A program made the translations under genes and the position numbers. The notes below the pieces were generated by a model. The model did not search any database. It was not told the DNA's origin and saw only the letters and a list, made by a program, of their open reading frames with translations. 64,000 bases of DNA from Mustelus asterias (Eukaryota), in contig NW_027590498.1 in NCBI RefSeq assembly GCF_964213995.1, positions 62,001 through 126,000 of the forward strand, read 5' to 3'. This document shows, piece after piece, positions 1 through 64,000 of the stretch. Position 1 is the first letter of the stretch. Every line of letters starts with the position of its first letter.

Positions 1-2864
1 CAGACGAACTTGGGGCCTTAATGCGCACGAGGAATTTGGATGTGGTTGCAGTGACAGAGACTTGGTTGAAAGAGGGACAGGACTGGCAGCTGAATATTCC
101 AGGGTACAAGTGTTTTAGGCGAGACAGAGGAGGGGCCAAAAGAGGTGGGGAGTAGCGGTATTAGTTGGAGAGCATATTACAGCGGTGCAGAGGGAGGACA
201 ATTCAGAGGGGTCGTGTAACGAGTCACTCTGGGTGGAGCTTAGAAACAGGAAAGGCGCAGTCACTATGTTGGGGGTGTACTACAGGCCCCCCAACAGCCC
301 AAGGGAAGTGGAAGAATGGATATGTCAGGAGATACTGGATAGGTGCAGGAAAAATAGGGTTGTTGTAGTGGGAGACTTCAATTTCCCTGGTATAGACTGG
401 AAATCGCTGAGGACAGGTACTCTGGATGGGGAGGAATTTGTAAAATGTGTACTGGAGGGTTCGTTGGAACAATATGTAAACAGCCCGACTAGAGAGGGGG
501 CTATACTGGACCTGGTACTGGGGAATGAGCCCGGTCAGGTCTTCAAAGTTTTGGTAGGGGAACATGTGGCAAATAGTGACCACAATTCTGTTAGCTTTAG
601 GATAGTGATGGAAAAGGATGAGTGGTGTCCCAAGGGTAAGGTGTTGGATTGGGGGAAGGCTAACTTTAGTGGGATTATGCAGAAATTGGCAGCTGTTGAT
701 TGGGAGAGGCTGTTTGAGGATAAATCCACATCTGGCATGTGGGAGTCTTTTAAGGAACAGTTGTTAGGGCCACAGGACAGGCATGTGCCTGTAAAAAAGG
801 ATAGGATTCGAGAACTGTGGATAACCAGGGAAATTGAGGGACTGGTCAAAAAGAAAAGAGGCGCATGTTAGGTCCAGGCAGCTAAAAACGGAGGGAGCTC
901 TGGAGGAGTACAAAGAAAGTAGGAAAGAACTCAAACGGGGAATTAGAAGAGCAAAAAGGGGTCACGAAATGTCCTTGGCAGACAGGATTAAGGAGAATCC
1001 AAAGGCATTTTATTCATACGTTAGGAACAAAAGGGTTGTCAGGGGAAAAAAAAAAATCAGACCTCAGGGACAAAAGTGGGGAATTATGCTTGGAGCCCAA
1101 AGAAGTAGGGGAGATCCTAAATGAATACTTTGCGTCGGTATTCACAATGGAGGGGGATGTGTTGACTGGGAGTGTCTCAGAGGGGAGTGTTGAACCGTTG
1201 GAGAAAATCTCCATTACAAGGGAGGAAGTGTTAGGTTTGTTAGAGAATATAAAGACTGACAAATCCCCAGGGCCTGATGGAATCTATCCAAGGCTGCTCA
1301 GGGAGACGAGAGATGAAATTGCTGGGCCTCTGACGCAAATCTTTGTCTCGTCACTGGGCACAGGCGAGGTCCCAGAGGATTGGAGGATAGCTAATGTGGT
1401 CCCGTTAGTTAACCCGGGTAATTATAGGCCGGTGAGCTTGACGTCCGTGGTGGGGAAGTTGTTGGAGAAGATTCTTAGAGATAGGATGTATGCGCATTTA
1501 GAAAGGAATAAACTCATTAACGATAGTCAGCATGGTTTTGAGAGAAGGAGGTCATGCCTCACTAACCTGGTGGAGTTTTTTGAAGAAGTGACCAGAATGG
1601 TTGACGAGGGAAGGGCCGTGGATGCCATCTATATGGACTTTAGTAAAGCATTTGACAAAGTCCCTCATGGTAGGTTGGTGAAAAAGGTTGGATCTCATGG
1701 GATAAAGGGGGAGGTGGTTGGATGGGTGGAGAACTGGCTTGGTCACAGAAGACAGAGGGTGGTAGTGGAAGGGTCTTTTTCCGGCTGGAGGCCTGTGACT
1801 AGTGGTGTTCCGCAGGGCTCTGTATTGGGACCTCTGCTGTTTGTGATTTATATAAACGATCTGGAAGAAGGTGTAACTAGGGTGATCAGTAAGTTTGTGG
1901 ACGACACAAAATTGGCAGGACTTGCAGATAGTGAGGAGCATTGTCAGAGGCTACAGAAGGATATAGATAGGCTGGAAATTTGGGCAAAGAAATGGCAGAT
2001 GGAGTTCAATCCTGATGAATGCGAAGTGATGCATTTTGGTAGAAATAATGTAAGGAGGAGCTATACGATAAATGGCAGAACCATAAAGGGTGTAGATATG
2101 CAGAGGGACCTGGGTGTGCAAGTCCACAGATAAGACCATAAGACCATAAGACATAGGAGCGGAAGTAAGGCCATTCGGCCCATCGAGTCCACTCCACCAT
2201 TCAATCATGGTTGATTTCAACTCCATTTACCCGCTCCATTTACCAGTGACGTCACTGGTGGAGAAGGTGGTGAAGAAGGCATATGGCAAGTTGGGGTCTG
2301 ATGTTGCAGATGTATAGAACGTTGGTTCGGCTGCATTTTGAATAATGTGTCCAGTTCTGGTCGCCACACTACCAGAAGGACATGGAGGCTTTGGAGAGAG
2401 TACAGAGGAGGTTTACCAGGATGTTGCTTGGTATGGAGGGGCTTAGTTATGAGGAGAGATTGGGTAAACTGGGGTTGTTCTCCCTGGAAAGATGGAGGAT
2501 GAGGGGAGACTTAATAGAGGTGTATAACATTATGAAAAGGCATAGATAGGGTAAACGCTGGGAAGCTTTTCCCCAGGTCGGTGGTGACGTTCACGAGGGG
2601 TCATAGGTTCAAGGTGAAGGGGGGGGGCGGTTTAACACAGATATCAGAAGGACATATTTTACAGAGGGTGGTGGGGGCCTGGAATGCACTGCTAGGCAAG
2701 GTGGTGGAGGCAGACACACTGGTAACGTTTAAGACTTATCTAGATAGCCACATGAACGGAGTGGGAATGGAGGGATACAAAAGAATGGTCTAGTTTGGAC
2801 CAGGGAGCGGCACGGGCTTGGGGGGCCGAAGGGCCTGTTCTTGTGCTGTATTGTTCTTTGTTCT
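1..2864 (+). mobile_element. CR1-clade LINE (family A), APE endonuclease + RT, frameshifted
   Basis: ORF 185-871 has YYRPP, GDFNFP, LDLVL and SDHN endonuclease motifs. ORF 1036-2133 has KSPGPDG, NYRPVSLTS, DFSKAFD, GVPQGSVLGP and FVDD RT motifs. 3' tail gggccgaagggcctgttc...tgttctttgttct. Confidence 0.95.
2131..2243 (-). mobile_element. 3' tail of young CR1 family B inserted antisense in family A
   Basis: Reverse complement of about 7905-8000 with (atggtctt)n tail; interrupts the host at gtccacaga|...|gtgacgtcac. Confidence 0.9.
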
Positions 2865-2865
2865 G

Positions 2866-3028
2866 TGGGAGACGAGGGAAGAGATTGCAGAGCCTCTGGC
2901 GATGATCTTTGCGTCGTCGATGGAGACGGGAGAGGTGCCGGGAGAGGTGCCGGAGGATTGCAGATGTGGTTCCTATTTTCAAGGGGAATAGGGATAGCCC
3001 AGCTAATTACCGACCGGTGAGTCTAACC
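2866..3028 (+). mobile_element. CR1 RT fragment
   Basis: Encodes RIADVVPIFKG..NYRPVSLT. Confidence 0.8.
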
Positions 3029-3029
3029 T

Positions 3030-3080
3030 GGCTGTTCACTGGAAAACTCATTCGGTTGTGTGTGTGTCTGTGCTTTTCCG
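3030..3080 (-). pseudogene. Fragment of ZNF degenerate-finger leader
   Basis: ggctgttcactggaaaactcattcggttgtgtgtgtgtctgtgcttttcc closely matches 6325-6376. Confidence 0.6.
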
Positions 3081-3895
3081 CGGGGCTGGCCATCCGGCAC
3101 ACGGCCAAAGCCGTCCCAGACCTTAGGACGGTTGTGCTCGGCCCCGAAACTGCACGCAAACTCGAGGCGGCGCAGGCGTGCGGTGGGATCCCGCCCGAGC
3201 GTTGGCCAGCCTTGTTGCCGCCAGGTGGCGGAGGTCCCCGCTGGAGGTCCCTCTACGGAGGGATCTCCCCCAATTACGTCGGGGACCTGGGGTGGAGGGT
3301 GATGCATGCAGCAGTTCCGCACAACCGTAGGATTCACTGGTTCACGGGCTCCGAAGACTGCCCTTTCTGTGGCCTTGTGGACTCCGTGGACCATGTCTAT
3401 GTTGTGTGTCTTAGGCTGCACTCCCTTTATGTTTTCCTGAAGAACCTTTTATTGATGTTCTGTTTGCACTTCAGTCCCACGCTCCTGATCTACAGACACC
3501 TGGTGCGGGGAGGGGAGGGTCGGGTAGGCGACCTCCTCGTGAACCTGCTCCTGGGCCTGGCGAAACGCGCCATTTACCGGTCCAGGCAGCGGGCGATCGA
3601 GGGGGCCGTCCATCCTGACTGTCTTCCCCTCTACCGCGGCTACGTTCGCAGCCAGGTGTCCCTGGAGAGGGAGCATGCGGTGTCCACGGGCGAGGTTGAC
3701 ACCTTCCGCGCCCGTTGGGCACCGCAGGGGTTGGGGTGCGTTATTGACCCTAATAATCACATTTTAATTTGATGTTTAAGTTTCCTTTGTATTTTGATTT
3801 CTGTTCGGGCTGTTCCCCCTCCTTCTGGGGAGCTGCCCCTTTTACTTTGTCCTGATTTAACCCGAGTTTGTTTATTTGGTTTGACCTAAAAAGAG
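3081..3895 (+). mobile_element. Tx1/L1-clade LINE, 5'-truncated ORF2 C-terminus + 3'UTR
   Basis: DLGWRVMH, CPFCG..DHVY..C zinc knuckle, LLLGLAKRAIY, FRARW, stop at 3772, T-rich 3'UTR ending aaaaagag. Confidence 0.85.
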
Positions 3896-4713
3896 GCCAA
3901 CATCTGTGAGTAACACACTTTAGAGCTTGCTTGCTGGAGACGCCCGTTTTCTATCGTTTCTGCCGATTTGTTGGCTTCCTGCAAGAAGGAGGGAGGAAGG
4001 GGGAGGAAGGTGAGCTATCGCCTGCCTGCCATCTGCTGGAGGGTGCTCTCTCCCTGGAGGGAGAGGGGGAAAGAGGACACGGAGACACTTTCTTTCTTTA
4101 CTTTTTTCCACCGACGGGAGGGAAGACTGCACAGCCTCCTCATATCAACATCAGGGGACTGAGTGGGGCTGATGCCCTCATCAGAAGGTCAGTGCCTGAA
4201 AGGGAGGTTTGCGGGGGGGAGAAAATTTAGACTGTTTTCCATCTGCAGTGGGTGGGTGGGGAGGGGGTGAAGACACCCTGGACTTAGTTTGCGCCCAAGA
4301 GAGTTGGAAGAGTAAAGTCCCCCCACCCACTGCTGCTGCCCCCAACACCGACACCCACCCCCCCTCCCCCCTCCTTCCTCCTGACTGGGGCACCGGCCTT
4401 CCTCAGTGCCCTGTCCCTCCTCAGTGCCCTGTCCCTCGGGTGCGATCTACACCTGCGTCCTTGCAGATTGCCACTTTACTGAAACCCGGGAATGGCGGTG
4501 ATCCGCTTTGCTCCCAAAACAGGTGCAATGGCGATTTAAATTGAATTAATGAACTGCCCGCCCAACTTTCAGCATTTCCCCCTTTACCACCGCGTTTGCC
4601 AATCCGGAACCGCGCCGTAATGGACCTGCTCAATAAAAGTCTGAATCGGGGCTCCAGCTTCTGAAGAGTGCGTTCAGTGTTTCCAACGGCTCTCTGACTC
4701 AGATCAGTGGTGT

Positions 4714-4840
4714 GGGGGGGGGGGGGGGGGGGGGGCGGGGGAGAGGAGGGTCAGATCATTCTCTGGTTGGGGGGGGGGGGGGTGGAGGAGGAGGACGATC
4801 GGTCTGGGTAACGGGGTGGTGGGGGGGGGGGGGGGGGGAG
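4714..4840 (+). repeat. Poly-G tracts
   Basis: Three long G homopolymer runs. Confidence 0.85.
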
Positions 4841-4844
4841 GGTG

Positions 4845-5055
4845 TTTGATTCTTTACTCAGGAGAGTGGTTGGGGTGTGGAATGGACTACCTGCTGTGCT
4901 AGTGGAGTCGGACACTTTAGGAACTTTCAAGCGGTTATTGGATAGGCTCATGGAGCACACCAGGATGACAGAGTGAGATAGCTTGATTTTGGTTTTGGAC
5001 AAAGCTCAGCACAACATCGAGGGCCGAAGGGCCTGTACTGTACTATGTTCTATAT
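4845..5055 (+). mobile_element. CR1 3' end
   Basis: FTQ-RVVGVWNGLP coding remnant followed by gggccgaagggcctgtactg tail. Confidence 0.8.
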
Positions 5056-5056
5056 A

Positions 5057-5465
5057 ATCCAAGGTTGTCCTCCTCGCTATTTACCACACCACCAATGACA
5101 ATTTGTTCAATTATATCACACACCCGTCCCTGCTTTCTGTACCTACATTGTCCTTCCACACAGTGAACACAGATGCAAAATACTAATTTAGTACCTCAAA
5201 TACATCTTCGATTTTTTCTTTAGTTCTAACCTTCTGTGGCAACGCACTGCCTCAATCAGACATTGGGACTCAGAGTTGATGCAGTTTGATGGACAAGTTG
5301 TCTTCATTCTGAACAATGGGGAACAAGCTCCTCCCATTCACTGACAATTTGCCCCTTACAAAGATGGTGATCGCCCATCCACACATCACCATCTTTATTG
5401 GGGGCAGTCATTAAGATCTCAGGGATCTTTGACCTGCTTGATGCAAATGAGGGAACTGGTGAATT
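5057..5465. repeat. Local segmental duplicate of about 59493-60030 (CR1 remnant + decayed promoter piece)
   Basis: Shared atccaaggttgtcctcctcgctatttaccacacc, agacattgggactcagag..gatgcagtttgatggacaagttgtct and gatctcagggatctttgacc blocks. Confidence 0.8.
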
Positions 5466-5717
5466 TTCTTTCTGCACTGTGAAGAAGCTGTGATGTGAGT
5501 TCCTGACTGATGGGGAATGATCACAGACAGCAGTTCTTAAAGGGAAATGGCAACCCTGAAAACACAATCAGCTCTAGATCCAGAATATTAAACTCCAGCC
5601 CAGTTACAGGGGTTGTTAACATCAGCAGAAACAAACCTCAGATGTCAGAATGAATGTGGCTCACTCCTGGATGTGATTAACAGCAGCAGCTACAGCAGAA
5701 TCCACTCCCTGCACTCA

Positions 5718-6540
<823 letters not shown>

Positions 6541-8000
6541 GTCCCAGAGGATTGGAAAATCGCTGTTGTAACCCCACTGTTCAAGAAGGGAACAAGAAAA
6601 AAGATGGAAAATTATAGGCCAATTAGCCTAACCTCAGTTGTTGGCAAAATTCTAGAATCCATCGTTAAGGATGAGATTTCTAAATTCTTGGAAGTGCAGG
6701 GTCGGATTAAGACAAGTCAGCATGGATTTAGTAAGGGGAGGTCGTGCCTGACAAACCTGTTAGAGTTCTTTGAAGAGATAACAAATAGGTTAGACCAAGG
6801 AGAGCCAATGGATGTTATCTATCTTGACTTCCAAAAGGCCTTTGACAAGGTGCCTCACGGGAGACTGCTGAGTAAAATAAGGGCCCATGGTATTCGAGGC
6901 AAGGTACTAACATGGATTGACGATTGGCTGTCAGACAGAAGGCAGAGAGTTGGGATAAAAGGTTCTTTCTCAGAATGGCAACCGGTGACAAGTGGTGTCC
7001 CGCAGGGTTCAGTGTTGGGGCCACAGCTGTTCTCTTTATATATTAACGATCTAGATGACGGGACTGGGAGCATTCTGGCCAAGTTTGCCGATGATACAAA
7101 GATAGGTGGAGGGGCAGGTAGTATTGAGGAGGTGGGGAGGCTGCAGAAAGATTTAGACAGTTTAGGAGAGTGGTCCAAGAAGTGGCTGATGAAATTCAAC
7201 GTGGGCAAGTGCGAGGTCGTACACTTTGGAAAAAAGAATAGAGGCATGGACTATTTTCTAAACGGTGACAAAATTCATAATGCTAAAGTGCAAAGGGACT
7301 TGGGAGTCCTAGTCCAGGATTCTCTAAAGGTAAACTTGCAGGTTGAGTCCGTAATTAAGAAAGCAAATGTAATGTTGTCATTTATCTCAAGAGGCTTGGA
7401 ATACAAAAGCAGGGATGTACTTCTGAGGCTTTATAAAGCACTGGTTAGGCCCCATTTGGAGTACTGTGAGCAATTTTGGGCCCCACACCTCAGGAAGGAC
7501 ATACTGGCACTGGAGCGGGTCCAGCGGAGATTCACACGGATGATCCCAGGAATGGTAGGCCTGACATACGATGAACGTCTGAGGATCGTGGGATTATATT
7601 CATTGGAGTTTAGGAGGTTGAGGGGAGATCTGATAGAAACTTACAAGATAATGAACGGCTTAGATAGGATGGACGTAGGGAAGTTGTTTCCATTAACAGG
7701 GGAGACTAGGACGCGGGGGCACAGCCTTAGAATAAAAGGGAGTCACTTTAGAACAGAGATGAGGAGAAATTTCTTCAGCCAGAGAGTGGTGGGTCTGTGG
7801 AATTCATTGCCACAGAGGGCTGTGGAGGCCGAGACGTTGAGCGTCTTCAAGACAGAAATTGATAAATTCTTGATTTCTCGAGGAATTAAGGGCTATGGGG
7901 AGAGAGCGGGTAAATGGAGTTGAAATCAACCATGATTGAATGGTGGAGTGGACTCGATGGGCCGAATGGCCTTACTTCCGCTCCTATGTCTTATGGTCTT
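6541..8000 (+). mobile_element. Young 5'-truncated CR1 LINE (family B), open RT frame to 7923
   Basis: Uninterrupted RT (NYRPISLTS, DFQKAFD, GVPQG, FADD, RPHLEYC); 3'UTR with atgtcttatggtctt tail. Confidence 0.95.
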
Positions 8001-8122
8001 ACTGTCAGTCCAGGATTGAAATTCTGATCAGACAAGTCTAATTTCAAAAAGGAACAACTTTTCTGTTCCTGTTGCCCAAAACAGTAAATCTATGTCCCAC
8101 TCACTCTCCCTCCTCCGAGTTG

Positions 8123-8436
8123 AGGGCAGCACGGTGGCAGTGGTTAGCACTGCTGCCTCACAGCACCACAGACCCAAGTTTGATTCCCAGCTTGGGTCAC
8201 TGTCTGTTTGCACAGTCTCCCCGTGTCTGCATGGGTTTTCTCCAAGTGCTCTGGTTTCCTCCCACTGTCCAAACAGGTGCAGGTTAGGTGGATTGGCTAT
8301 GCTAAATTACCCTTGGTGTCAGGGGGACTAGCTAGGGTAAATGCATGGGGTAATGGGGATAGGGCGTGGACGGGATTGTGGTCAGTGCAGACTCGATGGG
8401 CTGAATGGCCCCCTTCTGCACTGTCAGATTCTATGA
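8123..8436 (+). mobile_element. HE1-type tRNA-derived V-SINE
   Basis: gggcagcacggtggcagtggttagcactgctgcctcacag head, V-domain, CR1-like tail gactcgatgggctgaatggcc. Confidence 0.9.
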
Positions 8437-8629
8437 GATCTAAATGAAATGTTGCATATTTTTCATGCATCCCAACTACTAATTTTTCCAAATCACTCCA
8501 AGGCCTGTTCTTCCCCATCTCTGGAATCGCCTCTAGCATTGCTCCAATTCTGGCTTCCTGCACATTCCCTATTTTAATCACTCCACCATTAGTGACTAGA
8601 CCTTCAGTGCACAGGGATGACTTCTCAAA

Positions 8630-8947
8630 GAATTCCTACAGTGCAGAAGGAAAGCATTTGGCCCATCAAGTCTGCACCAACTCTGAATATTTTACCCCTG
8701 ATCTACACTTGTAACCCACATTTTTAACCCCACTAATCCACCTTACCTGTACATCTTTGTACACGAAGGGGCAAAATAGCATGGCCAATCCCCCCAAGCA
8801 TCACATCTTTGGACAGTGGGAGGCAACTGGAGCATCCAGAGGAAACCCACAGTCACAGGGATAACGTGCAAACTCCACACAGACAGTGACCCAGGGCTGG
8901 AATCGAACCTGGGACCCTGGAGCTGTGAGGCAGCAGTGTTAACCACC
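8630..8947 (-). mobile_element. HE1-type V-SINE
   Basis: Reverse complement of the same consensus. Confidence 0.85.
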
Positions 8948-9119
8948 CTGATATTAATGGTGTTTTATCAATAGAAGTTGTTGTTGGCTGTAACCCTAAA
9001 TTCCAGTTTTACACACAGTTTGTTATTAAATCAATCTGATTTTTTTTGTCCCCTGTGGGTTATTCATTTGGTTTCACCCCCAAGAAATACAGTGGCTGTG
9101 CATGCGTTGTTCCAAATTA

Positions 9120-9190
9120 CCCTCAATAAAGATGGCGGATGCGCATGCGCTTTGCAGTACGTGGATTCCTATAAAGATGGCGGATATTAA
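9120..9190 (+). promoter_or_regulatory. YY1 + NRF1 promoter module
   Basis: aagatggcgg occurs twice, flanking tgcgcatgcgc. Confidence 0.6.
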
Positions 9191-9339
9191 CAAGGTCCTG
9201 AAGCCTTCGGAAGGCCCAAGGAATTTGCTTTGCTAATTGAGGCCAACACCGGGTGTTTATAAAGCCTCACCACCCACCCACCAACTCCATTTATGTTTCC
9301 AGTTTTATTTCGGGCTCTGCATCCGCACTCAGTCTTTGT

Positions 9340-11147
9340 AAACACATTCCTCTTAGAGTGAAGGGCAAGGCTGGCAGAAGTCAGGAACCCTGGATGACTC
9401 GGGTTATTGAGGCCCTGGTCAAGAAGAAGAAAGAGGCACATGACATGCATAGGGAGCTGGGATCAAGTGAATCCCTTGGCGTATAGGGGATGTAGGAGTA
9501 GAGTTAAGCGATAAATCAGGAGGGCAAAAAGGGGACACAAGATTGTTTTGGCAGATAAGGCAAAGGAGAATCCAAAGAGCTTCTACAAATACATAAAGGG
9601 CAAAAGAGTAACAAGGGAGAGAGTAGGGCCTCTTCAGGATCAACAAGGTCACCTATGTGAGGATCCACAAGAGATGGGTGAGATCCTATATGAATATTTC
9701 TCATCAGTATTTACTGTTGAGAAAAGCATGGAACTTGGGGAAATAGTGATGTCTTGAGGAGTGTACATATTACAGAGAAGGAGGTGTTCGAAGTCTTAAA
9801 GTGCATCAAGGTAGATAAATCCCCAGGACCTGAAGAAGAGTATCCCAGAACATTGTGCAAGGCTAGGGAGGAAATTGCAGTTCCCCTTGCTGAGATATTT
9901 GAATCATCGATAGTCACGGGTGAGGTGCCTGAAGATTGGAGTGTGGCAAATGTTGTGCCTTTGTTTAAAAAGGGCTGCAGGGAAAAGCCTGGGAACTACA
10001 GGCCAGTGAGCCTCACATCTGTGGTGGGTAAATTGTTGGAAGGTATTTTGATCCACAGGCATTTAGAGACGCAAGGACTGATTAGGGACAGTTCCGCATA
10101 GCTTTGAGTGGAAAATCATGTCTCACAAACTTGACTGAGTTTTTTTGAAGGGGTAACCAAGAAGGTAGATGAGGGGAGTGCAGTTGATGTTATCGACAAA
10201 GACTTTAAGCAAGGCCTTTGACAAGGTACCACATGGTAGGTTGTTACACAAGGTTAAATCTCACGGGATCCAGGGTGAGGTGTCTAAATGGATACAAAAT
10301 TGGCTTCTTGACAGAATAAGAAGTCTCACAACACCAGGTTAAAGTCCAACAGGTTTATTTGGTAGCCAATACCATAAGCTTTCGGAGCACTGCTCCTTCG
10401 TGGAGCAGTGCTCCGAAAGCTTATGGTATTTGCTACCAAATAAACCTGTTGGACTTTAACCTGGTGTTGTGAGACTTCTTATTGTGTTCACCCCAGTCCA
10501 ACGCCAGCATCTCCACATCATGACTTCTTGACAGAAGCCAGAGGATGGGTTGTAGTGAATTGTTTTTCAAACGGGAGGACTGTGACCAGCGGTGTGCCTC
10601 AGGGATCAGTGCTGGGTCCACTGTTATTTGTCATTTATATTCATGATTTGGATGAGAATATGGGCGGCGTGGTTAGTAAGTTTGCAGATGACACTAAGAT
10701 TAGTGGCATAATGGACAGTGAAGAGAGTTATCTTGATCAATTGGACCAGTGGGCTGACGAATGGCAGATGGAGTTTAATTTGGATAAATGCGAGGTGATG
10801 CATCTTGGTAGATCGAACCAGGGCAGGACTTACTCAGTTCAGGAGAGTTATAGAACAAAGATCATGGGGTACAGGTTCATAGCTCCTCGAAAGTGGAGTC
10901 ACAGATGGACAGAGTGGTGAAGAAGGCATTTGGCATGCTTGGTTTCATCGGTCAGAACATTGAATGCAGAAGTTGGCACAATTTGTTGAAGTTGTACAAG
11001 ACATTGGTAAGACCACATTTGGAATACTGTGTACAGTTCTGGTCACCCTATTATAGGAAGGATAATATTAAACTAGAAAGTGTGCAGAGAAGTTTTACGA
11101 GGATGCTACCAGGACTTGGTGTGAATGACAAGGAGGCACTGGATAGA
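9340..11147 (+). mobile_element. Degraded CR1 LINE
   Basis: Fragmented ORFs 9548-11162 with KENPKSFY, KSPGP, NYRPVSLTS, GVPQG, FADD, RPHLEYC. Confidence 0.9.
10317..10523 (+). mobile_element. Penelope-like element end (family 1) as fold-back insertion with TSD
   Basis: Inverted arms about 10315-10396 / 10402-10483, then a 40-nt tail; TSD cttcttgacagaa at 10304-10316 and 10524-10536. Confidence 0.8.
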
Positions 11148-11844
11148 GGGAGGGGAGGGTAGGGAAGGCAGGCCCCAGCTCCCCCACTCTCAGGGCACTG
11201 AGCTGCGCCTGCCTCCCCACAGGCAGCACTAACTCCAGGCCCAAGTGGGCAGGAGGTGGTGAAGCGGATCCTTACCTGGGAGGCACTGACACATTTCCCC
11301 CAGGGCTGTGCAGGGCAGGATATCTCAGTGCAGGGGGCCCCACTCTCTCTGAGCCACAGCCCAAGGCACTGACCAGTCCTTCCACACCAACCTAACCTGC
11401 TGGCACCAGAGGACCTGCAATTTTCTCCCGAGCCTCCCACTCCATCAAGTCCTGGGGATTTATCTACCTTGATGTACTTTAAGACTTCCAGCACCTCCTT
11501 CTCTGCAGCACTATTTTAACCTCAATGAATATAAAATAACATTGTTAGCTATTGAGATAAATTAATTTTTAAAAAAAACACAAATTGCAAATTGATGATC
11601 TGCTATGTTAAATTCTCCTGTGGGACTAGAGATTTAGAAACTTTTACTTTATCTCCTCTCTCTCTCCCCTTGACTCTGGCTGGATTCAATCACAGTCACT
11701 GGTTCCTCTCGTTCTGTCTCTTCCTGATTCTGAATATTCATTGTTTTACAGAATGATACAGCACAGATGGGAACCATTCAGCTCAGCATGCCTGGAAGAT
11801 CTATCCAATAAATTCAATAGCCCTGTTGGCAAAGTCAGAACAAT

Positions 11845-12392
11845 AAGGCCACACTTGGAATACTGTGTGCAGTTCTGGTCACCCTATTATAGAAAGGGTA
11901 TTATTAAACTAGAAAGAGTGCAGAAGAGATTGACTGGGATGCTACCGGACTTGATGGTTTGCGTTATAAGGAGAGGCTGGGACTTTTTTCCTCTGGAGTG
12001 CAGGAGGCTGAGGGGTGACCTTATAGAGGTCTATAAAATAATGAGGGGCACAGATCAGCGAGATAGTCAATATCTTTTCCCAAAGGTAGGGGAGTCTAAA
12101 ACTAGAGGGCAGAGGTTTAAGGTGAGAGGGGAGAGATACAGAAGTGTCCAGAGGGGCAGTTTGTTCACACAGAGGGTGGAGAGTGTCTGGAACAAGCTGC
12201 CAGAGGCAGTAGTCGAGGCGGGTACAATTTTGTCTTTTAAAAAGCATTGAGACAGTGACATGGGTACAATGGGTATAGAGGGATATGGGCCAAACACGGG
12301 CAAATGGGACTAGCTTAGGGGTTTTAAAAAGTGCAGCATGGACAAGTTGGGCCGAAGGGCCTGTTTCCAGGCTGTAAACCTCTGACTCTATA
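11845..12392 (+). mobile_element. CR1 3' end
   Basis: RPHLEYCVQFWSP...RLRGDLIEVYK coding remnant and gggccgaagggcctgtttcc tail. Confidence 0.9.
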
Positions 12393-12409
12393 AAAATCCC
12401 CATTTAAAA

Positions 12410-13205
12410 CCCGCTCGCTCGAGCTCCTTACCGTCTGCCGCAGGCACTGCGCATGCTCCAGCTCCCAAACCAGGGTGGGGCCGTTAACCTGGGCCTGTTC
12501 CCGGGAGGGAGGGAGGGAGAAGCCCCGCAGCTGCAAACCAGGGAGCTGACAATGATTCTGAAGGGTTTGCGGATCCTCCCCAATCTCCAACCGCCGGCTC
12601 CGCTGCTGCGATGTTGACTCCGCCCCAACCAGGTTTTATCTGAGTGTTGGTCCTCCAGCCCCGCCCCTCATTCACTCTGATTGGTTGGAGGACCAGCCGC
12701 TCCCGAACGGTCCTCCAGCCCCGCCCCCTCTTCCTATTGGTCCGGAGCTGCCGTCAATCATTCCCCGGGCATTGTGATGTGGAGCATGCGCACTGTCATT
12801 GCTGTCCTTGGCGCTTGTTTGTCCCGGAGAAGCGGAGTCAGCGTTAGGCGGTGGCTGGGAGGATTTGGAAACACTTTGTGGATCCGCAAACCCTTCAGAA
12901 TCATTGTCAGCTCCCTGGTTTGCAGCTGCGGGGCTTCTCCCTCCCGGAACAGGCCCAGGTTAACGGCCCCATCCTGGCTCAGCCACTGGAGGATGGTTCA
13001 CATCAGAGGATGGGGGAGGGGGACAATAAATAAGAGGTTACACTTTGGCCTCAATTCAATGAGGACTCTGATCTCTGGGAAGGAAGGAAACCCTGGGAGG
13101 TGGGCGGGGAGGATTCACAAACACCCGCTGGAGGCCCCAACACCCCCAATAAGACCCATTGGTTTTATTGTCAGTCTGCAGACAGGAGCTGGAGAACTGA
13201 ACCCA
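12410..13205. promoter_or_regulatory. CpG-rich ZNF promoter/first-exon cassette, copy 1
   Basis: NRF1-like tgcgcatgc and gcatgcgca, GC boxes ccgccc, reverse CCAAT attgg; near-identical to 54700-55273 and 60180-60725; lies upstream of the ZNF at 13767. Confidence 0.7.
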
Positions 13206-13766
13206 GACAGAGGAGAGGGAGGGAGAAAACTGGGAGTGGAGGAAAGACATGGTGAGATGGGTTTGGATTTCAGCCCAGGGAGGAGGGAAGAGTGTGTGGG
13301 ACGGGGATTTACAGATTTGGGGGAACAAGAGAGGAAAAATTGTTCCAGAGAAACTAGAATTGTGTGTTTCGATTTTTTTTCCAATACTGACAGTGGTTTT
13401 GTAAACTTCTTTTGCAGAATATTTGAAGTGGAAGTTTTACAGACAGGAAACTCAAATCAAAATTCTTACTAATATTTCACAGTTGGTCAATTTATCAGCA
13501 CACGAACACTGTCAACCTTAGAATGTGGATGGAGAAATGTTTCTCTGTTCTGTCTGTGGGAAAAGATTTCAAACATCAGTGTGACTGGAAAAGCACCGAG
13601 ACACATGCACACACCGGAGTGAGAGCGTTCCATTGAACTGACTGTGGAAAGAGATTTAACCAGTTACACAGCTTGAAAAAATATCACACCACTCAAAGTG
13701 AGGTGAAACTGCAGATGAATCTTGAACTGATTGTCCAACCCGGAGAGATACAAGGATACTGGCACC

Positions 13767-14345
13767 ATGGAGAAAATATGGAAATGTGGGGACTGTGGGA
13801 AGGGATTCCGTTGCCCGTCTGACCTGGAAACTCATCAACGGGTTCACACTGGGGAGAGACCATTCACCTGTTCCACGTGTGGGCAGGGATTTAGCAAGTC
13901 ATCCACACTGCAGTCACACCTGCGTGTTCACACTGGAGAGAGGCCATTCATCTGCTCTGTGTGTGGGAAAGGATTCACTCAGTCAACCAACTTGCTGACA
14001 CACCATCGAGTTCACACCAGGGAGAGACCATTTACTTGCTCTGAGTGTGGGAAGGGATTCACTCAGTCATCCAACCTGCTAATACACCAGCGAGTTCACA
14101 CTGGAGAGAAGTCATTCACCTGCTTTGAGTGTGGGAAGAGATTCACACAGTCATCCAACCAGCGAATTCACACTGGAGAGAGACCGTTCACCTGCTCTGC
14201 ATGCGGGAAGGGATTCAGCAGATTATCTATCCTGCAGGAGCACCAGCGCGTTCACACCAGGGAGAGGCCATTCACCTGCTCTGTTTGTGGGCAGAGATTT
14301 ACTTGTTCCTCCCTCCTGCTGAGACACAGGCGAGTTCCCAAGTGA
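13767..14345 (+). CDS. C2H2 zinc-finger protein (about 7 fingers, no KRAB)
   Basis: accATGg start, [18 protein letters not shown] linkers, one finger with an internal deletion; acceptor ttttgcag near 13417. Confidence 0.8.
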
Positions 14346-14635
14346 TTGCATGAGTTGGATTCTGTTGTTATTGCTGCTGCTAACCGTATCCAGGACTGAA
14401 ACATGTTTATTCATACAGGATGTTGATGGGAGGTGTGTCTGTCCCATTGTTTGGAGTGAATTGAAATTATGAGTTGAACCATCGAATCCCTACGGTGCAG
14501 AAGGAGGCCTTTCGGCCCATCAAATCTGCACTGACTCTTTGGTAAAGGAATCTGTTATTGTTCGTGTTGTTTCCAAGTTACCCATTAGTCATGTAGATTT
14601 TATCCTGGGAAATGACATAGTTCACAGTATAGTGT

Positions 14636-15080
14636 TTAGAAACATAGAAAATAGAAACAGGAGTAGGCCATTCGGCCCTTCAAGCCTGCTCCACTATTCA
14701 TTTTGATCATAGCTGATCATCAATTTCAATATCCTGATCCCGCCTTCCCCCCCATATCCCTTGCTCCCTTTAGCCCCAAGAGCTATATCTAATTTCTTCT
14801 TGAAATCACGCAATGTTTTGGCCTCAACCACTTTCTATGGTAATGAATTCCACAGATTCACCACCCTCTGGGTGAAGATGTTTCTCTTCACCTTAGTCCA
14901 GTTCTGGACTCCCCCACCATCGGGAACATTCTTTCTGAGTCTACCCTGTCTAATCCTGTTAGAATTTTATACGTTTCTATGAGATCCGCTCTCACTTTTC
15001 TAAACCCCAATGAATATCATCCTAACCGACTTAATCTCTCCTCATATGACAGACCTGCCATCCCAGGAATCAGCCTGATA
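14636..15080 (-). mobile_element. CR1 3' end (older family)
   Basis: agaaacatagaaaatag tail and RVVNLWNSLP coding remnant on the minus strand. Confidence 0.8.
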
Positions 15081-15496
15081 AACCACAACCAGGAACAGTG
15101 TACCATTGTTCAGAAGTTATCCATGAGTAAAAACTCCTCAACCATTTGTATTCCAGTTAAAGAATTGATTCAAATAAAAATGCTGATGTATCCACCCCAG
15201 TAATAGACAAAGGACTTAAGGCCTCATAGTGACTTTGAAGGGTTGTTAACACTAAACATTGAATTAAATGTGCTTGTCAGTGCTGAGATAATATAGGATA
15301 TAACAGCAGGAGTTCAATCAAATCAACTGTTCACAGTTGATCATTTAAAACCTCAAAATGAAGTGGTTTGTAAATTGTGCAGAAGATTCAATGTATTCAT
15401 AAAATAAAGATCCAAAATGAGGAAGTTGTTGATATCCCTCTAAAAGAGTTAATAAAATTCATTCTGAATGGCATGAGGAAAAACTGAAGGATTACA

Positions 15497-15790
15497 GAAT
15501 GTTGGAATTGTGGGAAGGGATTCAAAGCCCCATCTCAACTGGAAATTCACCGACACATCCACACTGGGAAAAGACCTTTTACCTGCTTTGAGTGTGGGAA
15601 GAGATTCACTCAGTCATCACACCTGCAGACACACAAGCGAGTTCATAGTGGGGTGAGGCCATTCACCTGCGCTGAGTGTGAGGAGGGGTTCAAGGATTCA
15701 TCTACCCTGTGGACACACCAGTGAGTTCACACCAGGGAGAGACCATTCACCTGCGCTGAATGTGAGAAAGGATTCATTCAGTTATCCAAG
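15497..15790 (+). pseudogene. C2H2 ZNF fragment (about 3.5 fingers, internal TGA)
   Basis: [29 protein letters not shown]...; CAG TGA GTT CAC stop near 15722. Confidence 0.8.
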
Positions 15791-16244
15791 ATTTCCACGG
15801 TTTCTCCATGGTGTTGCTGTCCTTGTGAATCTACAAGATTGATGATCAACTGAAGCCTCGTCCACACACACACAACACGTGTCCGGTTTCTCCTCACTGC
15901 GAATGGTGTGATGTTTTTTCAGGCTGTGTAACTGGTTAAAGCTCTTTCCGCAGTCAGGTCACTGGAACACTCTCAATCGGATATGTGTGTCTCGGTGCTT
16001 TTCCAGTCACACTGCTGTTTAGAACCTTCTGAAGCAGACAGAACACCATTTCTTCATACACACTTTCTTCATACACACTCATATAATGATTCAATCAACC
16101 TCCTCCATCTGTACATACTTCAGTTCAATTCTAGATTGAAAGACCGATGATATTCAGGTCCCTTTGAATAGAGTAAATGTGTCAGGTCTTGACGTGACAT
16201 TAGGTTTTGAGATTTTTGTCTGCAAATCTTCTCCTTCTCAAAAC
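15790..16244 (-). pseudogene. Truncated ZNF exon (degenerate leader + MEKPWK only)
   Basis: Acceptor ttttacag at 16245, family leader, accATGgagaaaccgtggaaa, then abrupt end. Confidence 0.75.
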
Positions 16245-16666
16245 CTGTAAAAGGAATTTACAAAAGTCATCCCTGTCAATACAGGAGTGAAATTCAGAAT
16301 TCACAATTCCACTTTCAGTTAAATATTGTTTCCTCTGCACAACATCGTGGGCCGAAGGGCCTGTTCTGTGCTGTACTGTACTGTTCTTTGTTCTCTCTTG
16401 TTTACCAAAAGCTGCAAATCTCAATCACATACATTCCCCCGACTCTCACTCTGCCGTACCTGATATATACCCTCCCAATTCTCCTGAAGATGCTGATTCA
16501 TGCTGACTGACAGACCCATGCTCACTGCTTCCTGATCTGGAGACCTGAAAACCTTGTTGCAGACTGCCAGACTAAATACAAACACAGAGGTACAGATTCT
16601 GGAGGAAAACATATGTTTAATAAACACTGCTGCATTACTTGATCAGAGATTGTCAGAGAGGACTTG

Positions 16667-17075
16667 ATCAGAGAGGTCGGGAATGTAGTCCAATCCATCA
16701 CGCAACCCAGTCTCCCATCCATTAACTCTGTCTACACTTCCCGCCACCTCAGCAAAGCAGTCAGCATAATTAAGGACCTCACTCATCCCGGACATTCTCT
16801 CTTCCACCTTCTTCCATCAGGAACAAGATACAAAAGTCTGAGGTCACGTACCAAATGATTCAAGAACAGCTTCTTCCCTGCTGTCATCAGACTTTTGAAT
16901 GGACCAACCTTGCATTAAGTTGATCTTTCTCTAAACCCTAGCTATGACTGTAACACTACACTCTGCACTCTCTCCTTTCCTTCTCTATGAACGGTATGCT
17001 TTGTATAGCGCGCAAGAAGCAATACTTCTCACTGTATACTCAGACATGTGACAATAATAAATCAAATCAAATCAA
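16667..17075 (+). mobile_element. Rex1/Babar-like LINE 3' end
   Basis: SIIKDLTHPGHSLFHLLPSGTRYKSLRSRT..FKNSFFP..IRLLN and (aatca)n tail. Confidence 0.8.
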
Positions 17076-17812
17076 AAAAGATTCATGACCATGTCAGTAA
17101 GAACTTCATTGAGGTGCTGAGTGTTCACAAACACAAACTCGCTGCTTATGAGAATGGTGGAATTAAAGATGATCCAAGATTTCAAACTGAACTGGCTGGA
17201 CAATTGGAGGAAATAATCTTGTGAGATACAGGGTACAGAGGGAGAATGGGACTGACTGGATTGCTCTACAGAGAGTCAGCACAGACTCGAATGGACATAT
17301 TCTGTGCTGTAATGGATCAATGACTGGAAAGGTATGTCACCACAGTGCTATATTACAAACTTGAAATAACAATAAATGAAATTTATCACAGAACCATAAA
17401 TAATATATCTAATATGCATCCAATAGCAAAACTAGACATAACTCGGTCCTATATAAAATTACTGTCCCACAAAGAATCATGAATTTACACCAAATTACAC
17501 CAAAAATACCCATACCTGCCATACCTTACTATATTGTCCACTTAAATGTCAACCATCTCCTGGGGAAACCAGCCTTTAATTGTGAACATTGGGAAACAGG
17601 TCACCGTTTTAGCCAGACAAATAAATGTGTCAACCTGAGGGAGTTAAAGAATGTCAATATCTTTAAGAGAGAGAGAGAGACCTGGGGCAACCTTGCCAGA
17701 GTCTGCAGCCTCCCTGGATTCCCTTCAGTTGCTGCAAGTCCCCAATTTCCCCCAGAATGAGAAAGGAATGGAAAGAGGGAGAAAAGAAAGTGTTTTACTC
17801 ACAGATGTTGGC

Positions 17813-18076
17813 CTCTTTTAAGGTCAAACCGAATAAACAAACTCAAGTTAAATCAGGACAAAGTAAAAGGGGCAGCTCCCCAAAAGGAGGGGGAACAGCC
17901 CGAACAAAAATCAAACTACAAAAGAAACTTAAAAACATCAAATCATAATGTGATTATTAGGGTTGATAACGCATCCCAACCCCTGCGGTGCCCAACGGGC
18001 GCGGAAGGCGTCAACTGCGCCCGTGGACAGCACATGCTCCCTCTCCAGGGACACCTGGCCGCGAACATAGCTGCGA
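17813..18076 (-). mobile_element. Tx1-clade LINE 3' end, second copy
   Basis: Reverse complement aligns to about 3635-3895 (VSLEREHV..FRARWAPQG and 3'UTR). Confidence 0.85.
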
Positions 18077-18340
18077 TTGTGGCGACAGATGGAAGTTTCA
18101 GTCTGTCTGAAACTCAATCTTCATTGTCACAAAGCGCGCGCTCTGGTTGGCTGGATGACCAGCGGTCTGTCGGTCCTCCAAGCCCTTCCATTGGTCAACA
18201 CCTCAGCAGGGTTCAGAAACATTTCTGCATGTGCGCAGATTGATCCCTTGGACATGCGCAGATTTGAGCCGCCCGGTCGATAGAGCGACTTCCCCAACGC
18301 GGGGCATTGTGGGCGATGCAGCCGCCATTACTGTACCAGA
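18077..18340 (-). promoter_or_regulatory. CpG-rich promoter/first exon of the minus-strand ZNF unit
   Basis: tgcgcatg motifs, ccaat, and a ggtcatccagccaacc block similar to 43730-43745; the exon continues past Tx1 to a GTGAGTAA donor at 17802. Confidence 0.55.
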
Positions 18341-18564
18341 CCACAGTCTCCAAACTCCTGAGATTGGGATAAAAGGTGGCGGTGGCAGTGACTGCACCCT
18401 GACACAAGGCACAAGTGGGTAGTCACGAGCTTATATATTGACGCCCACTTAGCAAAACAGTTCACCTTCAGGCAGATAGATTGACATTTTTGGGTAACAA
18501 ACTAGGGAGGGCAAGAGGTAGGCTGAAATTTAAACTGAGAATTAGCACATAAGGTGGAGAAGAA

Positions 18565-18780
18565 TTGATTTGATTTATTATTGTCACGTATTAGGATAGT
18601 GAAAAGTATTGTTTCTTGCGCGCTATACTGACAAAAAACACCATTCAGAGTACATAGGGGAGAAGGAAAGGAGAGGGTGCAGAATGTAATGTTACAGCCA
18701 TTGCTGGGGTTTTGAGAAAGATCAATTTAATGTCTGGTAGGTCCATTCAAAAATCTGATGGCAGCAGGGAAGGGAATTGA
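18565..18780 (-). mobile_element. Rex1-like LINE tail
   Basis: Reverse complement of 16875-17075. Confidence 0.75.
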
Positions 18781-19021
18781 AAAAAAAAGCAGGAGGAATA
18801 GAAAAGGATGAATTAGTGGAAGGATCAACAGAGAGGAAGGTGTGTGTGAGGGGACAGAGATTTATAGTTTGAGTGAGAGAAACATGCCTAATGATAACCA
18901 GAATTGTCAGTTCTGAATTTTTATCCTGTACTGACAGTGATGACTTGATAACTTCAACCCTGTTGCATCCATTCATAATCTCTATCAGGTCAGCACTCAG
19001 CCTTGGCTTTTCCAGAGAATA

Positions 19022-19352
19022 GGGCAGCATGGTGGCACAGTGGCTAGCATGACTGCCTCACAGCACCAGGAACCCAGGCCTTGGGTGACTGTCTGTGGGA
19101 TATGCACGTTTGTCTCTTGTCTGTGTGGGTTTCCTCCAGGTCTCCAATTTTTTTCCACAGTCCAAAGATGTGTAGGTTAGTTGAATTGGCCATAGTGAAT
19201 TGCCCCTTAGTGTCCAAAGATGTGTAGATTAGGGGATTAGCAGGGTGAATACATGGGGTTACGGGGATAGGGCATGAGGTAGATGCATCATCGGAGAGTC
19301 GGTGCAGACTCAATGGGACTCCTTCTGCACTGTTGGTATCGATGATTCTATG
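19022..19352 (+). mobile_element. HE1-type V-SINE
   Basis: Consensus head, body and tail. Confidence 0.85.
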
Positions 19353-19969
19353 AAAACATCCCCAACCTGTTTAATCTCTCCATTAACTTGAAAACACTCT
19401 CAGTTCTGGTATAATTCTTGTGAACTTTCTTGCATCATCTCGAGATTCTCTGTCAAGTTTAAAGGGCAGAGAATTAAAACTTAGATTCAGTTTAACTTGG
19501 TTGCATGAGCCTAATTACTCAGTTCCAGATTGACTCTAAAACGCTTCAGTTCAAAAGGGAGTTTACCATCAGGCAAGACAGGACTCTGAACTGGCAAATA
19601 ATAACATTGTTTATTTAAAAGAAAAAGATTTACCTGTGAAATACACGAGGAAGTTTCACCACCTCAATTGGGGGATCACCCCAGGTAAAAGTGTGAATGT
19701 TCCTGAGGTTCCTGAACTAACAGCAACTTCCCAAAATCCTGCCCCAGGGGAACTCAGTATCTCCACGAATAGAGCTCAACTTGTAAACACAAGATGGTTC
19801 TTGGATCAGACCTTTAACTCTTTAAGCAGCATTCCCTCATCTCCAATACATTCATAGAATCATAGAATGCAGAAGAGGCCCTTCCGCCCATCGAGTCTGC
19901 ACCAATACACGAGAAACACCTGAACTGCCACCGAATCGCATCTATCAGCACTTGGCCCATAGCCAGCGA

Positions 19970-20449
19970 TTCATATTAAAATCTCTGCTACTTAGAGCTG
20001 CTTTCACTATGAAGTCACCAATTAATCCCGTCTTGTTGTATAATACCTGCGTTGGTGTAGCCTGCTCTCTGGTTGGCTCCAAAACATGCTCTTCCTAGAA
20101 ACTATCCCCAAAACATTCTATGAACTCCTCATCTACATGACCTTTGTCCATCTGACTTTCCCAGTTTATCAGTAGATTAAAATCCCTCTTGATTATTACT
20201 GTAGCTTTACCACAAGCTCCCATTACCTTTTCCTTTGTACTCTGTCCTACCGTGTCATTACAATTAGAAAGCTTGTCCATCACCCCCACAAGTGAATTTT
20301 GCCTTTACCATTTCCCCATCTCAAACCAAACCACTCCAAACATCCTGGTTTCCTGAACTTAGGTCATCCCTCTCTATTGTGCTAATACTGCCAATAATCA
20401 ACAGAGACACCCTTCCACCTTTTCCCAGACTCCTGTCCCTCCTAAATGT
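19970..20449 (-). mobile_element. CR1 endonuclease fragment
   Basis: TFRRDRSLGKGGRVSLL and RDFNLLINWE remnants. Confidence 0.7.
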
Positions 20450-20915
20450 CATGATGTGGAGATGCCGGCGTTGGACTGGGGTAAGCACAGTAAGAAGTCT
20501 CAATGGAACAGCCATGGGGACAAAATTCGCACCTCAATATGCCAACATCTTCATGCACAGGTTCGAACAAGACTTCTTCACCGCACAGGACCTTCAACCG
20601 ATGCTATACACTAGATACATCGATGACATTTTCTTCCTTTGGAGTCATGGTGAACAATCACTGAAACAACTCTATGATGACATCAACAGGTTACATCCCA
20701 CCATCAGACTCACCATGGACTACTCTCCGGAATCGGTTGCATTCTTGGACACACACACATCTCCATTAAGGACGGTCACCTCAGCACCTCACTGTACCGC
20801 AAGCCCACGGATAACCTCATGATGCTCCACTTCTCCAGCTTCCACCCTAAACACGTTAAAGAAGCCATCCCCTACGGACAAGCCCTCCGAATACACAAGA
20901 TCTGCTCGGATGAGA
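20450..20915 (+). mobile_element. Penelope-like (Poseidon-type) RT fragment with inverted element end at its 5' side
   Basis: GTAMGTKFAPQYANIFM, YTRYIDDIF, HPTIRLT, FLDT, SFHPKHVKEAIPYGQALRIHKICS; 20450-20500 is the reversed family-1 tail. Confidence 0.9.
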
Positions 20916-21231
20916 GAGAACCCAGAGAGAATAGAACTCAGAAAAAAGCAACAATAAAAAAACCCACACAGGAGGCAGGAACCGAGTTCTGCATCCAACA
21001 CGCAGCCTGATTCAAACCGACTCCTAACTGCTTCTAAACTCGAACCTCTAAAACAATAAAACAGAAACAAAACTCTGTAGAGACTGCATCTGAGACAAAG
21101 AAAATAAATACTGGAGATATTCATCAGGCCAGGCAGCCTCTGAGAGTCACAAACAGAATTGAGGGCTCAGGTTGCTGACCTGCCCTCAGTCTGCAATTGA
21201 ACATTTAGAGTCAGTCATTGACTAATGGCGG

Positions 21232-21256
21232 TCACAATTCCCACAATGCTTTGCGC
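21232..21256 (+). promoter_or_regulatory. ZNF143/Staf-binding-site-like motif
   Basis: tcacaattcccacaatgctttgcgc resembles the SBS consensus TTCCCA(C/T)AATGC. Confidence 0.45.
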
Positions 21257-21299
21257 CTCAGAAACCCCTCTATTCAAAAGTTGTTCACCGTAATTCACT

Positions 21300-22097
21300 A
21301 ATCATAGAATCCTCACAGTGCAGAAAGAGGCCATTCAACCCATCAAGTCTCTACTGACTCTCTGACAGGGTATCTTTCTCAGGCACACACTCTATCTCGG
21401 TGACCCCACGCATTTACCCTGCTAATCCCCCTACTGACCTTTCTCTTCACACACTGCAACTGCAACATTATGTTTTGCACCCTACTCTTTTCCTTTCCCT
21501 CTTTGCACTTTATCAAGTTATGTTTTTTTTCTGTATAGCACGGAAGAAATAATAAATTTCACTGTATCCCAGAATGTGCGACAATAATAAATCAAATCAG
21601 ACCCTCCACACCTTGGGACACTCAGGGACAGGTTTAACATGGTCAATCCAGCTAACATCCTTGGGCTGTGCGAGTAAACCAGAGCATCCAGAGGGAGATT
21701 GTGCAAACTCCATACATGAGGTGGAGATGCCGGTGTTGGACTCGGGTTGGCACAGGAAGAAGTCTCACAACACCAGGTTAAAGTCCAACAGGTTTATTTG
21801 GAACCACGAGCTTTCTGAGTGCTGAAGGAGTAGCTTTGAAAAAGGGTCATCTGGACTCGAAACGTCAGCCCTTTTCTCTCCTTACAGATGTACCAGACCT
21901 GCTGAAAATTTCCAGCTTTTTCTCTTTTGATTTCAGATTCCAGCGTCCGCAGTAATTTGCTTTGATTCCAAATAAACTTATTGGACTTCAACCTGGTGTT
22001 GTGAGACTTCTTACTGTGCAAACTCCACACAGTCAACTATTCAGGGCTGGAATCGAACCCTGGCGCTATGAGGCAGCAGTGCTAATCACTGTGTCAC
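21300..22097 (-). mobile_element. HE1 SINE containing a nested Rex tail (21435-21600) and a PLE fold-back (21715-22013), which itself contains a family-2 PLE end (21831-21963)
   Basis: HE1 pieces are collinear on the minus strand; TSD tgtgcaaactcca surrounds the PLE. Confidence 0.75.
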
Positions 22098-22719
22098 AGT
22101 GAAGGTAGTCTGCTGCCACTTTCAGGCGATAACAATGGGCTGGATGTTGCTCAGGGTGCGGAGCACTGCAGCAAAGTACAGAGAGACAGAGACAGAGCCG
22201 TCAACTGGACTGAGAACTAGAGTCTGCAGACTGGAACTGGCAGCATGAGGAGAGGTTATTTAGTCAAACACTGACAGAAATCTACAACCCACCCCCATTA
22301 CCGAGACAGAGAGACAGAAATTATAAACACTCACCAACACAGCTCCACTGAAACGTCCCAGGAAAAAGAGGGAATCTGTGGCGGTTCCTGTCCTGAAATA
22401 GCCCCAGGACTGTCACTCAAACCCCCAACCCGGCCCAGTTCACAGCTCAGCCTCTCAGCTTGCAGCTTCCTGCACCTTGAGCCAACCCTGCCCAGGTGTG
22501 GGAGGGTCTGTGAAACCACAGAGTGGGGGGAGGGGTGACCTCCTGCTGTGTCCCAAATAGTTTCTCCTTCCCCTCCCCCTTGGCGCTCTCAATGTGGATG
22601 TGTTGAGGTACATTGCAGAGCCTCACTGAGCTGTGGCTGTACCTTATCCTGGGTCACCCCCTCCTCCTGGGTTCAGTGTGTGTGAACTCGCTGCTTCTTT
22701 CCCTGCTGAACCTTCAGTT

Positions 22720-22895
22720 AAACACAAACAGAAAGTGCTGGAAAACCTCAGCGGGTCTGACAGCATCTGTGATCATCCAGACTGGAAGCATTAACTCCAT
22801 TCTCTCTCCACAGATGCTGTGAGCCCTGTTGAGATTTCCAGCATTTTCTGTTTCTGTTTCAGATTCCAGCACCCGCAGTATTTTTGCTTTTATCT
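22720..22895. mobile_element. PLE family 2 end, inverted pair
   Basis: tgctggaaaacctcagcgggtctgacagcatctgtg opposite cacagatgctg..ccagcattttctg..agattccagca. Confidence 0.65.
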
Positions 22896-24104
22896 TCATT
22901 TAAAAGCATTCTTTGATGGCCTTTAACCCCATTGCTCCTTTCCAGAGCTTCCCACCTTCTGCTATTGTCCCTGACTCCCACATTAACTCTGTCATTCCTC
23001 CCCTTTACCCCGCTCACCCTGTCTAAAGTCAGGCTCAGAGTTTTCCCGCCATCTCCCCCTCCCCCAGCCTCCACATCCCAACACCCGGAATCTCTAACCC
23101 AGCGGTTCCAGTTTGTCTGGTTTGAGTTCAGATTTGCCGCAGCACCGACAGGATTTCACTTCAAACCAGCCGGAACTGACTGCTCACAAATCCCTAAATG
23201 TTTCTCCAGCATCCCGGGCTTGTTAATGTTGTTTAAAGTCAGCGCCCAAATGCAGTTACTCTCCTCAGTTTAAAAAACTTCTCCGTTTAATCTAAGGTAT
23301 TATTCGCGCCAGACACAAATCTACAACAGTGAACTTTATCCCCCCACCCTGACCCGAGCTGGAGTGTCCCGAGGAAGAGACATCTGTTCCCGGTGTGACA
23401 ATTCTTACACATTCTCTGTGACATAAAACAGAAAACGCTGGAAATACTCATGAATGAAAGCAAATTGTTGCTTTTGTCAAGAGAGTCACCTGGACTCGAA
23501 ACGGCAGCTCTTTTCTCTATTTACCGATGCTGCCAGACCTGCTGAGATTTTCCAGCATTTTCTCTTTTGGCTGGAAACACTCAACAAGTCAGGCAACCTC
23601 TGTGGAGAGAGAAACAGACTGACTGTGACCTGTCATCGAACTGGGAAATATATTTCCCGCAACTGAAAGAGGTATCTTACAACCTTCGGAACAAAACTGA
23701 GTTCAACAATTTTACACCACAATCTCTGCCCCCTTCGCGTTCTGTGTTTCGTTGTTGCTTTCTTCACCTTTTGTTTTATTTACTTCGTATTCAGACTGCT
23801 GCTATTCACACCTCATCCAGAACATCTTTTGTGACTTTACTTGTCCCATTACCACTCGCTTTGGTATTGAGCCGTGAATCATTTTGTCAGTTTGCAGACC
23901 TTCCATTTTGTTCTTCCCCATCTCCCTCTCTCCCTCCTTCACAGGCCTGGCTTTCTCTGTGTGGCACTGGAGAGCGAGCTAGACTTGAGATGTTTGAGAC
24001 AGAGAGATTGAAATGTTTTTTTCTCTCAGAGGGTCTTTGGTTTCTCTTCCCCAGAGAGCAGTGAAGACAGAGTCATTGAATGTTTTCAAGACTGATTAAA
24101 TGGA

Positions 24105-24490
24105 TAAAAGCAAATTACTGCGGATGCTGGAATCTGAAACCAAAAGAGAAAATGCGGAAAATCTCAGCAGGTCTGGCAGCATCTGTAACGAGAGAAAAGA
24201 GCGGACGTTTCGAGTCCAGACGACCCTTTGTCAAAGCTAAAAGGCATAGAAAGTGGGAGATATTTACACTGCAGGGTGAGGGAATGAAAAATGAGTCACA
24301 GCTACAGAAACTCGGGTAAAGAGCTGCTAATGGCTGTCCATCGAGAGAATAAAGGGTGTGAATGGCCAACGGCAGGGAAACTAAAATCAACTGTGACAGA
24401 TGAAGATGTGGGGGGAGGGGGAGAGGGAATGGGTGGGAGAGAGGTAAAATGGGAAAAGGGGAAAGGGAAATAAAAGGGGGAGAAAAGCTA
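24105..24490 (-). mobile_element. PLE family 2 3' region with hammerhead-like motif
   Basis: Collinear with 53271-53650; minus strand reads agct-TTGACAA-agggtc..gactc-GAAA-cg-tc at 24202-24238. Confidence 0.7.
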
Positions 24491-25118
24491 TGGAAAGGAT
24501 GGATGGATTCTTGGTTGACAAGAGAGTCTAAGGGCTTTTTTGGGGGGGCGGGTGTTGGGGGTAGACAGGAAAGTGGAGTTGTGGTCACAATCAGATCAGC
24601 CAGGATCTTATCAAATGCTGGAGCAGAGGGGCCACTGCTGCTCCGGATTCATGTGGGTGTTTGACTGTATGTTTCACTCTGTTTCTGCCTCCACAGAAGC
24701 TGCCGGGCCTGTTGACTATTTGGGGCTTTGACTATTTTTATTTCAGATTTGAAGCATCTGCAGGATATTCTGTCCATGCAAACCCAACACATCTTTCATT
24801 GTTTAATGTGGAGCAGTGCGTGTGCACGGTGCTCCCTGTCAACAGGAGAGAATGTTGTGAATTCCTATCCTGGATTGACAGGGATGGATTGTGTAAATTA
24901 ATTTTATCTGGGTTAGAAGGGAAGGATTTACACACACAAAGTTCAAAACCCTGTTTCTTATTTCAATATTGGATACATGTGTCGCTGGTAAGGTTGCTGC
25001 ATTTCAAACAGAGCTTCAGAGTGTTTTGAAGTGTTTTCTTTAAAAGTCCCCTTCACTCCTGTGCTGCTCAGGAGAAGATTTCACATTCACATTCTCCAGG
25101 ATAGAGGGGCAAGAGAAC

Positions 25119-25705
25119 GGGCGGCACAGTGGCACAGTGTTCAGCACCACTGCCTCACAGCATCAGGGAAATCATAGAAGCCCTACAGTACAGAAAGAGG
25201 CCATTTGGCCCATCGAGTCTGCGCCAACCACAATCCCACCCCACCCCTACCCCCTTATCCCTACATATTTACCCGCTAATCCCTCTAACCTACGCATCTC
25301 AGGACACTAAGGGGCAATTTTAGCATGGCCAATCAACCTAACCCGCACATTTTTGGACTGAGGGAGGAAACCGGAACACCCGGAGGAAACCCACACAGAC
25401 ACGAGGAGAATGTGCAAACTCCACACACACGGGTCCCAGGTTCAATTCTGGCCTCGGGTCACTGTCTGTGTGGAGTTTGCACATTCTCCCCGTGTCTGCG
25501 TGGGTTTCCTCCAGGTGCCCTGGTTTCCTCCCACAGTCCAAAGATGTGTGGGCTAGGCTGATTGGCTATGCTAAATTGCCCTTTAGTGTCAGGGGGATTA
25601 GCAGGGTAAATATGTGGGGTTATGGGAATAGGGCCTGGGTGGGATTGTGGTCGGTACACATCGATGGGTCAAATGGCCTCCTTCTGCACTGTAGGGATTC
25701 TATGA
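25119..25705 (+). mobile_element. HE1 SINE with an antisense HE1 nested at about 25170-25427
   Basis: Head 25119-25168, reverse-strand body, then resumes at gggtcccaggttcaattc. Confidence 0.8.
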
Positions 25706-26330
25706 TTCAGACCAATTGCAGGTGTAGCTTTCTTCCCACCTCACTCTCACAGACTCCAGTGAAGACAGTGTGGAAAGGCTTTGGGACAAGATCAGATCTG
25801 TGATGCAGTGAACACCCACTCAGCTCATCGGGTTTGAATTGCTCAGGCCGTCACACTGGCTCAACAAGAATGACAAAGAAGTGAGCAAAATCAGAAAGTG
25901 TCTCTGGATTGAATGGAGTAGTATTCCTCCTATTGAACCATTCACACTGATGTCTCACTGGCTGCACCTGTACCAGCTCTCTACCCTGACACATAGTCAT
26001 ATTAAATGGATAAGTGGGCACAGCCTTTAGGTGTTGGTCTGTTAACTACAAGGGAACCATTTTCTTTAATTGATTCATGGACATGGGCAGTGCTGGCTGG
26101 CCAGCAGTTATCGCCCATCCTCAGCTGCCCTTGAGAAGGTGGTGGTGAGCTGCCTTCTTGAAACCCTGCAGTCCACGTGCTGTGGGTTCACCCACAATGC
26201 CGTTAGGGAGGGGATTCCAGGATTATGACCCGGTGACTGTGAAGGAATGGTGATACATTTCCAATTCAGGATGGTGAATGGCTTGGAGGGAACTTGCAGG
26301 TGGTGGTATTCCCATGTATCTTCTGCCCTT

Positions 26331-26459
26331 CCGATGAAGGGTCATCTGGACTCAAAGCATTGGGTCTATTCTCTCCCCCCAGATGCTGTCCGACCTGCTG
26401 AGATTTTCCACCATATTCTGTTTTTGTTTCACATTCCTGAATCGACAGTATTTTGCTTT
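26331..26459 (+). mobile_element. PLE family 2 end inserted into a minus-strand LINE tail (26065-26550)
   Basis: TSD tatcttctg(c/t)cctt at 26317-26330 and 26460-26473; begins at ccgatga. Confidence 0.75.
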
Positions 26460-27084
26460 TATCTTCTGTCCTTGTCCTTTTAGATGGAAGTGGTCGTGGC
26501 TTTGGAAGGTGCTGCCTAAGGAGCCTTGGTGAATTGCTGCAGTGCATCTTCCTTTAGCAATATACTATATAATCTCTCTGGCTTGTTCCACCAACCAAGA
26601 TCCATACATTATACATTCAGTAGATTCACTTAATACAATTTTACTTTCTTTAATAATTTGATTGATCATTTGTACGTGAGACTTTCGGGCCTGACCATAT
26701 GTTGTAAATGTATGGTTAAGATCCGATCTTCAGAGTGGCTAAATTAATGGTATTAACAACCCTGGTGTTAAAAGCTGTTGCAGCATCATTCATTATACTC
26801 CGTTACCTGTCTGACATTTTGGATATTATTCCCCTTCCTAATGTGGTTTTGGATAACATCCAGATGAAGATGCTGAGGGGGATTGAGCTTCCATCTTAAC
26901 GTCCTCCTGATACAATAGCCATGGTACAGGTGCACTTTTCACTTCTTTTTCATCATTGTCCCAGGTCCGCAGCATATTCTTCACCATGTACGTAACAGTC
27001 CTGATCCTTCTCAGCTTCTTCCGTTATCTGGGACTGTGAGTTTCACCGAGTTATGAGAAAACCATTTGACTTTTTAGTAAAAAC

Positions 27085-27385
27085 GTTTATTATTTTATTT
27101 GTGCCACAAATAGGCTCATATTAACACTGCAATGAAGTTGCTGTGAAAATCCCCTAGTTGCCACACTCCGTGCCTGTTCAGGTACACTGGGGGAGAATTT
27201 AGCATGGCCAATTCATCTAACCAGCACGTCTTTCGGACTGTGGGAGGAAACTGGAGCACCCGGAGGAAATCCACGCAGACACGCGGTGAACGTGCAAACT
27301 CCGCATAGATAGTACCCAAGCCAGGAATTGAACCCGGGTCCCTGGCGCTGTGAGGCAGCAATGCTAACCACTGTGCCCCACCATG
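27085..27385 (-). mobile_element. V-SINE variant with alternative tail
   Basis: HE1-like head and V-domain with tail aaattctcccccagtgtacc..aacttcattgcagtgttaat. Confidence 0.8.
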
Positions 27386-27586
27386 CCACCCGTTTGCATA
27401 TTCAATACAACTGACCTTATCCATTGTAGTGTATGGTCCCTTATACAGGGGTCCAAACACATCTCCCTTTGCACAATTTCTTACCCTCACTTGGTCTCCA
27501 ATATGACACTCCCGTGGTTCGATGGGGCTAATAGAGACCTACTCCTGATACTCATGAGAACCAGTGGAAGTTCTTCATTCCACTTT

Positions 27587-27928
27587 GGCAGCACGGTAGC
27601 ACAGTGGTTAGCACTGCTGCTTCACAGCTCCAGGGTCCCAGGTTCGATTCCCGGCTCGGGTCACTGTCTGTGTGGAGTTTGCACATTCTCCTCGTGTCTG
27701 CGTGGGTTTCCTCCGGGTGCTCCGGTTTCCTCCCACAGTCCAAAGATGTGCGGGTTAGGTTGATTGGCCAGGTTAAAAATTGCCCCTTAGAATTCTGAGA
27801 TGCGTAGGTTAGAGGGATTAGCGGGTAAATATGTGGGGGTAGGGCCTGGTTGGGATTGTGGTCGGTGCAGACTCGATGGGCCGAATGGCCTCCTTCTGCA
27901 CTGTAGGGTTTCTATGTTTCTATGTTTC
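27587..27928 (+). mobile_element. HE1-type V-SINE (young, CpG-retaining)
   Basis: Consensus sequence with (tttctatg)n tail. Confidence 0.9.
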
Positions 27929-29116
27929 TTTGTGCTGTTCCATCCAGTTATTTTCTGAGAATGAGCTTCATGTGCGGTTCATTCTTTCGACAATTCCCAG
28001 CAATTGGTGTGAGCGACTTGCCATCTCCCTCCTTTCAATTTTCCAATTAAACAAAAGCACGGAGGAACAAACTGTTCTCTGGGGCATTCCACATTGCAAT
28101 GACTCCGCCAAAGTCAACTTCCCAACCCATCAGCAACCTCTTTACGTACAGAATAAATTGTTGTTCCCTTTGAAATTTGCTATTCTTGTATCTGTCATGT
28201 TAAGTGAAAAAGCTTCTGCAGCATGGCTCATTTTACAGCAATCCTCTGCACTTACAAAGCGACTATTTAAGAAGCATCGTAAAGAAGGAGAAAGAGGGAG
28301 AGAGGCTTATGGAGGGATTTCCAGAGCTTACAGGTGATGACGCTGAAAGCACTGCCACCATCGGTGGAGCAAATGAAATATGGTCACTACAAGAGGCCAG
28401 AATTGGAAATGATCTGATGTTTGAGAGTTGTGGGGCTGGAGAAGATTACAAAGATAGGGACGGGCGAGGCCATACAGTGATTGAAAATAAGGATCAAAAC
28501 TTTAAAACAAGGTGCTGCTTAACCAGGGGCTGATGCAGGAGTGATGTGGTTGTTATTTTGGGGGGAGTGGGGGGAGATGACAACAGATTTAAAGGAAAGA
28601 GGGACAATACCTGAAGAAAGAAGCGAACCATTAACAATGTAAGCTCACATGGGGATGTTGTGTAGTCAGCAGTTCAGCGAGAATAGGATAGAAGGAACAG
28701 GAAGTGGGTCTTGAGGGCAGAGGTCATGAGGGGAGGTGGGAGAATCGAGAGAAAGATACAGATGCAGGACTCAGATGAGGGGTATTTTAGCTCGGTGGGC
28801 TAGTGCATGGGATGGACACGGCAGAAGCAACTGTCACTAAGATTGAGATCTTCCAATCAAAGAAGATCCATGAGTTCCTCTCACTTGGAGGTGAGGATGG
28901 AGCAGATAGAAAGACGGAGAATCCTTCAGAAGGAATTAACTTGTGTCAGATATTCAGGCAACTCACATTGTTTAACACAAAGCCAGTTTATTTGACTTTT
29001 AGCCAGGAGATTAGCACTTGTATAACTGGACTGGAGGTTAGTAACATCAGCAAAAACAGACCACAAATGAACACAGTTCAATCCTGGATGTGATTAATAA
29101 TATCCAATCATTGCAA

Positions 29117-29818
29117 TTACTTGTGACCTCGCTGGTGTTTCAACATATGGAATGAATGAGCAAATTTCTTCTTACAGACAGTGCAAGTGAATGGTTTCTC
29201 CCCAGAGTGAACCCGTTCGTGTAACCGAAGATGGGGTGACTGAGTGAATTTCTTCCCACACTGGGAGCAGGTGTACGGCCTCTCCCCAGTGTGAGTGCGC
29301 TGGTGGAGAGAGGGTTGATACGAACGCTTGAACCCAGCCTCACAGTGAGAGCACCTGAACGGTCTTTCATCAGAGTGAATGAGCTGATGGCTCATCAGTT
29401 CCCTCGAACTTTTAAAGCATTTCCCGCATTCTGCGCATTTGAAAGGTCTTTCGTCCGTATGAACCTGCTTGTGTCTCAGCAGGATAGATGAACTAGTAAA
29501 TCCCTTCTCACACACTGAGCAAGTGAATGGTCTCTCCCTCGTGTGAACGCGCTGGTGTTGGTGCAGATGCGCATTGCGATTAAATCCCTTCCCACACTCG
29601 GAGCAGCTAAACAGCTTTTCCCTGGTGTGACAGAGTCTATGCATTTCCAGATCAGATGGGAAATTAAATTCCTTCCCACAGTCCCCACATTTACACAACT
29701 TCTTTCCAGTGTGACTGCGTTTGTGTTTCGACAGGCCAGATGATCGACTGTAGCCTTGTCCACACACAGCACACATAAACGGTTTCTCTCCACTGTGAAT
29801 GGTGCTTTTTTCATCCAT
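29117..29818 (-). CDS. C2H2 zinc-finger protein (8 fingers)
   Basis: aacATGg start, [14 protein letters not shown], 8 CxxC-H-H units, ends HQRGHK*. Confidence 0.85.
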
Positions 29819-30359
29819 GTTCAAAGTAAAATGATAGTCGGGTTACGATAAATTGGGTAATTCTGTCAGATTCTGCTGTGGGTTTGAATGTCCCGGCTGC
29901 ATATCCTTCTCTTCAAATATTCTGAGAGATTTAAAACAGAAAAAAAGAGAGAGTGAGAAAACCCACAAGATCACAAAGGCAGTTTGTAAAATTGAACGGA
30001 ATGGATCTGCTGGTTTATGGAACCAACATGAGGGCAGGAAACTTGCCACAGCAATGGGATGAGAGAGAAAGAGGTGAGAGAGGCAGAGCGAAGTAGAGAT
30101 TTTTTATAGATGTACAACTTGACAGGAACTGTGACAGAATCTCCCAAACCCTCAATCTCCGCAGTCTAGAATGACTAGGGGAAGCAGCCATATGTGAACA
30201 TCACCTCCAAGCTGCCCTTCACATCAGCCTGATGTTTAATTTGTCTGACACCAGTCCTCCAATAATAAACTGGGAAATCTGAAGACATTGTCCAATTCCT
30301 GGCTGCTGACTTTTCCTCACAACTGTGGCAGAACCAATCTGTATCATTGTGTTTTGTTT

Positions 30360-30587
30360 TAATTAATGGGATGTGAGCATTGCTGGCTGGGCCGATGTTA
30401 ATTGTCCATCCCTAACCATATTGCCAAATAAGGATGGCAGATTTCCTTTCCTAAAGGATTTTAGTGAACCAAGATGGGTTTCTACAATTGTCATTAGCCT
30501 TTTAAAATTTTATTTTCATTGAATTCAAATGGCTCCCAGATCTTGACCTGGGTCTCCTGGCTCCTCGTCCAGCGACAATGCCATTAC
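30360..30587 (-). mobile_element. tRNA-derived SINE (third family), degraded
   Basis: Reverse complement of the family at 30588-30960. Confidence 0.6.
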
Positions 30588-30960
30588 GGGGAGTTGATGG
30601 CCAAGTGGTCTTGTCACTGGACTATTTAATCCAGAAACTCAGCCAATGTTCTGGGGACCCAGGTTCGAATCCCACCACAGCAAGTTGCTCTCACTGCCCT
30701 CTCTCCCTCTCTCCCACCATGGCAAGTGGGGGAATTTGAATTCAATAAACAAAGAATTAGCTGGAATTAAGAATCTACCGATGACCATGTAACCATTGTT
30801 GTAAAAGCCTATTTGGAAATCTGCCATCCTTACTCCGTCTGGCCTACCCATGACTCCAGAGCTACAGCTATGTGCTTGACTCTCAACTGCCCTCAGGCAA
30901 TTAGGGATGGGCAATAAATGCTGGTCAGCCAGCAGTGACCACGTCCCATGAATGAATAAT
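30588..30960 (+). mobile_element. tRNA-derived SINE (third family)
   Basis: A box tggccaagtgg, B box ggttcgaatccc, LINE-like tail ttagggatgggcaataaatgctgg. Confidence 0.8.
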
Positions 30961-31544
30961 AACACCACCACCTTCCCTCAGACTGGACCCCAAGATGAGT
31001 TTCTGACCACATTTCCATGTCATCATTAGAATCCTATTTTGGTCAGAGTATCATCAAACTTCACCTTTGCCTCATCTCATTGTCCACTGAAACCCTCATC
31101 TTACCCTCACAAGCTTCTGGTTAAGACACCACCTTAATGTTTGAAATGATTTTTCAAATCTCTTCATGGCCTTGACTCTCATGATCTCTATAATCTCCTC
31201 CAGATGCACAATGCTGACATATCGCCACTCCTCTAATTCTGGTCTCCTCGCTCTCGACAGCTGTCCACCTCCCTTTCCTCTTTAAAATCTACTTCTTTGA
31301 CCAAGCTTTTAGATATCTGCCCAAATATTTCCTAACGTGACTGATTGTTAATTGCTGGAAATACTCAACAGGCCGAGTACTAACTGTGGCGAGAAAAAGA
31401 GACAGAATGAACAATTCAGGAAGGTACTGCAGAATGAAATTTGAAGAATAAAAATGGTGCAGGATTTGATGGTCAATAAACTCAGAAGTGGAAGAGAAAT
31501 TGACTAGAGTACAGGAAAAAGAAATGCCCTGATGCTGAAAGATG

Positions 31545-31846
31545 CACGGTGGCACAGTGGTTAGCACTGCTGCCTCACAGCACCAGGGACCCGGGTTGAA
31601 TTCCAGCCTTGGGTGACTGTCAGTGTGGTGTTTGCACATTCTCCCTGTGCTGGCATGGGTTTCCTCCCACTCCAGAAATGTGCAGGTTAGGTGGATTGGT
31701 CAAGCTAAATTGCCCATTACTGTCAGAGGGGTTAACAGGGTAAATATGTGAGGTTACGGGGATAGGGCCAGGGTGGGATTATTGCAGGTGCAAACCTGAT
31801 GGACTGAATGACCTCCTTCTGCACTGTAGGTATTCCATGATTCTAT
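31545..31846 (+). mobile_element. HE1-type V-SINE
   Basis: Consensus head and tail. Confidence 0.85.
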
Positions 31847-31889
31847 GCTGTGGGAAGATAAAGCTAGTAATTTTTTTAAAAAGTCATTC

Positions 31890-32148
31890 ACAGGAGAAGG
31901 ACTGGCCCATCCCTAATTGCCCTTGGACTGAGTAGCTTGCTGAGCCATTTCAGAAGGCAGATAAGAGTCAGCCACATTGCTGAAAGTCTGGAGTCACATG
32001 TAGGCCAGGCCAGGTAAGGACAGCAGATTTTCTTCCCTAAAGGGTATTAGTGAACCAGATAGGCTTTTAACAACAATCGACAATGGTTTCATGGTCATCA
32101 GTAAACACTAAATTCCAGATTTTTTGACTGCATTTAAATTTCACCATC
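31890..32148 (-). mobile_element. Third-family SINE
   Basis: gcccatccctaattgccc..gtaggccag..agtgaaccagat. Confidence 0.7.
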
Positions 32149-32519
32149 AATACACAGTCTGGGGAGAGACAGCAGTTGAAACTTCATTTAGACAATGTAA
32201 CGGTAAAATATTAAACACAGTTAAAACACACCCAGCATTAGAGACAGAGGGAAGTTAGACAATGACAGAAAGGTGATCAGGGAGGGCAGAGGTAAAACTG
32301 AGCAATGGATGGACATGGATTCAGATCCACAGTAAAGAAGTCAGACCAGCCACACGTGGAACCTCTCTCAGATAACAGAACACACCACTAAAAACTTTGA
32401 ATTTCAGAGGAATGGTCACAAGCACTCGCCTCTGAAACAATGCCGCTGTTTTAAAGATAAATCTGCTTCTGGGAGCTGCAGCTGGAAAGATCAGAAACCA
32501 GAGAGAGAGATTTCAAAAC

Positions 32520-32700
32520 TCCCGCCACTGTGGGAACCCCGGAAGTGGGCGTGATGACACCACAATGGTGAGTGCGTGATGGCGTCACCGCATAGTTGCG
32601 ACTGCGCGATTAGCTCAGAATCTGCACGTGCGCAAACACGTTGACAGGCCGTTCCAAGGGAAACTGCGCTTGCGCTGGCAGTGCAGATGCACAGTCTTGC
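32520..32700. promoter_or_regulatory. CpG-rich promoter candidate for ZNF 29117-29818
   Basis: ETS/GABPA ccggaagtg, NRF1-like tgcacgtgcgca and tgcgcttgcgc, local CpG cluster. Confidence 0.5.
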
Positions 32701-32822
32701 AGTTGGATGTTGGGACATGTTGTGTCTGAACAAAGGAGAGTGAATCACCCAACAAACCCTCAACATGATCAGAACCACTTCACTCAGGTTCATTCACTGC
32801 AGTCCAGCTTGTATTTTCATAT

Positions 32823-32908
32823 CACCTGATGAAGCAGCAGCGCTCGAAAGCTCATGGTTCCAGATAAACCTGTTGGACTCTAACCTGGTGTTGTGAGACT
32901 TCTTACTA
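32823..32908 (+). mobile_element. PLE family 1 end starting at the hammerhead motif
   Basis: cac-CTGATGA-agcagcagcgctc-GAAA-gc-tc-atg then ataaacctgttggact..ctggtgttgtgagacttcttac. Confidence 0.75.
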
Positions 32909-32949
32909 TTTTTATATCATAAGTGCCTGTTCCCCACATCCCTCCACCA

Positions 32950-33250
32950 GGGGCAGCACGGTGGTTAGTACTGGTGCCTCACAGCACCAGGGACCCAGGT
33001 TCAATTTCCGGCTTGGGTTACTTTCTATGCAGAGTCTGCATCTTCTCCCCGGGTCTGTGTAGGTTTTCTCCAGGTGCTCCGGTTTCTTCCCACTGTCCAA
33101 AAGACATGCTGGTTAGGTGCATTGGCCATGCTAAATTCTCCCTCAGTGTACCCGAACAGGTGCCGGAGTGTGGTGACTAGGGGATTTTAACAGTAATTTC
33201 ATTGCAGTGTTAAAGTAAGCCCACTTGTGACTAATAAAAAAAATACTTTT
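32950..33250 (+). mobile_element. V-SINE variant with alternative tail
   Basis: Same family as 27085-27385. Confidence 0.8.
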
Positions 33251-33339
33251 ACTTTACCTTCGAATATTCAATCTTTCAAAGTTTATCTTATCCTCTGTGT
33301 CTTCAATTCTTCCGGGTTAATCATTGTAACAATTCTCTG

Positions 33340-33522
33340 TTTTGATTTGATTTATTGTCACATTTATTGGGATACAGTGAAAGTATTGTGTCTGAACAGC
33401 GTGCAAGAAAATAAATACTGTTCATAGAGTACATAGCGGAGAAGGAAAGGCTGCAGAATATAATGTTGCACTTACAGATAGGGTCGAGAGAAAGATCTGC
33501 ATTCAAAAGTCTGATGGTGGCA
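33340..33522 (-). mobile_element. Rex1-like LINE tail
   Basis: tttgatttgatttattgtcaca... Confidence 0.7.
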
Positions 33523-35152
33523 AAGAACAATACAGCACAGGAACAGGCCCTTCGGCCCTCCAAGCCCGCGCTGCTCCCTGGTCCAAACTAGACCATTCTT
33601 TTGTATCCCTCCATTCCCACTCCGTTCATATGGCTATCTAGATAAGTCTTAAATGTTCCCAGTGTGTCCGCCTCCACCACCTTGCCTGGCAGCGCATTCC
33701 AGGCCCCCACCACCCTCTGTGTAAAATATGTCCGTCTGATATCTGTGTTAAACCTCCCCCCTTTCACCTTGAACCTATGACTCCTCATGAATGTCACCAC
33801 CGACCTGGGGAAAAGCTTCCCACCGTTCACCCTATCTATGCCTTTCATAATCTTATACACCTCTATAAAGTCTCCCCTCATCCTCCGTCTTTCCAGGGAG
33901 AACAACCCCAGTTTACCCAATCTCTCCTCATAACTAAGCCCCTCCATACCAGGCAACATCCTGGTAAACCTCCTCTGTACTCTCTCCAAAGCCTCCACGT
34001 CCTTCTGGTAGTGTGGCGACCAGAACTGGACGCATATTCCAAATGCGGCCGAACCAACGTTCTATACATCTGCAACATCAGACCCCAACTTTTATACTCT
34101 ATGCCCCGTCCTATAAAGGCAAGCATGCCATATGCCTTCTTGACCACCTTCTCCACCTGTGACGTCACCTTCAAGGATCTGTGGACTTGCACACCCAGGT
34201 CCCTCTGCGTATCTACACCCTTTATGGTTCTGCCATTTATCGTATAGCTCCTCCCTACATAAATTCATAATGCTAAAGTGCAAAGGGACTTGGGAGTCCT
34301 AGTCCAGGATTCTCTAAAGGTAAACTTGCAGGTTGAGTCCGTAATTAAGAAAGCAAATGTAATGTTGTCATTTATCTCAAGAGGCTTGGAATACAAAAGC
34401 AGGGATGTACTTCTGAGGCTTTATAAAGCACTGGTTAGGCCCCATTTGGAGTACTGTGAGCAATTTTGGGCCCCACACCTCAGGAAGGACATACTGGCAC
34501 TGGAGCGGGTCCAGCGGAGATTCACACGGATGATCCCAGGAATGGTAGGCCTGACATACGATGAACGTCTGAGGATCGTGGGATTATATTCATTGGAGTT
34601 TAGGAGGTTGAGGGGAGATCTGATAGAAACTTACAAGATAATGAACGGCTTAGATAGGATGGACGTAGGGAAGTTGTTTCCATTAACAGGGGAGACTAGG
34701 ACGCGGGGGCACAGCCTTAGAATAAAAGGGAGTCACTTTAGAACAGAGATGAGGAGAAATTTCTTCAGCCAGAGAGTGGTGGGTCTGTGGAATTCATTGC
34801 CACAGAGGGCTGTGGAGGCCGAGACGTTGAGCGTCTTCAAGACAGAAATTGATAAATTCTTGATTTCTCGAGGAATTAAGGGCTATGGGGAGAGAGCGGG
34901 TAAATGGAGTTGAAATCAACCATGATTGAATGGTGGAGTGGACTCGATGGGCCGAATGGCCTTACTTCCGCTCCTATGTCTTATGGTCTTATGGTCTTAT
35001 TATTTCTACCAAAATGCATCACTTCGCATTCATCAGGATTGAACTCCATCTGCCATTTCTTTGCCCAAATTTCCAGCCTATCTATATCCTTCTGTAGCTT
35101 CTGACAATGCTCCTCACTATCTGCAAGTCCTGCCAATTTTGTGTTGTCCGCA
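33523..35152 (-). mobile_element. CR1 family A 3' portion, interrupted by CR1-B
   Basis: Reverse complement of about 1900-2864; ORF 33588-33998 ends EGYKRMV. Confidence 0.9.
34261..34998 (+). mobile_element. Young CR1 family B 3' fragment
   Basis: Appears identical to 7271-8000; ORF 34278-34913 has the same protein sequence as the C-terminus of ORF 6472-7923. Confidence 0.95.
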
Positions 35153-36068
35153 AACAGGGAAGAAGCTGTTCTTGAGTCCGCTAGTACATCATCTCACCTT
35201 TAAAAAAATGATCTCAACTTTAAACTTTAACCTGGCTTTACATGTCCAGATTCAGCACCAATCCAGGATTAAGTTATAACCATAACCTTTTCTTCATGGG
35301 ATAGGAAATTGTGAATTTCTTGTTATAAACCATTCCTGAAATGCTGCTGGTCCTGGAATGTAAAAGGGAAATTTGTGCTGATCTAGATTAAAGGGAACTG
35401 ACCAAAATCAGTTGATCCTTTCAATTAGGTAAATATGGAAAAATGATTTCCTCTGGTGGGGAATCAAGAACAAGGGAACATTGTGTGAAAGATTGGAGCT
35501 CAGAGTGAAATCGGGCAGTAATTCTTCAACTGTGACGAAAAGTCAAAGGACCTGAAACCTTAACTCTGCTTTCTCTCTTGATAAATATGGGCAGACACGC
35601 TGAGTTTTTCCAGTTCTTGTAGCAATTCCACATGGAAATAGAAAACAAAGGGTGGAAAATCAGATTTAGGAGAATGATTCCAGGAATGAGAAACTTCAGT
35701 GATGAAGACAGATTGGAGAATTTGGGACTCTTTCACTTGGAGAAAAGACTGAGAGGAGATTTGATAGAAACATTCAAAATCATGGCGTGCAGAAGAGATT
35801 CACTGAGACAATCACAGGGAATAGAGGCTTTAGTTATCAGAAAAGATTCTAGAAACTGGGGCTCTTTTCACGAGAACTGATTGAAAATCTGGGGATGGGT
35901 TCAAAATTTTATCAGGCAAATGAGAAAAAACTATTTCCCAAGTCGATGAGTCAGCAACTAACAGACATCAGATTTAAATCATCACCAAAAGACTCAGAGC
36001 CAAGGATGAAATATTGAACAGATTGTACAACATTGAATTGGACTCTCACTGTCCCTGTGGATTTGTGA

Positions 36069-36273
36069 TGTGGAGTTGCTGGTGTTGGACTGGGGTAGGC
36101 ACAGTAAGTAGTCTCACAACACCAGGTTAAAGTCCAATGGGTTTATTTGGTAGCATGAGCTTTTGGAGCGCTGCTCCTTCATAACGCACTCACCTGATGA
36201 AGGAGCGGCGCTCTGAAAGCTCGTGCTACCAAATAAACCTGTTGGACTTTAACCTGGTGTTGTGAGACTACTT
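36069..36273. mobile_element. PLE family 1 fold-back insertion with TSD
   Basis: TSD cctgtggatttgtg on both sides; inverted arms around 36183-36196. Confidence 0.8.
36191..36225 (+). ncRNA. Minimal type I hammerhead ribozyme motif (PLE-associated)
   Basis: cac-CTGATGA-a-ggagc ggc gctct-GAAA-gc-TC-gtg: stem I cac/gtg, stem II ggagc/gctct, palindromic AGCT stem III. Confidence 0.75.
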
Positions 36274-36459
36274 CCTGTGGATTTGTGTCCACACTGTCCC
36301 ATTAAACACTGAGGACAGCTACATGGCTGTGTTACCGACACCTCCTCAGGATATCCAGGCTAAGAGAGACACTCTTGAAGGAATGGGCAGCTGGGACTTG
36401 TCCATGAGGGTAACCAGAGGTTTGAAAACTGAAATAATCCACAGTAATGATGAGGTGTT

Positions 36460-36848
36460 AGTCTTGTCTCAGTGGTTGCTTTCTCATATCTGAGTCAGGA
36501 GGCTGTGTTTTCAAATCCAGAGAATTGAACAGAAATTCCAGGCTGACATTCCACTGCAGTACTGAGGGAGCCCCGCACTGTCAGAGGTCCTGTGTTCCAA
36601 GTGAGACTGAACAGTCAGGCATAAGAGATCCATTGATGCTCTTTCAAAGAGCAGGGGATTTCTCCCCAGAGTCTTGATCAACCTTTATCCCTCAATCAAG
36701 ATCACTCAAATACATTATCTGGATTATATTCTATGGGATCTTGCTGCGCAAATGAGCTGCTGCATTTCCAACACTGTCTGATTGGCCAGAAAAGCTTTGG
36801 AACAACCTGATGTCAGGAAAGGCTCAACACAAATATAAATGTTCCTTC
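36460..36848 (+). mobile_element. DeuSINE (SacSINE1/AmnSINE1-like), old
   Basis: ggctgacattccactgcagtactgagggag..gcactgtcagaggt, aagagcaggggatttctcccc and gattggc..aaagctttgg blocks recalled from the Deu-domain consensus. Confidence 0.7.
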
Positions 36849-37002
36849 AACTGAGAGAAGACCCAGAAATGGAACAGTGGAGAACAGGATTTCAGTTAGT
36901 CTCTTAACAAATACGCAACACACCGGGTGTTTGACACTGAGCTAATTTATTTCACCTGTATTCAGAATCTTAAACTCCAGCTCAGTTCTTCGGATGATTA
37001 AC

Positions 37003-37580
37003 ATAGTCATAGAGGTTTACAGCATGGAAACAGGCCCTTCGGCCCAACTTGTCCATGCTGCCCTTTTTTTTAAACCCCTAAGCTAATCCCAATTGCCTAC
37101 ATTTGGCCCATATCCCTCTATACACATCTTACCCATGTAACTATCTAAATGCTTTTTAAAAGACAAAATTGTACCCGCCTCTACTACTACCTCTGGCAGC
37201 TTGTTCCAGACACTCACCACCCTCTGTATGAAGAAATTGCCCCTCTGGACACTTTTGTATCTCTCCCCTCTCACCTTAAACCTTTGCCCTCTCGTTTTAG
37301 ACTCCCCTACCTTTGGGAAAAGATATTGACTATCCAGCTGATCTGGCCCCTCATTATTTTATAGACCTCTATAAGATCACCCCTCAGCCTCCTACGCTCC
37401 AGAGAAAAAAGTCCCAGTCTATCCAGCCTCTCCTTATAACTCAAACCATCAAGTCCCGGTAGCACCTGAGTAAATCTTTTCTGCACTCTTTCTAGTTTAA
37501 TAATATCCTTTCTATAATAGGGTGACCAGAACCGCACACAGTATTCCAATTGTGGCCTTACCAATGTCTTGTACAACATC
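37003..37580 (-). mobile_element. CR1 3' end
   Basis: ORFs 37307-37621 and 37083-37274; same family as 11845-12392. Confidence 0.9.
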
Positions 37581-37671
37581 AACAGAAACAAACTGAAAAA
37601 GTTAGAATGAACATGGTTCAATCCAGGATGTGATTAACAGCAGCAATAACAGCAGAATCCAATCTCTGCTG

Positions 37672-38166
37672 TTACTTGTGAACCCGCTGGTGTCTCAGTA
37701 GGTGGGATGAATTAGTGAATCTCTTCCCACACAGGGAACAGGTGAATGGCCTCTCCCCTGTGTAAACTTCTTTGTATCTCAGTAGGTGGGATGACTGAAT
37801 GAATCCCTTCCCACATTCGGAGCAGGTGAATGGCCTCTCCCCAGTGTGAACTTGCTGGTGTGTCTGCAGGTTGGATGATTGATCCCTTCCCACACGCAGA
37901 GAAGGTCTCTGCTCAGTGTGAATACGGTGGTGAGTCAGCAAATATGGTTTCCTTTTAAAACTGTTCTCAGAGTCAGAGCAAGTGAAAAGTTTGTTCTCAG
38001 AATGAACAAGATGGTGTGTCTGAAGACAGGATAACTGAGTGAATCCTTTCCCACACCCAGAGCAGGTGAATGGCCGTTCCCCTGTGTGACTGCGTCGATG
38101 AGCTTCCAGATTGGATGGAGAACTGAATCCTTTCCCACAGACCTCACATTTCCACGGTTTCTCCAT
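37672..38166 (-). CDS. C2H2 zinc-finger protein (about 6 fingers, some degenerate; possibly decaying)
   Basis: accATGg start, MEKPWKCEVCG, ends HQRVHK*. Confidence 0.7.
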   Translation of the reverse strand: MEKPWKCEVCGKGFSSPSNLEAHRRSHTGERPFTCSGCGKGFTQLSCLQTHHLVHSENKLFTCSDSENSFKRKPYLLTHHRIHTEQRPSLRVGRDQSSNLQTHQQVHTGERPFTCSECGKGFIQSSHLLRYKEVYTGERPFTCSLCGKRFTNSSHLLRHQRVHK

Positions 38167-38845
38167 GGTGTTGGTATCCGTGTGTCTCTCCAGGTTGGAT
38201 GATCAGTTGAAGCCTCATCCATACACAGAATATCTGTACAGTTTCTTCTCGCTGTGAATGGTGTGATGTTTTTCAGGCTGTGTAACTGGTTAAAGCTCTT
38301 TCCACAGTCAGTTCACTGGAACACTCGCACTCTGGTGTGTGTGTGTCTCAGTGATTTTCCAGTCATACTGATGTTTGAAATCTTTTCCCACAGACAGAAC
38401 AGACCAACATTTCTCCTTCCACATTCAAAGGTCGATAATATTCGGCTCCTGATGAATTGAGTGAATTTTTCAGATATTGAAATGTGTTTCTCGACTGTAA
38501 CTCCCTGTGGGAAAGGTGTTGAAAAAAGCTGTCAATGCAGGGACAAGATAACATTCAGAACAAACATTTCTTTTGGTTTGAGTTTGCTGTGTGTAAATCT
38601 TCCCCTTCTAACCCTCTGTAAGAGGAATTCCCAAAATCCATCACTGTCAGTCCAGGATACAAACTCTGAATTTGGTTATCTGAAGGGGATGAATGATCCG
38701 GGTTACAGGGAGGAGGCAGGGGAATAGCTCTCCATGAATTGCTCGTTCCGAGAGCCAGCACAGACGCAATGGGCCAAATGGCCTCTTTCTGTGCTGTAAC
38801 AATTCTGGGAAATTCACAACATTCCCTCCTCCGAGCCCAGGATGA

Positions 38846-39015
38846 CGACACATTTGATTTGATTTATTATTGTCACATGTGAAAAGTAATGTTTCTTGCG
38901 CGCTGTGCAGACAAAACATACCATTCATCGAGTACATAAGGGAGAAGGAAAGGAGAGAGTGCAGATTACAGTATTTCAGTCATAGTTAGGGTGAAGAGAA
39001 AGATCAGATTAATAT
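38846..39015 (-). mobile_element. Rex1-like LINE tail
   Basis: tttgatttgatttattattgtcacatg..ttcttgcgcgct. Confidence 0.7.
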
Positions 39016-39714
39016 GTGTACATGTGACCAGCTGCTCATTGCCCCCTATGAGGATGGCGGCTGTTAACCTGGGCCCATCACCCGGGCAATGCCCAGAGCT
39101 GCCAACCCTAATGGGGCAAATGTGGATTTGGGATTTGCAGCCTGAGGGAAGTGTTTGTGAATCTTCCTCGCCCACACACTGACTCTCTGCCATCCTGCCA
39201 CTGATTGTGCAAGAAATCATTTGATTTTTAAAACTGGGATGTTAACAGGAGGGAAAGCTGAGTAAATCCTGTCAGAGACAGGAAGTGTCTGAACCCTTTC
39301 TCAGTGTGACTGTCCGACTGTGTCACTGAATGGGACGAGTTAATCCCTTTCATCATGCAGCTGGTAAGCTCTCCCCCAGCAGGACTGGATCGAGCTTCCA
39401 GCTCAGATAGGTGACTGAATCCCACCCTCAGTCAATATCAACAACAAGCTGCATTTATATAGCACCTCTACCATCCTCAACACACCCCAAAACCCTTCAC
39501 AGGAACGTTGACGGTCTCACAGTGGGCTCTGATGAAAGGTCATCGAGCAAACATGAAGACTGTTTCTCCCTTCATAGATGGAGACTGAACATCTGAGTAT
39601 TTCCCAAACCTGGAGGATTTTGCTTTTGGCCAATGTTAAGACCTGTGATTCCTGATATGTTTGAGTTTAAATCTCCAATTTGGTCCCCAGAATACCCAGG
39701 AAAATATCTGTAAA

Positions 39715-40457
39715 GTAAAAAGGAGGCAGGAGTTATACAATAAATGGCAGAGCCATCAAGAGTATAGAAACACAGAGGGACCTAGGTGTGCAAGTCCACA
39801 AATCCTTGAAGGTGGCAACGCAGGTGGAGAAGGTGGTGAAGAAGGCATATGGGATGCTTGCCTTTATAGGACAGGGTATAGAGTATAAAAGCTGGAGTCT
39901 GATGATGCAGCTGTATAGAACGCTGGTTAGGCCACATTTGGAGTACTGCGTCCAGTTCTGGTCGCCGCACTACCAGAAGGACGTGGAGGCGTTAGAGAGA
40001 GTGCAGAGAAGGTTTACCAGGATGTTGCCTGGTATGGAGGATCTTAGCTATGAGGAGAGATTGGGTAAACTGGGGTTGTTCTCCCTGGAAAGACGGAGAA
40101 TGAGGGGAGATCTAATAGAGGTGTACAAGATTATGAATGGTATAGATAGGGTGAACAGTGGGAAGCTTTTTCCCAGATCAGAAGTGACGGTCACGAGGGG
40201 TCACGGGCTCAAGGTGAGAGGGTCGAAGTATAACTCAGATATTAGAGCGATGTTTTTTACACAGAGGGTGGTGGGCGCTGCCAAGTAGGGTGGTGGAGGC
40301 AGACACGCTGACATCGTTTAAGACTTACCTGGATAGTCACATGAGCAGCCTGGGAATGGAGGGATACAAACGATTGGTCTCGTTGGACCAAGGAGCGGCA
40401 CAGGCTTGGAGGGCCGAAGGGCCTGTTTCCTGTGCTGTACTGTTCTTTGTTCTTTGG
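39715..40457 (+). mobile_element. CR1 (family A-related) 3' end
   Basis: ORFs 39788-40288 and 40290 onward; tgttctttgttctttg tail. Confidence 0.9.
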
Positions 40458-40489
40458 TTACAGGGAAGGTGGAAGCTCTTCATACCGGA

Positions 40490-41275
40490 TGACACCAATC
40501 TCTTTATACCCGAAACAAACCAAGACCACAGTCACTGACACCAATCTCCTTCTGTCTGATATAAACCCCACACTGACACCAATCTCCTCCTGTCTGATAT
40601 AAACCCCACACTGACACCAATCTCCTCCTGTCTGATATAAACCCCACACTGACACCAATCTCCTCCTGTCTGATATAAACCCCACAGTCACTGACACCAA
40701 TCTCCTCCTGTCTGATATAAACCCCACACTGACACCAATCTCCTCCTGTCTGATATAAACCCCACACTGACACCAATCTCCTCCTGTCTGATATAAACCC
40801 CACACTGACACCAATCTCCTCCTGTCTGATATAAACCCCACACTGACACCAATCTCCTCCTGTCTGATATAAACCCCACACTGACACCAATCTCCTCCTG
40901 TCTGATATAAACCCCACACTGACACCAATCTCCTCCTGTCTGATATAAACCCCACACTGACACCAATCTCCTCCTGTCTGATATAAACCCGTGTGGTTTT
41001 TGCTACCAAATAAACCTGTTGGACTTTAACCTGGTGTTGTTAAACTTCTTACTGTGATATAAACCCCACAGTCACTTTAACCTGGTGTTGTTAAACTTCT
41101 TACTGTGTTTACCCCAGTCCAACGCCGGCATCTCCACATCATGATATAAACCCCACAGTCACTGACACCAACCTCCTCCTGTCTGATACAAAACCCCACA
41201 CTGACACCAATCTCCTCCTGTCTGATATAAACCCCAGCCACTGACACCAACCTCCTCCTATCTGATTATAATGTA
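40490..41275 (+). repeat. 38-bp minisatellite (about 15 units)
   Basis: Unit ctgacaccaatctcctcctgtctgatataaaccccaca, with an occasional +gtca variant; interrupted at 40991-41142. Confidence 0.95.
40991..41142 (+). mobile_element. PLE family 1 end (partial tandem) within the minisatellite
   Basis: gtgtggtttttgctaccaaataaacctgttgg... then target-derived spacer, then a second copy with the ccagtccaacgccggcatctccacatcat tail. Confidence 0.8.
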
Positions 41276-41797
41276 GCCCCACATTCTCAGAAAGAATATA
41301 CACAAGTTTGTTATTTCGATTGGACTTTTTCCATTCCTGAGCTGAGGGGATTTCTGTACCACACGGGATGGGTAACATTTGGAGCCTCTCAATTCTCCAT
41401 CAATTCCCATTCCCCTTCTTTCTGGTGGATAACGGAGCTCTCACTGTGTGTAATGTGCAGGTCAGCAAGAATTGTCAGCAAGGATTAATCAGCACTTTCT
41501 AATTGGAGATGTTCATCAGTGGAACCTCTCAAACATTTGTAGAGTTTGAACCAAAGATCAATTTAGGATTCAAGTAAAAGTTTAATACTTGTGCGAAAAT
41601 AATTGCTGGTGGAATTCTCTGAATTCAGGGGAATGACCATAGACACATATTCTGAAAGGGAGACTGCAGGCCCAAGAACATAATCAGCCAATTATGGTTG
41701 TTAACATCAGATAAAGAAACCTGAATTGTCAGAATGAAATGGTTCAGTACTGGGCATTGTGAATGCCAGCAACATCAGTGGAATCCAAACCCTTCAG

Positions 41798-42390
41798 TCA
41801 CTTGTGAACTTGCTGGTGTGTCAGCAGGTGGGCTGACTGACTGAATCCCCTCTCACACACTGAACAGGTGAATGGCTTCTCCCGGGTATGAATTCGCTGG
41901 TGTGTCAGAAGGTTGGATGAAGTTGTGAACCCTTTCTCACACATGGAACAAATGAATGGCCTCTTGCCAGTATGAACGCGCTGGTGTGTCAGAAGGTTTG
42001 ATGAATTAGTGAATCTCTTCTCACACACAGAGCAGGTGAATGGCCTCTCCCCAGTGTGAACTCGCTGGTGTGTCAGCAGCTGGGATAACTGAGTGAATCC
42101 CCTCCCACAAACAGAGCAGGTGAATGGCTTCTCTCCAGTATGAACTCTCCAGTGTATCAGAAGCTCAGATGACTGCGCAAATCCCTTCCCACACACACAA
42201 CAGGGGAACGGTCTCTCCCCTGTGTGAAATCGCTGGTGTCTCAGCAGAGTGGTTGACTGAGTGAATCCCTTCCCACACACAGAGCAGGTGAATGGCTTCT
42301 CTCCAGTGTGACTGCGTCGATGAATTTCCAGCAGGGATGGGTATTTGAATCCCTTTCCACAATCCCCACATTTACACGGTTTCCCTGTGG
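41798..42390 (-). pseudogene. C2H2 ZNF, 7 clean fingers but family ATG lost
   Basis: accATGgagaaaccg has become accACAgggaaaccg; in-frame TGA upstream; frame open to HQQVHK*. Confidence 0.65.
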
Positions 42391-42974
42391 TGCTGGTATC
42401 CTTGTTTCTCTCCAGGTTGGTTGATCAGTTCAAGCCTCGTACATAGTACACGTGGATTCTATCTGCTTCAAATGTTGAAATGTTTTAAAGGCTATGCAAC
42501 TTGTTAAAACAATCTTCCCTCCACATTCAAAGGCCAATGATACTCACACTCTGATTCATTGAGTATCAGATGTTGATGCGATGTTTGGTTTGCATTTCCT
42601 ATCTCCAAATCCTCTGCTTCTAATAACCTGATAAAGGAGTTTAAAAAGTCATCACTGTCAGTACAAGATGGAAATTCAGAACAGACAGTTCTCATTTGGT
42701 GGAATATTTTTCACTTTCATTCCCCAAATGACTTTGACCCTGAATTGATCCTTAATTAAATATTTTCTCCACAAATCCTCAGCTTCTAATATGCTGTCAA
42801 TGGGGTTTACAAATGTAACCAAATGTCAGTCCAGGACAGAAACTCTGAACAGACAATTCTAGTTTCTCTGGAACATTTTATCCTATCTTGTTCCCCCAAA
42901 TCTGTCAATTCCCGTCCCACACACTCTCTGGATATCCAAATTAAGTTTTAGATAATTTTTTCCAGATCCTTTTA

Positions 42975-43262
42975 AAGTAAAGTCCATTTATTAGTCACAA
43001 GTAGGCTTACATTAACACTGCAATGAAGTTACCATGAAAATCCCCGAGTCGCCACACTCCAGCGTCTGTTCGGGTACACTGAGAGAGAATTTAGCATGGC
43101 CAATGCACCTAACCAGCACATTTTTCAGATTGTGGGAGGAAACCGGAGCACCCGGAGGAAACCCACGCAGACACGGGGAGGACATGCAAACTCCACACAG
43201 ACCCAATCCGGGAAACGAACCCAGGTCCCTGGCGCTGAAAAGCAGCAGTGCTAACCACTGTA
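42975..43262 (-). mobile_element. V-SINE variant with alternative tail
   Basis: Same family as 32950-33250. Confidence 0.8.
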
Positions 43263-43599
43263 CCTGACAAATTTAACAAAAAAATCCAATTTTAACAAAA
43301 ATAACAAACTGAACATAATTTCATTCATACCTTGTGACAAAACAGGAATCTGAATCTTGTGCCAGAATGGAATGTGTGGAGATTTTCTCAGAGAAGCCTC
43401 AGTCACCCTCACTGAGACTAACTTTAAATTGTAAATTGTATTAATTGAATGGATTTGAAGCCCTGTCCCCAGAACATTGTGCTGTCTCTCTGGATTACTA
43501 ATGCAGTGACATTGTCACTCGGTCAGTGTGTCCCCTTCTCTCTTTGTTGGAGATGGTTTGAGGGGAGAAGCCGGAAGCAGTGGACAGGGAGAGTGGAGA

Positions 43600-44165
43600 A
43601 TGTTCATTGTAAACCCCGCCCCCCCGGCACTGACCTCTCACCCGACACCTCACAATGCCCGGGGACTGATTGACGGCAGCTCCGGGCCAATAGAAGGAGA
43701 GGAGGCTGGACGGTCGCGAGGGAGCTGCTGGTCCTCCGACCAATCGGAGTGAATGAGGGGCGGGGCTGAGTGAAGCATGCGCAGTGTGATTAATGGCGGT
43801 GGAGACATTCTTTCTCGGATCCACAATCAGTAAAGGTGGGAATGGCGGGGCGGAGGACGCGATAGACCAGGCGGGGGTTTGGAGAGGCGTCCTAAACATG
43901 TTACGTAAGCTGCGAACTCTTAAAAAGAACCCAGCGATATCAGAGGATGGTCCCGGCCCTCAGCGCAGAGCCTCAGCATTCTCCCAGTTACAGACCCGGG
44001 TTAATCAGGGCCATCGTCATCGGGGCACGAGCAACACGGCGCGTGCGCAGTCGCCGTCTTCAGTCGGCGCACAAGCAACACGGCGCATGCGCAGTAGCCG
44101 TCTTCAGTCGGCGCACGAGCAACACGGCGCATGCGCAGTCGCCATCTTTGTTTGGGGCAATGTTT
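43600..44165. promoter_or_regulatory. CpG island, probable bidirectional promoter between divergent ZNFs (41798- and 45941+)
   Basis: Reverse copy of the cassette core (ccaat twice, ggggcgggg, gcatgcgca) plus NRF1/YY1 repeats. Confidence 0.65.
44010..44150 (+). repeat. 44-bp tandem repeat x3 carrying NRF1 and YY1-like sites
   Basis: gcacgagcaacacggcgcatgcgcagtcgccgtcttcagtcggc starts at 44025, 44069 and 44113. Confidence 0.85.
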
Positions 44166-44832
44166 TGGAATTACCACTGACAGAATGTGAATAATTTGAC
44201 CATCAAACTGCTTTACCCTTTCACTTCCAATTTCTTACTGACGAGAACAACGATATCAGGGCAGTTGCAATCATTTATATTCATATTGTGTCTTTAACAT
44301 AATAAAACAGCCCCAGACATTTTCTCACAAATATTAGACAGTGACATTTGATACTGAGCTATATTAGGACAGGTGACCAAATGTTTGGTCAAAGAGGTGG
44401 GTTTTAAAGAAAGCAGAGGTGATGGACAGGCAGAGAGATTTGAAGAAGAGATTGCAGAGCTTGTGGCCTGTGCAACTGAAAGGATGATTTGTAATGGTAT
44501 AATGATTAAAACTGAGAATGCTCAAGAGGAATTAGATTATCGTTGAGATCTCAGAGGAGTGTGTGGCTGGAGAAGATTAGACACAGGAATGATTGTAACC
44601 ATGGAGGAAAACAAAGATGAGAATTTTATAATTCTGATGCTTCTTAAAAGGAAGCATTTGTAGATCAGCAAGCATAGGGGCGATGGGTGAACATGATTTG
44701 GTGTGAGTAAGCATATGGGCAGTTTAGGATGGTTTGGAGGGGGTTGCTTAATGTTGGAGGCCGGTTGGAACTGTATTGGAATTGTTTAGTCTGGAGGTAA
44801 GAAAGGAATGGATGATGGATTCTGCAGCGACA

Positions 44833-45146
44833 TGATGGCACAGTGGTTAGCACTGCTGCCTCACAGTGCCAGGGACCCGGGTTTGATTCCCAGCTTGGGT
44901 CACTGTCTGTCTGGAGTCTCCACATTCTCCCCGTGTCTGCGTGGGTTTCCTCCGGGTGCTCCGGTTTCCTCCCATACTCCAGAGATGTGTGGATTAAGTT
45001 GATTGGCTATGCTAAGTTGCCCCTTAGTGTCAGGGTTTAGCAGGGTAAATACATGGGGCAATGGGGATAGGGCCGAGGTGGGATTGTTGTCGGTGTGGGC
45101 TTTATGGGCCGAATGTCCTCCTTCTGCACTGTAGAGATTCTATGAT
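44833..45146 (+). mobile_element. HE1-type V-SINE
   Basis: Consensus sequence. Confidence 0.85.
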
Positions 45147-45940
45147 TAACTGAGGCTAAGGCAGAGTTGGGGGATGTTACTGAGGTGGAAATAGATGATT
45201 TTGGTGATGATGATGATGTGGATATGTGGTCGAAAACTCTTCTCAAGTAAGACACCATGGTTGTGAACAACTTAGTTCAGCTTCAGATATTTAACATGGA
45301 GAGGGTGGAGTCAGTTATGAGGGTGGTGAAGTTTGTAGTGGGGACTGAAGACAATGACTCCAGTCTTCCCGATATTCAAATGCTGGAAACTTCTGCTCAT
45401 GCAGTAATTGATGTCAGACAAGTCAGGATGTTGTATGAGTTGGAGGGGAACTAGGAGGTGATAATCTTCACATGCACCTACTACCCTGGTCCAGCTAAAT
45501 GGTGGAGGTTGAGAGATTAGGAGATTCTCTCAGAGTTCTGGTCAGGATGTAGATGTAGAGAAACCCTCTCCTTCACCCTCTGATTCTTCCACCTCTCTCT
45601 CACCCCTTCGATAGATATTGGTTCATGTGTCAGTCCAGACCAGGCGGCAGGTTTCCTTCCCTGAAGCACATTAGTGAATCAGTTGGGTTTTTATGACTAT
45701 CCAGCAGTTTTCATGGTCACTTTTTCTTAATGCCGGCCCCACAAATTACCCCATTCATTCAGCTCAATTTCACAACCTGTTTTTGTGTGTTCTCTCTCAC
45801 TCCCTTTTTTTCTGTTTTAAATCAATTTCACAGTGTCTTAGAAGATTAGGATTTGCAGTTGGGAAACTGAAACCAAATTCCACATCAGGATCTCAGAGTC
45901 GCCTAATTTTTTGTGACCGGAATATCATCGGATTTTGAAC

Positions 45941-46810
45941 ATGGAAGGAAAAAGCACCGTTCACAGTGGGGAGAAACCGTACTCGTGTTCCGTTTGTGGA
46001 CAAGACTTCAACCAATCATCTGGCCTGTTCAAACATAAATGCAGTCATGATGGGGAGAAGCCGTGGAAATGTGGGGTCTGTGGGAAGGGATTCAATTACC
46101 CATCCCAGCTGGAAACCCATCGGCGTGGTCACACCGGGGAGAGGCCGTTCACCTGCTCGGACTGCGGGAAGGGATTCACTAAGTTATCCACCCTGCAAAA
46201 TCACCAGCGCACACACACTGGGCAGAGGCCATTCACCTGCTCTTTGTGTGGGAAGGGATTCACTCAGTCATCCACCCTGATTAAACACAAACTAATTCAC
46301 ACTGGGGAGAGGCCATTCACCTGCTCTGTGTGTGGGATGGGATTCACTCAGTCATCCACGCTGCTGACACACCAGCGAGTTCACACCGGGGAGAAGCGAT
46401 TCACCTGCTCTGAGTGTGGAAAGGGATTCACTCACAAATCCACCCTGCTGACACACCAGCAAGTTCACACGAGGCAGAGACCATTCACCTGCTCCCAGTG
46501 TGGGAAGGGATTTGTTAATTCATCCATCCTAATTACACACCAAAGAGGCCACACTGATGAGAGACCGTTTAAGTGTCTGAAGTGTGGGAAATGTTTTAAA
46601 ACCTCGCAGGAACTGGTGTCCCATCAACAAGTTCACACTGACGAGAAACCATTCAGATGCTCTCACTGTGGGACTGGGTTCAGGCGATCATCTCATCTCA
46701 CTGTCCATCAGCGGGTTCACACCGGGGAGAGACCATTCACCTGCGCCAAGTGTGGGAAGAGATTCACTCAGTCATCCGCATTGCTGAGACACCAGCAAGT
46801 TCATAAATAA
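45941..46810 (+). CDS. C2H2 zinc-finger protein (10 fingers, intact)
   Basis: aacATGg start, [14 protein letters not shown], 10 fingers, ends HQQVHK*; acceptor tttcacag near 45833. Confidence 0.9.
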
Positions 46811-47712
46811 CTGGAGATTGGATGTTGTTGTCAGTCACACTGGTCTGCACCTGCTGATGTTAATAAACTTCAGGCCAGTTATAGAGGCGAATATTCTGAA
46901 CAACATTCAAATACACCGTCTTTGTGTTAATGTATTCGCTGTTGTCTTTTTAAAAAATCTGTGAATGGTTCTCCTTTTGAAGGGCCTCTCTCCCGTCTCC
47001 TCCGTCCTCATCTTCAACAACAAGTGTGAGGAGCTCGTGGAGCTTCTTTGTCTCTCAGATTGAGACAATCTGATCAGCTGCCTCCCTCCCTTCCACTGGA
47101 CCACCAGACAAAACTCTCTCTGAAATTTCCCTTTCTCCAAGTACTGAACTCACATCTTTCTCCAATTCCTCTGCTATCTCCCATCAAACCCTCTCACTGC
47201 TCATCTTGTCCATGAGACCTCCCTTCATCTCCCTTTACCCTCTAAACCACTGATAACCCAACTTCCCCACATTATCTAATATTGTCAATGGTTCTCTCTT
47301 TTGACACTGTCCCTCTCATCTGTAACTCACCTTCACTGGTAAATCTCCTCTGCACCCCCTCCAATGTAATCACATCCTTCTTATAATGTGGCGACCAGAA
47401 CTGCACACAGTATTCTAGCAGTGACCTCACCACAGTTCTATGCAACTCCAACATGACTTCCTTGCTTTTGTAATCTATACCTCAATTGATAAAGGCAAGT
47501 GTCCTACATGCCTTTTTCACCAGCCTACTAACATACACTTCTGTCCTCAGAGATCTATGGACAATCACACCCAGGTCCCTTTGTTCCACAGAGCTTACTA
47601 GTGTCATGCCATTCATTGAATTTTTCCTTGTCAAATTACTCCTTCCAAAAAGTGGAGCACTCTGAGCAAACCTATGCAGACACAGGGAGAACGTGCAAAC
47701 TCCACACAGAGA

Positions 47713-47985
47713 GCTGTGGCACAGTGGTTAGCACTGCTACCTCAGAGTGCCAGGGATCCGGTTCAATTCCGGTCTTGGGTGACTGTGTGGAGTTTGCACG
47801 TTCTCTCCGTATCTGCATGGGTTTCCTCCGGGTGCTCAGGTTTCCTCCCACAGTCTGAAAGACATGCTGGTTCGGTGCATTGGCCGTGCTAAATTCTCCT
47901 TCAGTACACCCAAACAGGCGTCGAGTGTGGCGACTAGGGGATTTTCATAGTAACTTCATTGCAGTGTTAATGTAAGCTTACTCGT
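47713..47985 (+). mobile_element. V-SINE variant nested in an antisense HE1 remnant
   Basis: Alternative tail; flanked by reverse SINE pieces 47650-47710 and 47990-48048. Confidence 0.7.
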
Positions 47986-49614
47986 ACTACCTGAGCCCAG
48001 GATTGAACTCAGGTCCCTGGTGCTGCTGATCACTGTGCCACCCTGCTGCCTGTGTTTTGAAAAATCATGTTAAAATCTGGAACTCAGATGGAACTATAGA
48101 TTGGTGTTGAGTGGGGAGGTGTGGATCACTGCATTACTCCAGAGTGCCTTGGAATCAGATTTACAGAATGGATTCCTGTAATAGCAACAATCCCATTGCT
48201 ATATGTTGGTCAGACTGAGGAAAGTATTTAAACTGGACACCACAGGTGTGTTAAAGGATAACGTACTCATGGAATTTATGAACTATCTGAAAGAATATTG
48301 AGAGCAAAGAAATCAATCTGGAAAATTGTAGTCACTTCACGTTGTTCCAGGAGAAGTGGGATTAGGTTGTGTAGATGTCAGGTTTTACACAGCACACAGT
48401 CAGCCTGTGGTTTCACCCTGGATGAAGAATCTCTGAATTGTACCATTCAAATCACTCAATGGGTTTATCAGGGGCCAGAATGTCTGCTCAGAAAGAGGAA
48501 GGTTGGTGTGAAACCAATGAGAAGTAACACACACACTCACAGACACCCTTACACACACACTCACAGACACCCTTACACAGACACCCTCACACACACACAG
48601 ACTCTCAGATGCCTCAAAATATCTCCTGTTACTTTATTCTTAGTTTTTTTGAAATAAATCCTGAATTATAAAATCACACACAAATACTTGTTGAGCTTCC
48701 CCTGAAAGACATCGATACTGTTCATTTCACTCCCTGTGGTCATGATTTCCATATTCTCACCACTCTTTGGGTGGAGAAATTTATCTTGGATTTCCTATTG
48801 GGTTTCTTGGCGACTGTCTTGTATTGATGGTCTCCAGTTTTGCCTTTCTCCAAAAGAAGAAACATTATTTCAAAACCTTTTATAATTTTGAAGCCCTCTA
48901 TTAGGTTCCCCCTCAGCCTTAATTTTTCAAGAAAGCGTGAGCGTGTCAATCCTTTCCTGATAGATAACCAAACACACAGTTTAAAAATCATTTATGGGAT
49001 GTGGACATCGCTGGCTTGGCCAGCATTTATTGCTCACCTCTGATTGACCTTGAGAAGGTGGTGGTGAGCTGTTTTCTACATTTCTGGTATCATCATTAAA
49101 AATCATCTCTGTACCCTTCTCCAGTGCAGAGATATCTTTTTTATAATACGGTGACCAGAATGGCATGCAGTGGTCGGTAAGATTCTTGATCAGGGAGTCA
49201 CAGGTTATCCAAAAGTGGTTTGAGCTTATCCATGGTTTTAAATCAGAATATTAAGAAGCAACAATTTAGAAATGATGCATTGTAAACAGGGAAAGAAAAA
49301 CAGAAGACCCATGGCAGGTGACTAGCTGGGGTCTCAGCACTGATCCTGCATTACCCCAATAATCACTGCCTGCCAGTTGGAAAAAGACCTGTTTAATCTT
49401 ACTCTATTTCCTGTCTGCCAACAAGTTTTCAATCTCAATACATTCGCCCCAATCCCATGTGCTTCAATTTTTATGAAGAAGTTGCTGTGTTGGTGGACGA
49501 GGGGAATCGGGTTCACATTTTCTATCTCAGGGCATAATCATCAACAACTTGTATTTACACAGAGTGTTGTGGGGCTGGAGGAGGTTACTGAGATACTGAG
49601 GAACTTTTTTAAAT

Positions 49615-49955
49615 TAATTTTTACTGGATATAGGGGTCACTGGCTGGGCCAGCATTTCTTGCCCATCTCTAACTGCCCTCCATTTCAGAGGGCATTTGAG
49701 AGTCAACCACATTGCTGTGGGTCTGGAGTCACATGTAGGCCAGACCAAGTAAGGATGGCAGGTTTCCTTCCCGAAAGGACATGACTGAACCAGAGTGGTT
49801 TTGACAACGATCAACAATGGTTAAGGTTTGTCATTAGACTTTTAATTCGAGATTTTAATTGAATACAAATTTCACCATTGACTGTGGTGGAATTCGAACC
49901 TGGGTCCCCAGAGCCTTACCCTGAGTCCAGTGAAAATTCCACTGTGCCACTGCCT
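49615..49955 (-). mobile_element. Third-family SINE
   Basis: ccagcatttcttgcccatc..gaattcgaacctgggtcccc. Confidence 0.75.
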
Positions 49956-50021
49956 CAACTATTGATCCAATTGTTATTGTTTATCTCAGGGCGCAGAAAC
50001 AACAGAATCCAACTTTGCCGG

Positions 50022-51563
50022 TCACACATGAAGTCGTCTATGTTTCAGCAGGCTGTAATACTGATTAAATCCCTTCCCACACATGGAGCAGTTGAAAGGT
50101 TTTGCCCCAGTGTGAACTCGCTGGTGTCTCTGCAGGCGGGATGGATCAGTGAATCCCTTCCCACACAGGGAGCAGGCGAACGGTTCTGTCCCAGTGTGAA
50201 CTCGCTGGTGTCTCTGCAGGCTGGATACCTGAGTGTATCCCTTCCCACACACAGAGCAGGTGAACAGTCTCTCCCCGGTGTGAACTCGCTGGTGTCTCTG
50301 CAGGCAGGATGAATCAATGAATCCCTTCCCACACACAGAGCAGGTGAACGGCCTGTCCCCTGTGTGAATGTATTGGTGTCTCAGCAGGTCAGACGACTGA
50401 GTGAATCTCTTGCCACAAATGGAGCAGGAGAACGGCTTCTCCCCTGTGTGAGTGCGGCGGTGTGTCCGGAGGCTGGATGACTCGGTGAAAGCCTTCCCAC
50501 ACTCGGAGCAGATGAACACCCTCTCCCCGGTGTGAACAGGCCGATGTCTCAGCAGGTGTTGTGAAGAAGCAAATGCTTTCCCGCACACAGGGCAAACGTA
50601 AGGCCTCTCCCCTGTGTGAACACGCTCGTGCATCACAAGCTGGGATGAACAAGGAAACATCTTCCCACACACGGAGCAGAGGAATGGCCTCTCCCCAGTG
50701 TGAACTCGCCGGTGCCTCAGAAGATAGTAAGACCGAGTGAATTCCTTCCCACACACCGAGCAGGTGAACAGCTTCTCCCCAGTGTGAACTTGTTGGTGTG
50801 TCAGCTGGTCAGTTGATTGAACTTCTTCCTTTCTACACATTGAGGAGGTGAATGGTTTCCCTCCAGTGTGAATACTCTTGTGTGTCAAAAGGCGTGAAAA
50901 TCGAGTGAATCTCTTCCCACACAGGGAGCAGAGGAAAGGCCTCTCCCCAGTGTGAACTCGCTCGTGTGTCAGAAGATGAGATGAATGAGCAAATCTCTTC
51001 CCACAAACAGAACAGGGGTACGGCTTCTCCCCGGTGTGAGTGCCCTGGTGTCTCAGCAGACTAATCCTTCTTTTGAAGGTCTTCTCACATTTAAAGCATT
51101 TAAAATGTCTCTTCTGAGAATGAACCAGTTGGTGAACGGTGCAGTGGGAGGACTGAGTGAATCTCTTCCCACACTGGGAGCAGCTGAATGGCCTGTCCTT
51201 GGTGTGAACTTGTTGGTGCTCAGTGAGATGCACTGAGTCACTGAATGACTCTCCACAATGAGTGCAGCTGAACGGTCTCTCGTGTGTGTGAAGGAGCTGG
51301 TGCTCTGCAAGGCGGGAGGACTGGCTGAACCTCTTCCCGCAGTGGGAGCAGCTGAACGGTCTCTCGTCAATGTGAAGGAGCTGGTGTTGGGCCTGTTCCT
51401 CAGACGTCTCAACGCTGTCCCCAGAGTCAGAGCTTTGAAGAGGCTTCTCATCAATGTGATCGAGTTGGTGAGCCAGCAGGTTGGACGAACACATGAATTT
51501 CTTCCCACACACGGAGCAGGTGAATGAACTCTCACTGTTGCGAGCTCGCTGTCGTGTCAGCAT
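50022..51563 (-). CDS. Large C2H2 zinc-finger protein (about 16 intact + 2 degenerate fingers)
   Basis: Long open frame with repeated HTGERPF linkers; first ATG at 51563, true start uncertain. Confidence 0.85.
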   Translation of the reverse strand: MLTRQRARNSESSFTCSVCGKKFMCSSNLLAHQLDHIDEKPLQSSDSGDSVETSEEQAQHQLLHIDERPFSCSHCGKRFSQSSRLAEHQLLHTHERPFSCTHCGESFSDSVHLTEHQQVHTKDRPFSCSQCGKRFTQSSHCTVHQLVHSQKRHFKCFKCEKTFKRRISLLRHQGTHTGEKPYPCSVCGKRFAHSSHLLTHERVHTGERPFLCSLCGKRFTRFSRLLTHKSIHTGGKPFTSSMCRKEEVQSTDQLTHQQVHTGEKLFTCSVCGKEFTRSYYLLRHRRVHTGERPFLCSVCGKMFPCSSQLVMHERVHTGERPYVCPVCGKAFASSQHLLRHRPVHTGERVFICSECGKAFTESSSLRTHRRTHTGEKPFSCSICGKRFTQSSDLLRHQYIHTGDRPFTCSVCGKGFIDSSCLQRHQRVHTGERLFTCSVCGKGYTQVSSLQRHQRVHTGTEPFACSLCGKGFTDPSRLQRHQRVHTGAKPFNCSMCGKGFNQYYSLLKHRRLHV

Positions 51564-51774
51564 GTTTACCAGCTGATCAATCCCTTCCCACACGAGGAGC
51601 AGATGAACGGATTCTCACCAGTTTCCAACTGAGATGGTCAATTAAATCCCTTCAGATGCACAAATTTTCAGATCCCGATGAACCGATTGACTCTGTCAGA
51701 CGTGAGATTCGATCATCCAGACTGCAGATCCTTCTCTTCAATTTCCTGCAAAATAAGTTTACAAAGAATTACAT

Positions 51775-52068
51775 GGATGGCAGAGTGGTTAGTACTCCTG
51801 CCTCACAGCACCAGGGACCTGGGTTCGATTGTAGCCTTGGTTACCTGTCTGTATGGAGTTTGCACATTCTCCTCGTGTCTGTGTGGGTTTCCTCCGGGTG
51901 CTCCGGTTCCCTCCCACTCTCCAAAGATGTTCAGGTTAGGTGGTTGCCCCTTTCTGTCCCAAGATGTGTAGGTTAGGGAGATTAGCGGGGTAAATATGTG
52001 CGGTTACGGGAATATGCCTGGGTGGGGTGGTCTGAAAGGCCTCCTTCTGCACTGTAGGGATTCTATGA
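51775..52068 (+). mobile_element. HE1-type V-SINE inserted just upstream of a ZNF splice acceptor
   Basis: Consensus sequence; abuts the aagtttacaaa module. Confidence 0.85.
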
Positions 52069-52114
52069 ATACATGAGATACACAAAACACAAACAGGCCA
52101 GTCTATTTTTTAAA

Positions 52115-52450
52115 TTCATTTTTAACGGGGTGTGGGTGTCGCCGACTGGGACAGCATTTATTGCCCATCCCCAACTGCCCTCCATTTCACAGGGCATTTG
52201 AGAGTCAACCACATTGCTGTGGGTCACATGTAGGCCAGACCAGTTAAGGCCAGCAGATTTCCATCCTTAAAGGACATCAGTGAACCAGATGGGCTTTTAC
52301 GACAATCAACAATGGTTTCATGGTCAATATCAGACTTTTAATTGAATTTAAATTTCACCATCTGCTGTGGTGGGATTCGAACCTCGGTCCCCAGAACATT
52401 ATCCTGGGTCTCTGGGTTGCTAGTCCAGTGATAGTTCCACTGTCTCCCCC
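52115..52450 (-). mobile_element. Third-family SINE
   Basis: Collinear with 49615-49955. Confidence 0.75.
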
Positions 52451-52949
52451 GCCACCCCACCCCTGCCCTGATCTGTACTGGAATTTCTAATCCACACAAA
52501 TCTCCTCTCATTCTGCTCACCTCAACTCAGCTTTTCAGTTCAACTTTTTAATCCTTTTTCTCTCATGTTCTCATCTGGTTTCCTTTTTAAAGCATCTAAG
52601 GTATTTGTCTCAACCACTTCCAGTCGCAGTGAGTTCCATATTCTAACAACTGTCCGAAGAAATAAATATCTCCTCCTGTTGATTTATTCGTCTCTGTTGT
52701 CTGTTCATGGTTCCCAGTATTGGAAACACCAACAAGTGGAAACATTCCATTCACATCCTCCGACTTATCCCATTCAGAAAGCCTATATCAGAAGAGACAA
52801 CATTTTTCTCTTGGTTTGAGCTTGTTGTGTGTAAATCCTCCCTTTCTAACCCCCTGTTTAAGAAAAAGTATCCAAAATCCATCACGATAGAAAATCGCAA
52901 TATTGTCTCAGGTACAAGTAATTCAGAAAACTATTATTTATTATGAGGG

Positions 52950-53995
52950 GAATTGAGTAAAAGCAGGGAAGTTATGTTTCAGTTGCACAGGGCATTGGTT
53001 AGACATATCTAGAGCAGTGTGTACATTATTGGTTTCCTTATTTAAGAAAAAATATGAGTGCATATTATTCCTTAACTGCTTTACAAGAAGCAGTTCATAG
53101 AAGGTTTAGTAGATTAATACCTGGAATAGGTGGATTGTCTGATGAGGAGCAGTGAGACAGGCTCTGCTTGAGTTTAGCTTCTGCTCGACTTCAAAAGAGT
53201 AAGAGGCAACCTCATTTAAACCTTCAAGATTCTGAAAACTCTTGACAGGGTGGATATGGAGAGAAGGGTTAAAGCAAATTACTGCAGATGCTGGAATCTG
53301 AAACCAAAAGAGAAAATGCTGGAAAATCTCAGGAGGTCTGGCAGCATCTGTGAGGAGAGAAAAGAGCTGAAGCTTCGAGTCCAGATGACCTTTTGTCAAA
53401 GTATAAAAAAGGCATAGAAAGTGGGAGATATTTACACTGTGAGGGAATGAAAGATGGGTCCAAGCCACAGGAACCAGGGGAAAGGATGCTAATGGCAGTC
53501 CATAGAGAGAATAGAAAGTGTGAATGGCCAAACAGCAGAGAAGCTGAAGAAGTTGTGATGGATGAAGATGTGGGGCGGGGGGGGGGGGGGGGGTGGATTG
53601 GAGGGAGGACAAATTGAGAAAAAGGGGGAAAGGCGAAGCAAAGGGGGAGAAAAGGTGCTGCCTGACCTGCTGAGACTGTCCAGCATTTTCTGTTTTGAAT
53701 CTGGAGAGGATGTTTACTCTCAGGGGAGAATCTAGGGGGTCGCTGTTTTAAAAAACAGCATTGCCCATTGAAAACAGAGATGAGATGTTTTTCTCTCAGA
53801 GGGTCATGAATCTTTGGATTCACGTTCTTCAAAAGTGGAGGTAGAGCCTGATTTGAACGAGATAAATCTCTTGGGGCGACAGGGATCAGGGTATTGAATT
53901 TGATAATCAGCCATGACAATAATGAATGGCGGCGCACGCTCGAAGGGCCGAACGGCCGACTCCCAGCTTCTATTTTCTGTGTATGTTTCTATGGA
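52950..53995 (+). mobile_element. Old CR1 3' end interrupted by PLE family 2 (53271-53700, minus)
   Basis: CR1 remnant resumes after a tggagag duplication; tail cgaagggccgaacggccgactcc. Confidence 0.7.
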
Positions 53996-54114
53996 AGAAG
54001 TCTCACCAGGTTGACTTGGTAGCAAATACAAAATAAACCTGTTGGATTTTAACCTGGTGTTGTGAGACTTCTTACTGTGTTCACCCCAGTCCAACGCCGG
54101 CATCTCCACATCAT
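53995..54114 (+). mobile_element. PLE family 1 short fold-back
   Basis: TSD atgtttctatg; short inverted piece followed by the element end and tail. Confidence 0.75.
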
Positions 54115-54339
54115 GTTTCTATGTAAACATGAGGAGCCTGGGGCTGAAGTGTAACCAAAAGCTGTGTAACTGCTTTAGGTAACTACACAGGATTTTCAAC
54201 TCTCACCCTGAATATGTACATGGCCCATGGACTCATCGAGGCTGCAAACAGCAGCTGCAGCCTGGGTGGGTGAAGCTGTTTAGAAACCTATTGCTCGTTG
54301 TGCTAATGGACCGGGAGCTAGGACCTGGAGGGGAAGCAG

Positions 54340-55273
54340 AAACATGAAGCCCCGCCCAGTCGATGTTGCGTCACCGAGAGCATGCGCTCTCCTCCCTGCT
54401 GAATCAAGATGGCGGCCGTTAACCTGAGTCTCGTCTCGGGAAAAAGACCGGAAGCTGCAAACACAGACCGACGGGCTCATTTTCGAGATTTGAGGCCTTG
54501 ACCAGGTATTTAGAAACCCTCTACGTCCATCCGCCGGTTCCATTACTCCCTCTATGTTTCCGCATCCTTACCGGCTGCTGATGAGACAGAGGAACTTCTC
54601 TCCGATTGCGATCACCCACACTGCGTGCTGCAAACGCCGTTGCTTACTGCGCATGCTCCAGACTGTAACATTACTGCGCATGCGAACCCCTTCCCGTGCG
54701 TTCCATGGGGACACCTCAGCCCCGGCCCTCATTCAGTCCGATTGGATGGAGGACCAGCCGCTCCCGCTCGGTCCTCCAGCCCCGCCCCCTATTCCTATTG
54801 GTCCGGAGCTGCCGTCAATCAGTGCCCGGGCATTGTGATGTGGAGCATGCGCAGTGTCATTGCTGTCCTTGGCGCTTGTTTGTCCCGGAGAAGCGGAGTC
54901 AGCGTTAGGCGGTGGCTGGGAGGATTTGGAAACACTTTGTGGATCCGCAAACCCTTCAGAATCATTGTCAGCTCCCTGGTTTGCAGCTGCGGGGCTTCTC
55001 CCTCCCTCCCTCCCGGGAACAGGCCCAGGTTAACGGCCCCATCCTGGCTCAGCCACTGGAGGATGGTTCACATCAGAGGATGGGGGAGGGGGACAATAAA
55101 TAAGAGGTTACACTTTGGCCTCAAATCAATGAGGACTCTGATCTCTGGGAAGGAAGGAAACCCTGGGAGGTGGGCGGGGAGGATTCACAAACACCCGCTG
55201 GAGGCCCCAGTACCCCCAATAAGACCCATTGGTTTTATTGTCAGTCTGCAGACAGGAGCTGGAGAACTGAACC
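54340..55273. promoter_or_regulatory. CpG island with ZNF promoter cassette, copy 2
   Basis: aagatggcggcc (YY1) and several tgcgcatgc (NRF1) motifs; 54760-55273 nearly identical to 12700-13204. Confidence 0.7.
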
Positions 55274-55274
55274 C

Positions 55275-55580
55275 ATGATGTGGAGATGCCGGCGTTGGAC
55301 TGGGGTAAACACAGTAAGAAGTTTAACAACACCAGGTTAAAGTCCAACAGGTTTATTTGGTAGCAAAAGCCACACAAGCTTTCGAGGCTCTAAGCCCCTT
55401 CTTCAGGTGAGTGGGAATTCTGTTCACAAACAGAACTTATAAAGACACAGACTCAATTTACATGAATAATGGTTGGAATGCGAATACTTACAACTAATCC
55501 AGTCTTTAAGAAACAAAACAATGGGAGTGGAGAGAGCATCAAGACAGGCTAAAAAGATGTGTATTGTCTCCAGACAAGAC
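55275..55580 (-). mobile_element. PLE family 1 3' end with hammerhead motif (55373-55409)
   Basis: Minus strand reads cac-CTGAAGA-a-ggggc ttaga gcctc-GAAA-gc-TT-gtg. Confidence 0.8.
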
Positions 55581-56539
55581 ACGTTTACCCCACTAATCCT
55601 CTAACCTGCACATCTTTGACTGGGAGGGAAGCAGAGCATCTGGAGACAACCCCTAAAGTCACAGGTGGAATGTGCAAACTCCACACAGACAGTGAGGCAG
55701 CAGTGCTAACCACTGTGCCACCCTGTAGAGATGAACCTTTATTTTGAGATTGCTGTGTGTAAATCCTCCTCTTCTAAGGAGTTTCCGAAATCCATCCAGG
55801 ATAGAAATTCACAACATTCTCTCCTCCTGCTCCAGCTTTGTCACCGGGATAATTCCACTCGTGTCTACTCAGTAGCTTCTCATTTGGGGTCTGCGGTTTA
55901 CACAACATGTTTTCGGAGAATCTCATCCACCCACAGATCCATTGCTCCCGCCATCCCACCTTTACCCGTCGTGGATCCGAGAGAAAAGTGTCTGTTCATA
56001 ATCATGGCTGACACTGCGGGTGTTCCAAACACAGGGCAGAACCAGGCCTGCCCACTGCTCTCCTGAGCTGTGGATAGGGGTCTCAACCAGGGGAATGATG
56101 GGTAAAAACACCACCACTGATGGTCCCAATTAAATGGTGAGAAAACCCAGAGGAAGATGCAGGTTCAGGGCTCAGTCAATGAGGAACTTTAGAGGCAGGT
56201 TTTTTCTGGTGGGCTGTTGGAAATAGTGGAGGTAGTTCATTGAGTGTTCACAATCTTGAAGTTATATGAGCTGCTTACACTTGTTATTGGGTGTGAGGAT
56301 GCAGGAAAGAGGGAATGGGCAGAGCACCTCAAAACCTCCTAACATGTTGTAGATATCAAAAAGATTGACACTCAGCTTAACATAAAGCTGATTTATTTAA
56401 CTTTTAACCAGAAGATTAAAAACATAACTGGCCGGGAGTTTATCATCAGTAGTAGAAACAGACCCCAAAGAATATGGTTCAGTAGTGGCTGTGATTAAAA
56501 GTAAAATACAATCAGTGTATTTCTGATTTATTTCTGAAA

Positions 56540-57541
56540 TCACTGGGTCTCAGTGGATGAGACGAATGAGTGACTCCTTTCCCACATTCAGAGGAAGTGA
56601 ACATTCTCTCCTCAGTGTCAATCCACTGGTGTACAGTGAGATGAGATTACCTGAACTCAGACCAAAATGACAACACTTGAATCATCTCTAGTCAGTGTGG
56701 ATTTGTTGATGGGACAGCAGTTCCCCAGAACTTTTGTTGCACTTCCCGCAGTTCAGTCTCGTCAGTGTGAACTTGCTGGTGCGTCAGCAGGTGGGATGAA
56801 TTAGTGAATCCCTTCCCACACTCAGGGCAGGTGAATGGCCTCTCCCCAGTGTGAACGTGTTGGTGCCTCAACAAGTTGGATGAATTAATGAATCCGTTCC
56901 CACACACACGGCAGGTGAATGGTCTCTTCCCAGTGTAAATCAGCTGGTGTGTCAGCAGAGTGGACATCTGAGCAAATCCCTTCCCATATTCTTTGCAGGT
57001 GAGCGGCCTCTCCTCAGTGTGAATCCACTGGTGTACAGTGAGGTCAGATGATTGTGTGAACCTACTCCCACAGTGAGAGCACCTGAACGGCCTCTCCCCA
57101 GTGTGAAACATGCTGATGGCGCTTCAGTTCCCCAGAACTTTTGTAGCCTTTCCCACAGTCTGTGCATTTGAAAGGTCTCTCCGCAGTGTGAACTAGTTGG
57201 TGTCTCAACAGATGTGATGAATGAGTGAATCCCTTCCCACATTCAGTGCAAGTGAACGGCCTCTCCCCAGTGTGAACGAGCTGGTGTCTCAGCAGGCTGG
57301 TTGAATTTGTGAAGCTCTTCCCACACTCGGTGCAGGTAAATGGCCTCTCCCCAGTGTGAACGCACTGATGAGTTTCCAGTATAACTGAGTAACTGAATCC
57401 CTTCCCACAGTCCTCACATTTCTCCATGGTGTGGGTGTCCTGTGTCTCTCCAAGTTCCACAGTCAGATGAAGCCTCATCCACAAACACACGTACGGTTTC
57501 TCCCCACAGTGAATGGTACTTTCTCCTTCCACATTTACCAT
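56540..57541 (-). pseudogene. C2H2 ZNF pseudogene (about 9-10 fingers, frameshifts)
   Basis: Fingers split between ORFs 57062-57541 and 56692-57111; degenerate 3' fingers. Confidence 0.8.
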
Positions 57542-58014
57542 CCAATGATTTCAGATTTTGATAAATTGGGTGACTCTATTAGATTCTGATGTGATTAGTT
57601 TGAGTTTTCAAAAGGGAGAAAAAGGAACGAGAAAGAAGCCACAAGCAGGCTGTGAAATTGAACTGAACAAATTTGTTAATTTGTGGGGCAGGCGCTAGGG
57701 AAATGTGACCATGAAAACTGACATTGTTGTGAAAAACTCAACTGGTTCACTGATAATGGGAACCTACCACCTTGTCTGGACTTACACCAGGCTCTCCTCT
57801 ATGGGAGGGGAGGGAGAGGGTGAGAAGTGGAGCGACATGGGGTGATGGGAGGGAATTTTATTTACTTACAAACAAACCAACCTCCACCACCGAGGAGGAC
57901 CAGGGTAGTCGGTGTATGTGAACATCATCCCTCCAAAATTCCCTTCAAGTCACACATCATCCTGACTTATCTGGCATCTTATTCTGGATGCACAGAAATT
58001 CCCTCCATTTAGCA

Positions 58015-58590
58015 GCATAGAGTTTTACAGCATAGAAAGAGGCCCTTTGGCCCATCATGTCTGTGCCAGCCAGCAAGCACCTATCTATCCTAATCCCATT
58101 TCCAGTAATTGGTTCATAGCCTTGAATACTATGGTGTTTCACCTGCTCATCTAAATGCTTCTTATATAATGTGAGGATTCCTGCCTCGACCACCCTTTCA
58201 GACAGTGAGTTCCAGATTCCCACCACTCTCTGAGTGAAAGGTTATTCCTCCACTCCACTCTAAACCTCCTGCCCCTTAACTTAAATCTATCCCCCTGGTT
58301 ATTGACCCCTCTACTAAGGGGAAAAGTTCCTTTCAATTTACCTGATTTATGTTCCTCATTAATCTTGTACACTTCAGTCAGGTCGCCCCTCAGCCTTCTC
58401 TGCTCTAAGGAAAACAACCTCAGCCTAACCAGCCACTCTTCATAGTTGAAATGGTCCAGCCCAGGCAACATCCTGGTGAATCTCCTGTGCACCCTTTCTG
58501 GTGCAATCACATCCTTCCTATAGTGTTCCAAACAGAACAGCACACAGGACTCGAGTTATGAGTAACAAGTGTTTTATACAGCTCCAACAT
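58015..58590 (-). mobile_element. CR1 3' end
   Basis: ORFs 58151-58543 and 57957-58226. Confidence 0.85.
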
Positions 58591-58591
58591 C

Positions 58592-59300
58592 ATGTAGAGG
58601 ATCAGAACGACCTTGGGGTCCGGGTCCATAGGACTCTTAAATTGGCCCCGCAGGTGGAGGAGGTGGTTAAGAAGGTGAATGGTGTGCTGGCCTTCATCAA
58701 TCGAGGGATTGAGTTTAGGAGTTGGAGATAATGATGCAGCTATATCAGACCCTCGTCAGAGCCCACTTGGAGTACTGTGCTCAGTTCTGTTCACCTCATT
58801 ACAGCAAGGATGTGGAAATGATTGAAAGGGTGCAGAGGAGATTTACAAGGATGTTGCCTGGATTGGTTGGCAGGCCTTATGAGGATAGGTTGAGGGAGCT
58901 TGGTCTTTTCTCCTCGGAGAGACGAAGGATGAGAGGTGACCTGATAGAGGTTTACAAGATGTTGAGAGGTATAGATCGGGTGGATTCTCAGAGGCTTTTT
59001 CCCAGGGCTGAAATGGTTGCTACGAGAGGACACAGGTTTAAAGTGCTGGGGAGTAGGTACAGAGGAGATGTCAGGGGTAAGTTTTTCACTCAGAATGTGG
59101 TGGGTGAGTGGAATCGGCTGCCGTCAATGGTGGTAGTGGCAAACTCGATAGAGTCTTTTAAGAGACTTCTGGATGAGTACATGGGACTTAATAGGATTGA
59201 GGGTTATAGGTAAGCCTATATATAGGCCTTGGTAGGTAGGGACATGACCGGCGCAACTTGTGGCCGAAGGGCCTGTTTGAGCTGTAGTTTTTCTATGTTC
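58592..59300 (+). mobile_element. CR1 3' end (another family)
   Basis: ORF 58722-59213 with RAHLEYC..RMRGDLIEVYK. Confidence 0.9.
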
Positions 59301-59760
59301 TATGTTCTATAACCACCTTATCTACCTGTCCTGCTGGCTTCAGGGATAATTGAGAATGCTCCCCAATGTCCCTCTGGTCCTTTATATTCCCTGGCCTTGT
59401 CCTCTCAAAATTCATCACTTCATACTTTTCAGGGTTAAGTTCCATTTGCCACTGTTCTGCCCACCTGACCAGCCTGTCTGTATCACCCTGCAATCCAAGG
59501 TTGTCCTCCTCGCTATTTACCACACCACCAATCACAATCTGTTCAATCATATCACACACCCGTCCCTGCTTTCTGTACCTACATTGTCCTTCCACACAGT
59601 GAAAACAGATGCAAAATATTCCTTTAATGCTTCAAATACATCTTCCGGCTCCACACCCAGGTTACCGAATGGGCAATTGATTCCTAACCTACCAACCTAC
59701 TTACTCTTTCCCTGATTACCCTCTTGCCCTTAAAATATTTATAAAGCATCTTGTGATTTC
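59301..59760 (-). mobile_element. Degraded CR1 RT fragment
   Basis: DRLVRWAEQWQMELNPEKYEVM. Confidence 0.75.
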
Positions 59761-59879
59761 TTTCCTTCTCTGCCACCGCTCTGCCTCATCAATAAGACAT
59801 TGGGACTCAGAGGGTTGATGCAGTTTGATGGACAAGTTGTCTCCATTCTGAACACTGGGGAACAAGCCCCTCCCAGTCA

Positions 59880-60725
59880 TTGACAATATTGCCCCCTACA
59901 AAGATGGTGATTACCCATGCGCACTGCCGCACATTGCCCCCAATAAAGATGGAGGTCGTTAACGCGCGGGCCGATCTCAGGGATCTTTGACCCGCTCGAT
60001 GCAAATGGAGTAACCGGAGAATTTTGGGGGGAGTTTACAGATCCGCACAACCTGTTTATGAAGCCTTCCCGTCCACTCGCCGGTTCAATCGTACCCACCG
60101 ATCGGCGATTTTCCGCTGACAAATTACGGATCCTAGGTAATAAGCATTCGCAGTCGCCATTACCCGTAATGCGCATGCTTCAGTCGGAGCCCCTCTTTCA
60201 CGCTGATTGGTTGGAGGACCAACTGCTCCCCCCCCGCGGTCCTCCAGACCCGCCCTCCTCCTCCTATTGGTCCGGAGCTGCCGTCAATCACCCTCCCCGG
60301 GGCATTGCGATCTGGCACATGCGCAGTCCGGTCAGGCTGATGAGGCCGGACACGCGATCTGAATGTGGAGCATGCGCAATTCCTTTGTTCGCCTCGGGAG
60401 CGAGAGTCCTTTGTCCCGGAGAAGCGGAGTCAGCGTTAGGCGGTGGCTGCGAGGATCCGCAAACCCTTCAGAATCATTGTCAGCTCCCTGGTTTGCAGCT
60501 GCGGGGCTTCTCCCTCCCTCCCGGGAACAGGCCCAGGTTAACGGCCCCATCCTGGCTCAGCCACTGGAGGATGGTTCACATCAGAGGATGGGGGAGGGGG
60601 ACAATAAATAAGAGGTTACACTTTGGCCTCAAATCAATGAGGACTCTGATCTCTGGGAAGGAAGGAAACCCTGGGAGGTGGGCGGGGAGGATTCACAAAC
60701 ACCCGCTGGAGGCCCCAACACCCCC
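59880..60725. promoter_or_regulatory. CpG island with ZNF promoter cassette, copy 3
   Basis: YY1-like aaagatgg twice, NRF1-like motifs; 60412-60725 nearly identical to 12820-13147 apart from small indels. Confidence 0.7.
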
Positions 60726-61276
60726 AGTAAAAAGCTGCAGCTCCCGGCAGTGACCAGGAGAGAAAATAATTGATTTTATTTTCACTCTGTACAAAAGAAC
60801 TGAACCCAGCCAGAATAGAGAGTGGGAGAAAAGATTTGTGAAGATATTTCACACTGGGTTTGCCAGGCTGACCAACTCTCTCAGAGAAAATGAAAGGACA
60901 TCCTTCATGAGTCTGTCAGAGCAGGTGAGCAGTATTGTGTGCGGTGCTGCTGGAACTGCGTGGGTGGACAGGGGCTGGTTGGCAGCCAGAACAGTTGGAA
61001 GAGGGTGCTGCACACATCTATCTTATGGGTGAAACAGCACCATACGCCATGCAGCCTGGCACACTGGACTCAAACACGGGACAATCCAGTGAAATATGAG
61101 ATGGTTGTTCAATGTGCGAGTTGGTTGCAGGACAGGGAGGAGGGAAAGTGTTCAGGATGAGGATTTACTGCTTTACAGGAACAAGTGAGGAAACGATGTT
61201 CCACAGAAGGTAGAAATGTCTGTTCTGAATTTCTATCCCATACTGACAGTGATGATGTTTCTCAACTCCTTTGACA

Positions 61277-61760
61277 GGATATTTGAAATATACAGACATT
61301 AAATCATCCAACCTGGAGAGACACGAGGACATCTACACCATAGAGAACCCATGGGAATGTGGGGACTGTGGGAAGGAATTCAGTTCTCCATCCCAGCTGG
61401 AAGCTCATCAGCGCAGTCACACTGGGAAGAGTCTGTTCATCTGCACCGCGTGTGGGAAGAGTTTTAGTCGAATGTTCAACCTTCGCACTCACCAGCGACT
61501 TCACACTGGGGAGCGGCCATTCACCTGCTCTGTGTGTATGAAGGGATTCAGCAGTTCATCTCACCTGCTGAAATACAAGCGTGCTCACACTGGGGAAAGG
61601 CCTTTCACCTGCTCCGTGTGTGGGAAGGGATTCACTAACTCATCTGATCTCCTGATACACCACGACTTCACACCGGGGAGAGGCCGTTCACCTGCTCCAT
61701 ATGTGGGAACAGATTCACTCAGTCACAAAACCTAATGAGACACCAGCAAGTTCACAAGTC
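61277..61760 (+). pseudogene. C2H2 ZNF, ATG to ATA and a 3' frameshift
   Basis: accATAgagaacccatgg; 4 fingers, then a frame change at caccacgactt. Confidence 0.7.
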
Positions 61761-62009
61761 TTCTGGAGGCAGATTCCCCAGTTATTGAACAGGTAATCAC
61801 ATCCTGCACTGACCCATGTTCATTCTGATAGCTATGGTGTGTTTCTGCTGCTGTTAATAACTGCTGTAACCAGCTTGAGTTAACAATTCAGGTATTTGTT
61901 CAAGTTCAGATGGACTAATGGATCAACCAGGGTCTAATTGAATAACAGAGCAGACTTGAAGGGCTGAACAACCTATTCCATTTCCTGAGTAGTCTGTCCA
62001 CAGGACAGA

Positions 62010-62352
62010 ACCGCTTCCCACACAGAGTAGGTGAATGGCCTCTCCCCAGTGTGAACTCGCGGTGTATCCGCAGGCTGGATGAAGCTCTGAATCCCTCCCC
62101 ACACTGAGAGCAACTGAAGGGCCTCTCCCCGGTGTGAACTCGCTGGTGTCTCCACAGGTGGGAGGACCGAGTGAATCCCTTCCCACACAGAGAGCAGGTG
62201 AACGGCCTCTCCCCAGTGTGAACTCGCTGGTGTGTCCGCAGGCTGGATGAAGCTCTGAATCCCTTCCCACACTGAGAGCAGGTGAACGGTCTCTCCCCAG
62301 TGTGAACTCGCTGGTGCGTCCGCAGGCTGCACAACTGACTGAATCCCTTCCT
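62010..62352 (-). pseudogene. C2H2 ZNF fragment (about 4 very similar fingers), bounded by a Rex tail at 62357-62422
   Basis: ORF 61915-62334 with repeated [26 protein letters not shown]-type units. Confidence 0.75.
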
Positions 62353-62524
62353 TCACAGCACGCAAGAAACAATACTTTTCACTGTCTATGAATACATGTG
62401 ACAATAAATCAAATCAAATCAAACCCTGCACATTCTTCCTTTTCTGATAACAGTCTAAGTCCCTCCTGAATGCCTCAGTTGAACTTGCTTCCACCCAATC
62501 TAGGCAGTGCTTCCCAAATCCGAA

Positions 62525-63190
62525 CATTTGTGCTGGAAGGGATTTGCTCAGTCACCGTGTCTCATTGAACATTACCTTGCTCACACTGAAAGGAGTGTTT
62601 ACATGTTCCCAATGTGTGAAAACCTTTAAAAGCAGACATGAAATGCGCATCACCAACTCATTCACATGAGGGAGATATCATTCACCTGATCCATGGATGC
62701 AAAAGGACTTTCCCTTTCTTCCAACCTGTTGAGACACCAATTAGTCCACAGAGGGGAGTAGTTTTTATCAGCTTTGGGTGTGGGAAAGGCTTCATTCAGT
62801 CATCCAACCTGGGTGGCACGGTAGCACAGTGGTTAGCACTGCTGCTTCATAGCTCCAGGGACCTGGGTTCGATTCCCGGCTTGGGTCGCTGTCTGTGTGG
62901 AGTTTGCACATTCTCCTCGTGTCTGCGTGGGTTTCCTCCGGGTGCTCCGGTTTCCTCCCACAGTCCAAAGATGTGCGGGTTAGGTTGATGGGCCGTGCTA
63001 AAATTGCCCCTTAGTGTCTTGAGATAGGTAGGTTAGAGGGATTAGCGGGTAAATATGTAGGGATATGGGGGTAGGGCCTGGGTGGGATTGTGGTCGGTGT
63101 AGACTCGATGGGCCGAATGGCCTCTTTCTGTACTGTAGGGTTTCTATGATTTCTATGAACCTGGTTAGACACCAGTGACTTCACAGGTGA
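62525..63190 (+). pseudogene. Heavily degraded ZNF with HE1 insertion
   Basis: CGKGFIQSSNL|SINE|LVRHQ; TSD aacctgg. Confidence 0.65.
62811..63157 (+). mobile_element. HE1-type V-SINE (young)
   Basis: Consensus sequence; TSD aacctgg. Confidence 0.9.
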
Positions 63191-63237
63191 CTGTAGAGGT
63201 TGGCTTCTGCTGTCATTACTGCTGTTTTTTAAAAAAG

Positions 63238-63543
63238 TTTAAAGTTTATTTATTAGTGTCACAAGTAGCCTTACATTAACACTGCAATAAAGATACTGTG
63301 AAAATCCCCTAGTCACCACACTCTGGCGCTTGTTCGGGTACACTGAGGGAGAATTTAGTATGGCCAATGTACCTGACCAGCATGTCTTTTGGACTGTGGG
63401 AGGAAACCAGAGCATCCAGAGGAAACCCACACAGACATGGGGAGAACGTGCAGACTCCACAAAGACAGTGACAAAAGCTGTGGATCGAACCCGAGTCCCT
63501 GACACTATGAGCCAGCAGTGTTAACCACTGTGCCACAGGGCCA
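63238..63543 (-). mobile_element. V-SINE variant with alternative tail
   Basis: Same family as 32950-33250. Confidence 0.8.
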
Positions 63544-63689
63544 CCCAATTGGACTGAACAATGTTCATTCTGCGAGTCAGGTTTTGCTTCTGACAATAAT
63601 AACCGTCCTATCTTGACTGGGCTTTACTTCTGGATAAATATGAAATTCATCAACTTTTTAAAAAATATATATTTTTCTGGATTTTTTCT

Positions 63690-64000
63690 TTTCCAAAGAC
63701 TACAGAGCTTTTACATTATTTCTGCTGAGGAACCATTATCACTCTCCATCCATTTCAGGAAACCTCATCTGGTAAAGATCTGTTCCCACAGGATTTTAGC
63801 TGTAGTGTCTGCATCATTTTTACAAACAGGGAAAGCTTCAACCACCAGCTAAATATACCTGTAATTAGCAGGATATACCAGTCTCCTCCTTTTAGTGTGG
63901 AGAGTGAGCCGGTATAATCAAGCTGCATTGTTTCCCAGGGAAGATCAATAATATGGGATGTGTTCATTAGGACAATGCATTTTGCAGGACCTGATTAGTT
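63690..64000 (-). mobile_element. LTR/ERV integrase core relic
   Basis: PWETMQLDYTG...YILLITGIFS and, in a shifted frame, VEAFPVCKNDADTTAKILWEQIFTR*GF..MESDNGS (D..D of DDE). Confidence 0.75.

What the first reader, a model, noticed from the sequence alone, without database searches (positions are those of the whole stretch)
3081..18090. Candidate site-specific Tx1 retrotransposon that targets the first exon of ZNF genes
Seen: two Tx1-clade copies (3081-3895 +, 17813-18076 -) have very different 5' extents, yet both end aaaagag followed by the same sequence GCCAACATCT GTGAGTAA(c/a)ACACTTT (3896-3921; 17812-17787). The flanks diverge after that. In copy 2 the upstream flank is a CpG promoter and ...catctgtcGCCACA, a short imperfect duplication of GCCAACA. 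GTGAGT is a canonical splice donor pointing toward the ZNF exon at 16244, and that gene is now truncated. Known: Tx1-clade families (Tx1L, Keno, Dewa, Kibi, Koshi) insert sequence-specifically into multicopy targets such as U2 snRNA, tRNA arrays, microsatellites and other TEs. Inference: this family uses the multicopy ZNF leader exon as its target, 10 nt before the donor, either as a safe haven or as a way of disabling putative TE repressors. I know of no report of such a target.
Basis: partly seen in the sequence, partly recalled or inferred. Interest (0 to 1): 0.78.

Follow-up and report, generated by a model that had tools for sequence, protein, structure and literature searches.

The report
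Jumping gene homing to zinc-finger leaders
A retrotransposon family in this vertebrate genome has inserted many separate times at the same two spots in the short first exon shared by over a thousand zinc-finger genes, though most of its copies land elsewhere; it likely finds these spots with RNA read through from its host gene, and would often be spliced out of the gene's message.

Summary
Largely real, and richer than reported. The element is a Tx1-clade LINE (ORF2 49% identical to Xenopus Tx1L). The 26-nt flank is not its 3' end: it is the end of a multicopy ZNF leader exon plus donor, found 1,177 times, often empty. At least 27 distinct 5' junctions sit at this one nucleotide (site A); about 0.04 are expected from the short motif alone. 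A second spot (site B) lies 51 nt upstream. It is not strictly site-specific: 189 of 1,615 exact 3' ends (12%; 26%, 25% and 6% by subfamily) carry these flanks, and the rest are dispersed at a 2-4 nt motif. Full-length copies sit under ZNF promoters with a tRNA-Val-like head and often an internal GTGAGT donor. 14-15 bp duplications can copy the donor upstream. The dispersed motif switches CC, GC, TC along the family tree in step with the ZNF flank, while the endonuclease hairpin barely changes, so read-through RNA likely guides priming. Copy 2 is a true leader insertion. Copy 1 is a rearranged, duplicated end stacked on another Tx1's 5' UTR. Splicing and the 'disabling repressors' idea are not shown.

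The parts
3081..3896 (+). Copy 1: 3' part of Tx1 ORF2 and 3' UTR, ending AAAAAGAGG; 190-nt internal deletion at 3203; rearranged left edge; segmentally duplicated
   Evidence: 90-96% to intact copy L107
3897..3921 (+). Target-like stretch CCAACATCT + GTGAGTAACACACTTT at the 5' end of a second Tx1 copy, on which copy 1 is stacked
3906..4422 (+). 5' UTR of a second Tx1 copy (no ORF1 follows); not ZNF intron
   Evidence: 68-78% to the 5' UTRs of L104, L100, L093
3030..3079 (-). Fragment of a ZNF exon 2, inverted relative to copy 1, forming its left junction
   Evidence: 82-87% to 6325-6376, 15959-16004, 38311-38360
17812..18075 (-). Copy 2: 264-nt 5'-truncated Tx1 (CCTTAAAAGAGG tail subfamily) inserted at site A of a ZNF leader
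   Evidence: same junction in L214 and L215
18078..18082 (-). Short imperfect 5' copy of the target duplication (CCACA); no donor copied here
17787..17811 (-). End of ZNF leader exon (CCAACATCT), predicted donor GTGAGT at 17802, start of intron 1
   Evidence: use of the donor is inferred
18083..18330 (-). ZNF promoter and 5' part of the leader (CCAAT-type boxes, CpG-rich); site B region not filled here
15780..16244 (-). ZNF exon 2 behind the conserved acceptor; stops, frameshifts and truncation: a pseudogene

Best explanation
This is a Tx1-clade non-LTR retrotransposon that has inserted many independent times at two fixed positions in the leader exon of a ZNF gene family of over a thousand copies, while most of its copies are dispersed, and it likely finds these positions because its RNA runs on into the ZNF flank and pairs with the nicked target. 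Shown: identity of the element, empty and filled targets, at least 27 distinct junctions at site A, site B 51 nt upstream, full-length copies under ZNF promoters, no poly(A) tail, one 3' transduction of ZNF intron, and a subfamily-specific 2-4 nt motif at dispersed sites equal to the start of that subfamily's ZNF flank. Inferred: source copies are transcribed from the ZNF promoter and read through their 3' end; the endonuclease nicks loosely; the read-through bases anneal to the nicked strand and prime reverse transcription, so a few bases suffice anywhere but ZNF leaders give a long match and win about 500-fold or more. A second nick 14-15 nt on, or a donor inside the element's own 5' UTR, would leave a GTGAG(T) upstream, so that the element is spliced out with intron 1: a predicted safe haven that also supplies a promoter.
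For: ORF2 of L107 is intact, 1,297 aa, endonuclease + RT, 49% to Tx1L, grouped with it at 100/100. 1,177 target motifs, clustered; of the first 30, 18 empty, 10 filled by Tx1, 2 by another element. Filled fractions 63 of 1,400, 56 of 215 and 70 of 283. Of 86 site-A loci read, 72 run into ZNF intron 1, 12 into a Tx1 5' UTR, 2 other. 23 distinct junctions directly behind a native leader plus L201 and L146, L147 and the L150 group; about 0.04 expected from the SCAA frequency if 2,000 leaders are assumed. Serial stacking at one site (L066, L104, L131, L210). No Tx1 end on any of 142 CCAAT-box contexts of the same promoters. All 40 best ORF1-start hits lie on contigs C71 and higher, none on the large chromosomes; 13 of 30 fetched are directly under a promoter and 11 in tandem. 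Motif clustering on the tree: 18 changes against 42.9 shuffled, 0 of 200. Hairpin FT(Y/F)VRPG(V/T)GASRLD in both subfamilies. L041/L061 carries about 160 nt of ZNF flank on C1. Annealing of RNA to target is proposed for SART1Bm and R1Bm (PMC7265360, passages).
Against: About 88% of exact 3' ends lack these flanks. Raw filled counts are inflated by segmental duplication and tandem arrays (11 duplicates of copy 1, 5 of the L069 junction). The endonucleases are only 81-88% identical between subfamilies in 2 versus 2 copies, so protein change is not excluded. Homology at dispersed sites stops after about 4 nt, and 7 of 30 C1 copies have an ACAA motif with no ZNF flank found to match it. About half of the truncated site-A insertions, copy 2 among them, have a short duplication or a deletion and no upstream donor; 7 of the 24 young 5' ends in which the head was in view lack the internal GTGAGT. 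The CCAAT control rests on loci mostly picked for site A. Transcription start, read-through and splicing were not observed. The tree had 62 of 99 inner branches open.
Confidence: 0.62

Rival explanations
1. The same hotspots, but set by the endonuclease (helped by open promoter chromatin), as is the usual view for Tx1 families; subfamilies changed target by protein changes.
For: Kojima 2015 (PMC4494074) states that target choice is mainly set by the endonuclease. A- and B-type endonucleases differ at 12-19% of residues. A second element with a different tail uses the same nucleotide, which a shared nicking preference would explain.
Against: The hairpin is nearly unchanged while the motif moves from CCAA to TC; dispersed motifs track each subfamily's ZNF flank; CCAAT boxes in the same promoters were not hit in the loci held.
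Confidence: 0.25
2. No real targeting: a few chance insertions were multiplied by ZNF cluster duplication, gene conversion and 3' transduction.
For: Many filled loci share junctions; 63 of 86 lack a leader right at the first 5' break found; L061 is a transduction; copy 1 is a duplicate.
Against: At least 27 different 5' junctions behind native leaders, with duplications of about 5-15 bp or small deletions, captured tRNAs at some 5' ends, and serial stacking; three subfamilies with different branch lengths take part.
Confidence: 0.05
3. Targeting evolved to knock out ZNF repressors of transposons (arms race).
For: Zebrafish ZNFs repress young transposons (PMC10547256, passages). Copy 2's gene is a pseudogene. 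12 of the first 30 motif loci are occupied.
Against: Insertion is in a non-coding leader and often leaves a donor; finger arrays behind filled sites are often unbroken (6 of 12); no data show these ZNFs bind this element.
Confidence: 0.08

Closest known systems
Tx1L of Xenopus laevis (P14381)
   Same: Closest named protein: 49% identity over the whole ORF2, same well-supported branch with turtle and sturgeon proteins; prefers a repeated target (Tx1D DNA transposon, per PMC4494074 and PMC6719617).
   Different: Target here is a Pol II protein-coding gene family's leader; most copies are dispersed. The Tx1L primary paper was not held, so duplication lengths were not compared from a source.
Crocodilian Tx1-Mar and SINEU (Kojima 2015, PMC4494074, main text read)
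   Same: Graded preference (13-90% of flanks for the SINEU families), two hotspots in one target used differently by different families, tandem copies around a duplication, small-RNA heads added by template switch, proposed transcription from the flank.
   Different: Target is a Mariner DNA transposon; heads are U1/U2, here tRNA-Val-like; no donor-copying duplication is described. One SINEU-2A 5' extension comes from the intron of a RING/B-box gene family, not a leader target.
Keno, Kibi, Koshi, Dewa (fish Tx1 families)
   Same: Same clade; multicopy targets (U2 snRNA, microsatellites per PMC4494074; Dewa's tRNA-array target is recalled).
   Different: Fish 'pol-like' proteins BAC82609 and BAC82603 are 35% and 31% identical and on another branch; that they belong to these families is recalled, not checked.
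Spliced-leader-specific elements (NeSL; CRE/SLACS recalled)
   Same: Insert into a multicopy leader exon that ends in a donor (PMC4640811, passages).
   Different: Restriction-like endonuclease, small-RNA genes, strict specificity; here an APE-type element and cis-spliced protein-coding genes.
R1Bm / SART1Bm
   Same: RNA 3' sequence proposed to anneal to the nicked target; R1Bm needs downstream target sequence (PMC7265360, passages).
   Different: R1 clade, rDNA or telomere targets, strong endonuclease specificity; no record seen of target switching along a subfamily series.

Membership tests
Tx1 clade of non-LTR retrotransposons | ORF2 with APE-type endonuclease and RT, preceded by an ORF1 with a zinc knuckle | tested here: met
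   PF03372 and PF00078 above cut-off; ORF1 zf-CCHC at E 0.003, below cut-off
Tx1 clade of non-LTR retrotransposons | RT groups with Tx1L | tested here: met
   100/100 branch with P14381 in a 27-row tree of the search's own hits, no L1 outgroup; 49% to Tx1L by BLASTP; phmmer E about 1e-79 to human L1 ORF2
Tx1 clade of non-LTR retrotransposons | Target-primed insertion marks: fixed 3' end, variable 5' truncation, target duplication or small deletion | tested here: met
Target-specific Tx1 family (Kojima's rule: over 20% of flanks of one kind) | More than 20% of flanks are the target | tested here: inconclusive
   Met for the TT-tail subfamily (56 of 215) and the TC subfamily (70 of 283); not met for the rest (63 of 1,117) or overall (189 of 1,615). 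Strict patterns undercount; duplicates overcount
Target-specific Tx1 family (Kojima's rule: over 20% of flanks of one kind) | Independent insertions shown by different 5' truncations | tested here: met
   at least 27 junctions
Target-specific Tx1 family (Kojima's rule: over 20% of flanks of one kind) | Endonuclease cuts the target in vitro | not testable with these tools
   needs a nicking assay
Strictly site-specific elements (R2, NeSL, Keno type) | Nearly all copies at one site | tested here: not met
   59 of 60 copies sampled on large chromosomes have unrelated flanks
Keno / Kibi / Koshi / Dewa / Tx1-Mar | Target is U2, a microsatellite, a tRNA array or Mariner | tested here: not met
   flanks; Repbase itself could not be searched
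Intron-hidden insertion | Element removed from the ZNF mRNA by splicing from a copied or internal donor | tested here: inconclusive
   donor sequences present in part of the copies; no RNA run on record for this stretch

The most novel reading that the evidence does not exclude
A LINE family lives as a tenant of a vast ZNF gene family: it borrows the ZNF promoter, is guided back to paralogous leaders by its own read-through RNA, has re-programmed its target at least twice simply by moving house (CCAA to GCAA to TC) without changing its nuclease loop, and rebuilds a splice donor in front of itself so that the host gene, a likely transposon repressor, keeps working. A second, non-coding element shares the same site.
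Probability: 0.3. Interest if true: 0.88.

Novelty: new variant of a known kind. Interest (0 to 1): 0.72.

Why it matters
Known targets of sequence-specific LINEs are rRNA, snRNA, tRNA and spliced-leader genes, transposons, microsatellites and telomeres (list in PMC4640811). The first exon of a protein-coding, Pol II gene family would be a new kind, and it is the family thought to police transposons. The graded series of subfamilies with different short motifs makes an old question testable in one genome: how target specificity arises and switches, by nuclease or by RNA flank. If the RNA flank sets the site, it also bears on programmable RNA-templated insertion. Nine paper searches listed no report of such a target; Repbase, most subscription journals and the supplement of Kojima 2015 were not seen, so an entry there cannot be excluded.

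Tried and rejected
Pfam on the window ORF of copy 1 gave nothing useful. ARAGORN and a 44-kb Rfam scan missed the tRNA head; narrower scans found it. No RNA holder was listed for 15600-18400. Contigs of three possible RNA runs of other organisms and one other run, laid on L095, showed no donor-to-acceptor joint among the 15 joints listed, with 386 not shown: no evidence either way. The idea that the 26 nt are the element's own 3' end was rejected. The idea that site B is only a template-jump junction was rejected, as L028, L029 and L030 are in native leaders and L030 has a 14-bp duplication. The downstream classes came from too lax a pattern and were redone. One search had a coordinate slip, redone. 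Gene integrity of filled against empty genes was too small a sample. The second element gave no protein match. A direct genome count of the 10-mer was not run; the estimate rests on 3 hits and was not used. 7 of 63 and 26 of 56 filled site-A loci and most of the 70 site-B loci were not read. Two primary papers were not held. Three look-ups of earlier findings returned nothing.
Full report
The observation. The window is G000:C466:62001-126000 in a 3.68-Gb genome. From its CR1 elements, ZNF arrays and size I take it to be a cartilaginous fish; that is an inference and was not pursued.

What the element is. An intact natural copy (L107) has a 1,297-aa ORF2 with endonuclease and RT domains and an ORF1 with a weak zinc-knuckle match. 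The closest named protein is Xenopus Tx1L ORF2, 49% identical over the full length. In a 27-row RT tree drawn from the search's hits it groups with Tx1L, turtle and sturgeon proteins at 100/100, apart from the fish 'pol-like' proteins. There is no poly(A) tail. The element ends in AAAAAGAGG or TAAAAGAGG: 60 of 60 dispersed copies continue with G, and where a duplication is visible its 5' copy need not have that G.

What the flank is. A degenerate 24-nt motif for the flank occurs 1,177 times, in clusters and often head to head. Of the first 30 such loci, 18 are empty, 10 are filled by this Tx1 and 2 by another element. Empty loci show a promoter with CCAAT boxes, a short leader ending CCAACATCT (a second type ends GCAACATCT), a GTGAGT, an intron of 0.4-1.7 kb, a conserved acceptor and a C2H2 array. 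So the sequence is a multicopy ZNF first exon and not part of the element's 3' end. That the GT is the donor in use is inferred from this layout.

How specific. Exact 3' ends number 1,400 for the TA tail and 215 for the TT tail. Followed by G[GC]CAACATCTG are 63 and 56. Among TA ends, 283 continue with TC, and 70 of these match a second position, site B, 51 nt upstream in the same leader. That makes 26%, 25% and 6% (63 of 1,117), 189 of 1,615 in all. These strict patterns undercount (copy 2 itself fails them by one letter) and duplicates overcount. On the large chromosomes 59 of 60 sampled copies have unrelated flanks; the one exception, L041, carries about 160 nt of ZNF flank in a non-ZNF place and looks like a 3' transduction. 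By Kojima's rule of over 20% (PMC4494074) two subfamilies are target-specific and the family as a whole is not.

Independence. I read 86 of the 119 site-A loci (56 of 63, 30 of 56). 72 continue into ZNF intron 1, 12 into a Tx1 5' UTR and 2 into other sequence; none is clearly an unrelated chance match. Many are duplicates: 11 of copy 1, 5 of the L069 junction, 3 of copy 2. In 63 of 86 no leader lay at the first 5' break, because of later insertions, deletions, too short a view or transduction. After collapsing by hand, 23 different junctions stand directly behind a native leader (all loci held were scanned; rows reaching another gene's leader and the second element's own row were dropped), plus L201 and three full-length 5' ends: at least 27 events. 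SCAA occurs about 6.7e7 times by the rate in 60 dispersed loci; 1,332 insertions spread over these would put about 0.04 in 2,000 leaders (my generous figure), and about 2 if a 7-nt match were always needed. Repeated stacking at one site is seen in L066, L104, L131 and L210. No Tx1 end lay on a CCAAT box in 142 distinct promoter contexts held, though these loci were mostly chosen for site A.

Anatomy of full-length copies. All 40 best hits for the start of ORF1 lie on contigs C71 and higher, where most target motifs lie, and none on the large chromosomes. Older copies read: promoter, leader, a copy of the target, a tRNA-like head with anticodon GAC (Rfam 60.6, 51.2 and 40.9 bits), then an internal GTGAGTAACACACTTT that mirrors the donor and intron start, then the 5' UTR. 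The youngest copies begin with a captured piece of leader. Of 30 fetched, 13 stand under a promoter, 11 in tandem, 2 are cut by the edge and 4 are out of view; 17 of the 24 with the head in view keep an internal GTGAGT. Other copies captured a tRNA-Cys with trailer, another tRNA or U2 at their 5' break, so the head likely came by template switching, as Kojima describes for snRNA heads.

Duplications. Where clean, they are 13-15 bp. At site A a 14-15 bp duplication copies the exon end and GTGAG(T) upstream of the element (L117, L127, L131, L146, L201, L210), which would place the element in intron 1. About half of the truncated insertions instead have a short duplication or a small deletion and no upstream donor; these would add 10-400 nt to the leader. 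Copy 2 is of this kind, and its gene is a pseudogene.

Mechanism. Dispersed TT-tail copies go on with CC in 30 of 30 cases (CCA in 28), C1 TA-tail copies with GCA in 15, ACA in 7, CCA in 5 and other letters in 3, and the young subfamily with TC. The 5' copies of the duplications show these letters are in the target. They equal the first letters of the three ZNF flanks, except ACA, for which no flank was found. On a tree of 102 3' ends the motif clusters (18 changes against 42.9 shuffled, 0 of 200), dispersed and ZNF-resident copies mix within each group, and end branches shorten from CC to GC to TC (weak support, near-copies inflate clustering). The hairpin before the SRLD motif, which I recall as the specificity loop of these endonucleases, differs by at most two residues between subfamilies, with 81-88% identity overall in 2 versus 2 copies. 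I therefore favour priming by read-through RNA on a loosely chosen nick, with the ZNF promoter driving the source copies. This step is inferred; endonuclease change remains a fair rival.

The two window copies. Copy 2 is a true site-A insertion shared with L214 and L215. Copy 1 is followed by another Tx1's 5' UTR, abuts an inverted ZNF exon piece, and lies 11 kb behind a full-length-type 5' end in a ZNF promoter just left of the window; the same spacing recurs on C71 and C88. It may be that element's 3' end after deletion and CR1 insertions; this is not proven.

Comparison and novelty. It works like Tx1-Mar (graded preference, two hotspots, heads, tandems) and like R1Bm/SART1 (RNA-target pairing), and resembles spliced-leader-specific elements in its choice of a leader exon. 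It is a Tx1-clade member by the tests run, and not a member of the named target families. Papers seen: PMC4494074, parts 1-4 of 5 (whole main text, no supplement); PMC4640811, PMC6719617, PMC10547256 and PMC7265360, passages only; Kojima and Fujiwara 2004, Christensen 2000 and Anzai 2005 not seen. Nine searches listed no ZNF-leader target. Verdict: a new variant of a known kind. Preferential, repeated insertion is about 90% secure; the RNA-guided mechanism about 60%; splicing-out is untested.

Noticed in passing
L129:259-1499, L101, L131, L135, L216, L268, L093: A second element, 1.2-1.9 kb, with no protein match and a different tail (AAAAGAAA), sits at the same nucleotide: 90 of 230 tail matches are followed by the target start, many in 1.87-kb tandem arrays. 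All 4 5' ends seen begin at one fixed point right after a GTGAGT; L129 has a perfect 15-bp duplication.
   Followed up: partly
L262:2985-3056, L099, L101, L219:1743-1816: A tRNA-Cys with its trailer, and another tRNA, joined to the 5' break of truncated copies at site A.
   Followed up: partly
L049:1862-1994 and 2349-2545; L098:8074-8174: U2 snRNA pieces fused 5' of two Tx1 fragments on C1, and a U2 5' fragment about 57 nt behind a filled site; possible start of a SINEU-like chimera.
   Followed up: no
L104, L152, L154, L163, L212, L213, L221: An unidentified stretch of about 150 nt ending in a short Tx1 tail, inserted at site A and followed by further stacked copies; no Rfam match.
   Followed up: partly
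protein P0020: A turtle gene model (CAM2110706.1) fuses KRAB and C2H2 domains with a Tx1 RT of the same branch; a hint that relatives also sit in ZNF genes, or a chance annotation.
   Followed up: no
G000:C71, e.g. 6383363/6383917 and 11540790/11541401: ZNF leaders often lie head to head 0.5-1.1 kb apart, as if sharing a bidirectional promoter.
   Followed up: no
window 12681-13472, 43498-43959, 54514-55278, 59947-60753: A repeated GC-rich block recurs near other ZNF exons; no canonical site-A leader was found for these genes, so they may use another promoter type.
   Followed up: no
window 50022-51614 (-): An open 530-aa C2H2 array, the longest in the window; several shorter or broken arrays lie around it.
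   Followed up: no
window 40458-41039: Tandem repeat with open frames on the minus strand.
   Followed up: no
G000:C8:15-40 Mb and C14:6.17-6.20 Mb: Local clusters of the young TC-type ends outside the ZNF contigs; flanks not read.
   Followed up: no
L217, L222, L223, L018: Short tandem runs in which a 3' end is followed by the element's own internal sequence starting TC or GC.
   Followed up: no
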